DNA of 64,000 nt from Hemiscyllium ocellatum (taxonomy: Eukaryota). The stretch is from assembly GCF_020745735.1 (NCBI RefSeq), contig NC_083407.1, forward strand, positions 89,209,857 to 89,273,856. Reading direction: 5' to 3'. How positions within the stretch are numbered: the stretch's first letter is position 1; each line of letters begins with the position of its first letter. The notes beneath the pieces were generated by a model. That model ran no database searches and had not been told where the DNA came from. It was given only the letters and a program-made list of their open reading frames with translations. The position numbers were made by a program, and so were the translations under genes. Below, piece by piece: positions 1 through 64,000 of this stretch.

Positions 1-731
1 TGTCGTATCTGCTCCCAGGAGGTGCAATTCCACTCCAGGACATCCCAGGTGCCCTCCTATTTCAAGGACCACAATTTCCCCTCCCACTTTATCAACAATG
101 CTCTCCAGCATATCTCCTCCACTTCCCATACCTCCACCTTCGAACCCTGCCTCTCCAACTGCAACAAGGATAGAACCCCCATTCCTCACCTTCAACCCCA
201 CTAATCTCTAGATAAAGTGCATCATCCTCCATAATTTCTACCACCTACAGTCAGACCCCTACACTAGAGATGTGTTTCCCTCCATATCCCAATCTGTGTT
301 CTGCAGAGACCATTCCCTTGTTAGGTCCACCCCCTCCCCCACCTACCCACTCTCCACTCCTGGAACCTTCCTCCGCCACCGTAAAAGGTGTAAAACCTGC
401 ATCCACATCTCACCCTCAGCTCCGTCCGAGGCCCCAAAGGATCTTTTTATATCCAGCAGAGATTCACCTGCACATCCACCCATCTTATCTACTGCGTCTG
501 TTGCTTTCAAAGTGGTGTCCCCTGCTTTGGGGAGACAAGACACCAATTCATGGAACAATTCAGAGAACATCTCTGGGATACAGGTACCAAACAACCCCAC
601 CGCCCTGTGGCCGACCACTTCGACTTCCCCTCCCACTCAGCCAAGGGCATGCAATTCCTGTGCACCCTCCACCATCAAATGTAAGCCGCCTGACGAATGA
701 GAGAAGAATGCCTCATCTTCCACTGAGGGAC
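1..731 (+). mobile_element. Penelope-like element fragment (RT thumb to GIY-YIG endonuclease), interrupted by CR1
   Basis: Collinear with the PLE at 44513-45869 (FKDHNFP, PGTF..RKRCKTC, HFNSPSH-like motifs). Reading resumes at about 3518. Confidence 0.85.
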
Positions 732-3517
732 AGCATTACAGCTGTACTGAGAGACGGTATTCCCAGAAATACATCCAGGGAAGTTATTTGAGTTGAACTG
801 AGAAATAAGAAAGGGATGATCACCTTACTGGAATTGTATTATAGATCCCATAATTGCCAGAAGGAAATTGAGAAACAAATTTGTAAGGATGTCTCAGTTA
901 TCTGTAAGAAAAATAGAATGGTTATAGGAGGGGATTTTAGCTTTCCAAACATAGACTGGGGTTGCCATAGCGTTAAGGGTTTATGGAGTCATGGAGTCGT
1001 AAAGATGTACAGTATGGAAACAGACCCTTCAGTCCAACTCGTCCATGCCAACCGATATCCCTACCCAATCTAGTCCCACCTGCCAGCACCCAGCCCATAT
1101 TCCTCCAAACCCTTCCCATTCATATACCCATCCAGATGCCTTTCAAATATTGCAAATTGGACAAGAACTTGTGAAGTGGATACAGGAAAATGTTTTGATT
1201 CAATATGTGAATGTACCTACCAGAGAAGATGCAAAACCTTATTTCTTGGGAAATAAGATAGGGCAGATAACTGAGGTATCAGTGGGAGAGCATTTTGGGG
1301 CCAGCGCCCATAATTCTCTCAGTTTTAAAATAGTCTTGGAAAAGGATAGACCAGCTCTAAAAGTTGAAGTTCTAAATTGGAGGAAGGCTAATTTTGATGG
1401 CATTAAGCAAGAACTTTCAAAGGCTGATTGGGGGCAGATGTACACAGGTAAAGGCTGAAAAATAGGAAGCCTTTTGAAATGAGATAATGAGAATCCCAGA
1501 GAAAGTATATTCCTGTTAGGGTGAAAGAATAGGCTGATTGGTATAGGGAATGTTGGATAACTAAAGAAATTGAGGGTTTAGTTAAGAAAAAGAAGGAAAC
1601 ATATGTCAGGTATAAACAAGATAGATCGAATGAATCCTTAGAAGAATATAAAGGCAGTAGGAACAAGCTTAAGAAAGAAATTATGAGGGCAAAAAAGGGG
1701 ACATGGGATAGCTTTGTCAAATAGAGTTAAGGAGAATCCAAAGGGTTCTTACAAATACATTAAGGACCAAAGGGTAACTAGGGAGAGAAGAGGGCCCCTC
1801 AAAGATCAGCAAGGCGGCCTTTGTGTTGAACTGCAGGAGATGGGGGCAATACTAAAAGAGTATTTTACGTCAATGTTCACTGTGGAAAAGGACATATAAG
1901 ATATAGAATGTAAGAAAATAGATGGTGACATCTTGAAAAATGTCCTTATTACAATGGAGGAAGTGCTGGATGTCTTGAAACAAACAAAAGTGGATAAATC
2001 CCCAGGACCTGATCAGGTGTATACTAGGACTCTGTGAGAACCTAGGGAAGTGATTGTTGGGCCTCTTGCTGAGATATTTGTATCCTCTGTCATCACAGGT
2101 GAGGTGCCAGAAAACTGGAGGTTGTCTAATGTGGTGCGACTGTTTAAGAAAAGTGGTAAGGACAAGCCAGGGAATTATAGACTAGTGAGCCTGATATCGG
2201 TGGTGGGTAGGTTGTTTGAAGGAATCCCGAGAGACAGGATTTACATGTATTTGGAAAGGCAAGGACTGATTAGAGATCATCAACAACTTGATTGAGTTTT
2301 GTGAAGAAGTAACAAAGAGGATTGATGAGGACAGAGTAGCGGACATGATGTATATGGACTTCAGTAAGGCATTCGACAAGGTTCCCCATGGCATACTGGT
2401 GAGTAAGGTTAGATCTCATGGAATACAGGGAGAACTAGCCATTTGGATACAGCACTGGCTCAAAGGTAGAAGACAGAGGGTGGTGGTGGAGGGTTGTTTT
2501 TCAGACTGGAGGCCTATGACCAGTGGAGTGCCACAAGGACCGGTGCTAGGTCCCCTACTTTTCTTCATTTATATAAATGATTTGGATGTGAACATAGGAG
2601 GAATAGTTAGTAAGTTTGCAGATGACACCAAAATTGGAGATGTAATGCACAGAGAGGAAGGTTACTTCGGATTACAATGGGATCTTGATCAGATGGGCCA
2701 CTGGACTGAGGAGTGGCAGATGGAGTTTAATTCAGATAAATGTGAGGTGATGCACTTTAGGAAAGCAAAGGTATACACTTAATGGTAAGGTCCTAGGGAA
2801 TGTTGCTGAACAAAGATACCTTGGAGTGCAGGTTTATGGCTCCTTGAAAGTAGAGTTGCACGTAGATAGGATAGTGAAGAAGGCATTTGATATGCTTTCC
2901 TTTATTGGTCTGAATATTGAGTGCAGGAGTTTGGAGGTCATGTTGTGGCTGTACAGGACATCGTTTCAGCCACTGTTGGAATATTGCGTGAAATTCTGAT
3001 CTCCTTCCTATCGAAAGGATGTTGTGAAACTTGAAAGGGTTCAGAAAAGATTTACCAAGGATGTTGCCAGGGTTGGAGGATTTGATCTTTGGGGAGAGGT
3101 TGAACAGGCTGGGCTGATTTTCCTGGAGCATCGGAGGCTGAAAGGTGACCTTATAGAGGTTTACAAAATCATGAGGGGCATGGATAGGATAAATAGACAA
3201 AATGTCTTCCCTGGGATGAGGGAGTCCAGAACTAGAGGGCACAACTTTAGGGTGAGAGGGGAAAGATATAAAAGAGATATAAAGGGCAACGTCTTCATGC
3301 AGAGGAAGGTACGTGTATGGAATGAGCTGCTGGAGGAAGTTTTGGAGGCTAGTACAATTGCAACAATTAAGAGGCATTTGGATGGATATATGAATAGAAA
3401 GTGTTTGGAGGGATGTGGGCCAGATGCTGGCAAGTGGGCCTAGATTGGGTTGGGATATCTGGATGAGTTGGACCAAAGAGTCTGTTTCCATTCTATACAT
3501 CTCTGTGACTTTATGAC
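732..3517 (+). mobile_element. CR1-clade LINE (HER1-like), endonuclease C-terminus + RT + 3' tail, frameshifted; contains an inverted CR1 3' fragment at about 983-1155
   Basis: ORF pieces GDFSFPNIDW, PGNYRLVSLIS, YMDFSKAFDKVPH, SGVPQGPVLGP, SKFADDTK, LERVQKRF, TRGH; ends in a short-repeat tail. Confidence 0.92.
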
Positions 3518-3884
3518 CCTCTAACCACATGGAATCAATGTTGATTTCAATAGTTTCCTCATTTCCCCTCCCCCCACCTTATCCCAGATCAAACCCTCCA
3601 ACTTAGCATTGTCCTCTTGAACTGTCCTATCTGTCCATCTTCTTTCCCATCTTATCCATTGCACATACCACCCCACTAACCAATCACAATTAGCCCCCAC
3701 TTGCATCCACCTATCACCTTCCCATCTACCTTCCCCGAGCACCACCCCCACCCCCCATTTATCTCTCATCCCCCTTCCTCCTTCATTTTTCTGATGAATT
3801 GTTTATGCCCAAAACGTCGACTCTCTTGCTTCTTGGATATGCCTGACCTGTAACCTGCTTTTCCACCCCCACACTTTTCAACTG
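3518..3884 (+). mobile_element. 3' remainder of the PLE that starts at position 1, with pLTR and decayed hammerhead-like core
   Basis: Continues GTLQPHGINVDFNSF-like sequence, C-rich tract, CTGATGA...aaacgtcga near 3791-3820. Confidence 0.8.
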
Positions 3885-4293
3885 GAGCTATTTTCATGGG
3901 AGCATCAGAAGATGAGTGGTAACCTTATGGAGGTTTATAAAATCATGAGGGACATGGATAGAGTGAATAGTCAAGTCTTTTTGTCAGGATAAGAAAATCT
4001 AAAACTAGAAGGCGTAGTTTTAAAGTGAGAGGGAAATGATTTAAAAGGGGTCTAAGGGGCAGCATTTTCATGCAGAGGATGGTGTGTGCATGGAATGAGC
4101 TGCCAGATAAGGTGATGGTGGCTGGTACAGCTACAACGTTTAAAAGACATGTGGTTTAGGTATATGATTGGAAAAGGTTTAGCAGAATATTGGCCATTTG
4201 CTGGCAAATTGGACTAACTGAATGAAGAATATTTGGTCGGCACGGATGTGTTCTGTTTCCATGGTGTACATCCCTGTTATGACTTTATGACTG
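3885..4293 (+). mobile_element. CR1 3' fragment
   Basis: EVYKIMRDMDRVN and WNELP motifs; TGACTTTA-type tail. Confidence 0.85.
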
Positions 4294-4299
4294 TGACAG

Positions 4300-6311
4300 C
4301 CTTCAGGGACATGAAGAAACACCAATGATCCAAGTGTTGGCGCACTATGATCACAAGTGAGATCTGGAATTGACGTGCGGTGTTTCCCCATACAGCACCA
4401 GGATAGCATTACCAGGCAGCATATGTGGCCCAATAGGGAAGAACACCCAATAATGTATGATCCAGGAATTCAGTTAATGCAAAGTGTAAATACGCTCAGT
4501 TGGAGAAGGATGGTTTGGCAGACATTTTTGGACCCGGCCAAATTCCACCAATACCTTTATGATGAGCTTGCAACAATAAGGGACAACAAAACCCTGCAGG
4601 CTATATGAAGAGGACGAGACAGTGTCCCTCAAACCTTCAGGCCAATTTCAGCAATGGATTCTAATACTAAGTGCTTATAATTACAATGTGAAACACAATC
4701 CAAGAGGCGACTAAGCAAATTTGGATGCATTGAGCCACCTCTCACTGGCAAATACAAAACAAATGGTAGTGCCACTGGAAAAGTGTGTAATGGTTTTACA
4801 TTTTCTGGACTCACTTACAGTCACAGCTGAACAATGTCAGACTTTGGACACAAAAAAAATCCACTCTTGACAAAATTGAAACAGCTGATGGTTACCAAAG
4901 GGCCGTTACAATCAGAAGTGATAACTTTTTGAACACTGAGAGACCAGATCGCTGTGGAGAGCAAGAGTGATTGTTCTAAGCATAGGACACCATGAGATAC
5001 TGGCTGAATATCACCCTGGTCATCCAGGGGTTTCCAAAATGAAAATATCGATGAGAAGTTATAGCTCAAATCCTCAAACCCTGGCAACTGCCCCATATTA
5101 ATGAGAATGGCTAGGTAAATCCTGGACTCAGTTAAACATTGACTATGAAGACCCTATCATGGACGCAATGTTCTTAGTCATTGTGGAGAGCCACTCAAAA
5201 TAGCTGGGTGTGCATAAAGTTCATACATAAAACATGGTGACAACAATACAAATATTACACACATCTATTTCAATGCATGAACTCCTGGAAGTGATGTCAC
5301 AGATAATGGGGCATTGTTTGCCTGCAGGGGATTTGAGTTTTCCTGAAGTTGAATGGGATCTATCACATAAGGATAGCTCCATACCATCCGTCATCCAATG
5401 GTCTGGAAAAATAAGTAGTCTAACATTTGAAGGTGGGCTTAAAAAAATAGCCAACTGCTTCATTAGATATAAAACTGCTCTGGTTCCTATTTGATAATAG
5501 GACCACTCCTAAAACAAATACAGACTTCTTCATGCAGGTTAAATCTGATCTTCATGGACCTTGGGGAGGGAGGGTGAAATAGCAGCAGGAATGCCAATGA
5601 TGGACACAAGTTTCCACAAAGTGAGAGTGACAGATTACTTCAGGGATGAAGTTTGGTGTAGGAGCCATGGGAACAGCCCTGCATCGGTAAGAGCATGGTG
5701 AACGTGAGATCAGGAACAGTGATGTATAAAGTTCAGGCCAGTGCGATGGTCCTGAACAAGCATCTGAACCAATATGAAAGCTGCAAACTCGGGAAAAGTG
5801 TGGGAGCAAAACATGTCCAACTCCTCAGCAGCCTTTCCACCTGTTCTGAAACCCACGGGTTTTTCCTCGCCATCAGGTGTTGCCACCTCAGCACTTTTGC
5901 TGCCTGACAAAGAGAATGAATTTCTTCTGAGATGCTTCAGGTGCAAGAGGTGAGCTACAGTGCATTACACAGCGTATGTATCAGAGGCAGGATTGGTGGA
6001 AGCTGACCCACTGGTAAAACACCTCAGGAGAAACTATGAAATAAAGAACTAGCCGATATTCTCAGACTCAGTAGGGGGAGGGGTGAGGGGGAAGTCAGCC
6101 AGGTGGCTGTCATTGAATGTGAATTCCCTGATTGGGGCTGTTAACCTGGTCTAATCAGGGATCCCTGGCTGACAGATATAAACAGGAGAGTTAGAAGTTC
6201 AGTTCACTCTGAGAGCTGGCTCTGTGGGAGATCCATCAGTGTCAAGGACTCTCCATGTGTAAACAAAGGGCGATTTGGTGATTGGACACCAGCCTTTGTG
6301 ATGTTATTACA
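4300..6311 (+). mobile_element. Decayed Gypsy-type LTR retrotransposon: RNase H/integrase remnants, polypurine tract and 3' LTR (about 6084-6311)
   Basis: VLAHYD (about 4335), HPGHPGVSKM zinc-finger-like (about 5010), PYHPSSNGLE integrase motif (about 5379), G-rich PPT 6074-6083 followed by a TG...TTACA segment with a TATA-like box. Confidence 0.7.
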
Positions 6312-6733
6312 TTTAGAGCAGATACATTGGAGCTTTAGATCCCATAAGCTGCAAATGCCTCAAGCCTCAAGAAAGTTGGAAATAATCATCATTGAGGCAG
6401 GTCCAGCCTGGGTCTTGAACGATTTCTGTCTTATTGACTGTAGAAACTCCAAAGAACATCTGCAGTCGATGGTACTAGTAAGCCTTTGACAATGCTTCCT
6501 ACTTGACCTTGGAATTTCTTCCTTTTCAAATTACCGACTTGAATGATGATGGTGTCACCAAGATCACTGTGATCAAGTATTCTCCATGAAAACATCACTT
6601 ACCAGCACGATGTTGAACTATTTTAACGAGGACCCAATAATGAGTGAATTAGACAAGAGTGCGGTGTCATAAAGTTATTTTACTATTTTGACAAATAATT
6701 CAACAAAATAAATTCATGCATTAAAGTTGCAGA

Positions 6734-8040
6734 CTAAAAGTCCCTCATGCGCCTGAAAGATCCGATAGTTGAGCTGTAGCCTCCCCAGTCACTGTATCTC
6801 CTGTATTCACCGGGTCTCAGGAAGTACTGGCGCCCTCTGTAGTTGGGGTGTTCGTAGAAGGTCCAGTAACCGTCCATCACATGGCAGGAGTGGATGTCAC
6901 GGTAACGGAAACGATCGTAGACAGATGGACAGTCATCCATGAATTCCATCATCTGTCCTCCAAAGTCAGGCCTCTCGTAAATCCTCATTCTGTAGGAGCC
7001 TCCTCGGTACTGGAATAGAGAGAAATGAAAGATTTGTGATGCAGCTACAAATATATCGACAATCGACATGTGCAACTGGTGATATTTTGCATATGCAGAC
7101 AGAAGTATATTGATATTGGTAAAAATCTTAAAGTATGTCTGGTTGTGAGGAGACAACTGGTGCCAGTATTCCCTTTACTGTGATCATTTCAATATTTACT
7201 GTAAGATGAATGGGATGAATATAAACATGTCCAATGACGGGTTTTACTGAGTCATATTTTAGTCAATTTGACACTGTTACTTTCTGTAATGTTAATAAGG
7301 CGATTTGACTTTCAACTCTGAATATCTAACTTGTTACAAACAAATGTTTCAATTATATCCTTGGTGATCATCAGCTTTGCAACAAGCCATCAGTATATGA
7401 GGCATAACCAACTTGCCAGTTTGCTCAACTATTGGCTGATGAATATCCATACAACAAGTACAGTTACAAAGTGACAAGGGCAGTTACTAACTTTTGGCAG
7501 CGACAGAAATCAAATTGGGTTTGTGACAATCCTCTACCTGTTACCATCACTGGGGAAAGTTAAAAACAAACCTGTGAAAGTAAAGATGAAGTTTGGAGCT
7601 AATTCAGACAAACCCAAATGTGGAGTGCATTAATCATTATCTCAGTGTCAGTTTGATCAGAAAATACAAACTACCAGAAATAACTTACGTATGGGTAAGT
7701 GCGACATGACCAAATGTTGTCATTGAATCCCATCCAGCGCTGGTAGTCAGGATACTCTCCCCTGGTCAGAACATACTGGTATCCCATGTAATTGGGTTTC
7801 TCATACAGCACCCACCAGTCACTGTCAACACGGATGGAGTTACAGCGGCTGAAGTAAGGGGACAGGTCGGCACAGTCACTGCTGCACTCATAGTGCCGTC
7901 CCTGGAAGTTCCTGTCCTCGTAAAAGATGATCTGTGAGGAAAGAAACAGGTTTGTAAATTGATAGTTTCTACACTCGGCCATACCTAATGGAAACTTTAA
8001 ATATAATATATGAACTCAGAATAATCCTTGCCTTTCCCAT
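6734..8040 (-). CDS. cryg: gamma-crystallin copy 1 (shark gammaM/gammaS1-like type), intact, 175 aa; join complement(6734..7009,7689..7931,8032..8040)
   Basis: Exon1 ATGGGAAAG (MGK), exon2 243 bp [11 protein letters not shown]...SCRTYPY, exon3 276 bp [18 protein letters not shown]...RRMRDF*. Four Greek-key motifs, phase-0 introns with AG acceptors. Intron 1 donor is GC (AAG|GCAAGG), intron 2 donor GTAAGT. TATA at 8096-8103. Confidence 0.93.
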
Positions 8041-8095
8041 TTCCAGTTCAGATTTGGTTTAGTAACTGAAAATGTTAATGCTTCACAGAGCTTAG

Positions 8096-8149
8096 TATAT
8101 ATATGCTAGTCAGAAGTGCCTCACTGAGCATTTTTTTTGTTATTCAAAT
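8096..8149 (-). promoter_or_regulatory. Copy 1 proximal promoter: TATA, MARE-like TGCCTCACTGAGCA (8117-8130), Sox/octamer-like TTTTGTTATTCAAAT (8135-8149)
   Basis: Position and spacing conserved with the paralogues. Maf and SoxB1 sites are established regulators of gamma-crystallin promoters. Confidence 0.6.
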
Positions 8150-10419
8150 AATTGCAATAATTTGAAACCACCACAAAGACTGCACCACACATGACGTATA
8201 CAGTAAATGCAAAGAAAACATTTGAAAAGCACTTAAGTATTGTTGATAGTGTTTTGCTTCCATGTCATTTTAATTGTGGTGTGAAAGAATGCAACAATAC
8301 ATTGGAGCCTATTGTGTTCCCTAAACTATGCTTCCACTGCAACTTTCAGTATTATTACACATTCAAAAGGACATGTTTCCAAAAGTTCAATATTATTATA
8401 TAAGTCCATTCCCCTACTGTTTAACATTTGGACATGCCCATCTGGGAGAGGTTGCTTCAATTATTACTCTGTAGGTTGGTTTGAATTGATGTATAACTGT
8501 TAATGTGTTTTAATTCTAAGTTATTCATCCAAGACCAGGAGACTTTTAAATTTGCTACATCTATTTGAGAACTATACTATTTATAACTATGATGATGTGT
8601 TGTTTTCATACTCAAATGTACATCCTTTTGTTACCTACCTTTTTCTACTTAGTTCTGAATTACACACTAGAAAGGTAGTATTAGTTTAATGAAAGCTCAA
8701 TTCAGAGTGTGGGGACAGCAGCTTGGATTCTTTACTAGGAAACCAGTGAAGGAAAAGCTGTGGGATATCCTAAATCAAGGTCAACTATAATTTGATGTAT
8801 TTTATACCATGATCACAAATTTGGTTACCAGAACTGACATCTTTCAACTGAAAGGAAAAGGTAAACATGGAATCAATAAACCTGACTGCAAAGAATGTGG
8901 CCATTCATCCCATTATAACTGTGCTACTCTTTTAAAGAGAACCTCAAGTCATTGCACACCTCTGCTCTTTTCACATCACCCTATGATTTTCTGACCTTTT
9001 CCCGTTGTGTGCCCAATCCCCATTTGAAATTTGCAACTGAATCTCATTTTTCACCTCTTCAGCTATTACATTCCGGAGTAAAACAATGTCTCAGATCGAG
9101 TGTATTGCTGAATCCAGACAATGGAGCAGACAATCCATGAAAACTGGGAAGGATTATTAATTCAGCTTTTTCAATAGTCCAGTGACAACCATTTTCTCCA
9201 GAGTTAGCCAGCATCAGGACATTATCTATTATATCTAGGACTGGGATTCCGTGGAATTTAGTGATATGCATCTGTGAGAATTTTTCCAAATCCTTCAGTG
9301 TCTTTCTTTCACAATTGGAAGAAATTTTCTCATCAATCATTTCAGTGGTTGTATTACACATCTCTGGAGCATGGGACTTAAACATGGGCCTCCTGGTGCA
9401 GAGGTAGGAATACTTTATCACAAGGACCCTTCATACATCATGGAACTATTTATGGGCTAATTTGTTCGCAATATAGGTAGTAATGACAGATTTTTTTCAT
9501 AGTTTGCTTGGAAGCAGACTCCAATGGCACAGCGGTAGTGTCGCTGAAAACAGGAGGCCTGATCTCAAGCCTCAGTGGTGTGTCTGAACATGTTTAAAGG
9601 CTCCTTCAGTAACACCTTCTAAACCCACAATCATGACATTTAGAAGTCAAGGGCAGTAGAATCACAAGGGCACTACCATTTGCTGCTTCCCCTCCTAGCC
9701 ACTTATCATCCCATCTTAGAAATGTATTACCATTTCTTCATTGTTGCTGGATCAAAATCCTGAAACTCCATCCCAAACAGAATTGTAGGTTTACCTGCAA
9801 CACAGCAACTCCAGCAGTTCACCAAGGTAGCTTGATGCCATCTTCTCAAGGACAACCAGGGTGGGCAGTAAATGCTGGCCAAACCAGTGAAGCCCACTCA
9901 TGGAAATGAAAAAAGAAGAAAATTTGCCAAGTTGAACAATGGAGCATTGATCAGGCAGTGTTTATTTCACAGGGAATATAAACATTTTTTCATGTAACTC
10001 TCTTTTGCATGTCTTGAAGAAAAGTTAGAAACAGCTTGTGTGAGGTTTGGGAATAATATTAGAGGCAATTCCAAGAAGATTTCAAGATGAGTTTGAGAAA
10101 TGTCGAGTCAATGATGTCTGCATACTTGAGCAGTCAGGCACCAGCTTGGAGCGAAATAGGAGAGGGTATCCAGAGAGCCTGGCATTCAGCTCAAAAGAGA
10201 AGCTCATGTTGTCACTGACCAAATTCCACTTGAACAAATTTCTCTCTTTCTCACTCACTAGTTTTTCTCTTCATGTGGACCTTGACTATCAACTTCAATG
10301 ACTCCCACCAAGAACAAGGTCAGAAAGACATGGCCCAAATCTTGAGAGGTTTTAATTTTACATATTGAGTGATGAAATCAGTGGGCAAAGGTAGCCCAGA
10401 TAAGACCTGCATTGAATGT

Positions 10420-12115
10420 TTTCAAGATGATTCCTCTCTGTTGCAGGAGGGGGTGCCAGCAAGCTGGAGGACAGCTAATGTAATATCATCATTCAAAAAG
10501 GTAGTACTAAACTAGGAAACTACAGACCAGTGAGTCTAACATTAATTAGAAAGAAATTCTGAACCACAGAATTAACCTCTATTTGGAGGAATAAGGATTA
10601 ATCAAGCATAGTCAGCATGGCTTTGTCAGGGAGACACCATGCCTAACAGAGTAGATAGAATATTTTCGAGGGACTGAATAGGTGTATAGATGGGGATAGT
10701 TTGGTTGATATAGTTTGCATGTACATCAGTAAGGTCTCACGTGGAAGACTGGTTAAGAAGCTTAGAGCTCATGGGCTCCAAGATAACTTGGAAAATTAAA
10801 TCCAAAATTGGCTGAGTGCCGGGAAACAGAGAATGATGGTCGAAGGGTGTTTGTGACTGTGTCCAGTGGTGTATCACAGGCTTTGATGCTGGGTGCCTAA
10901 ATGTGTGTAGTTTGTATAAATGATATTGAAGTAAATGTAGAAGAATCATCAATAAGTTCACAGGTGACAAAAAAATTGGGAATGTGGTAAATAATTATTA
11001 GATTACTTACAGTGTGGAAACAGACCCTTCAGTCCAACAAGTCCACACCGACCCTCTAAAGTGTAACCCTAATTTACCCCTTCATCTAACACTATAGGCA
11101 ATTTAGCATGGCTAATTCACCTAACCTGCACATCTTTGGACTGTGTGCGGAAACCAGAGAAAGCCCACACAGACAGTTGCCCGAGGCAGGAATTGAACCC
11201 AGGTGCTGGTGCTGTGAGGTAGCAGTGGTAACCACCGTGCCACCATGCTGCCCTATCGACTCTGCTCGGCATGGCGTCTCCCTGACAAAGCCATGCTGAC
11301 TATCCTTGATTAACGCTTATTTCTCCAAATGGAGATTAATTCTGTGGTTCAGAATTTCTTCCTAATGATGAGGAAAATTTTGACGTACTTTTGGTGGACT
11401 AACAAAGCAAATGTGTACAATCCTAAGTACAGAGATCAGAAGGAAGTCGACGTGCATCATTGAAAATAGCAGGATAGGTGGTCAAGATACCTTTTTTAGT
11501 TAAGGCATTGAATACAAGAGCAGGGAGATTATGATGGAGCTGTATATGATGTTAGTTAGTTAGGGTACAGTGTGCAGTTCTGGTTGCCACCTGTAGGAGT
11601 GTACTTGCAGAAAAGATTCACCAGGATGTTGACTGAGCTGGAGTGATTCAACTATGAAGGGAGGTGAGATTGGCTGGGATTGTTTACCTTACAGTAGATA
11701 GATGGTGAAAGGATGTGATTGTAGTGTGCAAAGTTCTGAGGAACATAGACAGATAGACAGAAACTTTTCACCCTAGTCAATAACTAGCAGACACATTTTT
11801 GGGTAAAATGTTTCACAAGATTTGAGGAAAAATGTATTTTCCTCACTGAGAGAGTTGTGGGTATTTGGAACTAACTGCTTAAAAGATGCTGACTGTCCAA
11901 CATCTGCAGTCCTCACTTTCTCCTAGTTGCCTACAAGAGTGGTAGAGGCATGAAGCCTCAAGACATTTAAGAAGCATTTAGATGAGTACTTGTAATACCA
12001 TGATGCATAAAGCAGCAGGCCAAGTGCTTAGCATAGATGGAGGTTCGATGGCCAGCACAGACATAATGGGCTGAAGGCCTTCTTCCATGCTGTAAAAACA
12101 CTGTGACTTTATGGC
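10420..12115 (+). mobile_element. Old degenerate CR1 LINE with nested SINE
   Basis: GNYRPVSLT, KFTGD, RFTRML..L motifs and CR1-type 3' end. Confidence 0.7.
10998..11253 (-). mobile_element. HE1-like tRNA-derived V-SINE, internally deleted
   Basis: A/B-box head, partial V core, CR1-derived tail ending in (TAATC)n. Confidence 0.85.
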
Positions 12116-13286
12116 ATGTTTTGAAGCTAACCAGAGAGGAGGTTATATTAGACATGCAATTGTGTGATGAGATAGTTTTAGTTAATGATCTAATAGTAAA
12201 AGCACCCATAGATACCAACAAACAAAATACATAGAGCAAAGCTGGCTAAAATGTGATGACAAATTAAGCTAAAGGATTGGTCATTAAAGATGCAATGGGA
12301 GACATTTAAGGGGACATTTCAGAATACATAACAGATAGATTCCAACAAGTAAGAAAAATTCCAACAGACAGACTCAACATCGGAAATTAACTAGAAATGT
12401 TGAAGATAGTATCAAACTAAAAGAAAATGCATATCATTGTGCAAATTTGCAATATGTGAGGAGATTAGATGAATACGAGAAATGCAAAAAATGACCGAAA
12501 AGATTTATAGATGGGGAAAATAACAGACTATGAGAGAAAGCTAGTCAGAAATATAAAAACAGATGGTAAGCATTTCTGTTACTATTAAAGCAGTAAGAGT
12601 GAATAAGATGAACATTGATTCTCTGGAAAGTGAGAATGAAGAATTGATAGTATAAAGTAAGGAAGTGGAATATGAATAGAACAAATATTCTGTGTGAGGC
12701 TTCATTGTACAGGATAGAAATAACATTCCTGTAGCAGTAATAAATCAGGAAATAGAAGGGAGGGAGGAACTCAGGAAAATTCAATTCACCAAAGAAGTAG
12801 AAGTGGGCTGGATCTTATACTTTGTGGATACGTGTGAATTGTGTTAAGACTTTTAGAGAGATTCTCTCCCTGAGGCCTAAATAAGATTTCTTGTCTTATC
12901 TTACTAAATTAATTTCACTAATTGAAAACAAAAATTGCTGGAAATTACAACAGGTCAGGCAGCAACCATGGTGAGAGAGCAAGCTAATGTTTTGAGTCTA
13001 GGTGACTCTTCATCAAAGCTGGCATGACCCTGAGTTGCCTGACTTGACTGAGGCCAGCTGTCAACTATGATGAGCTTTCTAGCTTTATGTTTGGCAAGGC
13101 ACGACAGAAGCAATATGAACCTGATAAAGTGCAAAAAGACAAAGCACGGCAATGATGAATTGGGATACTGTGACCATCCAGGTTGGCTCTAACAGCAACC
13201 AGAGAGCTTGGAGGTACAGCTGGGTGCATTATGTGAGCTGGGACACATGCTCCTGAGTGCACAGTGTCCTCGCTCTGCATTACAAT

Positions 13287-13415
13287 GATAGTTGCTATTA
13301 CAGCCCAAGTGTTGTCTTAATTCACCAGGTTTCATGAAGTACTGCTGGCCTCTCAGCCTTGCATGTTGTTGCCCTGACATGTTTGCATCGCTACCATTAC
13401 CAGCATTGTAGGAGC
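13287..13415 (-). pseudogene. Highly decayed gamma-crystallin exon 3 remnant, probably of copy 2
   Basis: 13320-13353 matches exon 3 of copy 3 at 29/34 nt (RGQQYFMKPGE vs [11 protein letters not shown]). Short matches to both exon ends at 13287 and 13404-13415. Large internal deletion. Confidence 0.6.
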
Positions 13416-13481
13416 TAACTTCTGTCAGTGAAGAGAGTACGAGAGCATGCTGGGAGTAGCACCAGTATTCAGCAGAGAAAC

Positions 13482-13505
13482 AGAGAGAGAGAGAGAGAGA
13501 GAGAG
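13482..13505. repeat. (AG)n microsatellite inside a decayed PLE terminal-repeat remnant
   Basis: About 12 AG units. Confidence 0.85.
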
Positions 13506-13745
13506 TGTTTTGATGAAAGGCCATTGATCTGAATCATTAAATCTGGTTTTGCTATGGATGTTGCCTGGCCTGCTGAGTTTTTCAGCACTTTCTTTTATTC
13601 TTAAGTCATAAGACCATTTTGCACTATCCCACAAGGTCAAAATTCATGTCTCACTGTTTTGTTTTCAAATGTTCTTGTGATTTCAGGTGCCCCATCAATC
13701 TATGGGTTGATGATTATAAGGTCAGCTGCAAGTTCTTCAACCACT

Positions 13746-14073
13746 GCATGGTGGCTCAGTGGTTAGCACTGTTGCCTCACAGCACCAAGGACTCAAGTTC
13801 AATTCCCCAGGAGATTGTGTGGACTTTGCACATTCTCCCCAAGTCTGCATGGGTTTCCTCTGGGTGTTCAAGTTTCCTCCCACAGTTCAAAGATGTGCCA
13901 GTTAGGTGAATTGGCCATGGTAAATTAACCATAGTATTCAGGCATATATAGGTTAGGTGCATTAGTCTGGGTAAATGTAAAGGAATGGGTCTGAGTGTGT
14001 CACTCTTCGGAGGGGTGGTGTGGACTTGTTGGGCCGAAGGGCCTGTTTCCACACTACAGGGATTCTATGATTC
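13746..14073 (+). mobile_element. HE1-like V-SINE
   Basis: GGTGGCTCAGTGGTTAGC head, V core GGGTTTCCTC...CCCACAG, tail GGGCCTGTTTCCACAC. Confidence 0.88.
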
Positions 14074-14789
14074 ACAAACAGATGTGCTAACGTATCTCAG
14101 GATTAATACAACTTCTGTATATTTCCAGTTCTCTGGATGAGGAACACGTAAACCTCAATGATCAGCAGCTCCAGAGTCATGGAAAGCGATTTCAGAAATG
14201 AGGATATGATGCAGAGGACTTTAGCTAGCAATCCCTGTTACATCTTACTCCAACTTTAGCTTTGGATTTTCGAACTTGATGTGTTGCACCAACAATTTTT
14301 TCATTCATGGAAATAGGTATCACTGGGCGCTTGCCAGCAATTATTGAACTGAATGGCTTGCTAGGCAATTGAGAGTCATCTATATTGATATGGGTCTGGA
14401 GTCACATGGAGGTCAGACCAGGTGAGGATGGCAGATTCCTTTTCCTCAAGGACATTAGTAAACCAGATGAGCTATTCCCGACAATGATTTCATGATCGTC
14501 AGTCAATTTTAATTCCAAATTTTTTTATCTTATTGAATTCAAATTCCACCATCTGCCTTGGTGGGATTCTAACTCTGGTCCCCAGAACATTAGCAGAGTT
14601 TCTGGAGTAATAGTCTTGCAATAACACCACGAGGCCATAGCCTCTCCTATTGTGGCACCCTATTTAGTCATAGAGCTGTACAGCACGGAAACAGACCCTT
14701 CGGTCCAACTCGTCCATGCTGACCAGACATCCTAAATTAACCTAGCCCGATTTGCGAGCATTTAGCTCATATCATTCTAAACCCTTCCT

Positions 14790-16071
14790 AAAAAAAAGCA
14801 ATATGGTTTTGTGCAGGGGAGAATGTGTCTTCCAACTTAATAGAGTTCTTTGAGGAAGTGGCCAAGTTGATAGATGAAGGAAGGGCTGTAGGTGTCATAT
14901 ACATGGACTTTAGTAAGGCATTTGATAAGGTTCCCCATGGTAAACAAACGGAGAAAGTGAAGTCATATGGTGTTAAGGGTGTTCTGGCTAGGTGGATAGC
15001 AAACTGGTTGAGCAACAGGAGACAGAGAGTAGTAGTTGAAGGGAGTTCCTTGAAATGGAGAAAGGTGATCAGTGGTGTTCCACAGGGATCAGTGCTGAGG
15101 CCACTGTTGTTTGTGAGATATATAAATGATCAGGAAGAGGGCACTGTTCATATGATCAGCAAATTTGCAGATGACACAAAGATTGGAGGAATAGCAGAAA
15201 GCATAGGGGACTGTCAAAAAATACAGGAGGATATAGATAGACTGGAGAGTTTGGCAGAGAAGTGGCAGAATGAGTTCAATCCTGGCAAATGTGAGGTGAT
15301 GCATTTTGGGAAGTCTAATTCCAGAGCAAACTATACAGTAAGTGGAAGTGCCTTGGGAAAAGTTGAGCAGAGATCTGGGAGTTCAGGTCCATTGCACCCT
15401 GAAGGTTGCTGCGCAGGTGGATAGAGTGATCAAGAAGGCATATGGTATGCTTGCCTTCGTTGGACGTGGTATTGAGTATAAGAGCTGGCAGTCATGTTAA
15501 AATTGTACAAGGCATTGGTTCGGCTGCATTTAGACTATTGTGTACATTTCTGGTCACCACATTACCAAAAGGATGTGGACGTTTTGGAGAGGATGTAGAG
15601 AAGGTTACGAGGATGTTGCCTTGTATGGAAGGTGCTAGCTATGAAGAGATGTTGAGTAGGTTAAGATTGTTTTCATTAGAAAAAAGAAGATTGAGGTCTA
15701 CAAAATCAAGAAGGGTATAGACAGGGTAGACAGAGGTAAGCTATTTTCCCAGGGTGAAAGATTCAATAACGAGAGGTCAAGCTTTCAAGGTGAAAGGTGA
15801 AAAGTTCAAGAGGAATACATGCGGCAAGTACTTTACACAGAGGGTGTGTAGGTGCCTGGGACATGTTGCCAGCCAAGGTAGTAGAGGCAGGCACGGTAGA
15901 TTCATTTCAGATGCGTCTTGACAGATGCATGAATAGGTTGGGAGCAGAGGGATACAGATGCTTAGGAATTGGGCGACAGGTTTAGACAGTGGATTTGGAT
16001 TGGCTCAGGCTTGGAGGGCCGAAGGACCTGCTCCTGGGTTGTAAATTTTCTTTGTTCTTTGTTATTTTGTT
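14790..16071 (+). mobile_element. 5'-truncated CR1 LINE, nested inside a minus-strand CR1 3' fragment (14667-14789 + 16072-16320)
   Basis: ORF 14825-15424 has YMDFSKAFDKVPH, SGVPQGS and KFADDTK; tail is (TTCTTTG)n-like. Host fragment rejoins across the insertion. Confidence 0.9.
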
Positions 16072-16954
16072 AATGTATGCATCCAGAAGCCTTGTAAGTG
16101 TTGTACAAGGCATCTGAATCCAGCCTCCACCACTTCCTTTGGCAGCTAATTCCAGACGGGCACCAGCCTTTGCGTGAAGAAGTTGCCCCTTATATACCTT
16201 TTATATCTTTTCCCTCTCACCCTAAACCTACGCCCTCTAGTTCTGGACTCCCCCACGCTAGGGAAATGATCTTCTTTATTTACCCTATCCATGCCCCTCC
16301 TGATTTTATAAATCTCAATAAGGCTCTAAGTTTTGCTGTCATTCCTTCGTTTATTCCATGAAAGTGATTTTTCTGTTTTTATTTTCTCTCGCACATTTGG
16401 CTACACTTTATTGCCTAACTACTTTTCAATTTTTTGATTTTAGATTTATTACAAAATAATCTAATATCTACCTGCTTTGCTCTCCTTTCCTCCACATCAG
16501 TTTGTACAAATGCCTCTGCTCATGGTTAATATACATTTAGTACTTTATTACTTGCATTCTTAAAATTAAAATTACATTTCCATATATAATGTGACTGACT
16601 ACAGTCCCTGCATATTATTTGCTCATGTTTTAAACAGAACTTTGTTAGAAACATCATAAGTTATAATAGCCTACAGCAAATATGTAAGTTGTAATTTGTC
16701 ATTTAGAAATAAAAGTGATGTTTCTTGTTTAGGAAAAACTATTTAAGACTTAGCAGTTTGAAATCCCAGCAAGTTTGTAATTACTCCTACATAAGGGCTC
16801 AAAAATAGAAATCTGATAGATGACAGATCTTTGGATAGTTTTCTTGTGCTACAAAGATACACGTTCTTTTGGAGCTGTGTGCACAGTGAAGCTTGGCTTA
16901 ATTTTTAAAAATTACTTTAACTTCTTTATGTCAGTTTTTATCAAAGGTAAGAGA

Positions 16955-17230
16955 ATACTTACAGTGTGGAAACAGGCCCTTCCGCCCAACAAGTCCACAC
17001 TGACCCTCTGTAGAGTAGCACCCCACCCCCCCCCCCCTACATTTACCCCTTCACATAATACTATGCGCAATTTAGCATGGCCAATTCACCTAACCTGCAG
17101 GACTGCAGGAGGAAACCCTCACAGACAATGTGCAAACGCTAGACAGAGACAGTTGCCTGATGCAGGAATTGAACCCAGGTCTCTAGCACCGTGAGGTAGC
17201 TGTGCTAACCACTGTGCCACCATGCCATCC
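16955..17230 (-). mobile_element. HE1-like V-SINE
   Basis: Homologous to 49822-50132, with deletions. Confidence 0.85.
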
Positions 17231-17439
17231 ATTGTGCCACTGTGCCGCATCACGTTTGATGTCAATTGGTTTTATGCGGTCCTCATTCACGGTATTTTAC
17301 AGTGTCATTTTCGTTTTCAGCAGGTAGGTACCTCAAATCTCCACAGTGCATTTTATTTGATCATTTCCACGAGGCCATATGAATGAGAGCTGAGACAAAG
17401 TGATGAAATATTTTGTCTGTGAACCCGTGATATCTGTGC

Positions 17440-18990
17440 AATTTTCACTAGAATTCAAAGGTGAAAACACAAAATGGTAGTCCTGCCACATCCAGTCATG
17501 AATGGTGATGGACAATTAAACAACTCACTGTAGGAGGAGGCTCCACAAATATCCTCATCTTCAAAAATGGAAGAGCACAACACATCAGTGCAAAAGATAA
17601 AGCTAAAGCATTCATAGCAATCATCAGTCAGATGTGCCCAAAGGATGATCTTTCTTGGCCCCCTCCAATGGACCCCTGCGTTACAGATACCAGTCTGCAG
17701 CCAATTCAATTCACTCCACTTGATATCAAGAAATGATTGGAGATACTGGATACTGCAAGACTATGGGCCCTGACAATATTCTGGCAATGCTGCTGAAGAC
17801 ATATACTCAAGAACTTGCTGCTCCCCTAGTCAAGCTCTTCCAACAATGGTATCCATCCGGCAATGTGGAAAATTTCCCAGGTATGCCCTGTATGCATAAA
17901 GCAGGACAAATCCAACTCAGACAATTACCAACCCATCAGTCTACTCTTGATCATCAGTAAAGTGATGGAAGTTGCCATGGAATTATCAAGCAGCTATCAA
18001 TAATCTGCTCAGTGACGCCCAGTTTGGGTTCCACCAGGACCTGACTTCCTCACAGCCTTGATTCAAATATGGACATAAGAGTAAATTCCTGAGGTGAGGT
18101 GAGAGTGACAACACTTGACACCAAGGCCACACTTGACTGAGTGTGGCATTAAGGAGCCCTCATAAAATTGCAATCAATGGATATCAGATGGCAAACTCTC
18201 TGCTGGTTGGAATCATACTGACACATAGTAATGTGGTTGTGGTTGTTGGACATCAATCATACCAGCTCCAGGCTACCTCGACAGGAGTTCATTCGGGTAA
18301 TATCCTAAACACAAACCATCTTCAGCTGTTTCATCAAAGCCCTTCCCTCCATCATAAGGGCAGAAGTGGGGATGTTTGCTGATGATTGCACAGTGTTCAG
18401 CACCATTCATGACTGCTGAGATACTGGAACAGTCCACCTTCAAATGTAGCAAGATCTGGACAATATCCAGGCTTAGGCTGACAAGTGGTAAGTAACATTT
18501 GTGCCAACCAAATGCCAGGCAATAACCATCATCAAGAAAAGACAATCTAACTGCTTCCCTTTGACATTTGATTAGATTACTTACAGTGTGGAAACAGGCC
18601 CTTCGGCCCAACAAGCCCACACCGACCCGCCGAAGCGCAACCCACCCATACCCCTACATATACCCCTTACCTAACACTATGGGCAATTTAGCATGGCCAA
18701 TTCACCTGACCCGCACATCTTTGGACTGTGGGAGGAAACCGGAGCACCCAGAGGAAACCCACGCAGACAACGTGCAAACTCCACACAGTCAGTCGCCTGA
18801 GTCGGGAATTGAACCCGGGTCTCAGGCGCTGTGAGGCAGCAGTGCTAACCACTGTGCCACCGTGCCGCCCAGATGTATTACTATCACTGAATGCCTCACT
18901 ATCAACATGCTTGGGGTTACCATTGACCAGAAACTCAACTGGACTCACCAACTAAACACAGTGGCAACAAGAGCAGGTCAGAGGTCAACT
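17440..18990 (+). mobile_element. Old CR1/L2-group LINE RT region (different family) with nested SINE
   Basis: KTMGPDNILAMLLKTYTQELAAPLVKLFQ, NYQPISLLLIISKVME, QFGF, MFADD motifs. Related fragments at about 23290-23640 and 26440-26790. Confidence 0.8.
18570..18870 (-). mobile_element. Young HE1-like V-SINE
   Basis: Near-identical to 49822-50132 and 61124-61439; CpGs retained. Confidence 0.92.
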
Positions 18991-19773
18991 CTTGACCATT
19001 AGTTTTGGATTGTCCCAGGGCTGAAAACATTATCTCCACGTATACTGTGTAGAATCCACATTTGTCCAACTATATTTCTGTATTTTATATAAAATCCATT
19101 GCTGCTATATACAATACATGTCACTTAGTATGTTAAGTGTAGATAATTGCATTCATAGAAACAAAACTATGAATCTTTATTACTGCTATAAATATAGTGA
19201 CAGGTAGCGTTATACCACATGCAAAGGCTGGGCTTTTAAGTGCAGATGGTACCCCAGTTGCTGGTCAAAGAATCAGAGGTATGTCCACTCTCACTGGCTG
19301 TAGAAACCACACCTCAATCCTTTCATGAGCAGCTTCATCATTGTCAACAGTCATAGCTTCTGTTCCTCTGAGACAATGTGTCCCTTTGCCAGTGGGAGCG
19401 GTAGCCACTGTAGATGGCCACAGGCAGACCAGAAGCCATCGAAGAGGCTCAGAGAGGCAAATATGTTCAAATGTTGGCAAGACCAGCCAGGCAGGCCATA
19501 GTGGGGTGAAGGTGAGTTGCAAGGGCAGAGGCATGGTCTACCAGCAGGGGAAGAACTTAAGGCTAGGGAACCTTAACTAGACCACACATTGACTGTGAGC
19601 AGGAAGCAAGCCAACTGAACCCATAGGGAAGGCAGCACATGGGGTGTATTTTAATGTGGAGACAGTTGGAAGAGGCCATCAAAATGTCTTTAACTGATAT
19701 TGCCCACTCTCCCACTGAATTGATAACCTTCCACTACCTGCTTCTTTCCAGGCTGATCATAACAAAGCTTTAG

Positions 19774-20003
19774 AGCTGAAAAATGTGTTGCTGGACAAGC
19801 GCAGCAGGTCAGGCAGCATCCAAGGAGCAGGAGAATCGACATTCCGGGCATAAGCCCTTCTTCAGGAATGCCATTCCTGAAGAAGGGCTTATGCCCGAAA
19901 CGTCGATTCTCCTGCTCCTTGGATGCTGCCTGACCTGCTGCGCTTTTCCAGCAACACATTTTTCAGCTCTGATCGCCAGCATCTGCAGTCCTCACTTTCT
20001 CCT
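19774..20003. mobile_element. PLE-derived palindromic mini-element with 14-bp TSD
   Basis: About 99-bp inverted arms (19772-19870 / 19872-19970). TSD TAACAAAGCTTTAG at 19760-19773 and 20004-20017. Confidence 0.9.
19873..19908 (+). ncRNA. Minimal type I hammerhead ribozyme motif (PLE-associated)
   Basis: CTGAAGA-A-GGGC(TTAT)GCCC-GAAA-CG-TC: complete core, 4-bp helix II, palindromic ACGT in place of helix III. Predicted cleavage after C19904. Helix I is weak. Confidence 0.7.
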
Positions 20004-20128
20004 TAACAAAGCTTTAGTCCACATGAAAATTGTTTATGGTCGATATCGATAAACATAATTGACCCACAAGCTATTATTTCCTGGAATTCCATTGCAGTGA
20101 AATATACAAATCAGCAAAAGTAACTTAC

Positions 20129-20463
20129 CTGTGGGTAAGAGCGACATGACCTGACACAGTCATTGAATCCCATCCAGCGCTGGTAGTCAGGATACTCTCC
20201 CCTGGTCAGAACATACTGGTATCCCATGTAATTGGGTTTCTCATACAGCACCCACCAGTCACTCTCAACACGGATGGAGTTACAGCGGCTGAAGTAAGGG
20301 GACAGGTCGGCACAATCACTACTGCACTCATAGTGCCGCCCCTGGAAGTTCCTGTCTGTGGAAAGATATTTTGCTGCAAGTTAATCATTTCTCTAGCCAG
20401 TTGATCCTTGAGGACGAAATCAAATGAAATGCAAAAACACAGAGTTATCCCCGCCTTTTCTAT
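20129..20463 (-). pseudogene. gamma-crystallin copy 2 pseudogene (exon1 20455-20463, exon2 20129-20355)
   Basis: Start ATG->ATA, TATAAATA->TACAAATA (20523-20530), degenerate donor GCGGGG, and a 16-bp frameshifting deletion at the exon 2 start (227 bp instead of 243). The rest of exon 2 is near-identical to the paralogues. Confidence 0.92.
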
Positions 20464-23400
20464 TTTGAATTTACAGTTGGTTTATTAACTGACTGAATAT
20501 TACACTGCTTCACAGAGCTTGGTATTTGTACAGACTGGGCAAAAATGCCTCATTGTGCTGTACTTTGCTATTCCAATAATTCAATCCTGAAAAATCAGCT
20601 GAATTCACAAGATGCATGTTGTATTGATGGTAGTTAAACACTTCAAAGACATTTCATGTGTTTTGATTATTTTCCATTTGTCTTCATGTCACTTTAATGG
20701 TTGTTGGAAATGTTGTCTGAAACAGTCCTACCTCCTAAATTGCCCAGATCTCTTTAGTGTAATCACCTGTTCCCAAATGGTAAAGATGAGGCCATGGATA
20801 TCCAGAGAATCTAACTTTGGAAATGATCATTTCCATTCCTAGTTGATACATAATTGTAAGGGGATTTATTTCCTAGATTCTTCAATCATCTATTCCCAAA
20901 ACCTGTCATGTAGTGATATCATGTATGGCATTAATCTGCTGATATTGATATTATGAGTGATGGGTATTGACGCAACTTGCACACGATACGTGTTTCATGC
21001 AGTCCAACCAGAGTCCTGCATACAAATGTACTGGATTGATTTGAATTAAAATTTAGAGACAACTAAGAATAAATATGGGAACAGGTAAGATAACAATAGA
21101 AAGTTAAGCTGTCAAGTGACAGAATTAAAACAAACTTTTTAGCTATATTTATCTGTGGGTAACAGAATGAACGTCTCATGCTATTGACAATATGTAAGAC
21201 AATGTTAAAACACACACACACACTCATGCTCTGTAAGCCAATGTATTATTTACTCTTGTGTCACATTAATCATTTTGAAACATGTGTCTGTGCTTTTATT
21301 TTTCTCTGTTATTTTCTCTGGCTATGGTAAAGTCATTGTGCTCTGGTCTAGTCTTCTAGTGATAGAATGAAACATTGAAGAAGAGCACCCTGATTGAGGA
21401 ACTGAATAATGAACATGAGGACATGAAGGCAAGATTGGAAGGCAAAGACAAGCCAAAGGTTTTTGCTAAAAGCCTGTAAAGTAATTTTAAGCTGTGTTGG
21501 AGCTGTCAGTGATCCGTGCCCCATTGTTTCTGTAACAATAAATATGTCTTCTTCACTCAAACATTGGAGATTAGAGGTAATTCCCATATAGCCGCCTGTG
21601 TTTCTTCAAGCATAACATTGAAAAGGATGACCAGAGAAAATAATGGCTGCATACAGAATAGTGATACAATTAAAAGCCAACTAAATTGGCTGAAAATAGA
21701 TGAAAATCTAAATGGTACATTGTCATCGCTGGGAAATGGTTTACAAAAAGACATCAAAAGTAAACTCACTGAAGATGGATAGAACAGCTTTGCCAACTGC
21801 TCTAAAGACATATCAGGAAATCTGAGGGTGGATTGATCATGTGGCATAGATTCTGACTCATGGGATTTGTCAGCAGCCAGTGACATTATGTGAATCTGTA
21901 CTATTGTTAAATAATAACATGGTTGTAAACATTGAGATCATTTAGACTAAGTGAAGAGGTTTTATAAATAGAAAGTTAAACATCAGGAAATAGCTGGCTA
22001 GGACAAAAAAAACTGGATAGATGGAAAACATCAGAAATTGGACAAAGGGAGGAAAGATACTGGTGTGCAGCAACACAATGAACAAAGAGAAATCCCCTCA
22101 TGGAAAATTGTTAATTATTGTTAGACCCCAAGGCCAATATGTTCAGAGAAATAACTTGGAAAAAGTGAGATTGTTTAGTTTTCGTAGTATGCACACTTTC
22201 ACTTAAATATCACTGTTTTGCATCCCTGTAGGGTAAACAAAGACCCAAACAACTAACTTTATTGAATGACCACCAACAGAAGGAATTACCAATGCCTTTT
22301 ATAATATTGACTTTATTGTTGAATAGGAACAAACATGGATCAAGTATGGATTATCAAGCAAATGATACTTTGTAAAAAAAACATACAACAATAGATTTCA
22401 TCTCCAGGTTTGGTCATGATTGTCATCACCAGGATAAGAATTTGACAGTCCTGACAGTTATACTATCTGGAGTTCCTTTCCAACCAACCAACCAACAATC
22501 TGACCCCAATTCACAGTTTGGTCACTCCTGTGGAAACACTTAACTCTTTAGAATCTTTGAGCTGTTCCACATTGGGCACAATTTAAGCCAGTTCATGCAT
22601 TGTGTCTAAAAACCTCCTTTTCATTTCCTGTCAAATATTAAAATTTGCTCATTTCCTGAGAGAAATTTATTTCTGCTCCTCACAAGAATTTTGAATATGT
22701 TCCTCTTTCTGTCTTTCTCTGCTTTCTCTTTGTGTGTGCATATGTATACTGATTGTCTTCTTTATCTAATGCAACTGTTTTTTTTTAACAGCAATAACTT
22801 CTTTGTTTTCTTCTCTATGTCTAGTTGTATGGCTTTTGTATCTTAACTTCCCATTGGTCTTGGTCACCAGGTTTCATGGAGCAGTATTTCTGAAGAAAAT
22901 TGTAATTGATCTATTTACAATTGATGCAACTACCTAAAAGTAATTTCCAAATGTTGTTAAAAACAATTATAGATTCCATCAACTATTTAAATAAGTTATA
23001 ATTTTTTTTATTTTCACCAGCAGTCACTATAATTATCACAGGGAAATCTTTCTTTTATTTCAGCAATCTAATGCAATTTCAAAACTGTGAATTTTACATT
23101 GACAATTGTAGCTGTGATTATTTGGCAACAAACAATCACTGGATTTGACCGATATATTCAAAATTTCGTATAAATTGGGAAAGGTGGCTGAGGCAAATGG
23201 TTAAAAACAGATAAGGCTTATTTATTATTAAAGCTGAAATAAACTAATAAACTTGACAATATGAAAAATTGCACCAATATGTCATAGCCACAAAAAGCAG
23301 GACAACTTAAATCTGATCAATTACCACTCCATCACAATCCTCTCAATCCTCAGCAGAGTAATGGAAACTGCTGTTGACAGTACCCTCAGGTGGCACTTTC

Positions 23401-24689
23401 ACAGCATTAACTTGCTCACTCATGTACAATTTGGCGTCAAAAAGTACCAGCAGAACTCTCCATTGCTTGGAATCATATTGAGCAGAAAGGAAGATGATTG
23501 TGGCTTTTGGAAATAAATTATCTCAGTCCCAGGACAGCGCTACATAAATTCTTCAAAGTACAAGACTAAGTCCAATCATTTTCAGTTGTTCCATTAATCA
23601 CCTTCCCTCTATGATCGTGTCAGAAGTAGGGATTATTGTATTGTGACTCACAGTCATTTTGTCACTATGCTTTTAAGAGACACCTGATAACATTATCACA
23701 ACACCATAGCATGTAACCTGAGGGCATACAATCTCATTCTCCATTTTACCCTGGGATCAATTGAAGGCTGACATGCTATGGAAATCACACTGCTGTAATA
23801 TAATCTAATGTTTGTATATAATAGTTAGCTGTAGTAAATATCTGTTGGATTTTCAATACCCTAATACCCGTGCGCAGTTTATTCTGTTAGAACACAGAAC
23901 ATAGAACATTACAGTGCGGTACAGAGCCTTCGCCCTCAATGTTGTGCCAACCTGTGGAACCAATCTGAAGCCTATCTAACCTACACTATTCCATTAGAAC
24001 GTAAAACATTCTAGTACAGGTGCTTCGGCCTATCATCTAAAATAAAATAATCTAACCTATGCCCCCTTCAATTGACTGCTGTCCATGTGCATGTCCAGCA
24101 GTCGCTTAAATGCCCCTAATGACTCTGCATCCACCACCGCTGCTGGCAATCTATTCCATGCATTCACAACTCTTTGCATAAAGAACCTACCTCTGAAGTC
24201 TCCTCTATACCTTCCTCCTAACACTTTAAAACTATGACCCCTTGTGGCAGTCAATCCTGCCCTGGGGAAAAGTCTCTGGCTATCAACTCTCGTTACCTCA
24301 TAAACCTCGATCAGGTCACCTCTCTTCATTCTTCTCTCCCGAGAGAAAAGTCCAAGCTCAGTCAACCTCTCTTCATAAGACAAACCTTCCAGTCCAGGCA
24401 GCATCCTGGTAAACCTCCTTTGCACTCTCTCCAAAGCTTCCACATCTTTCCTATAATAGGGTGACCAGAACTGGATACTATATTCCCAAGTGTGGACTCA
24501 TCAGAGTTTTATAGAGCTGCAGCAAAACCTCACGGCTCTTAAACTCGATCCCCCGTTAATGAAAGCCAAAACACCCTATATGCTTTTTTAACAACTCTAT
24601 CCTCTTGGGTAGCAAGTTTGAGGGATCTGTGCACTTGAACACCAAGATTCCATAGCTCCTCCACACTACCAAGACTCTTGACTTTAATC

Positions 24690-25398
24690 TAGGAGAAAGT
24701 GAGGACTGCAGACGCTGGAGATCAGAACTGAAAATGTGTTGCTGGAAAAGCGCAGCAAGTCAGGCAGCATCCAAGGAGCAGGAGAATCGACGTTTCGGAC
24801 ATGAGCCCTTCTTCAGGAATGAGGAAGGTGTGCCAAGCAGGCTAAGATAAAAAGTATGGAGGAGGGACTTGGGGGAGGGGCATTTGAAATGCGACAGGTG
24901 GAAGGAGGTAAAGGTGAGGGTGATAGTAGTCGTACGGAGTAGTTGGGTTGATTGGTCCGGGTGTCCCAGAAGACCTCTGGGACACCCGGACCAATCAACC
25001 CAATCACCCCGTGGCTCAACACTTCAACTCCCCCTCCCACTCCACCAAGGACATGCAGGTCCTTGGACTCCTCCATCGCCAGACCATAGCAACACGACAG
25101 CTGGAGGAAGAGCGCCTTATCTTCCGCCAAGGAACCCTCCAACCACAAGGGATGAACTCAGATTTCTCCAGTTTCCTCATTTCCCCTTCCCCCACCTTGT
25201 CTCAGTCCCAACCCTCGAACTCAGCACCACCTTTCTAACCTGCAATCTTCTTCCCGACTTCTCCGCCCCCACCCCCACTCTGACCTATCATCCTCACCTT
25301 TACCTCCTTCCAGAAGAAGGGCTAATGAAATGTTGATTCTTCTGCTCCTTGGATGCTGTCTGACCTGCTGCGCTTTTCCAGCAACAATTTTCAGCTCC
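24690..25398. mobile_element. Truncated PLE: inverted 5' repeat + GIY-YIG C-terminus + 3' repeat, 11-bp TSD
   Basis: HPVAQHFNSPSHS...EEERLIFRQGTLQPQGMN (24948-25238). TSD TGACTTTAATC at 24679-24689 and 25399-25409. Confidence 0.9.
24785..24820 (-). ncRNA. Minimal hammerhead ribozyme motif (PLE repeat)
   Basis: Minus strand reads CTGAAGA-A-GGGC(TCAT)GTCC-GAAA-CGTC; core intact, helix II has a G-U pair. Confidence 0.62.
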
Positions 25399-25935
25399 TG
25401 ACTTTAATCCTACATTCAACATTCAAGTTCAACGTTCCAAAATGCATCACTTTGCACTTATTCAGGTTGAACTCTATCTGCCATTTCTCAGCCCACTCTG
25501 CATCCTGCCAATGTTATTCTGTGGCCTGCAATAGCTCTTGATACTATCAACGGTAATTCCAACTTTTGTGACACCGGCAAACTTACTAACCCATCCCTCA
25601 ACCTCCTCATTCAAGTCATTTATAAACATGACAAAGAGCAGACGCCCAAGAACAGAGCCCTGTGGGACACCACTCACCACTGACTTCCAGGCAGAATACT
25701 TTCCATCTACAAACACTCTCTGCCTTCTGTCAGCTAGCCAATTCTGAATCCGGACAGCCAAATCTCCCTGCATCCTATCTCTCATGACTTTATAAATGAG
25801 CCTATCATGGGGAACCTGATCAAATGCCTTGCTGAAATCCATGTAAACCACATCCTCTGCTTGACCTTTGTCAGCTTGTCATTGTCACCTCCTCAATAAG
25901 ATTTGTGAGGCATGACCTGTGTCTCACAAAGCCAA

Positions 25936-26380
25936 AGCCATTCTTGCCCATATGCCTATCCAATGACCATTTCAATGCCCTTAAAGCTGATGAATCTACT
26001 ATTGTTGCAGGCAATGCGTTCCACACCCCTACTACTCTCTGAGCAAAGAAACTATCTCTGACATCTGTCCTATGTCTATCACCCCTCAATTTAAAGCTAT
26101 GTCCCCTTGTGCTCGCCTTCACCATCCGTGGAAAACGTCTCTCACTGTCCACCCTATCTTACCCTCTGATTATCTTATATGCCTCAAATTAAGTCACCTC
26201 TTAACCTTCTACTCTAGCGAAAACAGCCTTTCCTCTTAAGATCTTCCCTCCATACCAGGCAACATTCTAGTAAATCACTGAACCTTTCCAAAGCTTCCAC
26301 ATCCTTCCTATAATGCAGTGACCAGAGCTTTACGTAATACTCCAAATGTGGCCACACCAGAGTTTTGTACAGTTGCAGTC
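25936..26380 (-). mobile_element. CR1 3' fragment
   Basis: STRGHSFKLRG...FFAQRVVGVWNALP. Confidence 0.85.
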
Positions 26381-26905
26381 ATAAAGGATATAAAGGAGTT
26401 CTGTTGTAAAGGCTAACATAAGCATTCGACCGTCTGCTCAAAAAGCCTTTTGGAGGCAAGTTCCCATCATCAGTTGCATTGTTAATGATCTTTTGTCCAT
26501 GATAAGGACAAAGTTGAGGATGTGTGCTGATGATTGTACATTGTTCGAGAACTATTCACTACCCATCAGATACTGAAGCAGTCATGTTCCTATCAAAGAG
26601 GAACTCAACAATTAAGCTTGAGTTAAAGTGTAGCAAATAACATTCATAACGCACAAGTGCCAGACAATGATCATCTGAAATAAGAGAGAACCTAACCAGT
26701 TTACATTGGCATTCTACGTTGTTATAATCTCTGAATCCTGCACTAACAACATTCTGGGTTTAGGGTTACCATTGAACAGAGGCATAACCATAATTACTAT
26801 TAGCTATATGAACAGGTAAAAGACTGAAGATCCATCACAATCTTATATGTTTCAATTATATTAGCCTTTACTCTTTTCAACTCCAACAGACATAAGCTCA
26901 GCCTA

Positions 26906-27092
26906 GGTGAAAGTGAGGACAGAAGATGCTGGAAACCAGAGTTTAGATCAGAGTGATACTGGAAAAGCACAGCAGGTCAGGCAGCATCCAAGGAGCAGGA
27001 AAATTGATGTTTCGGGCAAAAGTCTGATTTTCCTGTTCTTCGGATGCTGCCTGACCTGTTGGGCTTTTCCAGCACCACTCTGACCTAAACAC
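26906..27092. mobile_element. PLE-derived palindromic mini-element, hammerhead centre deleted, 12-bp TSD
   Basis: Inverted arms; AAGCTCAGCCTA at 26894-26905 and 27093-27104. Confidence 0.85.
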
Positions 27093-27649
27093 AAGCTCAG
27101 CCTAAACTATCTTTTATCATAAGACAACCTGCCCATTCCAGGAATCAATCTAGTAAAGCTTCTCCGAAATACTACAAATTCATTTACATGTTTCCATAAA
27201 TGAGGTGACCTTTACTGTAGACAGTATTGTAGACAGTGTGGTCTCATTAGTGCCCTGTATATTCATGTCCTCTATATGTTTGTACTCAATTCCCTTAATA
27301 ATAGATTATAAGTTCTACAAGTTTCCTAATTAATTATTGTACCTGCATACTACTTTTGTGATTTATGAAGTATGATAATCAAATCCCACTGCATGTCAGA
27401 GTTCTGCATTCTCACTATTTAAATAATATGAATCCTTTTTATTCTTCCTGCAAAATAGACAATTTCACATTTGCCAAGATCATACTCCATTTGTCAAATC
27501 TTTACCCACTCACTTAAACGATTTTTGAAGCCTTCTTATTACTTCTTTACAATTTGATTTCTAACCTTTTTTTGTGGCAGCAACAATTCTGACCCTTCAT
27601 CCAAGTCATTTTTATAAATTTTGCACAGTTGAGTTCCCAGCACTGATTT

Positions 27650-27776
27650 GGGAGAAAGTGAGGACTGCAGAAGCTGGAGATCAGAGCTGAAAATGTGTTG
27701 CTGGAAAGGCGCAGCAGGTCAGGCACATCCAAAGAGCAGGAGAATCGATGTTTCGGGCACAAGCCCTTCTTCAGGA
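27650..27776 (-). mobile_element. Solo PLE terminal repeat with hammerhead-like core, within an old CR1 remnant
   Basis: Minus strand reads CTGAAGAAGGGCTTGTGCCCGAAACATC...CTGCAGTCCTCACTTTCTCC. Confidence 0.85.
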
Positions 27777-28075
27777 TTGCTAGAGTCCTGATTTGTAGGG
27801 AATTTTCATTAAATTGGTTGTCTAACTGCTAATGTTTTAGACACAATTTGTCTGGAATTTTCAAATTCGCCACCATGGAATGGACACCGAGACAGGATAT
27901 ATAATGAGCTGAGGATCTGATGTCTATCGTGACCTTGTTTTTTTGTATCAATTTGAATATATCTCTGAACTATTGTCTCAGTGATTCTGTCTCCAGCCCA
28001 CACAATATCTTAGAGAAAGTTCCTGGAAATCCAAACACAAGGCAATTGAGAAAAACAGAAATGAATGCACGTGTA

Positions 28076-28081
28076 TTTATT
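28076..28081 (-). terminator. Polyadenylation signal AATAAA of copy 3
   Basis: About 45 nt past the stop; matching signals at 39249-39254, 49107-49112 and 57906-57911. Confidence 0.7.
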
Positions 28082-28125
28082 TGACCAATACATATGTCAC
28101 AAAAAACATTTTTGTCAAGAGCAAT

Positions 28126-30625
28126 CTAGAAATCCCTCATGCGCCTGAAAGATCCGATAGTTGAGCTGTAGCCTCCCCAGTCACTGTATCTCCTGTATTC
28201 ACCGGGTCTCATGAAGTACTGTCGCCCTCTGTAGTTGGGATGTTCATAGAAGATCCAATAACCGTCCATCACGTGGCAGGAGTGGATGTCACGGTAACGG
28301 AAACGATCGTAGACGGATGGACAGTCATCCGTGAATTCCATCCTCTGTCCTCCAAAGTCAGGCCTCTCGTAAATCCTCATTCTGTAGGAGCCTCCTCGGT
28401 ACTGGAATAGAAGTAAGATCATGTTAGTGAGAAACGTATCAATTAAATATATAAAATATGCAAAAAATTAGCTAGTTTATTGAGAATAAAGCTGAAACAA
28501 TTCAATAACAGGTGTATGGATCATATTCTCATCTGATTATAATTGTTCAACTTTGTGCAATTTTCTATAAAGTGAAAAGGAATTATTGGTCACATATAAG
28601 ACAGGAGTTTCTTTGCATTTGTAAATGTCTAATGTGCTTTTCCCTTCAGTTTAATATTTTCTCATGTCTCCAGGTGAATGATGCGGGAATGAATATTTAC
28701 ATTTCATGACTACCTTCGGGCTGTTTGTGAAATGAGTGCATCATGAGTTGCATGATCTTACTGCTAAACATTCATTTATTGTGTAAGTGGACCCAAGCTA
28801 AGGATATTTTCACAGATAATGCGGTGATGGGATTTGGTCTAATTCACTCAATGTGACCAGTGTAGTTTGAAATACATTAACTTGATTGCCTGTGATTGTG
28901 AGGAATGGGCAGTTTTTGAGGGCAATATATTGAAAACAATAGAATAATTAGATGGATTTACGTACAGCAGTGGGGACTCTTGTTGGGCCATGTGATATTG
29001 GAATGTTACTTTTATGTATTGCTGGTGTAATGTGAATCATGAATGATGTTCTCTGGAACACACTGGAAATGTGAAGCACATTCCAATAACCAACTTCAAT
29101 TGTGATGCAATAAAGCAAGCTCTAACATAAAAGCAATCTGGAAAGGAACATTAATATTTTGCATCAGTAGGATCTATCCAACAACTTCATACCCTTAACC
29201 TATGCTCTAGATCCTCAATCCATGGGCTCCTTTTAAGGGAAACAATATATTTAACACAAATGTTTACCCCTGCTGCAGTTCTGTAGCATATTTAAATAAA
29301 CCTGCTTATAGGTATAATGAAGTGGTAGAAATGTCAAAAATAGAAAGGATACTATTCATGTGTTTAAGGGAAATTTCAATAACTGCATGAAGGCAATAGA
29401 AATGGAAATATGCACTCATTGTGTTGGTTGCAGAGATATATGAGCCTATTGTGGATAAGCATAATCAGAGAGATACAACTGAATAAACTTGTAAAACTGA
29501 ATGGTCCTGTGCTATGAACTCTCTGTAAATAATTTACTCAATTATAGATGTTCATCATCTTAAACTAATAGCATTTAGGAAGTACACGTTTATTCAATCT
29601 CATATTTATTCCCAGACTTGAAGCCAGAGACGTGGCAACCTAAGAGCCAACATTAAGCATGAGCACTCATTATCTTTCAAGGTCCAAATGCAAGAGGTCA
29701 TGACCACAAAGACTATGGAGTCAGACAGGCGCCCCTACATTCCTTAGGCTAAATAGCAGCTTTTCATCAAACAAACAAGTCGTGTTGATCAAATGCATTG
29801 GATACTGCAGCCATTTAAGAATGCCTCACAATACAACTTCCTGGCACAGAATTAAAACAAAGCTTTAAGCCCTTCATTCACATTTTAGGTGACTCTATTC
29901 CTTTTTAGGATGGCCACCTATAAAACTTGAAATATTAGTTGAGATGCACTGGGTACCTTTTTTTTAAACTGATGCATATTTATACACATAAAAACTCACC
30001 TTAATCTTTGCAATTGATACACATATCAAGTGTGAAAAATGGGAAAGCATCCATTAACTTAACTGCTTTACTCTCTGCACATTTTCTGAACTTTAATCTG
30101 AGTAGAACATGTGAACAACCAAATTATATAAGGGTTGAAGTCACATGATCCAACGCTATCATGGAATCCCATCCTAATAAATCCCATGCACTGAGTAAAC
30201 AATAGAGGAGCAGACAGTTGCAAATATAAATCAGTTTATAAACCCATTTATTCCAACAAGGACAAAGAATGACTTACGTATGGGTGGGAGCGACATGATC
30301 TGACACAGTCATTGAATCCCATCCAGCGCTGGTAGTCAGGATACTCTCCCCTGGTCAGAATATACTGGTATCCCATATAATTGCGTTTCTCATACAACAC
30401 CCACCAGTCACTCTCAACACGGATGGAGTTACAGCGGCTGAAGTAAGGGGACAGGTCGGCACAGTCACTGCTGCACTCATAGTGCCGTCCCTGGAAGTTC
30501 CTGTCCTCGTAAAAGATGATCTGTGGAATGTAGCACAAGATAAATTATTGGACTTGGAAATCACAATTCAGTAATCAGAATTCTTGAATCATGTAAAAAA
30601 TCAGACTTGTTCGTACCTTTCCCAT
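28126..30625 (-). CDS. cryg: gamma-crystallin copy 3, intact, 175 aa; join complement(28126..28401,30278..30520,30617..30625)
   Basis: Canonical 9/243/276-bp exons with GT-AG introns, TATAAATA at 30685-30692, AATAAA at 28076-28081. Private changes include P49R and QRMEFT in place of QMMEFM. Confidence 0.94.
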
Positions 30626-30684
30626 TGTGAGCTCACGGCTAGGTGAGTAACTGATCTAACTTTGTAGCATTATCTAACGCGTGG

Positions 30685-30751
30685 TATTTATATGATGGAC
30701 AAAATAGCCTCTCTACTGTATACTCTTGTTATGCAAATAATTTGGTGCTGA
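30685..30751 (-). promoter_or_regulatory. Copy 3 proximal promoter: TATA, Sox-octamer TCTTGTTATGCAAAT (30724-30738), half-MARE TGCTGA (30746-30751)
   Basis: Motifs read directly and conserved in copies 4 and 5. Confidence 0.65.
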
Positions 30752-31189
30752 ACGACAAAAAAAAGAATAATGGACATCACTTGACATGTTGCTTGACATG
30801 TGACTGATTCTTTCTAATATGCTTCCACTTCATTTTAGTTGTTGTTTGAAAACAAAGGGGGAAGAGTCTGTTGTCTGTTCAACACTTGAACAGTTCTGAA
30901 AAGAAACACAGAAAAAAGTTTCAAGATTTTAATTTCAAAGCATAATCAGCTCAACCAGTTCTGAAATTAATCAAAAGTGATGAAACAAAAGTTGCAATAG
31001 CTGTTGTGGTCATTGTTGTAAATGCTTTAATTTATATTACAACTGTAAAGAGGGTTGCTGCTCTGTAAGGTGCTCATCAAAATGGTCTTTGAATGAAATT
31101 GGAAGCATTTTGCAGGTAAACTGCAGGAACAGCAATGACTTATTTTTACTGTATGAATCCATCTCTGATTTTAATTTTTACTGCTTATT

Positions 31190-32200
31190 GCTTTCCTTGA
31201 TAAGGTGTCTCATAACAAACTGGTCAGCAAATTGGAATGTCATGGAATGAATTGGGCAATGGAACATGGGTGGAAAGTTGGCTGAGTGATGGGATACAGA
31301 ATGCATGCTAACAGGCTGTTTTTCACCCTGGAGGATGTTGCATTCTGGGGAACCCAGGGGGCGCTATCAGGAACTTGCTTGACTTCTTCAGTACCAATGA
31401 CGTATACTTCAGTGTACTGGGCATAATTTCAGCATTTTCCAATCAAACCATGGTTGTGAATGTCGTGGAATGTGAGAAGAAATATGTTAAACTTCAAGTG
31501 AAATTACTTAGGCTGGTGAAGAGAGCTGAACACGGTGATGGAATTTGATGTAGTGAAGTGTGACTTGAATCAATTCAACCGGAGGACTGAGGAGGGGTAA
31601 TAAAAAATAAAGCATACAATGTTACAGAGGATGCAAGAGCAGGACAGGCCCATATTTGCTCAAATCCTTCAAAGTGGTAAGTCTGGTTGAGAAAGTCATT
31701 TGTGTTGATCCTCGGGGTTTATAAATATGAACGATGAGTATAAAAGTAGGGAAGTAATGATGAACCTGTATAAATGTTTGGTTCCTCCTCAACCAGAGGA
31801 TCATGTCCAGTTTTGTTCCCTTCACTGGAGGAAGAGTGTGAAGGCATTAAGAGTGGCTGCAGAGAATATTTGGGATCATGGGTCCAAGAATGAGGAGCTT
31901 CATATACATAGATTTGAGAAGCTGGGGATGTTCACTGCGAAGAGACAAACAAATCATGCAGGGCATAGACAGAGAGTATAAAACGGAACTGTCTTCATTG
32001 CTTTTGCACTACCAGAGGGCACTGACCGGATGAAGGTGACTGGTGAAAGAAAGTATAATGGCAAGAGTGAAAGGTGTTTTCTATAGCAAGCAGAATAGAA
32101 GCAAATTCATTTTGAGATTTTTAAATTATTTGTCATTAATAAAAAAATTACACGTTTCCGGGGTTGTGATTCTAAGTTGCCCATGCAGAGAGTAGACACA
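31190..32200 (+). mobile_element. Ancient CR1 remnant co-duplicated with the crystallin gene (paralogue at about 43670-46400)
   Basis: DKVSHNKLVSK..., VESWLSD, YKCLVPPQPEDHVQFCS. Same junction and flanks upstream of copies 3 and 4. Confidence 0.75.
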
Positions 32201-32609
32201 GAACATGCAGTGCTGCAATAGTTCTATGGGTCCATGAAATCAATCAGCTTGAAATCTGGTGGTTCAGCTGTCAGAGTAACTGCCATTGACGCCTTCCGTC
32301 TCTGGCACTCCACTGTGCCAACTGTTTTTCTACCAATCTCACGAAATCAAAAGGTGGCTGTTGGGTTTCAAGATGCCATCGGCTCATGACATGACTGATG
32401 ATTCTGGTATGCAGCCCATGCACACATGTACAGTGTGTAGACTATGAAAGCCATGCTGCCACCCAGAAGGACTGGGTAACTGTGCTGAATCCGAGCTGCA
32501 GCTGTGTGGACCATTCTTCATGAATCCTGCACAGTAATTCTCAGGATACATGGTGCCCTGTTGTTTAACCTTGCCCTTATGAGCAAACAACACACTTGAC
32601 TCACTCTAC

Positions 32610-32832
32610 GTAAAAGAACTGCGGATGCTGTAAATCAGAAACAAAATCAGAAGTTTCTGGAAAAGCTCAGCATGTCTGGCAGGATCTGTGGAGAGAAATT
32701 AGAATTTGCGCTCATGTACAAATCTTCGGGTCGAGTGACCCTTCCTCAGAAATGACCTGGAACATTAATTCTGATTTCTCTTCACAGATGCTGCCAGACC
32801 TGCTGAGCTTTTCCTGCAATTACTATTTGTGT
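32610..32832. mobile_element. Older PLE palindromic mini-element (second family)
   Basis: Inverted arms (CTGGAAAAGCTCAGCA / TGCTGAGCTTTTCC). Minus-strand core CTGAGGA-A-GGGTC(ACTC)GACCC-GAAG. Confidence 0.75.
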
Positions 32833-33764
32833 TCACTCACTCTACACATAGATTTTTAGCAAAAATAAAGATTAAAAGTGAGAGAAAGAAAAAAAAGGTA
32901 GGGAGGGTTGATCAAATCTGCCCGAAAAGGTAGATGCAGAATACATGGGTTATTTTAAAAGGCAATTGAGCATGTACTTGAATGATATTAATTTTTAGGT
33001 ATCAGAGAAAATTGTTGAGGAGGGTAAACTGAATGGTGAATTGGCAGAAGCTGAATGAATCCAGTACCCTCCTGCTGTGCACTCAGAGACTTTCAATGCT
33101 GAAGTTTTTCACTTACGATGAACAGACATCATTCAGTTGTTGCTTTCTTATAGTTCCAACAAAACCCTGGGAGGTGACATGGCTCCCCCCTTCGGTCACA
33201 CCAACTATCATCTTTTCAGTGAGTGGCTATACCACTTCAATTGAAATGTGATTAATTAGATTAGAATAAAGGAGCCAAATTGCAAAGTTTTTATAATTTT
33301 TAAAAAAGAGGGATTTTATTATGTGCGACCAGAAAAGGAAAAATCCAAACATGACATCAGGCACTCACAAACAGCAGGAAAAAACCTCAAAAGGAAGGGA
33401 GGGTATCCATACAGAGTGAATTGTTGATATTTAAACTTCTTAAATTCTTTGCGTTGTGAGGGTGAGTGTTGATTGTGTAGTTGCCTTGTTTCTTCGGCTG
33501 TGGCGAAGTTTTGCACCTAGTGGCTGCGCTGGGTTGCGTTTTCATAGAGCACTGAATTTTGAATAATGAGACTGAGGGGGAGAGAGAGAGATTTTCAGCG
33601 CTCATGTACAAATCTTTTCTCATTCTCTCTACTTTGCTGCATTAATGCAAGCAGCTGTAGATAAAGGTACATTTGTAACCTCCTGAGTCAGCTCATTGTT
33701 TCTCCAAGATAGCTAACTGGCGGGCAAGCACTGAATAGCCCAATCTGTGCAATTATCATACTTC

Positions 33765-34228
33765 TAGAGTCATAAGCTGTATGGCAGGAAACAGAGGTCC
33801 AATGTGTCCATGCCAACCTGACATCCTATATTAAGTTAGCCCCAATTGCCAGCATTTGGACCATATCCCTCTAAACCTTTCCTATTCACATACTCATCCA
33901 GATGCCTTTTAAATATTATAATCATATCAGCCTCCACCACTTCCTCTGGCAGCTCATTCCATACACGTACCACCCTCTGTGTGAAAACATTGCCTCCTAG
34001 TCCCTTTGATACCTTTCCCCTCTCACTTTAAACCTATGCCCTCTTGTTTTGGACTTCCCCACCCCAGCAAAAAGACTTTGCCTAGTTATCCCATCCATGC
34101 CCCTCAAGATTATATAAAGTCGTCCCTCAGCCTCCAACGCTCCAATTTAAATATTCACAGCCTATTCAGCCTCTCCCAATAGCTCAAATCCTTCAACCCT
34201 GGCAACATTCTTGTAAATCTTTTCTGAA
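33765..34228 (-). mobile_element. CR1 3' fragment
   Basis: Reverse complement of the HER1-like 3' end. Confidence 0.85.
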
Positions 34229-34759
34229 TTAAATGTGAATGAAATAAGTTGCAAATTTATTGGTCGTGATTATTTCTTGGATTGACTGTCTTTAGATCAA
34301 TGGGGATTTTATTGCAGCCAAGAAATGGTAATCTCACCTTGATTTCACTTGACTCACTGATCAGGTGATCACAGCATCTATGTTTGGCCATTAGTCATTC
34401 TATTGAAAGACAGTATTGTCTATTAAATCTGCAACAATATAACGTTGGATGCTGGACGTTCATAGAATGCTACAATGCAGATACAGGCCATTCGGCCCAT
34501 CCAGAGCCTCCAAAGAGCATCTCCCCCAAATTCCACCTCAGCCATCCTTGTAACCCCACATTTCCCATGGCTAATACACCTAGCCTATACATGCTGGAAC
34601 ACTATAGAACAATTTTAGTACAACCAATTCACCTAACCTGCGCAAATTTGGGAGGAAGCTGGAGTACCCAGTAGAAACCCACACAGACACAGGGAGAATG
34701 TGCAAATTCTATACAGACAACTTGATGATTGCACAGTTGAATTCATATTTGTCATTATT

Positions 34760-36445
34760 AAGAGGTGACCTCTGACCTCTTAGAGGTTTGTAAAATCATG
34801 AGGGGCAATAGATAGAGTAAATAGATAAGGTATATCCCCTGTAGGTGGGGTGGGGGGGGGTGGGGTTGTAGATTGCAAAGCGAGAAGGCATTGGTTAGGG
34901 TGAGAAGGATTTATAAAATACTTAAGGGGGAACGTTTTCACACAGATGGAAGTTGGCGTGTATGGAAGGCATCTGGATGAGTATTATCAAAGGTAGGGTT
35001 TGGAGGCAAATGTTGCCAAATGGGACTAATTTATTTAGGATATATCGTCAGCATGATCGAATGGACCAAAGGGTCTGTTTCCATGCTACATATCTCTTTG
35101 ACTCTATGACTGTACTTAGGACAAGATGCATCTTGCATTCCTCTTTGTCTGCGTTCAACACAATATATAATCATTGAACTCACTGTCGGACAGATGGCAA
35201 GGATTTGAAGAGATGCAAAGAAGATCCATTAGAATTGTACAAGGACAATGGAAATATAATTACTAAAGACTAAAGGTGAGTGAATGTGTGGGTTAATGGG
35301 ATCTAGGTGGGTGAGGATAGGTGAGGTAGACGATGTGAGTAATTGTGTCAATGTCGATCGTCGAAGTGGGTGAGGTCAATGAAGTGGGTAGATGAAGCGG
35401 CAAGTAGATAGCCCAGAGACGAAGCGATTTGCTTTGCTGGAACAGAAGTAATTTATCTGTCACGGCAGCACTAATGGGCCGTGGAGCAGCAGATGGTGTT
35501 TAATTTAGGTAGATGTGAAGTGCTGCATTTTGGAAAAGCAAATCAGAGCTGGACTTAACTACTTAATGGAAAGGTCCTGGGGCGCGTTGCTGAACAAAGA
35601 GACCTTCGAGTGTAGGTTCACAGCTCCTTGAACATGGAGTCATGGATAGATAAGATAATGAAAAAGGTGCTTGATATGCTTGCCTTTATTGGTCAGAGCA
35701 TTGAGTATAGAAGTTGGGAGGTCATGTTGCAGCTGTACTAGAGTTGATTAGGCCACTTTTGAAATATTGTATCAATTCCGGTCTCCCTGTTATAGGAAGA
35801 ATGTTGCAAGTCTTGAAAGGGTTTGAAAATAATTATTCAGGATGTTTCCAGAGTTGGAGAATTTGAGCTATAGGGAGAGGATGAATAGGCTACAATTATT
35901 TTCCCTGGAGCATCAGAGGTTGAGGGGTGACCTCATAGAGATTTATAAAATTATGAGGGGCATGGATAAGGTAAATAGGCAAGGTATTTCTCCGATTAGG
36001 GAATGGGACGGTAGAGGAGAGGTGTGTGGATTCCAAAACGAGAGGGCATAGGTTCAGGGTGAGAGCGAAAAGATTTAAAAGGGACTTAAAGGGGAACGTT
36101 TTCACACAGAGGGAAGTAGGCATGTATGGAAGGTGTCTGGATGGGTATTATAAATAGGAAGGGTTTCAAGGCATATGGGCCAAATGCTGACAAATGGGAC
36201 TAATTTATTTAGAATATGTAGGCAGCATGAATGAATGGACTGAAGGGTCTGTTTCCGTGCTATATATCTCTTTGACTCTATGACTCTGTTTAGGACAAGA
36301 TACATCTTGCATTCCTCTTTGTCTGTATTCAACACAATATATAATCATTGAATTCATTGTCGGACAGATGGGAAGGATTTGAAGAGATGCAAAGAAGGTT
36401 CATTAGAATGGTACAAGGACTACGGAAATCTAATTACAAAAGACA
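34760..36445 (+). repeat. Local direct duplication (about 34760-35270 and 35925-36443) of a CR1 3' end plus downstream flank; second unit is part of a longer CR1 starting at about 35475
   Basis: Both units share the same internal CR1 deletion and about 160 bp of flank (TTAGGACAAGAT.CATCTTGCATTCCTCTTTGTCTG...). Confidence 0.85.
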
Positions 36446-36778
36446 TTTGGAACTAGTTTTCTGTAATCTTTTGCAATAAATTCTGTGTCTTATGATCTTA
36501 TACTCCACAACCACCTGATGAAAGAGCAGCACTCCAAATGCTAGTGCTTTCAAATAAACCTGTTGGACTATAACCTGGTGTTGTGTGATTTTGAACTTTT
36601 GTTTAAATCATTCTGTTTCTGTTCATGATGAGAAAATGAAAAGGAAAATTCTGTCTAAACTTCCTTCTTTTGGAGTTTTGGACAGCAGTCAGAATTATGG
36701 ATGTTGCAGCACCAAGGAATGAAGCAAACTTAACATTTATGGTGAATGGAACTTTTTATTGTGTCTACGCTATTCTTT

Positions 36779-38586
36779 TAAGACCATAAGACCATAAGGC
36801 CATAAGACATAGGAGTGGAAGTAAGGCCATTCGGCCCATCGAGTCCACTCCGCCATTCAATCATGGCTGATGGGCATTTCAACTCCACTTACCCGCATTC
36901 TCCCCGTAGCCCTTAATTCCTCGAGACAACAAGAATCTATCAATCTCTGCCTTGAAGACATCTAGCGTCCCGGCCTCCACTGCACTCTGCGGCAATGAAT
37001 TCCACAGGCCCACCACTCTCTGGCTGAAGAAATGTCTCTGCATTTCTGTTCTGAATTGACCCCCTCTAATTTTAAGGCTGTGTCCACGTGTCCTTGTCTC
37101 CTCGCCTAACAGAAACAATTTCCTAGCGTCCAACCTTTCCAAGCCATGTATTATCTTGTAAGTTTCTATTAAGTCTCCCCTTAATCTTCTAAACTCCAAT
37201 GAATGCAATCTCAGGATCCTCAGTCGTTCCTCATATGTTAGACCAACCATTCCAGGGATCATCCATGTGAATCTCCGCTGGACACGTTCCAGTGCCAGTA
37301 TGTCCTTCCTGAGGTGTGGGGACCAAAACTGGACACAGTATTCCAAATGGGGCCTAACCAGAGCTTTATAAAGTCTCAGTAGTACAAGGGTGCTTTTATA
37401 TTCCAACCCTCTTGAGATAAGTGACGACATTGCATTCGCTTTCTTAATCACGGACTCAGCCTGCATGTTTACCTTTAGAGAATCCTCAACTAGCACTCCC
37501 AGATCCCTTTGTACTTTGGCTTTACAAATGTTTTCACCATTTAGAAAGTAGTCTATGCTTTTATTCTTTTTGGCAAAGTGCAAGACCTTGCATTTGCTCT
37601 CGTTGAATTCCATCAGCCATTTCCTGGACCACTCTCCCAAACTGTCTAGATCCTTCTGTAGCCTCCCCACTTCCTCAGTACTACCTGCCTGTCCACCTAA
37701 CTTCGTATCATCTGCAAACTTCACTAGAATGCCCCCAGTCCCTTCATCCAGATCATTAATATATAATGCGAACAGCTGTGGCCCCAACACTGAACCCTGC
37801 GGGACACCGCTCGTCACCGGCTGCCATTCTGAAAAAGAACCTTTTATCCCAACTCTCTGCCTTCTGTCAGACAGCCAATCCTCAATCCATACCAGTAGCT
37901 CACCTCGAACACCATGGGCCCTCACTTTGCTCAGCAGCTTCCCGTGTGGCACCTTATCAAAGGCCTTTTAGAAGTCTAGATATACCACATCCACTGGGTT
38001 TCCCTGGTCTAACCTACTTGTCACCTCTTCAAAGAATTCCAACAGGTTTGTCAGGCATGACCTCCCCTTACTAAATCCATGTTGACTTGTTCTAATCAGA
38101 CTCTGCTCTTCCAAGAATTTAGAAACCTCATCCTTAATGATGGATTCTAGAATTTTACCAACAACCAAAGTTAGGCTAATTGGCCTATAATTTTCCATCT
38201 TTTGTCTTGATCCCTTCTTGAACAAGGGGGTTACAACAGCGATCTTCCAATCCTCCGGGACTTTCCTTGACTCCAGTGACTCTTGAAAGATCTCAACCAA
38301 TGCCTCCGCTATTTCCTCAGCCACCTCTCTCAGAACTCTAGGATGTATCCCATCGGGGCCAGGAGATTTATCAATTTTAAGACTTTTTAGCTTTTCTAGC
38401 ACTATCTCTTTTGTAATGGCAACCATACTCAACTCAGCCCCCTGACTCCCTTTAATTGTTGGGATATTACTCATGTCTTCCACTGTGAAAACTGACGCAA
38501 AGTACTTGTTAAGTTCTCCTGCTATTTCCTTATCTCCCATCACTAGGCTTCCTGCATCGGTTTGAAGTGGCCCAATGCCTACTTTT
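36779..38586 (-). mobile_element. Young 5'-truncated CR1 LINE with near-intact RT
   Basis: ORFs 37968-38597 and 36879-37952 are in the same frame, separated by one TAA (YLDF*KAFDKVPH). FADD motif present; tail (TCTTATGG)n. Confidence 0.95.
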
Positions 38587-39303
38587 ATGAGTATCAAATA
38601 AAGCTCTTCTCGGTCGAATGGAGTGCAGATCAGATCTTGATTAGATAGTATACAGGGAGGGGATTAGTTAAAAATAATCTTGATCCAAAGTGCCAAATGG
38701 AAAAGTACTGAGATGAGACATTTGATCAGGATGTCTGAGTATGAAACAATCAAGAACCCCGATGTATTAAGGTCTTAGTGTTCAATGCAACTTTTGTCAA
38801 CCAATTCATCATGTGTTCATACTCTACTCAAAGTTTTCTGCCCTAACTTTGAGTAATTTCAAACCCAGATCACGTCGACCATCTGCTGTTATTTCATGAA
38901 TATTTACATTTCACATTTTACACTCTAAAAGTTTAAGGAATGGAACTTCTGGCTCCCTTTAGAAAGAAGACTCAGGGAATTAGATTTGTATCATTGTGGA
39001 ATTGGTTAATCCAATTGTCAATGATGCCAAAATTGTCAATTTTAAACTTTAATTCTGAGGAATGGAAAATGGGTCTGGGTGTATCTTCCCCAATATGTCC
39101 CAAACTTGATGTTCATCATTCGGCACATCGGGGTAAGGTTTACACTTTGATTCTTACACTGTTCTATTCAATTTCTTAACAGGATAAAAAATGTCCCTAA
39201 CCTTCCTAACACAATCAACTGACAGAGACAGCAGTAAATTTGTGCGTATTTATTCTGGTTAGACTTATGTCAGAAAAATTGAAATGCTTTTGTCAAGAAC
39301 AAT

Positions 39304-42157
39304 CTAGAAATCCCTCATGCACCTGAAAGATCCAACAGTTGAGCTGTAGCCTCCCCAGTCACTGTATCTCCTGTATTCACCGGGTCTCATGAAGTACTGT
39401 TGCTCTCTGTAGTTGGGATGTTCATAGAAGATCCAGTGACCATCCATCACATGCCAGAAATGGATGTCACGGTAACGGAAACGATCGTAGACAGATGGAC
39501 AGTCATCCATGAATTCCATCATCTGTCCTCCAAATTCAGGCCTCTCATAACTCCTCATTCTCTGGGAGTCTCCTCAGTACTGGAATACAAACAAAATATA
39601 AGAGTATAAGAGTTAGGAGCAGAAGTCGGCCATCTTTCTCTTCAGGCAAACTTTATCATTAAATGCGATCTTAGCTGACATTCTACTTCACCACCATTTT
39701 GCTGATGCTTTTAATATGTGAAAATCAGTCAATTTCAGTCTTGAATAAACACAGTAAGTGAGGTTCCACAGACATCTGCGGCAAATAATTTAAAAGGTTC
39801 ACCAATATCTGAATGAGGAAAATCCTCCATATATCAATGGTTATGGCTTGCTCCATATTCAGAGACTGTGTCTTCTGTTTCTAGACTCCCCAGCCAGTGG
39901 AAATTTCCTTCCAGCATGTACTTTGATGATTACTGTAGGAATTTTCTATGCTTGAATTAGTTCACATTTCGTTCTCTAAACTTTACAGAATGTAGACACA
40001 GTCTATTTAATCTTTCCTCATAAGACAATCCCACTATCACAGGAATTAATTTTGTAAGCATGAGTTGTGATCGCCTCTATGCAAAGTATGTCTTTCCTTA
40101 GGTAAGGAGACCAAAACTGCATGCAATACTCCACATGTGGCCTCACCCTGTTTCTACGCATATACAGAAAGATATCCTTGATTCTGTACTCGTAATAAGT
40201 CTATATATCATTTGACGTTCTGACTGGTTACTGTAACTTCAAATTAATGTTCACTGACTGAAATAATCTTGAACTCACAGGAACAGTTGAAATTCAACAC
40301 TTCCCAGTCTTACACCAGTTAAGAAACACTCTGTGCTACTATTTTTTTCCCACATTCCTTCAGGAAAACCTAATATTTCTCCAGATTGTATTCCATTTGA
40401 CAATTTCTTGCCTTTCCACTTGTCCAAATACACCTGAAGCGTTTTTGCAGCGTCTTTGGTTCCCACCAGTTATGTGTCATATCCAAACTTGGAAATGTTA
40501 CAGGTTATCTTCATACAAAAATCATCAAAATACGGTTGGAAGTGCTGAGACCCAAGCACTCATCTTTGGTCTGCCTCATTAACCACAGCATGTCACTCAG
40601 AAAATGGCTAATTTATTTCTACCGTCCGCTTTTTGTCTTCAACATTCTTCAGTCCATGACAGTATATTTTCACCATTCCCATGTGATCTTGTTTTGTTGG
40701 CCAATCTCTGACATGGGACTTTATGGATAGCCTTCTAATAATGTAATATACCAAACCCAGTTTTTTCCCTTTGTTCTCTTTTACTGAATTTCAACTGCTC
40801 CTGATCTCAAATGCTCCGAGTTAAAACCAGAAAGCAATAACTATACTAACTTGCATCAATAGTTCCTAGCCAATAGCCTCTTAATCTAAACCTACATTCA
40901 AAATGTCCAATCCAATAATATCCTTTCTAGATCAAAACATGTATTTAATATGATCAGCTCCAGTTGTGAATGTGTAGTATATTTGAACTGATCTAAGTAG
41001 ACAATGTGGAAGTGTGAATGATTATCAGAAACAAATAACATGAAGAAAATATATTTCAGGAAAAGCTATATGAGTGTACAAGGGCTAAAAAAATAGAAAA
41101 GACCAAGTTAGATGAATAGATGCAGAGAAATATTCATGTGCGATGTGTCCATAACATCTGAATACACTTATGCAGCTGAATGGCCCATTTGGGTGAATTC
41201 AATTCAATTTAAATAAGTTATTTAATCATAGTCAGATGCTCATAGACATTAACTAATGGTATTTCTGAGGCACAAATGTAATTGGTGCCAATTTTGTTCC
41301 CAGAATTACAAATGGATAGGGCACATCATAACAATCACAATTAAGCACACACAAGTGGATTAGACTGCGAATGGGGGAACCCAAAGTTATGTAAAGATTG
41401 CAAAGGGTTCAGTTCACAAAGACCATGGATTCGGACAGACATCCCAATATTATTTTAGCACAACTGGCAGTATTTCCTCAAAATAATCTCCTGTCGCACA
41501 GTGTTTAGTCATCTAAGAATCTATCATAATCCCGTTTGCTTGGTGGTAACTGAAATGTAACCATAGGCCACTCACTTACATTTAAAGTAATTCAACTTTG
41601 TTTGTCATGGTGACCAACAATGCCTAAACATTGACTTCAGACAATTTCAAGATGCAATTGTTCAAATTGCTATCAGTCAGCTACATGTTTTCACTGTTAT
41701 TGCTAATGAGAAGTGTGAAGAAGGGAAAAACATCCCCAAATGTAACAGCTTTGCTCAATGGCAATTTTTAAGACCTCAATCTGTGATGACAACACAAACA
41801 TGTAACTTACATATAGGTAGGAGTGACATGATCTGACACAGTCATTGAATCCCATCCAGTGCTGGTAGTCAGGATACTCTCCCCTGGTCAGAACATACTG
41901 GTATCCCATGTAATTGGGTTTCTCATACAGCACCCACCAGTCACTCTCAACACGGATGGAGTTACAGCAGCTGAAGTAAGGGGACAGGTCAGCACAGTCA
42001 CTGCTGCACTCATAGTGCCATCCCTGAAAGTTCCTGTCCTTGTAAAAGATGATCTGTGAAATGGCACAAAATAAATTAATGAGCTTGAAAATCAAAATGT
42101 AATGTGAAAAACATCTAGCATCATGTATAAAATTAGACTTGTTCTTACCTTTCCCAT
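39304..42157 (-). pseudogene. gamma-crystallin copy 4, premature stop R86* (exon1 42149-42157, exon2 41811-42053, exon3 39304-39579)
   Basis: Splice sites, TATA (42218-42225) and AATAAA (39249-39254) are intact. Second codon of exon 3 is TGA (39574-39576; CGA in copies 1 and 3). Many CpG-transition missense changes (E8K, R15W, R32C, R68H, R80H). Confidence 0.9.
39600..40740 (-). mobile_element. Old CR1 remnant in intron 2 of copy 4
   Basis: Decayed EYCMQFWSPYLRK and SYEE-type sequence and CR1-like 3' end. Confidence 0.7.
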
Positions 42158-42217
42158 TTTTGCGCTCACAGCTAGGTGAGTAACTGATCTACCTTTGCAG
42201 CATAATCAATAACAATG

Positions 42218-42284
42218 TATTTATATGATGGACAAAATGGCCCCTCTACCGCATACCCTTGTCATGCAAATAGTTTGGTGCTGA
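42218..42284 (-). promoter_or_regulatory. Copy 4 proximal promoter: TATA, Sox-octamer CCTTGTCATGCAAAT (42257-42271), TGCTGA (42279-42284)
   Basis: Same order and spacing as copies 3 and 5. Confidence 0.6.
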
Positions 42285-42614
42285 AAGACATCAAAACAAA
42301 AGCAATAATGGACATCGCTTGACAAATTGCTTGACATGTGACTGATTCTTTGCAATGCACTTTCACTTCATTTTAGTTGTTGTTTGAAAACAAAGTGGAA
42401 GAGTCTATTGTGTGTTCAACATTTGAGCAGTTATCAAAAAAATCAGTGGTCACAGAAAACATTTTCAAGGCCTTCAAAACATAAACAGCTAGATCAGCTC
42501 CCAAATTAATCAAGAGAGGTGAAACAAAAACTGTTGTGATCATTGTTGTAAATACTTACATTTAGATTAGAACTGAAATAGATTTGCTGATCTGATTGGA
42601 TCCAATTAAAATGC

Positions 42615-43555
42615 TGTCATAAAGTGGAGGTTGACCCCCCTCTGAGAACTAAAACCTAAACACCAAAGAGGAGCATCTCACCCTATAATGTGTAAAACAG
42701 AGCATGAAAAGTGGTGTAACCTGCTTTTCAGCAACTTCTAGCAGTTAAATAGAATAAATCCCTAACACTCACTTTAAAATCACGAAGTAACAGTTTGTTT
42801 ATCTAACTCTAACAGTAAACAATTTAACTAAACTATTAACGAACTGAATAAGTCCTTCTAACTGCTGATCATTCCTGAATAAAACAAGATTCTAATGGTA
42901 TGCTGTTCCAACAAATAGAAGTCCCACTCATATAACAAAAAAATTAAATTTGGTCTCTCGAAATTACAGCCTGATAATGTGTCTTCCAAAATGTTCTGTA
43001 CCTTTTCTGTCAATTCTTCTGTCAGGAATGCCTTCTCCATCGTTGATACCACTGTTATTTCGATGGTGCTTTCTCTAACACATAGCGGAGGCTGTGAGGA
43101 CAAACAATTCTTTTGAGAGAGAGCTGAGGGCTGTTAGCTCTGGCGGATGGCGGTCTGCTCTGGGGTCTTTGTCTAACTGCCCCCTTCTTTATTACCCATG
43201 ATGACATATCAATATTTCTGACAATGGGATTGGTCTTATGTTGCCAAAATCATCCGAATTAAATTTAATAGTTTTGTGGTATCTAAGTACCTGGTTCAAA
43301 TTGATTGGATAACTTCAAAAGCCTGCTGTCTTGGTAAAAACTGCTGCTTGGCCTATTAACTGTACAACCTTTCAATACACGCGTTTCAATTTGGGTACTC
43401 TCTGTGCACCTGCAAACTTTCAAGCTGCTGCTCACAGATATCCATATTAAATCTCCATCTTCTTTTAATGGACTATGTAATGCTTTCCCCATTTTACAAT
43501 TTTGCAAACACCAAATTCTAACTTTCTGTCTTCCAATCTACCCAACTCCACAACA
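42615..43555. mobile_element. About 940-bp insertion upstream of copy 4, solo-LTR-like
   Basis: Absent from the paralogous region upstream of copy 3. Bounded by TGT...ACA. No clear TSD seen. Confidence 0.5.
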
Positions 43556-43937
43556 GCACATATTATCATGATACTTGAATGAAGTTGGAAGAATTTTGGA
43601 GGTAAGCCGATGAGTTTTTTTATTGTATGACTCCATCTCTGATTTTATTTTCTATTGCTTATTGCTTTCCTTGATAAGGCATCTCATAACAAATTTGTCA
43701 GCAAATTAGAACGTCATGGAATGAAATGGACAGCGGAACTTGGGTGGAAAGTTGGCTGAGTGATCGAAATCAGAATGAATGCTAACTGGCTGTTTTTCAC
43801 ATTAGAGGATGTTACGTTCTGGTGATTTCCCCACTTCTCCAGATCAATACCAACTACCTACACTTTCATGAACAGGTAACAATTTCAACATTTGTCAATA
43901 ACGTGGAACGTAGATATACTGCGAACTAAGAGAAGGA

Positions 43938-44298
43938 TCATAGAGTCACAGAGTCATAGAGTCATATGGAAACAGACCCTTTGGTCCAACCAGTCCATGC
44001 AGAACATAATCACTAAACTAAACTAGTCCCACCTGCCTGCTCCTGGTCCATATTCTCCAAACCTTTCCTATTCATGTACTTACCATGTTGAACTTCATCA
44101 GTACATGTATGGAATGAGCTGCCAGACAGCTCATTTAAAAGGTGTCTGGATGGGTATATGAATACAAAGGGTTTAGATGGATATGGATCAAGCACTAGCA
44201 AATGGGACTAGATTAGGTTAGGATATCTGATTGGCATGGACAGGTTGGACCAAAGGGTCTGTTTCCTGCTGTAGATCTCTATGACTGTATGGTTCTAT
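43938..44298. mobile_element. Two CR1 3' ends joined head-to-head
   Basis: Minus-strand tail at 43938-44085, plus-strand 3' end at 44100-44298. Confidence 0.8.
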
Positions 44299-44512
44299 GC
44301 TGGTTGAATAGCTGATGAAATTTAATGCAGAAAAGTGTCAAGTTAACTAATTAGACAAAGAAATGAGGAAAGGTGATATAAATGAAAGGTACGATGCTAA
44401 ATGGATGCTAAAACAAAACAGCCCTGAGGGTATGTTTGAATAACGCACATGGTTTCCCAGGTTTGTGAATATGGGTGATGGGTATTTAAAAAAAGAATTA
44501 ATGATGAATCGA

Positions 44513-45869
44513 ACAGTTGAACATTTGAACAGTGCATTTACTTTACCAACACCTTCCACCCTGACCGCAAATTTACCTGGACCATCTCAGACTCCTCCCT
44601 CCCCTTCCTAGACCTTTCCATTTCTATCTCAGGCAATCGAATCAACACGGACATTTACTATAAACCGACTGACTCCCACAGTTACCTAGACTACACCTCA
44701 TCCCGCCCTGTCCCCTGTAAAAACGCCATCCCAAATTCCCAATTCCTTCGTCTCTGCTGCATCTGCTCCCAGGAGGATCAGTTCCAATACCGTACAACCC
44801 AGATGGCCTCCTTCTTCAAAGACCACAATTTCCCCCAGACGCGATCGACGATGCCCTCCACCGCATCTCCTCCACTTCCCGCTCCTCTGCCCTTGAGCTC
44901 TGCCCCTCCAATCGCCACCAGGACAGAACCCCACTGGTCCTCACCTATCACCTCACCAACTTCCATATACATCGTATCATCCGTCGTCATTTCCGCCACC
45001 TCCAAACGGACCCCACCACCAGGGATATATTTCCCTCTCCTCCCCTATCAGCATTCCGTAAAGACCAACTCCCTCCGTGACTCCCTCGTCAGGTCCACAC
45101 CCCCCACCAACCCAACCTCCATTCCCGGCACCTTCCCCTGCAACCGCTAGAAATGCAAAACTTGTGCCCACACCTCCCCCCTTACTTCCCTCCAAGGCCC
45201 CAAGGGATCCTTCCATATCCACCACAAATTCACCTGCACCTCCACACACATCATTTACTGCATCCGCTGCACCCGATGTGGCCTCCTCTATATTGGGGAG
45301 ACAGGCCACCTACTTGCGGAAGTTTTCAGAGAACACACTGGGACACCCGGACCAACAAACCCAACCACCCCTTGGCTCAACACTTCAACTCCCCCTCCCA
45401 CTCCACCAAGGACATGCAGGTCCTTGGACTCCTCCATCGCCAGACCAGAGCAACACGACGGCTGGAGGAAGAGCGCCTCATCTTCCGCCTAGGAACCCTC
45501 CAACCACAAGGGATGAACTCAGATTTCTCCAGTTTCTTCATTTCCCCTCCCCCCACCTTGTCTCAGTCAAATCCCTCGAACTCAGCACAGCCTTCCTAAC
45601 CTGCAATCTTCTTCCTGACCTCTCCGCCCCCGCCCCCACTCCAGCCTAGCACCCTCACCTTGACCTCCTTCCACCTATCACATTTCCAACACCCCTCCCC
45701 CAAGTCCCTCACGCTTACCTGTTGGGCACACTTTCCTCATTCCTGAAAAAGGGCTCATGCCCGAAACGTCGACTCTCCTGCTCCTTGGATGCTGCCTGAC
45801 CTGCTGCGCTTTTCCAGTAACACATTTTCAGCTCTGATCTCCAGCATTTGGAGTCCTCACTTTCTCCTC
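44513..45869 (+). mobile_element. 5'-truncated Penelope-like element (RT C-terminus, GIY-YIG endonuclease, pLTR)
   Basis: LPFLDL, YYKPTDSHSYLDY, IIYCIRCTRCGLLYIGETG (GIY-YIG), HFNSPSH. TSD AATCGA at 44507-44512 and 45871-45876. Confidence 0.93.
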
Positions 45870-48800
45870 AAATCGATATAAATGCCTGGTTTAGCCTGGA
45901 TTAGCCAGAGTGTTGTGCCCAATTCTGTTCCCTACACTTCAGGAAGGATGTGAAGGCATTAAGAGCAGCTACAAAGAATATTTGGGATCATATGTCCATG
46001 AATAAGGAATTTTATATTGGAGAAGCTAGGAATGTTCTCTTTTGAAGAGACAATTCAACCATGCAGGGCATAACGAGAATGTATAGATAGAAACTGTGCT
46101 CAGTTGCAGTAGGTGGAGAACTAGAGGATACTAATTGAAGACGACCAGCAAAAGACTTCACAAAGACACAACGAGTAGTTAGAATCTGGAATGCCGTTCC
46201 TTGAGACCAGAATGGGAGCCAATTCATTTGAGATTTTCAAAAGGAATTTTATAATTATTTGCCATTAACAAAAAATTGCAGGGCACCTGGGAATTGCCAG
46301 AGTATTGCAACTCAGCGTGTTGCCCATGGAGAGCGTAGACACAGAACAGCAGGACAAATGGCTTCATTCAATGCGTAACTGATCTATCATTTCCATGAGA
46401 TGGTGCTGCTAAGCGTCTGGTGAGTAGCTGTCATTGATGCCTTCAGTCTCTGGCACTCCACTGTTCAAACTGCTTTTGTATCCATCCCAGGAAATCAAAA
46501 GGTGGCCGCTGGGTTACAAGCTGCCGTCTGCTTACGATATGAATGACGCAGCCCAGCATGGACACGTGGCTTATCTGGGTCATATATTTCCTTCTCATTC
46601 ACTTTTAGCACATGAGTATCACTGGTTGGGATCACATTCCTAATTGACTTGCGAAGATGATGATGAGCCATTGGTCTGGTCTTGGATCATAATACTTTCC
46701 TTGATTACTTTAAAATAAATGGGTAGTAACTGCCATTCTATTGATGTTTTGGAATACATTTTATTAATACTTATTTTCTTTCTCAGCTGTGTACTATGAT
46801 TAAACACTCCACAGTGCATTTTAAATAGCAAATACAATCCAGACAGATCCCACAGCTTTCTCAGCATCTCCTCCCAGATGTTAACAGGTCATTAAATCTC
46901 ACTAAACTTCACCAGCGATTGTGGTTCTTCCATTTTGTTGATCTGGCCTTGAAACTCCCTGTCAACAGCTGCATCATCAAGAAGATCTGAAATAATTGTG
47001 CCTAATCTAGTCGATCCCGCTCTGTTCCTGTGTCCTTCCTTCCCTTCACACCAATAACTGCACACCAGCATTTATTCACAGGCACAACCCCAGGTTTTCA
47101 CCAACAGCCTGCTTCACTAAGCTAAAAACTGCCCCTGAGTATTCCCTGAGATCCAGTCTTGCTTAGTTGTATCAAACAGACACTTCTTATGTCATTTCAA
47201 AGCTGCACTGATGCATTCATGCTTACATTCTTCTTCTGAGCCATTCCTGACCTTTCCCAGTACAGAGCCTGGGAGTCTCATACTTTCTGAGCACTCCTGC
47301 ACTTTACCCCCGGCCTGACTGTAACTTCCAATTGCTCACTGATCCCCTGAAGTTCTCCTAATTTATTTTCTCTATCAGCCATTCAAAACAGAGCCATTCA
47401 AACGCTGCTGCCTTCCCCCTGCAGGCCTGCTAAAAATCAGCACTGCTGACGTGGAATCTGCCCTTATATCTGTCCTTTCTCCAATTATCCCGTCTCCTTA
47501 GAACTATATTGCAGTGACCACAAACTGCCCTGAGAGACTGACTGAAAAGAAGCCACTGCCCTATCTCGGAGCAGCAATTCTGCTACTTCATTACTCTGGA
47601 ACTCTCTGTAATGTTGAATGTTACAGTATTCACACCTTTATGAATGTTTACAAAAAAGGATTCATCACAAATAATATAAGCTTAATGCCAATTGATGTGT
47701 GAATGCTATTTTGTTTCAGCTCTTATGCTTCATTCATTTGAAATAAATCTCTCTCAAGGGGAGACTCTGTCAGGCTTTGACTGTGCTTCATAGATGTGCC
47801 TTTACAAAATTGGTCAGGAACCAAAGTGATCGACACGTGAAAGGCTCTAGGGCTCAACATTATTGAGAATGCCTGAGCTGAGAGAGAATGTGGAATGTAT
47901 GAATCCAGACCCACAATACTGAGAACTCCAAAGTCATGGTAACTTCCCTCATTTTGTTCTGTGCATTAATGCACTGAATAAAACTCCCATGACTCTCTTC
48001 ACTAAAGTTGTGATAAAATGTAAGCTCAGAACAACATAGCAACCTGCTGTTATGGACGGGGTATGTGTTGATTGTTAATACTTTTGAATTTCCACATTTT
48101 GCACTCTGAAAGTTTAAGGAATGAAACTTCTAGCTCCATTTAGAGAAGAGACACAGGAAAGTAGATTTGAATTATCATGGAATTGGTTTATCTAATTGTC
48201 AATAGTGTGGAATTTTGAACTTAAATTCCATGGAGTGTGTGAGGTGGAAATTTGAGAATGACATGCGTGAACCTTTAAATCTATATGAATTTCCTGGTGC
48301 GGTTAGAATGAGGTAGGAAGTTTTAGTTAACTTCATGAAGAATAATCATAAAAATCAATCAGAAGAAATTTTCCATTTACTCTCATTCAAAGAAATAGGG
48401 CAAAAAGAAAGTTATTAAACTGCATCAAAATGCTCGGATGCTAAAGCAGCAGACAGACTGAGTTTCTGTGAGAATGCAATGTAGCTGAACCAGCTTGAAG
48501 CCAGAGGCCTTATTTGGAAATGGAACATGAAGATTACCCTGTCCACACCAAGTAAGACAAAGCAATGGGATGTAATCAAGGATGGGAACAAAGCATAAGT
48601 TTCAGAGAGGAGTTGGATGGCACCTGGGAAGATGGGAAGTGGTGAGACCTAGGGTAATAGGTGCCTTACCACTTTTGGAATGGAGGCAAAATAGGATATT
48701 TATCTAAAAGTGACCATTTTGGAATTTGACCAATGTACTATGTATGTGACTTACCATATATAAATACCTGAGGAATCCTCATTGGGTTAGAGTGCTACCT

Positions 48801-49106
48801 CAGAGTCTTTTCTGGAGTGGACACTCCCAACACTGGCCCAATAAATGACTATTGACTTGTACCTTGAGACTTCAGAAATTATTCTGTCAAATAATCTGCC
48901 CACCACAAATAAAAAATGATACTGGGCGCATCACGGACAAACAATCCCTGATATGTCATAAATTTGGCCTAAATCATCCTGGACATCAGCTAAAGTCACT
49001 CTCTCAGATAGTCTTTTGCGATTCTATTCAATAACAGGATAAAAAAAAAGTCTCTGACAATTCAAACAAAAGTCAACTGAGAGCAACAGCAGTCAATTCA
49101 TGAATA

Positions 49107-49112
49107 TTTATT
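49107..49112 (-). terminator. Polyadenylation signal AATAAA of copy 5
   Basis: About 50 nt past the stop; position conserved among paralogues. Confidence 0.7.
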
Positions 49113-49161
49113 CTGCTCATATATATGTCAGATAAACAAAACCATGTTTGCCAAGAACAAT

Positions 49162-52100
49162 CTAGAAATCCCTCATGCGCCTGAAAGACCCGATAGTTGA
49201 GCTGTAGCCTCCCCAGTCACTGTATCTCCTGTATTCACCGGGTCTCATGAAATACTGGCGCCCTCTGTAGTTGGGATGTTCATAGAAAATCCAGTAACCG
49301 TCCATCACATGGCAGGAGTGGATGTCACGGTAACGGAAACGATCGTAGACAGATGGACAGTCATCCATGAATTCCATCATCTGCCCTCCAAAGTCAGGCC
49401 TCTCATAAATCCTCATTCTGTAGGACCCTCCTTGGTACTGCAATAGAAATGAGATTATGTTAGTGATGAAATGTGTAAGAAAGTAACTGGCTGGTTAGAA
49501 GGGATCATTTGAAGGAACTTTTGATTAATATTGAGAGTAAAGCTGAGATAACTCAATGTCATGTCCAGGACATTTGGATTGAATTCTCACCTGATTATCA
49601 CTGGGCTTCCGTGTGTACATTTGTAGGATGTAAAGGAAATGGTGATCACAGTGAATGTAAGGCTAATGTATTTGACTCATGTAGACTGTAGGCTTCATAA
49701 ACTTAATAAAATTCCATTTTATTTTGTTCTGATTAAGATTATTCCATTCCTATAGATGGATGACTGTGATGATGCCGGAGTCTGGGGTGGACAAAGTCAG
49801 AAGGCACACGGCACCAGGTTTTAGATTAGATTACTTACAGTGTGGAAACAGGCCCTTCGGCCCAACAAGTCCACACCGACCCGCCGAAGCGCAACCCACC
49901 CATACCCCGACATTTACCCCTTACCCAACACTACGGGCAATTTAGCATGGCCAATTCACCTGACCCGCACATCTTTGGACTGTGGGAGGAAACCGGAGCA
50001 CCCGGAGGAAACCCACGCAGACACGGGGAGAACGTGCAAACTCCACACAGTCAGTCGCCTGAGTCGGGAATTGAACCCGGGTCTCAGGCGCTGTGAGGCA
50101 GCAGTGCTAACCACTGTGCCACCGTGCCGCCCATAGGTTATTGTAACTTCACCGGACAAGGGAGCAGCGCAACAAGAGCTTGTGATTTTAAATTTACCTG
50201 TTGGAATATAACTTGGTGTCATGTGACTTCTGACTTTATAGATGGATAACGCAGGAATCAGAATTCACACAACCTGACTATTTCACTTCCCAGGCCTTTT
50301 TGTGGAATCAGCACATCTCAAATTTTAATTATTTTGTTGAGCATTTTTGTATTCGCTATATATGTAGACTCGAGGTATAAGAGCAACTTAACAGATGATG
50401 GGATGACGGAATGGGATGACAGTTCACTCAACTGTCTCTGTGATGGTCTGGAATATATCAGTCTGATCTGCTTTGTGAGGAATGGGAATAGTTTACCGGG
50501 ACAATAACCAGGGTGACTTGGAAACAACAGATTTGAGAGAAACAGGTGGAAGTATATAATAACAGATGATGGATGCAGATAGGTGCTAGAATTACATACC
50601 ATGAGGACTGAATAGACTTATGGGTTTTTCTGTATTATAAACTCTATATTAATCACAGATAGATTATACTGGTTTTTACATGTTAAAGATCCATTCATAT
50701 TTTGGGTCCATCCTCATAGACAGTTGGCACCAACTAAGTGGACCTTCACTGGCCTGAATGTGACTCTGACAAAGATGCATTTTATACACAGCCACCCTCA
50801 GATGGCAGTTGGCATTTTTGAAGGGCGCAGGATGACAGCTAAAGCAGACACCAGGTATTGGAAAGATAGAGGGGTGCCGTGGTGGTGGTGGTTGGCGGGG
50901 GGGAGGTGGGAGTAGAGAAAATGCCAAAACGCCATCACAATGACTGCGGATTAAGGCCAGCACACCTTTTTCTTCCGAGTCCAACAACAACAACTTTCAT
51001 CAAAGCATTACTGTTCTTCAGTTGTCACAACGGCCATGTAAGAATCGATTACAGTCCATCTTTGCTTGTTAGCTCCTCACTTGCATTTCATACAGATATT
51101 TGATAGTTACAACACCAACGGAGGCCATTTGGCCAATCATATCCATTGCCAGCTCTCTGTGAGCCTTTTGCCTTTTGATAGTTAGCCAGTTCCACAATGA
51201 AACTGCTTTAATCTGCCTGCACCACACTCTGAAGTAGTGCAATTAGATCTTAATTGCTGTGTAAAAATATTTTCCTTGTCTCACCATTGTTCCTTTTAAC
51301 AATTCAGTTTGTATTGGCATTCTCTGGTTTGTCACAATTACACCAATGAGAGCAGCTTCTCCCTACTTTAATCTTTCCTGGCCACCTTTTGGTGTTGAAC
51401 ACCTCTTTCAAGTCGCCACATGGAGTTTCTTTATTCTAAGGGGAACAATCCCAACTTCTCCAATCTCTTCTTCCCCCAACTCTCAACTTCCTCTGCCACT
51501 TTCAACCTACTCACTTACCTCCCACTCCCTCTGCCAAGGCACCCTATTTTGGAAAAGTATTCATTATTTTATATTGCCCCTCCTCATTCCTTCCACTGAA
51601 ATGCATCATTTTGCACTTTTCAGGTAGTTCATTCTGGATTTCATCTGCGATGTGTCCAACCTTTACACCAGCCTGTGTAGTTGGAAATCCATCACTTGCT
51701 CTGCACAGGTCTCATTACTTCCAAGTTTTGTGTCATCTGTAAATTTTGAAATTGTGCCCTGCACACCCAAGACTTAGTCACTAAAATATAAATCAAGAAA
51801 AGCAGTGTACCTTCATGATTGGGAAACCCAAACTTACACTTTTCTCCAATCCAAGTGTAAGGTTGACCAGACTCTTTGTTTCAGGTTATTCAATCATGTC
51901 AAGTGAAACAACCTTTGTATTAGATGGCCACCAGGAATGCCTGAAACACTTCCAAATGCCATTTAAACTGAAAGAAATTCCAGTTTCTACTGTACTGATT
52001 TGGGCATGTATGAAATTGACTGCATAGTTTTACTGTTATTACAAATACTTGATGTGTTAAACACAATAACATCCTCAAGTTTAGTTGCTTAGCTCAATGA

Positions 52101-52497
52101 GCATTTCCTTGATCTCAGTCTGAACAGAATGCATAAACATCCAACTTACTTGTGGGTAGGAGCGACATGACCTGACACAGTCATTGAATCCCATCCAGCG
52201 CTGGTAGTCAGGATACTCTCCCCTGGTCAGAACATACTGGTATCCCATGTAATTGGGTTTCTCATACAGCACCCACCAGTCACTGTCAACACGGATTGAG
52301 TTACAGCGGCTGAAGTAAGGGGACAGGTCGGCACAGTCACTGCTGCACTCATAGTGCCGCCCCTGGAAGTTCCTGTCCTCGTAAAAGATGATCTGTGGAG
52401 AGACACAAGAGATGTTTATGAGCTTGATAATCAAAGTGTAATACTTAAAAAACTATAGCATCATACAAAAAATCAGACTTGTCCTTACCTTTCCCAT
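49162..52497 (-). CDS. cryg: gamma-crystallin copy 5, intact, 175 aa; join complement(49162..49437,52150..52392,52489..52497)
   Basis: Canonical exons with GT-AG introns, TATAAATA at 52556-52563, AATAAA at 49107-49112. Linker reads YPQ|YQGGS. Confidence 0.95.
49762..50236. mobile_element. Third-family PLE inverted-repeat element with 11-bp TSD in intron 2 of copy 5, with nested SINE
   Basis: AAAGTCAGAAG.CAC...CACCAGGTT vs AACTTGGTG...GTGACTTCTGACTTT. TSD TATAGATGGAT at 49751-49761 and 50237-50247. Related repeat at about 36505-36600. Confidence 0.75.
49822..50132 (-). mobile_element. Young full-length HE1-like V-SINE
   Basis: GGGCGGCACGGTGGCACAGTGGTTAGC head, B box GGTTCAATTCC, V core, CR1-like tail with (TAATC)n. 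Confidence 0.93.
51105..51830 (-). mobile_element. Old CR1 remnant in intron 2 of copy 5
   Basis: Minus strand [12 protein letters not shown] plus CR1-like 3' end. Confidence 0.65.
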
Positions 52498-52555
52498 TTT
52501 GAGCTTGAAGCTAGTTGAGTCACTGATCTGACAGTCAACATTATCTCCAGCGTGG

Positions 52556-52631
52556 TATTTATACACTGCATGAAATGGCCCCTCTACCCCAGACTCTTGT
52601 TATGCAAATGATTTGGTGCTGAACATCAGCA
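52556..52631 (-). promoter_or_regulatory. Copy 5 proximal promoter: TATA, Sox-octamer TCTTGTTATGCAAAT (52595-52609), palindromic MARE-like TGCTGAACATCAGCA (52617-52631)
   Basis: Motifs read directly; same spacing as the paralogues. Confidence 0.65.
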
Positions 52632-53339
52632 AAAAACACATCACTTGACGTTTTGCTTGTCTCATGACCAATTCTTTTCACTTCGCTTTCACTTTTCATT
52701 TTATTTGCCATGTGTAAACAAAGTGGGAGAGGTCTACTGCATTTTCTATACACTAACTGCTTTGTAACAACAATCAGTCAAAAAAATTCATTTGCCAGAA
52801 CTTACTTCCGAAGTTACCAATCTAGCTCAGTTCCCAAATTAACTCAGATAGGGGAAACCAAAAGTGGACCGTTTAGCTCACTACCTTACAGACTTTCAGT
52901 TACAGTTCAATGGTACATCTATCCCTCTGACTGACAAAACTTCAAATAATTGTATATCATTGAGATAATGTATGTAAAATAAGAGGGAAGAGCTCAGTAC
53001 GTAATGTGGCAGAATACCAAATAGGATTGTTGCATTTTAAAACTCTCAACTAAATTTTACCAGAAATCAGATAAGTGTCGAGGCTTCTCTGCATAAGCAC
53101 TCATGTGATTTCACATGCTAAATTCTGAAACTCATCTCCTTCCCAATGCACAGTGCATTGCTCTCCCTATCTTCCCGCTCACCAGGGGGCAGAAGTGCTC
53201 ACTGCTGCCAAGACCTCCCAGGATTCCCAGAGCTGGCACCATCATTAGAATGCCATTGTGCATCAGATCAAGCACTGTCTGCTCAGGCATGTCCTGTGTA
53301 TGGTTTTTGTGCATGAAGAATTGCCCCAGAGATGTCAGA

Positions 53340-53545
53340 CAGAGGCAAAGTTGCCACCCTGATTTGCTGGAAGCCCTGGTGGACACCAGAATGGATTAGA
53401 GAAGGGTTGTTTGCTTTTCTCAACACTGGTAGAGAAGACTATGCCAGCCTGGTATCAATTTTCCACCCAGGTCAATGCAATGTCACCGGTCTGGAGAAAT
53501 GCCCAGCAATGCTGCAAGAAGGTCAATCAACTTCTCTAACCTGCA
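53340..53545 (+). mobile_element. Decayed Myb/SANT-like ORF remnant of the PIF/Harbinger transposon type
   Basis: Frames read DLLEALVD and QVNAMSPVWRNAQQCCKKVNQLL (QCRKKxNDL-like). A possible related RFNDLL motif lies on the minus strand at about 46880. Confidence 0.5.
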
Positions 53546-53924
53546 AGTGCCATCATTTTCCCTTGGCCACTTCATACTCAATCTATTTCTACTGCAGTAC
53601 CCCCCTCCCACCAAGATTTATGGGTCTATCCCTATCACTATTGCATCAAACGTCTTCCCTCACTCCACATTGGCTATTCACTCACTACCTTTTCCCCATC
53701 TGTACCAGATGTAAGAACTATGCCAGCCACCATCATATCATTCAATCCCTCCCTTTGCTGAAAACACTAGGTCCTGGCAACCAAGTGACAGCCATTCAGT
53801 GAGACTCTCCCCTTACTGTCACTGTGAATGTATTCTGAACAATCCAAATTCCTATCCATATTTCACAACTTCTTCTCTCTTTTCTCTTGGTGGAATCTGC
53901 ACAGTCTCTGCCATCATAAAGTCA

Positions 53925-55075
53925 AAGTCATCACGTGATATAGAAACAGGCCCTTTGAATCAACTCATCCATGCTGACCAGGTTTCCTGAACTGAACTAA
54001 TACCATTTGCCTGTGCTTGGGCCTTATCTCTCTAAATCTTTCCTATCCATGTCCCTGTCCAAGTGTCTTATAAACGCTGTCATTGTACCAGTTTCCACCA
54101 CTTCCTCCGGCAGCTCTTTCCATACATGCACCACCCTCTGCGTGAAAATGTTGCCCCTTAGGTCCCTTTTAAATCTTGTCTCTCTCGCCTTAAACCTATG
54201 CCTTCTAGTTTCAGAGTCCCCTACCCCGGGGAAAAGACCTTGGCAATTCACCTTATCAATGCCCCTCATTATTTGATAAACTTCTAAAAGGTCATCCCTC
54301 AGCCTCCTACACTCCAGGGAAAAAGTCCCAGCCTACCTAGCCTGTCCCTATAATATAAACCTTCCAGTCTCAGTAACAGAGCTGAAAATGTGTTGCTGGA
54401 AAAGCGCAGCAGGTCAGACAGTATCCAAGGAACAGGAGATTCGATGTTTCAGGCATAAGCCCTTCTTCAGGAATGTCCAGTCTTCCTGAAGAAGGGCTTA
54501 TGCCTGAAATATCGAATCTCCTGTTCCTTGGATGCTGCCTGACCTTCTACGCTTTTCCAGCAACACATTTTCAACTCTGATCTCCAGCATCTGCAGATCT
54601 CACTTTTTCCAGTCTCAGTAACATCCTTGCTCATCTTTTTTCATTCTTTCCAGTTTAATAACATTCTTCCTTTTGCAGAGCAATCAGAATTATAATTAGT
54701 ACTGTGAATGCTGCCTCACCAATGTCTTGTACATTGGCAACATGGTTTCCCAAGTCCTATACTCAGTGTTCTGACCGATGAAGGCAAGTGTGCTAAACGC
54801 TTTCCTCCCCACGCTGTCTAACTGTGACTCCACTTTCAAGGAACTGGGCTCATCTTGTCAAATTCTGGCCCCTCACTCATGGCTGTGATGATACAAATAT
54901 CTCTGCCAGGGGTCCCATAATTTCTTCCCTCACTCCCCACAATATCATGGGATACACATAATCATGTTCTGGGGACCTATCTACCCTCATGCTTTTCACG
55001 ACCTCCAGCCCCTCCTCTTCTGCAATGTGAATTCTTTTCGAGACATCATTATTTATTTCCCTGAGTTCCATTTTA
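53925..55075 (-). mobile_element. CR1 LINE, internally deleted, interrupted by a PLE palindrome
   Basis: ORFs 54024-54269 and 54877-55071. Confidence 0.88.
54379..54606. mobile_element. PLE-derived palindromic mini-element with 17-bp TSD
   Basis: About 95-bp inverted arms. TSD TTCCAGTCTCAGTAACA at 54362-54378 and 54607-54623. Confidence 0.9.
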
Positions 55076-55332
55076 AGAGACTCAAGGCGTAATTCACATC
55101 ATCTCAGCGCTCTAACTCTCATTGACCCCCATCTCTAACCCATAGCATCAGTGCATTCTCCAGTTCCTGGGAGCAGAGACTCCAAGGCCCAAGAAGTGTC
55201 CTTTGACTGGACAGTATCAACATAAACCCCAGACAGGACCTGCATGGGAAGCTGATGTCAAGAGGCCATTCTGTATCCATTGTTACCCCAGTGGAAGGAG
55301 GTGCTCCATTGCAGATGCACAGAGTGTGATCA

Positions 55333-55929
55333 TAAAGCTCTGGTTAGGCCCCATTTGGAGTACTGTGTCCAGTTTTGGTCCCCACACCTCAGGAAGGACA
55401 TACTGGCACTGGAACGTGTCCAGCGGAGATTCACATGGATGATCCCTGGAATGGTTGGTCTAACATACGAGGAACGGCTGAGGATCATGGGATTGTATTC
55501 ATTGGAGTTTAGAAGATTAAGGGGAGACTTAATAGAAACTTACAAGATAATACATGGCTTGGAAAGGGTGGACGCTAGGATTTTTTTTCTGTTAGGCGAG
55601 AAGACTAGGACCCGTGGACTCAGCCTTAAAATTAGAGGGGGTCAATGCAGAACAGAAATGCGGAGACATTTCTTCAGCCAGAGAGTGGTGGGCCTGTGGA
55701 ATTCATTGCCACAGAGTGCATGGAGGCTGGGACGCTAAATGTCTTCAAGGCAGAGATTGATAGATTCTTGATGTCTTGAGGAATTGAGGGCTACGGGGAG
55801 AATGCGGGTAAGTGGAGTTGAAATGCTCATCAGCCATGATTAAATGGCGGAATGGACTCGATGGGCCGAATGGCCTTACTTCCACTCCTATGTCTTATGG
55901 TCTTATGGTCTTGTGGTCTTGTGGTCTTA
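55333..55929 (+). mobile_element. Young CR1 3' fragment, same subfamily as 36779-38586
   Basis: KALVRPHLEYCVQFWSPHLRKDILALERVQRRFTWMIPG is identical; tail (TCTTA/GTGG)n. Confidence 0.93.
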
Positions 55930-56197
55930 CATACAGATTTGACTTTCCCCTCTGCTCAGACTCTACTATCATCACCCTTCTCTTATCAGTTCTGTATGCA
56001 TTGTAAGACGAGTGACTGTTGCTCGGCTGCATCATGAGGGCATTCATGGTTGGACATTCTGTAGTTCCACATCAGGTGAAGGTAGGTGCTAGTCCTGGAT
56101 GTGTTCCTCATCTATTCATGTAGCAGCCCTTAGCACAGTAGACACAGGGCCAACCATATCTTCTGTGCTCAGATCCACTGGAGTCAGATCCAATGGA

Positions 56198-57003
56198 TTG
56201 AGAGTGAGGTGCTGGGAAAGCACAGCAGGTCAGGCAGTATCCGAGGAGCAGGAAAATTGACGTTTCAGGCAAAAGCCTCAGGAATAAGGTTTGGAGACTA
56301 GGGGGTGGAGAGATAAATAGGAGAGGGTGGGGCTGGGTGGAAAGCAGGTGAGAGTGCAATCAGTGATTGGAGGTGGGGCTAAAGGTGATAGGTCGGACCT
56401 GCACTTGCACAAATGTCATTTACTATATCCGTTGCTCCAGATGCAGTCTCCTCTACACTGGGGAGACAGGACGCCTGCTCGCAGAGTGCTTTAGAGAATA
56501 TCTCCAGGATACCTGCACCAACCAACTCCACTGCCTGTGTCCGAACACTTCAACTCCCCCTCCCACTCCACCGAGGACATGCAGATCCTGGACCTCCTCC
56601 ATCGCCACTCCCTCACCCCCCGACTCCATATCTTCTGCCTCGGGATACTTGCATCAATGTGGACTTCACCAGTTTCCTTATTTCCCCTTCCCCCACCTTC
56701 CAGCTCAGCATTGCCCTCATGACCTGTCCCATCTGTCCATCTTCCTTCCCACCTATCCGCTCCATCCTCCCCTCCGACCTTTCATCTTTACCCCCACCTC
56801 TATCGACCTATTGCACTCTCAGCTACCTTCCCTCCAGCCCCACCTCCCCCCTCCCATTTATCTCTCAAAGCCTCATTTCTGATGAATGGTTTTTGCCTGA
56901 AATATCAGTTCTCTCCTGCTCCTCAGGTGCTGCCTGACCTGCTGTGCTTTTCCAACACCACACTCTCGACTCTGATCTCCAACATCTGCAGGCCTCACTT
57001 TCG
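56198..57003. mobile_element. Truncated PLE: inverted 5' repeat + GIY-YIG + 3' repeat
   Basis: NVIYYIRCSRCSLLYTGETGR (56367-), HFNSPSHS, terminal repeats in opposite orientation. Confidence 0.88.
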
Positions 57004-58188
57004 CTCAGTTGTAATGGACCCATATCATTGGCAATATCAGAAACAAAGCAGCTCATCAGTCATGTGATCATTCAGCAGTCACAGCACACAAAATAACATT
57101 CAATCAACATCCTCCAAACACTGGGGCATGAGTGAGTCTAACACAGTGGGATACCTCCACTTGGACATTACACATTATGACACTGATTCAGATGTCTTTT
57201 GCTCAAGTCTTTTGGCGCACATGCAAAGAGAGGTTTTATCTCTGGCAGCAATTCTGAGGTTCTGTACCATACCCCCAACTCCTTAATTAACCACAAAATG
57301 CAGTGTGGCATGCAGAATAACAGTGTGGAGGTTTTACGGTCTGAGTGAAGTGAACAGCTCCTGTGTCTCGTGCAGTTTATAGGACCTTGGAAGGTGATTG
57401 CTAATTTGGCAACTAGAGTGAATATTTCCTAGTCACAAATCATTGTTAATGCCTCTCAACCAACAGCAGGATTGATTCATGATGTTGAATGATGTGGTCA
57501 ACAGTGTTTATGGCCAAGACTTTTACTTGACACAGTCAGAAAAGATGCTTGGCTCACACTCAGCATTTTGTGTCTTTCACCTTCACTGAGTGGGTATGTA
57601 CTTAATGCGATTGTCCTTTGAAGGGTCTTGCATCATATGAAAGAGAAACCTCTCCCTTAGAGAATGAAGCACTTAATCTGCCCATTCTGGGTGTGATGCT
57701 AGTCAATTTTTTCTCCATTACACACTCACTGTTTGGATAAGGGTAGGAGGCAACACAGGGCACAAATCTTCAAACCCAGCTTTGATCTCCATCACATTCC
57801 CACGCGACCAATCTGTTTAACTTACCACTTTATCACCAGATCACCCCCTCCATGCAGCTCCATGAAGAAATGATCTACGATAACTGACATTCAAAGAAAA
57901 CATATTTTATTCGTGCTCAGAAATGCTTGAGCAATTTTTTTAAAAAATCATAGTTTTTAGCAACAGTCTAGAAATTCCAACAGTTGAATTGTAGCCTCCC
58001 CAGTCGCTCTATTTCCTGTATTCACCGGGCCTCATGAAGTACTGTCGCCGTCTATAGTCAGGGTGTTCATAGAAGATCCAGTAACCGTCCATCACATGGC
58101 AGGAGTGGATGTCACAGTAACAGAAACGGTCGTAAACAGACGGACAGTCATCCATGAATTCCATCATCTGTCCTCTAAAGTCAGGCCT

Positions 58189-58911
58189 TGTTCTATGAAG
58201 AAACAACACAAAAAATTTACAACCCAGGAACAGGCCCTTCAGCCCTCCAAGCCTGAGCCAGTCCAACTCCACTGTCTAAACCCATTGGCTAATTCCTATG
58301 GATCTGTATCCCTCTGCTCCCCACCTACTCATGCATCTGCCCAGACACATCTTAAATTAATCTACCATGCCTGCCTCTACCACTCAGATAACAAGGTGTT
58401 CCAGTCATCTACCACTCTCTGAGTACCAAATACTTGCTGCATGTATCCCACTTAAACTTTTTGCCTCTCACCTTGAACACATGACCTCTCTTTACTGAAT
58501 CCCTCACACTGGGAAAACGCTTATTTCTATCCAACTTGTCTATACCCTTCATGATTTTGTGGACCTCAATCAGGTCCCCCCTCAACCTCCTTTTTTCTAA
58601 TGAAAACAAACCTAACCTACTCAACCTCTCTTCATAGCTAGCACCTTCCATTCCAGGCAACGTCCTCGTAAACCTTCTCTGAACCCTCTCCGAAGCATCC
58701 ACATCCTTTTGGTAATGCGGTGACCAGAACTGTACACAGTATTCTAAATGCGGCTGAACCAAAGTCGTGACCAATTTTAACATGACCTGCTAGCTCTTAT
58801 ACCCAATACCCCATCTGATGAAGGCAAGCATACCATATGCCTTCCTGACCACTCTATCCACCTGTGCAGCCACCTTCAGAGTACAATGGACTTGAACTCC
58901 CAGATCTCTAG
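58189..58911 (-). mobile_element. 5'-truncated CR1 inserted in exon 3 of copy 6
   Basis: ORF 58409-58783 GMEGASYEERLSRLGLFSLEKRRLRG, same subfamily as 14790-16071. Crystallin sequence on both sides. Confidence 0.92.
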
Positions 58912-60517
58912 TTTGTAGGAGCCTCCTCAGTAGTGGAATATAAGAATGCTATTGGTAACTCATTTTTGTAATTATATGTTCAGTAATGTCATTCTGACTG
59001 CTTGAACACCATCAATTGTAATCACGCCACTATTAGTCACAATGCTATCAGCAACCTGGTTCCAAAGCCTTCTTTGGAGTCTCATTGCTCTTTCTACTTA
59101 AAGCCTATGTTCTTGACTTGCATCTTGTCCTAATATCTCCTCTGTGCTCCATGTCTAATTCTGCCTTAAAACACTCCTGTGAATCACCCTGACCATTTTA
59201 TTACCTTATAGGTGTCATATAAATATCAGCTATTAGATGATCTGATTTGAAAATCAGTAGCCGAAATCAGAATCCAGAGGAAGAATTGGATTCAAAGTAA
59301 CTTTAAAAGAGACATTGGGATTAGAACAGTTAGATGGTTGTTTTTGACCAACACAGACTTGATTGGCCAAAGGGACTTTTTCTGTGCTGTAGACCTCTAT
59401 GGCTCTATGATTTTATGTCATGGAGCTGATCTGTAGAGCTTTGGGGCAAAAGCAAAGGTAAGGAGGGAACTTGGATTTGACTTTCAGAAATCCATTGGAG
59501 GCACATTTCATCAAGTCTGAATGGCCTCCTTCTATGCAGCAAGAGTTTACATATCCATAATAATTAAACACTTTGCTGTATGCAGTGATATGGTCTGCAT
59601 CCTCAATCAGTTATTAACTTGGTGAGTCGATTTGAAGATTTGTCCGAAGAGAGTTTGAATTGAAAATCATGTTACAGCAGGATACCTCCATCTCAAGGAC
59701 ATTCAGATCAGGGCACATCATCAAAGGAAAGATAATATTGGCCTTGAATGAAATATAGTGAAAATTCAGCACAGATGTTGGGGGTAAGAGGATTAAATTC
59801 AGAGGGCTGCTATTCCATTTAACATAGAAGCTTAAAGTGCTTTTAGAAAGTATTTCCTCTGGTGGGGGATTCCAGAATAAGAATTGGGCCACACAGATCA
59901 GACCAAGAAGAACCTTTCAATAGAATATTCAGCAAAAATCTGAAACTGGATCACACAATAGGTTATTGAGTCTCGGTCAATCGAAAATTTCAAAACTGAG
60001 TTGATATTCTTTTGCTAGGTAAGGTCATGAAAGGCACTGGGACCAACTGGAGAAATAAAGATTTGAAAAAGATCAACTATAATTTGCTTAAAAGTTAGAT
60101 TGAATTTGAGGGGCAGGCCAGCCCCTTCCAGTTTTTTTATGCTCCCATGCTCTCACAAGGACAAACTGTCAAACTATAACTGACCTGTGGGTAGGAGCGA
60201 CATAACCTGACACAGTCATTGAATCCCATCCAGCGCTGGTAGTCAGGATACTCTCCCCTGGTCAGAACATACTGGTATCCCATGTAATTGGGTTTCTCAT
60301 ACAGCACCCACCAGTCACTGTCAACACGGATGGAGTTACAGCGGCTGAAGTAAGGGGACAGGTCGGCACAGTCACTGCTGCACTCATAGTGCCGCCCCTG
60401 GAAGTCGCACTTGGTGTTGTGGTGCAATGGTAACAAACTCTCTCTCTATGTCAGCAAAACTAAAGAACTGATGATTGACTTCAAAAAAAAAGGAGAACAC
60501 GCCTCCATCTGCATCAA

Positions 60518-60836
60518 GGTGGCATGGTGGCTCAGTGGTTAGCATTGCTGTCTCATCGCGCCAGGAACCCATGTTCGGTTCCTGCCTCGGGTGACTGCTT
60601 GTGTGGAGTTTGCACATTCTCCCTGTGTCTGCATGGGTTTCCTCCAGGTGCTCCAGTTTCCTCTCATAATCCACAGATGTGCTGGTCAGGTGAATTGTCC
60701 ATGCTAAATTTGCCATCGTGTTACATGCATTAGTTGGGGGTAAATGTGGGTCTGGGTGGGTTACTCTACGGGGGATTGGTGTGGACTTGTTGGGCCAAAT
60801 GGATTGTTTCCACAATGTAGGGAATCTAATCTAATC
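60518..60836 (+). mobile_element. HE1-like V-SINE nested in Rex1
   Basis: Head, V core, (CTAAT)n tail. Confidence 0.9.
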
Positions 60837-61123
60837 AAAGGAGCTGAAGATGAGAGGATTGAACGTGCAAACTCCTACGAGTGACGATAACCGACAACCT
60901 GTCCTGGACTTCCCATGTAGATGCAATGGTCAAGAAGGCACAACAACACCTCTTCTTCCTCAGGTGGCTCCGAAAATTTGGCATGTCCATAAGGACCCAC
61001 ACCAACATTTATGGATGAACCATTGAAAGCATACTGTATGGGTGCATAATAGCCTTGTACAACAATTCTCTGCCTAGGATTTAAGAAACGGCAGAAGGTT
61101 GTGCGCATAGCCCATACCATCAT

Positions 61124-61439
61124 TAGATTAGATTAGATTACTTACAGTGTGGATACAGGCCCTTTGGCCCAACAAGTCCACACCGACCCGCTGAAGCGAA
61201 ACCCACCCATACCCCTACATTACCCCTTTACCTAACACTACGGGCAATTTAGCATGGCCAATTCACCTGACCCGCACATCTTTGGACTGTGGGAGGAAAC
61301 CGGAGCACCCGGAGGAAACCCACGCAGACACGGGGAGAACGTGCAAACTCCACACAGTCAGTCGCCTGAGTCGGGAATTGAACCCGGGTCTCAGGCTCTG
61401 TGAGGCAGCAGTGCTAACCACTGTACCACCGTGCCGCCC
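61124..61439 (-). mobile_element. Young HE1-like V-SINE nested in Rex1
   Basis: Near-identical to 49822-50132; TSD ACCATCAT/ACAATCAT. Confidence 0.92.
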
Positions 61440-62406
61440 ACAATCATGGAAGCCAACCTTCCATCCATGCATTCTATTTATATGTCTTGTTACCGCAGAA
61501 AGGCTGCCAACATCATCAAAGACCCATCCCAACTCAGTAATGCTTTCGACAACCTCCTCTGTCAGGCAGACGATACAGAAACTAGAACACGTGCAGCAAT
61601 AGATTCAAGAACAGCTTCTTCTCTGCTGTTATTAGATGGATGAATGGACTCTCTAACTTCAAATCATGCTGATCTCATTAATGTTTATCTTGCCTAGTGC
61701 ACATCCTGTGCAGTGTAACCTTACACTGTTCAAGATTTTTTACACCCTAACATCTGTATGTCCTTGCTTACTATGATCTGCCTGTACTGTTCGCAAACAA
61801 AGCTTTTCACTGTAATTAAGTACACATGGCAATAAATCAAAAGAAATCAAATCAAATCATAGTGCCGACCCTGGAAGTTCCTGTCAAACATGATCTAAAA
61901 AAAACAGAAGTTTAAAAATCAATTTCTTAAAATAAGACATAATTAGCAAATTATTTTAATGTAACAAAATATAAGTTTACCTTATCATTCCCATTTTTGA
62001 ACTCACAGTTAGCTTAATACATTACTTCACACAGATTGGTATTAACTGAACACATTTGCTTTGGCAATGCTTTGTCATTGTAATATTTCAGGACTCAAAA
62101 TCAGCAAAAATGAACAAAACATGTGTTGTGTTCACGGTAGAAAACACCTGAAACATATAATGTCCTAACCATTCTTTCCCTTTTTGCTTGCGTTGCATGA
62201 ACAGGAAAGGGAAAATGGGTGCTTTACTTTTCCTGCATCAGACTCCATTTTATTGTTGAAATATTTCAGTAAAGTCACTAAATTCTATTTGTGACATTGC
62301 ATTGTGCCTCCAAAAACACTCAAATGTGGGACAAAGAAAGTCGACTGCAAGTTATGTTGCTTTCGCTGTTCCAACCATTCAGCTTTACACTTAGCTGTAA
62401 AACCAA

Positions 62407-62736
62407 GGGTGACTACAGTGGCTCAGTGGTTAGCACCGCTGCCTCAATGTATCAGAGGCCTGGGGTCGATTCCAGCCTCTGGTAGAGTTTGCATGCTCCG
62501 TCTCTGTGGATTTCTGCTGGGTGCTTTGATTTCTTCCCACAGTCCAAAGATGTGCAGGTTAGGTGGTTTGGCAATGCTAAATTGCCCCATAGTGTTGAGA
62601 GTATACAGGCTTGGCGGGTTAGCCATTGGAAATGTAGAGATAAGGTGGAGCTGGACCTTGATGGGATTCTCTTTCGAGGGTCAGTGCAGACTTGATGGAC
62701 TGAATGGCCTCTTTGCACACTGTGTGGATTCTATGA
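62407..62736 (+). mobile_element. Older V-SINE
   Basis: GTGGCTCAGTGGTTAGC head, CCCACAGTCCAAAGATGTGC core. Confidence 0.82.
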
Positions 62737-63250
62737 AAATCTACCAATATGATATTGAACAATGTAACAAAGTATGAAGTTCAAAATTGTAGGCAGGTTC
62801 ACACCTCGTTCGTAGTTTGGAAAATTATATTAAAAAAAAGACCGGCCGCCAAAAGAATATGTATATCATTGCAGTGGAAGCTCCAGCAGTAGTGTTGAGT
62901 GGGATTTTAGTTAGCAGGGATCTTTAAGAGCAAAGGAAATCAACAATACTCGAAAAAATCAGTTTGAACTGACAATAATCAGCTTTTATTGATAATACTG
63001 CAGCAGTTTTGGCTAAAACTTGAGAGGAAGAAATACAAGTTGTTCTCAATTTCTCTTCCAAGTTTCACGCCTTTACAAAGGAAGGTGTAACATTTATATA
63101 CTTCAAAATATGTTGAGAAGTGACAAATTATCATGAAATGCCATTATCCGTAACACTGAACTTTGGCCTTCTTGGTTTTCTGAAACATTATTCATTTGCG
63201 TCATTCCATGACTTTCTTTCTGTAAATGGATATTTTGTTTAGACTAAAAA

Positions 63251-64000
63251 GAAGCCAAACGCCAGCTCGCGGACGCCTCCTCTTATCGCCCCCTTGACCA
63301 CGACCCCACCTCCCACCACCAAACCATCATCTCCCAGACCATCCAGGACCTCATCACCTCAGGGGATCTCCCATCCACTGCCTCCAACCTCATAGTCCCA
63401 CAACCCCGCACCGCCCGTTTCTACCTCCTGCCCAAAATCCACAAACCTGCCTGCCCCGGCCTACCCATTGTCTCAGCCTGCTCCTGCCCCACCGAACTCA
63501 TCTCCCAATACCTCGACACGGTCCTGTCCCCTTTAGTCCAAGAACTCCCCACCTACGTTCGGGACACCACCCACGCCCTCCACCTCCTCCAGGATTTTCG
63601 CTTCCCCGGTCCCCAACGCCTTATTTTCACTATGGACATCCAGTCCCTGTACACCTCCATCCCCCATCACGAAGGACTCAAAGCCCTCCGCTTCTTCCTT
63701 TCCCGCCGCACTAACCAGTACCCTTCCACTGACACCCTCCTTCGACTGACTGAACTGGTCCTCACCCTGAATAACTTCTCTTTTCAATCCTCCCACTTCC
63801 TCCAAACTAAAGGAGTTGCCATGGGCACCCGCATGGGCCCCAGCTATGCCTGCCTCTTCGTAGGATATGTGGAACAGTCCATCTTCCGCAACTACACTGG
63901 CACCACCCCCCACCTTTTCCTCCGCTACATCGATGACTGTATCGGCGCTGCCTCGTGCTCCCACGAGGAGGTTGAACAGTTCATCAACTTTACTAACACC
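63251..64000 (+). mobile_element. Young 5'-truncated Penelope-like element RT, open frame running off the window
   Basis: 250 uninterrupted codons: FYLLPKIHK, PIVS, TMDIQSLYTSIPH, GVAMGTRMGPSYA, RYIDD (63926-63937). Confidence 0.93.

Follow-up and report, generated by a model that had tools for sequence, protein, structure and literature searches.

Can a stretch of coding sequence stay fresh inside a gene that has long been dead? This question is raised by a 64,000-nucleotide stretch of the Hemiscyllium ocellatum genome (hereafter the window), which contains six gamma-crystallin exon 2 copies arranged in tandem, all of them on the minus strand. In copy 6, a retrotransposon splits exon 2 into a long and a short piece, and a first-pass annotation had proposed that the long piece is repeatedly overwritten from functional paralogues while the rest of the gene decays. 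We examined the array copy by copy, dated the inserted elements and weighed this proposal against the other explanations.

The gamma-crystallin array and its sixth copy

To establish the identity of the array, we compared copy 5 exon by exon with database proteins, querying exon 3 as its natural open frame (49165-49494). The exon 2 and exon 3 translations of copy 5 were identical to XP_060684021.1, the gamma-crystallin S-1-like protein of H. ocellatum. The protein matches carry PF00030, placing the array in the beta/gamma-crystallin family, within the three-exon gamma type in which exons 2 and 3 encode two Greek-key motifs each. The introns of the paralogues cannot be aligned with one another, such that only exon-length segments align, and most members of the array lie beyond the window.

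Copy 6 is an old unprocessed (duplicated) gamma-crystallin pseudogene, which retains both intron 1 and intron 2 while its coding sequence is disabled. It was said to bear at least eight inactivating lesions, a fair count, comprising six that are clear (the lost TATA box, the 5-bp insertion in exon 1, the LINE in exon 2, the 32-bp and 19-bp deletions of exon 3, both frameshifting, and a TAG stop in exon 3) and two that are likely (a 6-bp in-frame deletion in exon 2 and a repeat close to the exon 3 acceptor). Exon 3 further carries 16-18 private substitutions and keeps 5 of its 8 CpGs. The claim that copy 6 has been inactive for long is supported.

The element that splits exon 2 is the 3' fragment of a non-LTR retrotransposon, which begins within the C-terminal coding part and lacks the RT core, and whose own letters occupy 60406-60515, 60839-61125 and 61443-61857. 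Its protein-like reading shifts frame and runs into stops, and two SINEs lie inside it, just as first described. The first-pass annotation called the element Rex1, a putative assignment to the Rex1/Babar LINEs for which a review of Rex elements offered no diagnostic feature in this fragment. The insert displays the marks of target-primed reverse transcription, namely a 21-bp target site duplication (TSD) of exon sequence, 5' truncation and an element-specific 3' tail, and the TSD shows that a genuine retrotransposition took place and not a misjoin. The two TSD copies mismatch once, as had been noted: on the gene strand, the long-side copy has the G that is also present in copies 2 and 5, and the other copy has T (GGT CGG). 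We considered this mismatch as evidence of conversion and rejected it, as A, G and T all occur at this site among the copies and either history fits.

Table 1. Features of the array discussed in the text (window coordinates)
Feature	Position	Strand	Remarks
Copy 2 exon 2	20130-20356	-	Second dead copy; exon 2 likewise fresh
Copy 4 exon 2 (internal control)	41811-42053	-	Dead copy, CGA>TGA in exon 3
Copy 5 exon 2 (intact gene)	52150-52392	-	Nearest in-window relative of copy 6 long piece, 3 differences
Copy 6 exon 3 remnant	57968-58192	-	32-bp and 19-bp deletions; TAC>TAG stop within 58006-58014
Interspersed repeat	58201-58909		9 bp off copy 6 exon 3 acceptor; 83% to copy at 15369-16060
Long piece of copy 6 exon 2 (positions 23-243 of the exon)	60185-60405	-	Putative converted tract
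TSD, long-side copy	60385-60405		21 bp, gene strand GGG CGG
Non-LTR retrotransposon (LINE) 3' fragment, 5'-truncated	60406-61857	+	1452 bp, antisense to gene, (AAATC)-like tail
Older tRNA-derived SINE in LINE	60516-60838	+	21.9% from young-copy majority, CpGs 2/14 kept (statistics omit 60590-60643)
Younger SINE in LINE	61126-61442	-	2.9% from young-copy majority, CpGs 15/18 kept
Copy 6 exon 2, short piece	61858-61894	-	37 bp; holds second TSD copy, 61858-61878
Copy 6 exon 1 remnant	61981-61994	-	5-bp insertion, frameshift
Copy 6 TATA-region remnant	62038-62048	-	TATA box lost

Exon segments of copy 6 have diverged to very different extents

Over its 221 positions, the long piece of exon 2 shows exactly 3 differences from copy 5, and it keeps all six family CpGs, in agreement with the first-pass annotation; it differs from a C. 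punctatum (Chiloscyllium) copy from outside the window at 4 positions and from copy 2 at 5, the close paralogues in cis being potential donors. Its single private substitution is a C>T within 60199-60207 that replaces Ser with Leu. Apart from this change it is identical to the family consensus and has no derived base in common with any particular donor, so that the timing of a conversion is read solely from the absence of decay. Similarity to the paralogues covers 60178-60405 at most (in copy 5), ~228 bp, and when the flanks of copy 6 were compared with the paralogues, nothing matched beyond the exon plus 7-15 bp. The 5'UTR of copy 6 bears a motif of the copy 1/2 type, and in the tree the exon piece falls with copy 5, the flanks being too diverged for a supported tree of their own. 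On the other side of the LINE, the short piece had been described as 38 bp long with a 6-bp deletion and substitutions; the deletion and two substitutions are indeed there, in a piece of 37 bp.

To quantify these differences, we applied Fisher and Poisson tests to exon-length segments. In copy 6, the long piece carries private substitutions at 1/221 positions and exon 3 at 16/225 (Fisher p = 2e-4), or 1/221 versus 18/206 when only the copies in the window are used (Fisher p = 1.7e-5), and the maximum-likelihood terminal branches are 0.0047 and 0.1035 substitutions per site, respectively. The long piece is thus far less diverged than the exon 3 of the same gene. The short piece likewise contrasts with it, with two substitutions and one indel in 37 bp against one event in 221 bp (p = 0.01, a value that involves three short-side events).

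Two further yardsticks were available. The p-distance between orthologous non-coding DNA of H. ocellatum and Chiloscyllium is 5.0-5.4%, or ~2.6% per lineage, and the old SINE copies show star-like mutual distances that correspond to at least 13% since insertion. The probability of finding at most one change in 221 bp is 0.02 at 2.6%, 9e-8 at 8.7% and 1e-11 at 13%.

The other dead copies provided a reference for the behavior of exon 2. Copy 4 decays evenly, with private substitutions at 7/221 and 8/225 positions of the two segments (p = 1; 3.3% overall), and has lost 5 of the 6 family CpGs, keeping 1. Copy 2, disabled by an ATG>ATA change and a 16-bp deletion, has only 2 private substitutions in its exon 2 and retains 6 of 6 CpGs; no exon 3 was found for this copy.

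To summarize, these data demonstrate the structure of copy 6, the divergence contrast between its segments and the age order of its nested elements. Set against exon 3, the nested SINEs and the 2.6% per-lineage divergence, the long piece is too fresh for neutral decay, making overwriting after the LINE insertion the best reading.

Probable gene conversion and the competing explanations

Judging from the sequence, we estimate at about three in four the probability that non-allelic (interlocus) gene conversion reached the 221-bp piece after the LINE insertion, in an old pseudogene belonging to a homogenised array. In the history that we propose, the non-LTR retrotransposon would have entered exon 2 of copy 6 by target-primed reverse transcription, probably before Hemiscyllium and Chiloscyllium split, and the 221-bp part would later, and recently, have been overwritten at least once from a copy-5-type paralogue, presumably through homology-directed repair of a break. 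The earlier proposal of overwriting from a paralogue is therefore retained as the best reading, without its "repeatedly", for one event after the arrival of the young SINE suffices. The tract would reach as far as the paralogue homology does, that is, to the LINE junction on one side and a few bases into intron 2 on the other, where the paralogue introns cease to align. The 37-bp piece past the LINE may not be long enough for recombination to act on it and would hence be left to decay, as would exon 3 with its two deletions. The asymmetry across the LINE, which had been suggested to bound the tract, fits such a homology-length limit, with 37 bp decaying and 221 bp fresh. According to reviews, the minimal efficient processing segment in mouse cells is >200 bp (PMC3966225). 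A point against our reading is that the ~228 bp of homology at copy 6 lie close to the lower limit reported for efficient recombination substrates in mammals.

A different order of events would have exon 2 converted as a whole in a copy already dead by its exon 3 and promoter lesions, the LINE arriving late as a composite with both SINEs and bounding nothing. The age of the LINE is indeed set only through the nested SINEs, which could in principle have come with a composite source element; a search of the window for a further copy of the LINE found none, and the only other copy seen, at the C. punctatum locus L001, is 76-80% identical. Moreover, the TSD copies mismatch at just 1 of 21 bp and the contrast on the short side amounts to three events. 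That contrast is nonetheless significant, each of the two SINEs has its own short flanking duplications within the LINE, and the L001 copy runs unbroken across the old-SINE site. An old-class SINE is also present at an orthologous site in C. punctatum, which indicates that the class predates the genus split, and a decayed composite rarely retrotransposes. On balance, we regard a late composite insertion as unlikely. Less likely still is an assembly or polishing artefact, in which reads from the many paralogous exon 2 copies would have masked, in the consensus, a pseudo-exon that had in reality decayed. The piece would look as it does, being the family consensus save for one base, but that private base was kept, the sequence runs unbroken into the unique LINE junction and the unique intron, and copy 4 retains a decayed exon 2, with 7 private changes, in the same assembly. 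In addition, eight H. ocellatum runs from two studies contain 56-71% of the words sampled across a 4.4-kb stretch, a figure in which the exon is not singled out.

Purifying selection, rather than copying, could hold the piece constant if it functioned as a transcript exon or as a DNA-level element. An open frame of 99 codons (60137-60436) does cover it and the splice donor GT is intact; however, this frame has no in-frame ATG 5' of the crystallin part, its listed start being TTG, and a protein word search with it returned no shark protein among the collection entries. Exons 1 and 3 of copy 6 are wrecked, as is its promoter, the lone private change is non-synonymous, and selection of this kind leaves the unchanged synonymous sites and the full set of CpGs unexplained, which renders it very improbable. 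We give the least credence of all to a history without any conversion, in which copy 6 was inactivated recently and shark DNA is merely slow to change. Elasmobranch substitution rates are low, yet the clocks of this same locus read 7-9% private substitutions in exon 3, 22% in the old SINE, 2.9% in the young SINE and 3.3% in copy 4, and these internal contrasts contradict a slow clock, which cannot account for a 221-bp block that is 20 times younger than the sequences next to it.

Having weighed these alternatives, we return to gene conversion and to the sister genus. In C. plagiosum (GCA_004010195.1), the copy 5 orthologue is XP_043548965.1, and copy-5-like genes are present in C. punctatum (GCA_047496795.1). 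The older C. punctatum assembly yields three loci, of which L002 is orthologous to window positions 3-16375 only and L001 and L003 lie past the window end; the expected copy 6 site falls in a 63.6-kb stretch of this assembly and has no annotated protein within 10 kb. In C. punctatum, exon 3 of copy 1 differs at 3 positions from a paralogue of its own species versus 11 from its orthologue and groups with the paralogue, indicating that conversion is still active in the array. The shares of sampled words in two other organisms were 0.29 and 0.20, which would fit presence of the whole stretch; they do not tell its parts apart, and we give them no weight as evidence.

Could the traffic also run in the opposite direction? 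The idea that pseudo-exons act as donors to the array finds no footing here, as the single base that is private to copy 6 was seen in no other copy. We are doubtful of a broader scheme in which conversion would systematically keep alive the exon 2 pieces of copies 2 and 6, both of them dead, as a reservoir feeding variants to the working lens genes, and in which the split exon would set the minimal homology of the shark germ line between 37 and about 228 bp.

Implications and comparison with known systems

Copy 6 most likely illustrates, in clean form, a process that is already known, gene conversion, and reveals no new mechanism. Its value lies in being an unusually clean natural experiment, in which a single dead gene combines one block that was refreshed with two that are decaying and with three insertions that can be dated; with these side by side, no outside calibration is needed to tell copying apart from selection or a slow clock. 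The locus suggests that in the shark gamma-crystallin array conversion follows sequence homology and not gene function, and gives a hint of the length of homology that conversion needs. It also carries a warning for annotation, in that an intact-looking exon in such an array is not equivalent to a live gene.

In globin duplication units, an inserted element that breaks homology marks the edge of a homogenised block. The insertion in copy 6 differs in splitting a single exon into pieces of 221 and 37 bp, above and below the usual minimal homology, whose fates differ. For the rat gamma-crystallin cluster, den Dunnen et al. (1986, J Mol Biol 189:37) reportedly described concerted evolution by gene conversion in a tandem family of three-exon genes with similar exons, diverged introns and flanks, and different histories of exon 2 and exon 3. 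The shark array shares this pattern, but the species is a shark and the acceptor would be a retrotransposon-split fragment of a dead copy.

Conversion between a gene and a pseudogene is known from human CRYBB2 and CRYBB2P1, where the pseudogene is the donor and disease the outcome (PMC3554465; PMC3966225). As proposed for our array, the conversion is non-allelic and takes place between gene and pseudogene of one crystallin cluster; in copy 6, however, the pseudogene piece would receive sequence, and we saw no sign of it acting as a donor. Another parallel is CYP21A1P, a pseudogene held similar to its functional paralogue CYP21A2 by interlocus conversion (PMC3966225). There too, copying in cis holds a dead copy close to its live counterpart, in tracts of a few hundred bases, whereas copy 6 keeps a single exon fragment in this state and its decaying remainder serves as an internal neutral control.

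Copies of the gamma-crystallin array

Using a 23-base exon probe and BLAST, we found one exon six times in the window, at 7.7, 20.2, 30.3, 41.9, 52.2 and 60.2 kb (plus-strand coordinates), and the minus-strand reading of these exons gave the first two Greek-key motifs of a gamma-crystallin (exon 2 of copies 1 to 6). Exon 3 homologues of copies 1, 3, 4, 5 and 6 were located 0.7-2.7 kb downstream of exon 2, and none was detectable for copy 2. In copies 3 and 5 the exons are open and the signals normal; for copy 5, the translations of exons 2 and 3, matched exon by exon without joining into a spliced model, are identical to XP_060684021.1 (gamma-crystallin S-1-like, Hemiscyllium ocellatum). The exons of copy 1 are also open, with a GC donor after exon 1 (window about 8020-8035: ATGGGAAAG followed by GCAAGG, GC standing in place of GT); this GC is common to copy 2.

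Similarity between paralogues stops within 5-15 bp past the exon borders, and introns do not align between copies. Copy 0 of Chiloscyllium punctatum, a gene just past the window start (L002:17221-19735, in an older assembly), aligns with window 6094-8598 (copy 1) through the introns at 14% divergence; the duplication giving copies 0 and 1 is much younger than those parting the other copies. The retroelement at the window end (see the table) is different from the LINE in copy 6, and apparently younger. Fold-back repeats are scattered in the array; the first-pass annotation labelled this family Penelope mini-elements.

Features of copy 6 and of other copies and repeats, in window coordinates
Feature	Position	Details
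Copy 2	20130-20560	ATG>ATA; 16-bp deletion at exon 2 start
Copy 4	39304-42053	complete in structure; CGA>TGA at second codon of exon 3
Copy 6, long exon 2 piece	60185-60405	221 bp; differs from copy 5 at 3 positions; private substitutions among ten shark exon 2 sequences: 1; 6 of 6 CpGs kept
LINE insert splitting copy 6 exon 2	60406-61857	1452 bp; reads on plus strand
Target-site duplication of exon sequence	60385-60405 and 61858-61878	21 bp; one mismatch
Older tRNA-derived SINE nested in LINE	60516-60838	short flanking duplications
Younger tRNA-derived SINE nested in LINE	61126-61442	short flanking duplications
Copy 6, short exon 2 piece	61858-61894	37 bp; 2 substitutions and 1 deletion (6 bp, in frame)
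Copy 6, exon 3		private substitutions at 16 of 225 aligned sites (set of nine sequences) or 18 of 206 (in-window set); 5 of 8 CpGs kept
Retroelement	63230-64000	long open plus-strand frame, reverse-transcriptase-like motifs, reaching window end
Short fold-back repeats	19772-20002, 24692-24821, 27651-27776, 45738-45867, 54377-54610	88-91% alike; both orientations

A fresh exon piece in a decayed gene

Our comparison confirmed the earlier observation that copy 6 is dead and still holds a near-intact piece of exon 2, with lesions elsewhere. Its promoter has lost the TATA box, exon 1 carries a 5-bp insertion, 9 bp separate a repeat from the acceptor of exon 3, and exon 3 has deletions of 32 and 19 bp and a TAG. 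The insert splitting exon 2, a putative Rex1 element, resembles a non-LTR retrotransposon in its C-terminal part and 3' end, with frame changes, stops and an (AAATC)-like tail; a C. punctatum copy of the same LINE family is uninterrupted across the site of the older SINE.

In private changes (those found in one copy only among the sequences compared), exon 3 of copy 6 exceeds the long exon 2 piece with p = 2e-4 to 1.7e-5 (Fisher tests), and the short piece differs from the long one at p = 0.01 with the indel counted. The maximum-likelihood terminal branch of copy 6 was 0.0047 for the long piece versus 0.1035 for exon 3. Copy 4, a dead internal control, showed about 3.3% private change in both exons (7/221 and 8/225; p = 1), nearly all C>T or G>A and many at CpG, and had lost 5 of the 6 CpGs within the 221 bp matching the long piece; it decays evenly and seems to have escaped recent conversion. 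Copy 2 resembles copy 6 in this: it is dead, but its exon 2 is fresh, with only 2 private changes and all six CpGs kept.

Internal clocks and rival explanations

The SINEs of the window form two classes, one of young copies that are 95-97% alike and one of old copies. Old copies are 79-82% identical to young ones and only 66-80% to one another, the star-like pattern that independent decay leaves. With positions 60590-60643, inside the older nested SINE, excluded from divergence and CpG figures, this element differs by 21.9% from the young-copy majority and retains 2 of its 14 CpGs, against 2.9% and 15 of 18 for the younger nested SINE. By triplet distances within the old class, the older element has decayed by 13% or more. 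L002 aligns collinearly with window 3-16375 (p-distance 5.0-5.4%, ~2.6% per lineage), and one orthologous place in Hemiscyllium and Chiloscyllium holds an old-class SINE, so that the old class is older than the genus split. By extension, the older nested SINE and the LINE holding it probably predate that split.

Neutral persistence of the long piece is excluded, because these clocks demand far more change: ~6 changes in 221 bp since the genus split and 19-29 since gene death, against the one observed (P of at most one change = 0.02, 9e-8 and 1e-11 at the three rates used). Purifying selection is unlikely, given that synonymous sites and CpGs are unchanged too, that the sole private change alters an amino acid, that the piece has no usable start codon and that the remainder of the gene is wrecked. 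A polishing artefact of the assembly is likewise unlikely, since the piece retains a private base and adjoins unique sequence at both ends, and the decayed copy 4 exon survives in the same assembly. Eight runs of the same species, drawn from two studies, gave word shares of 0.56-0.71 for the copy 6 stretch, and two other organisms gave 0.29 and 0.20. These shares are what a real and old stretch could give, but they do not resolve the exon itself.

Probable conversion from a paralogue and its known counterparts

With neutral persistence and selection set aside, copying from a paralogue is the remaining biological explanation. We give interlocus gene conversion into the long piece after the LINE insertion a probability of roughly three in four; conversion into a dead gene, whatever the order of events, is very likely and the safer claim. 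The piece would have been overwritten at least once, later than the younger nested SINE. The first-pass annotation's gene-conversion reading is supported in part: overwriting is the best reading (1/221 versus 16/225 private changes), but one event is enough to account for the data, and repeated overwriting found no support. No single donor stands out: the piece is 3 sites away from copy 5 and 4 from a C. punctatum copy that lies beyond the window. The proposal that the pseudo-exon itself acts as a donor found no support, the copy 6 base change being private among ten shark exon 2 sequences, and the mismatch in the target-site duplication, earlier taken as evidence, carries no information, since the copies vary at that site.

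That the two pieces of exon 2 fared so differently agrees with the known need for a minimal homology length, which in mouse cells exceeds 200 bp (PMC3966225); a piece of 221-228 bp would meet it and one of 37 bp would not. Exon 3 of the C. punctatum copy 1 orthologue (L002:9464-9739) shows 3 differences from a C. punctatum paralogue (L003:11994-12269, beyond the window end) and 11 from H. ocellatum copy 1, which points to conversion confined to the exon after the two genera parted. The same process is visible elsewhere in the array, in the exon-bounded similarity, the fresh exon 2 of dead copy 2 and this C. punctatum exon.

It is well established that conversion can keep pseudogenes similar to their relatives and that insertions can end conversion tracts. 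Exon-wise concerted evolution has reportedly been described in the rat gamma-crystallin clusters. Human CRYBB2/CRYBB2P1 is a known case of a crystallin gene and its pseudogene undergoing conversion (PMC3554465). The copy 6 locus is a tidy new example of this already known process; its modest added value is to bracket, in a natural setting, how much homology conversion needs.
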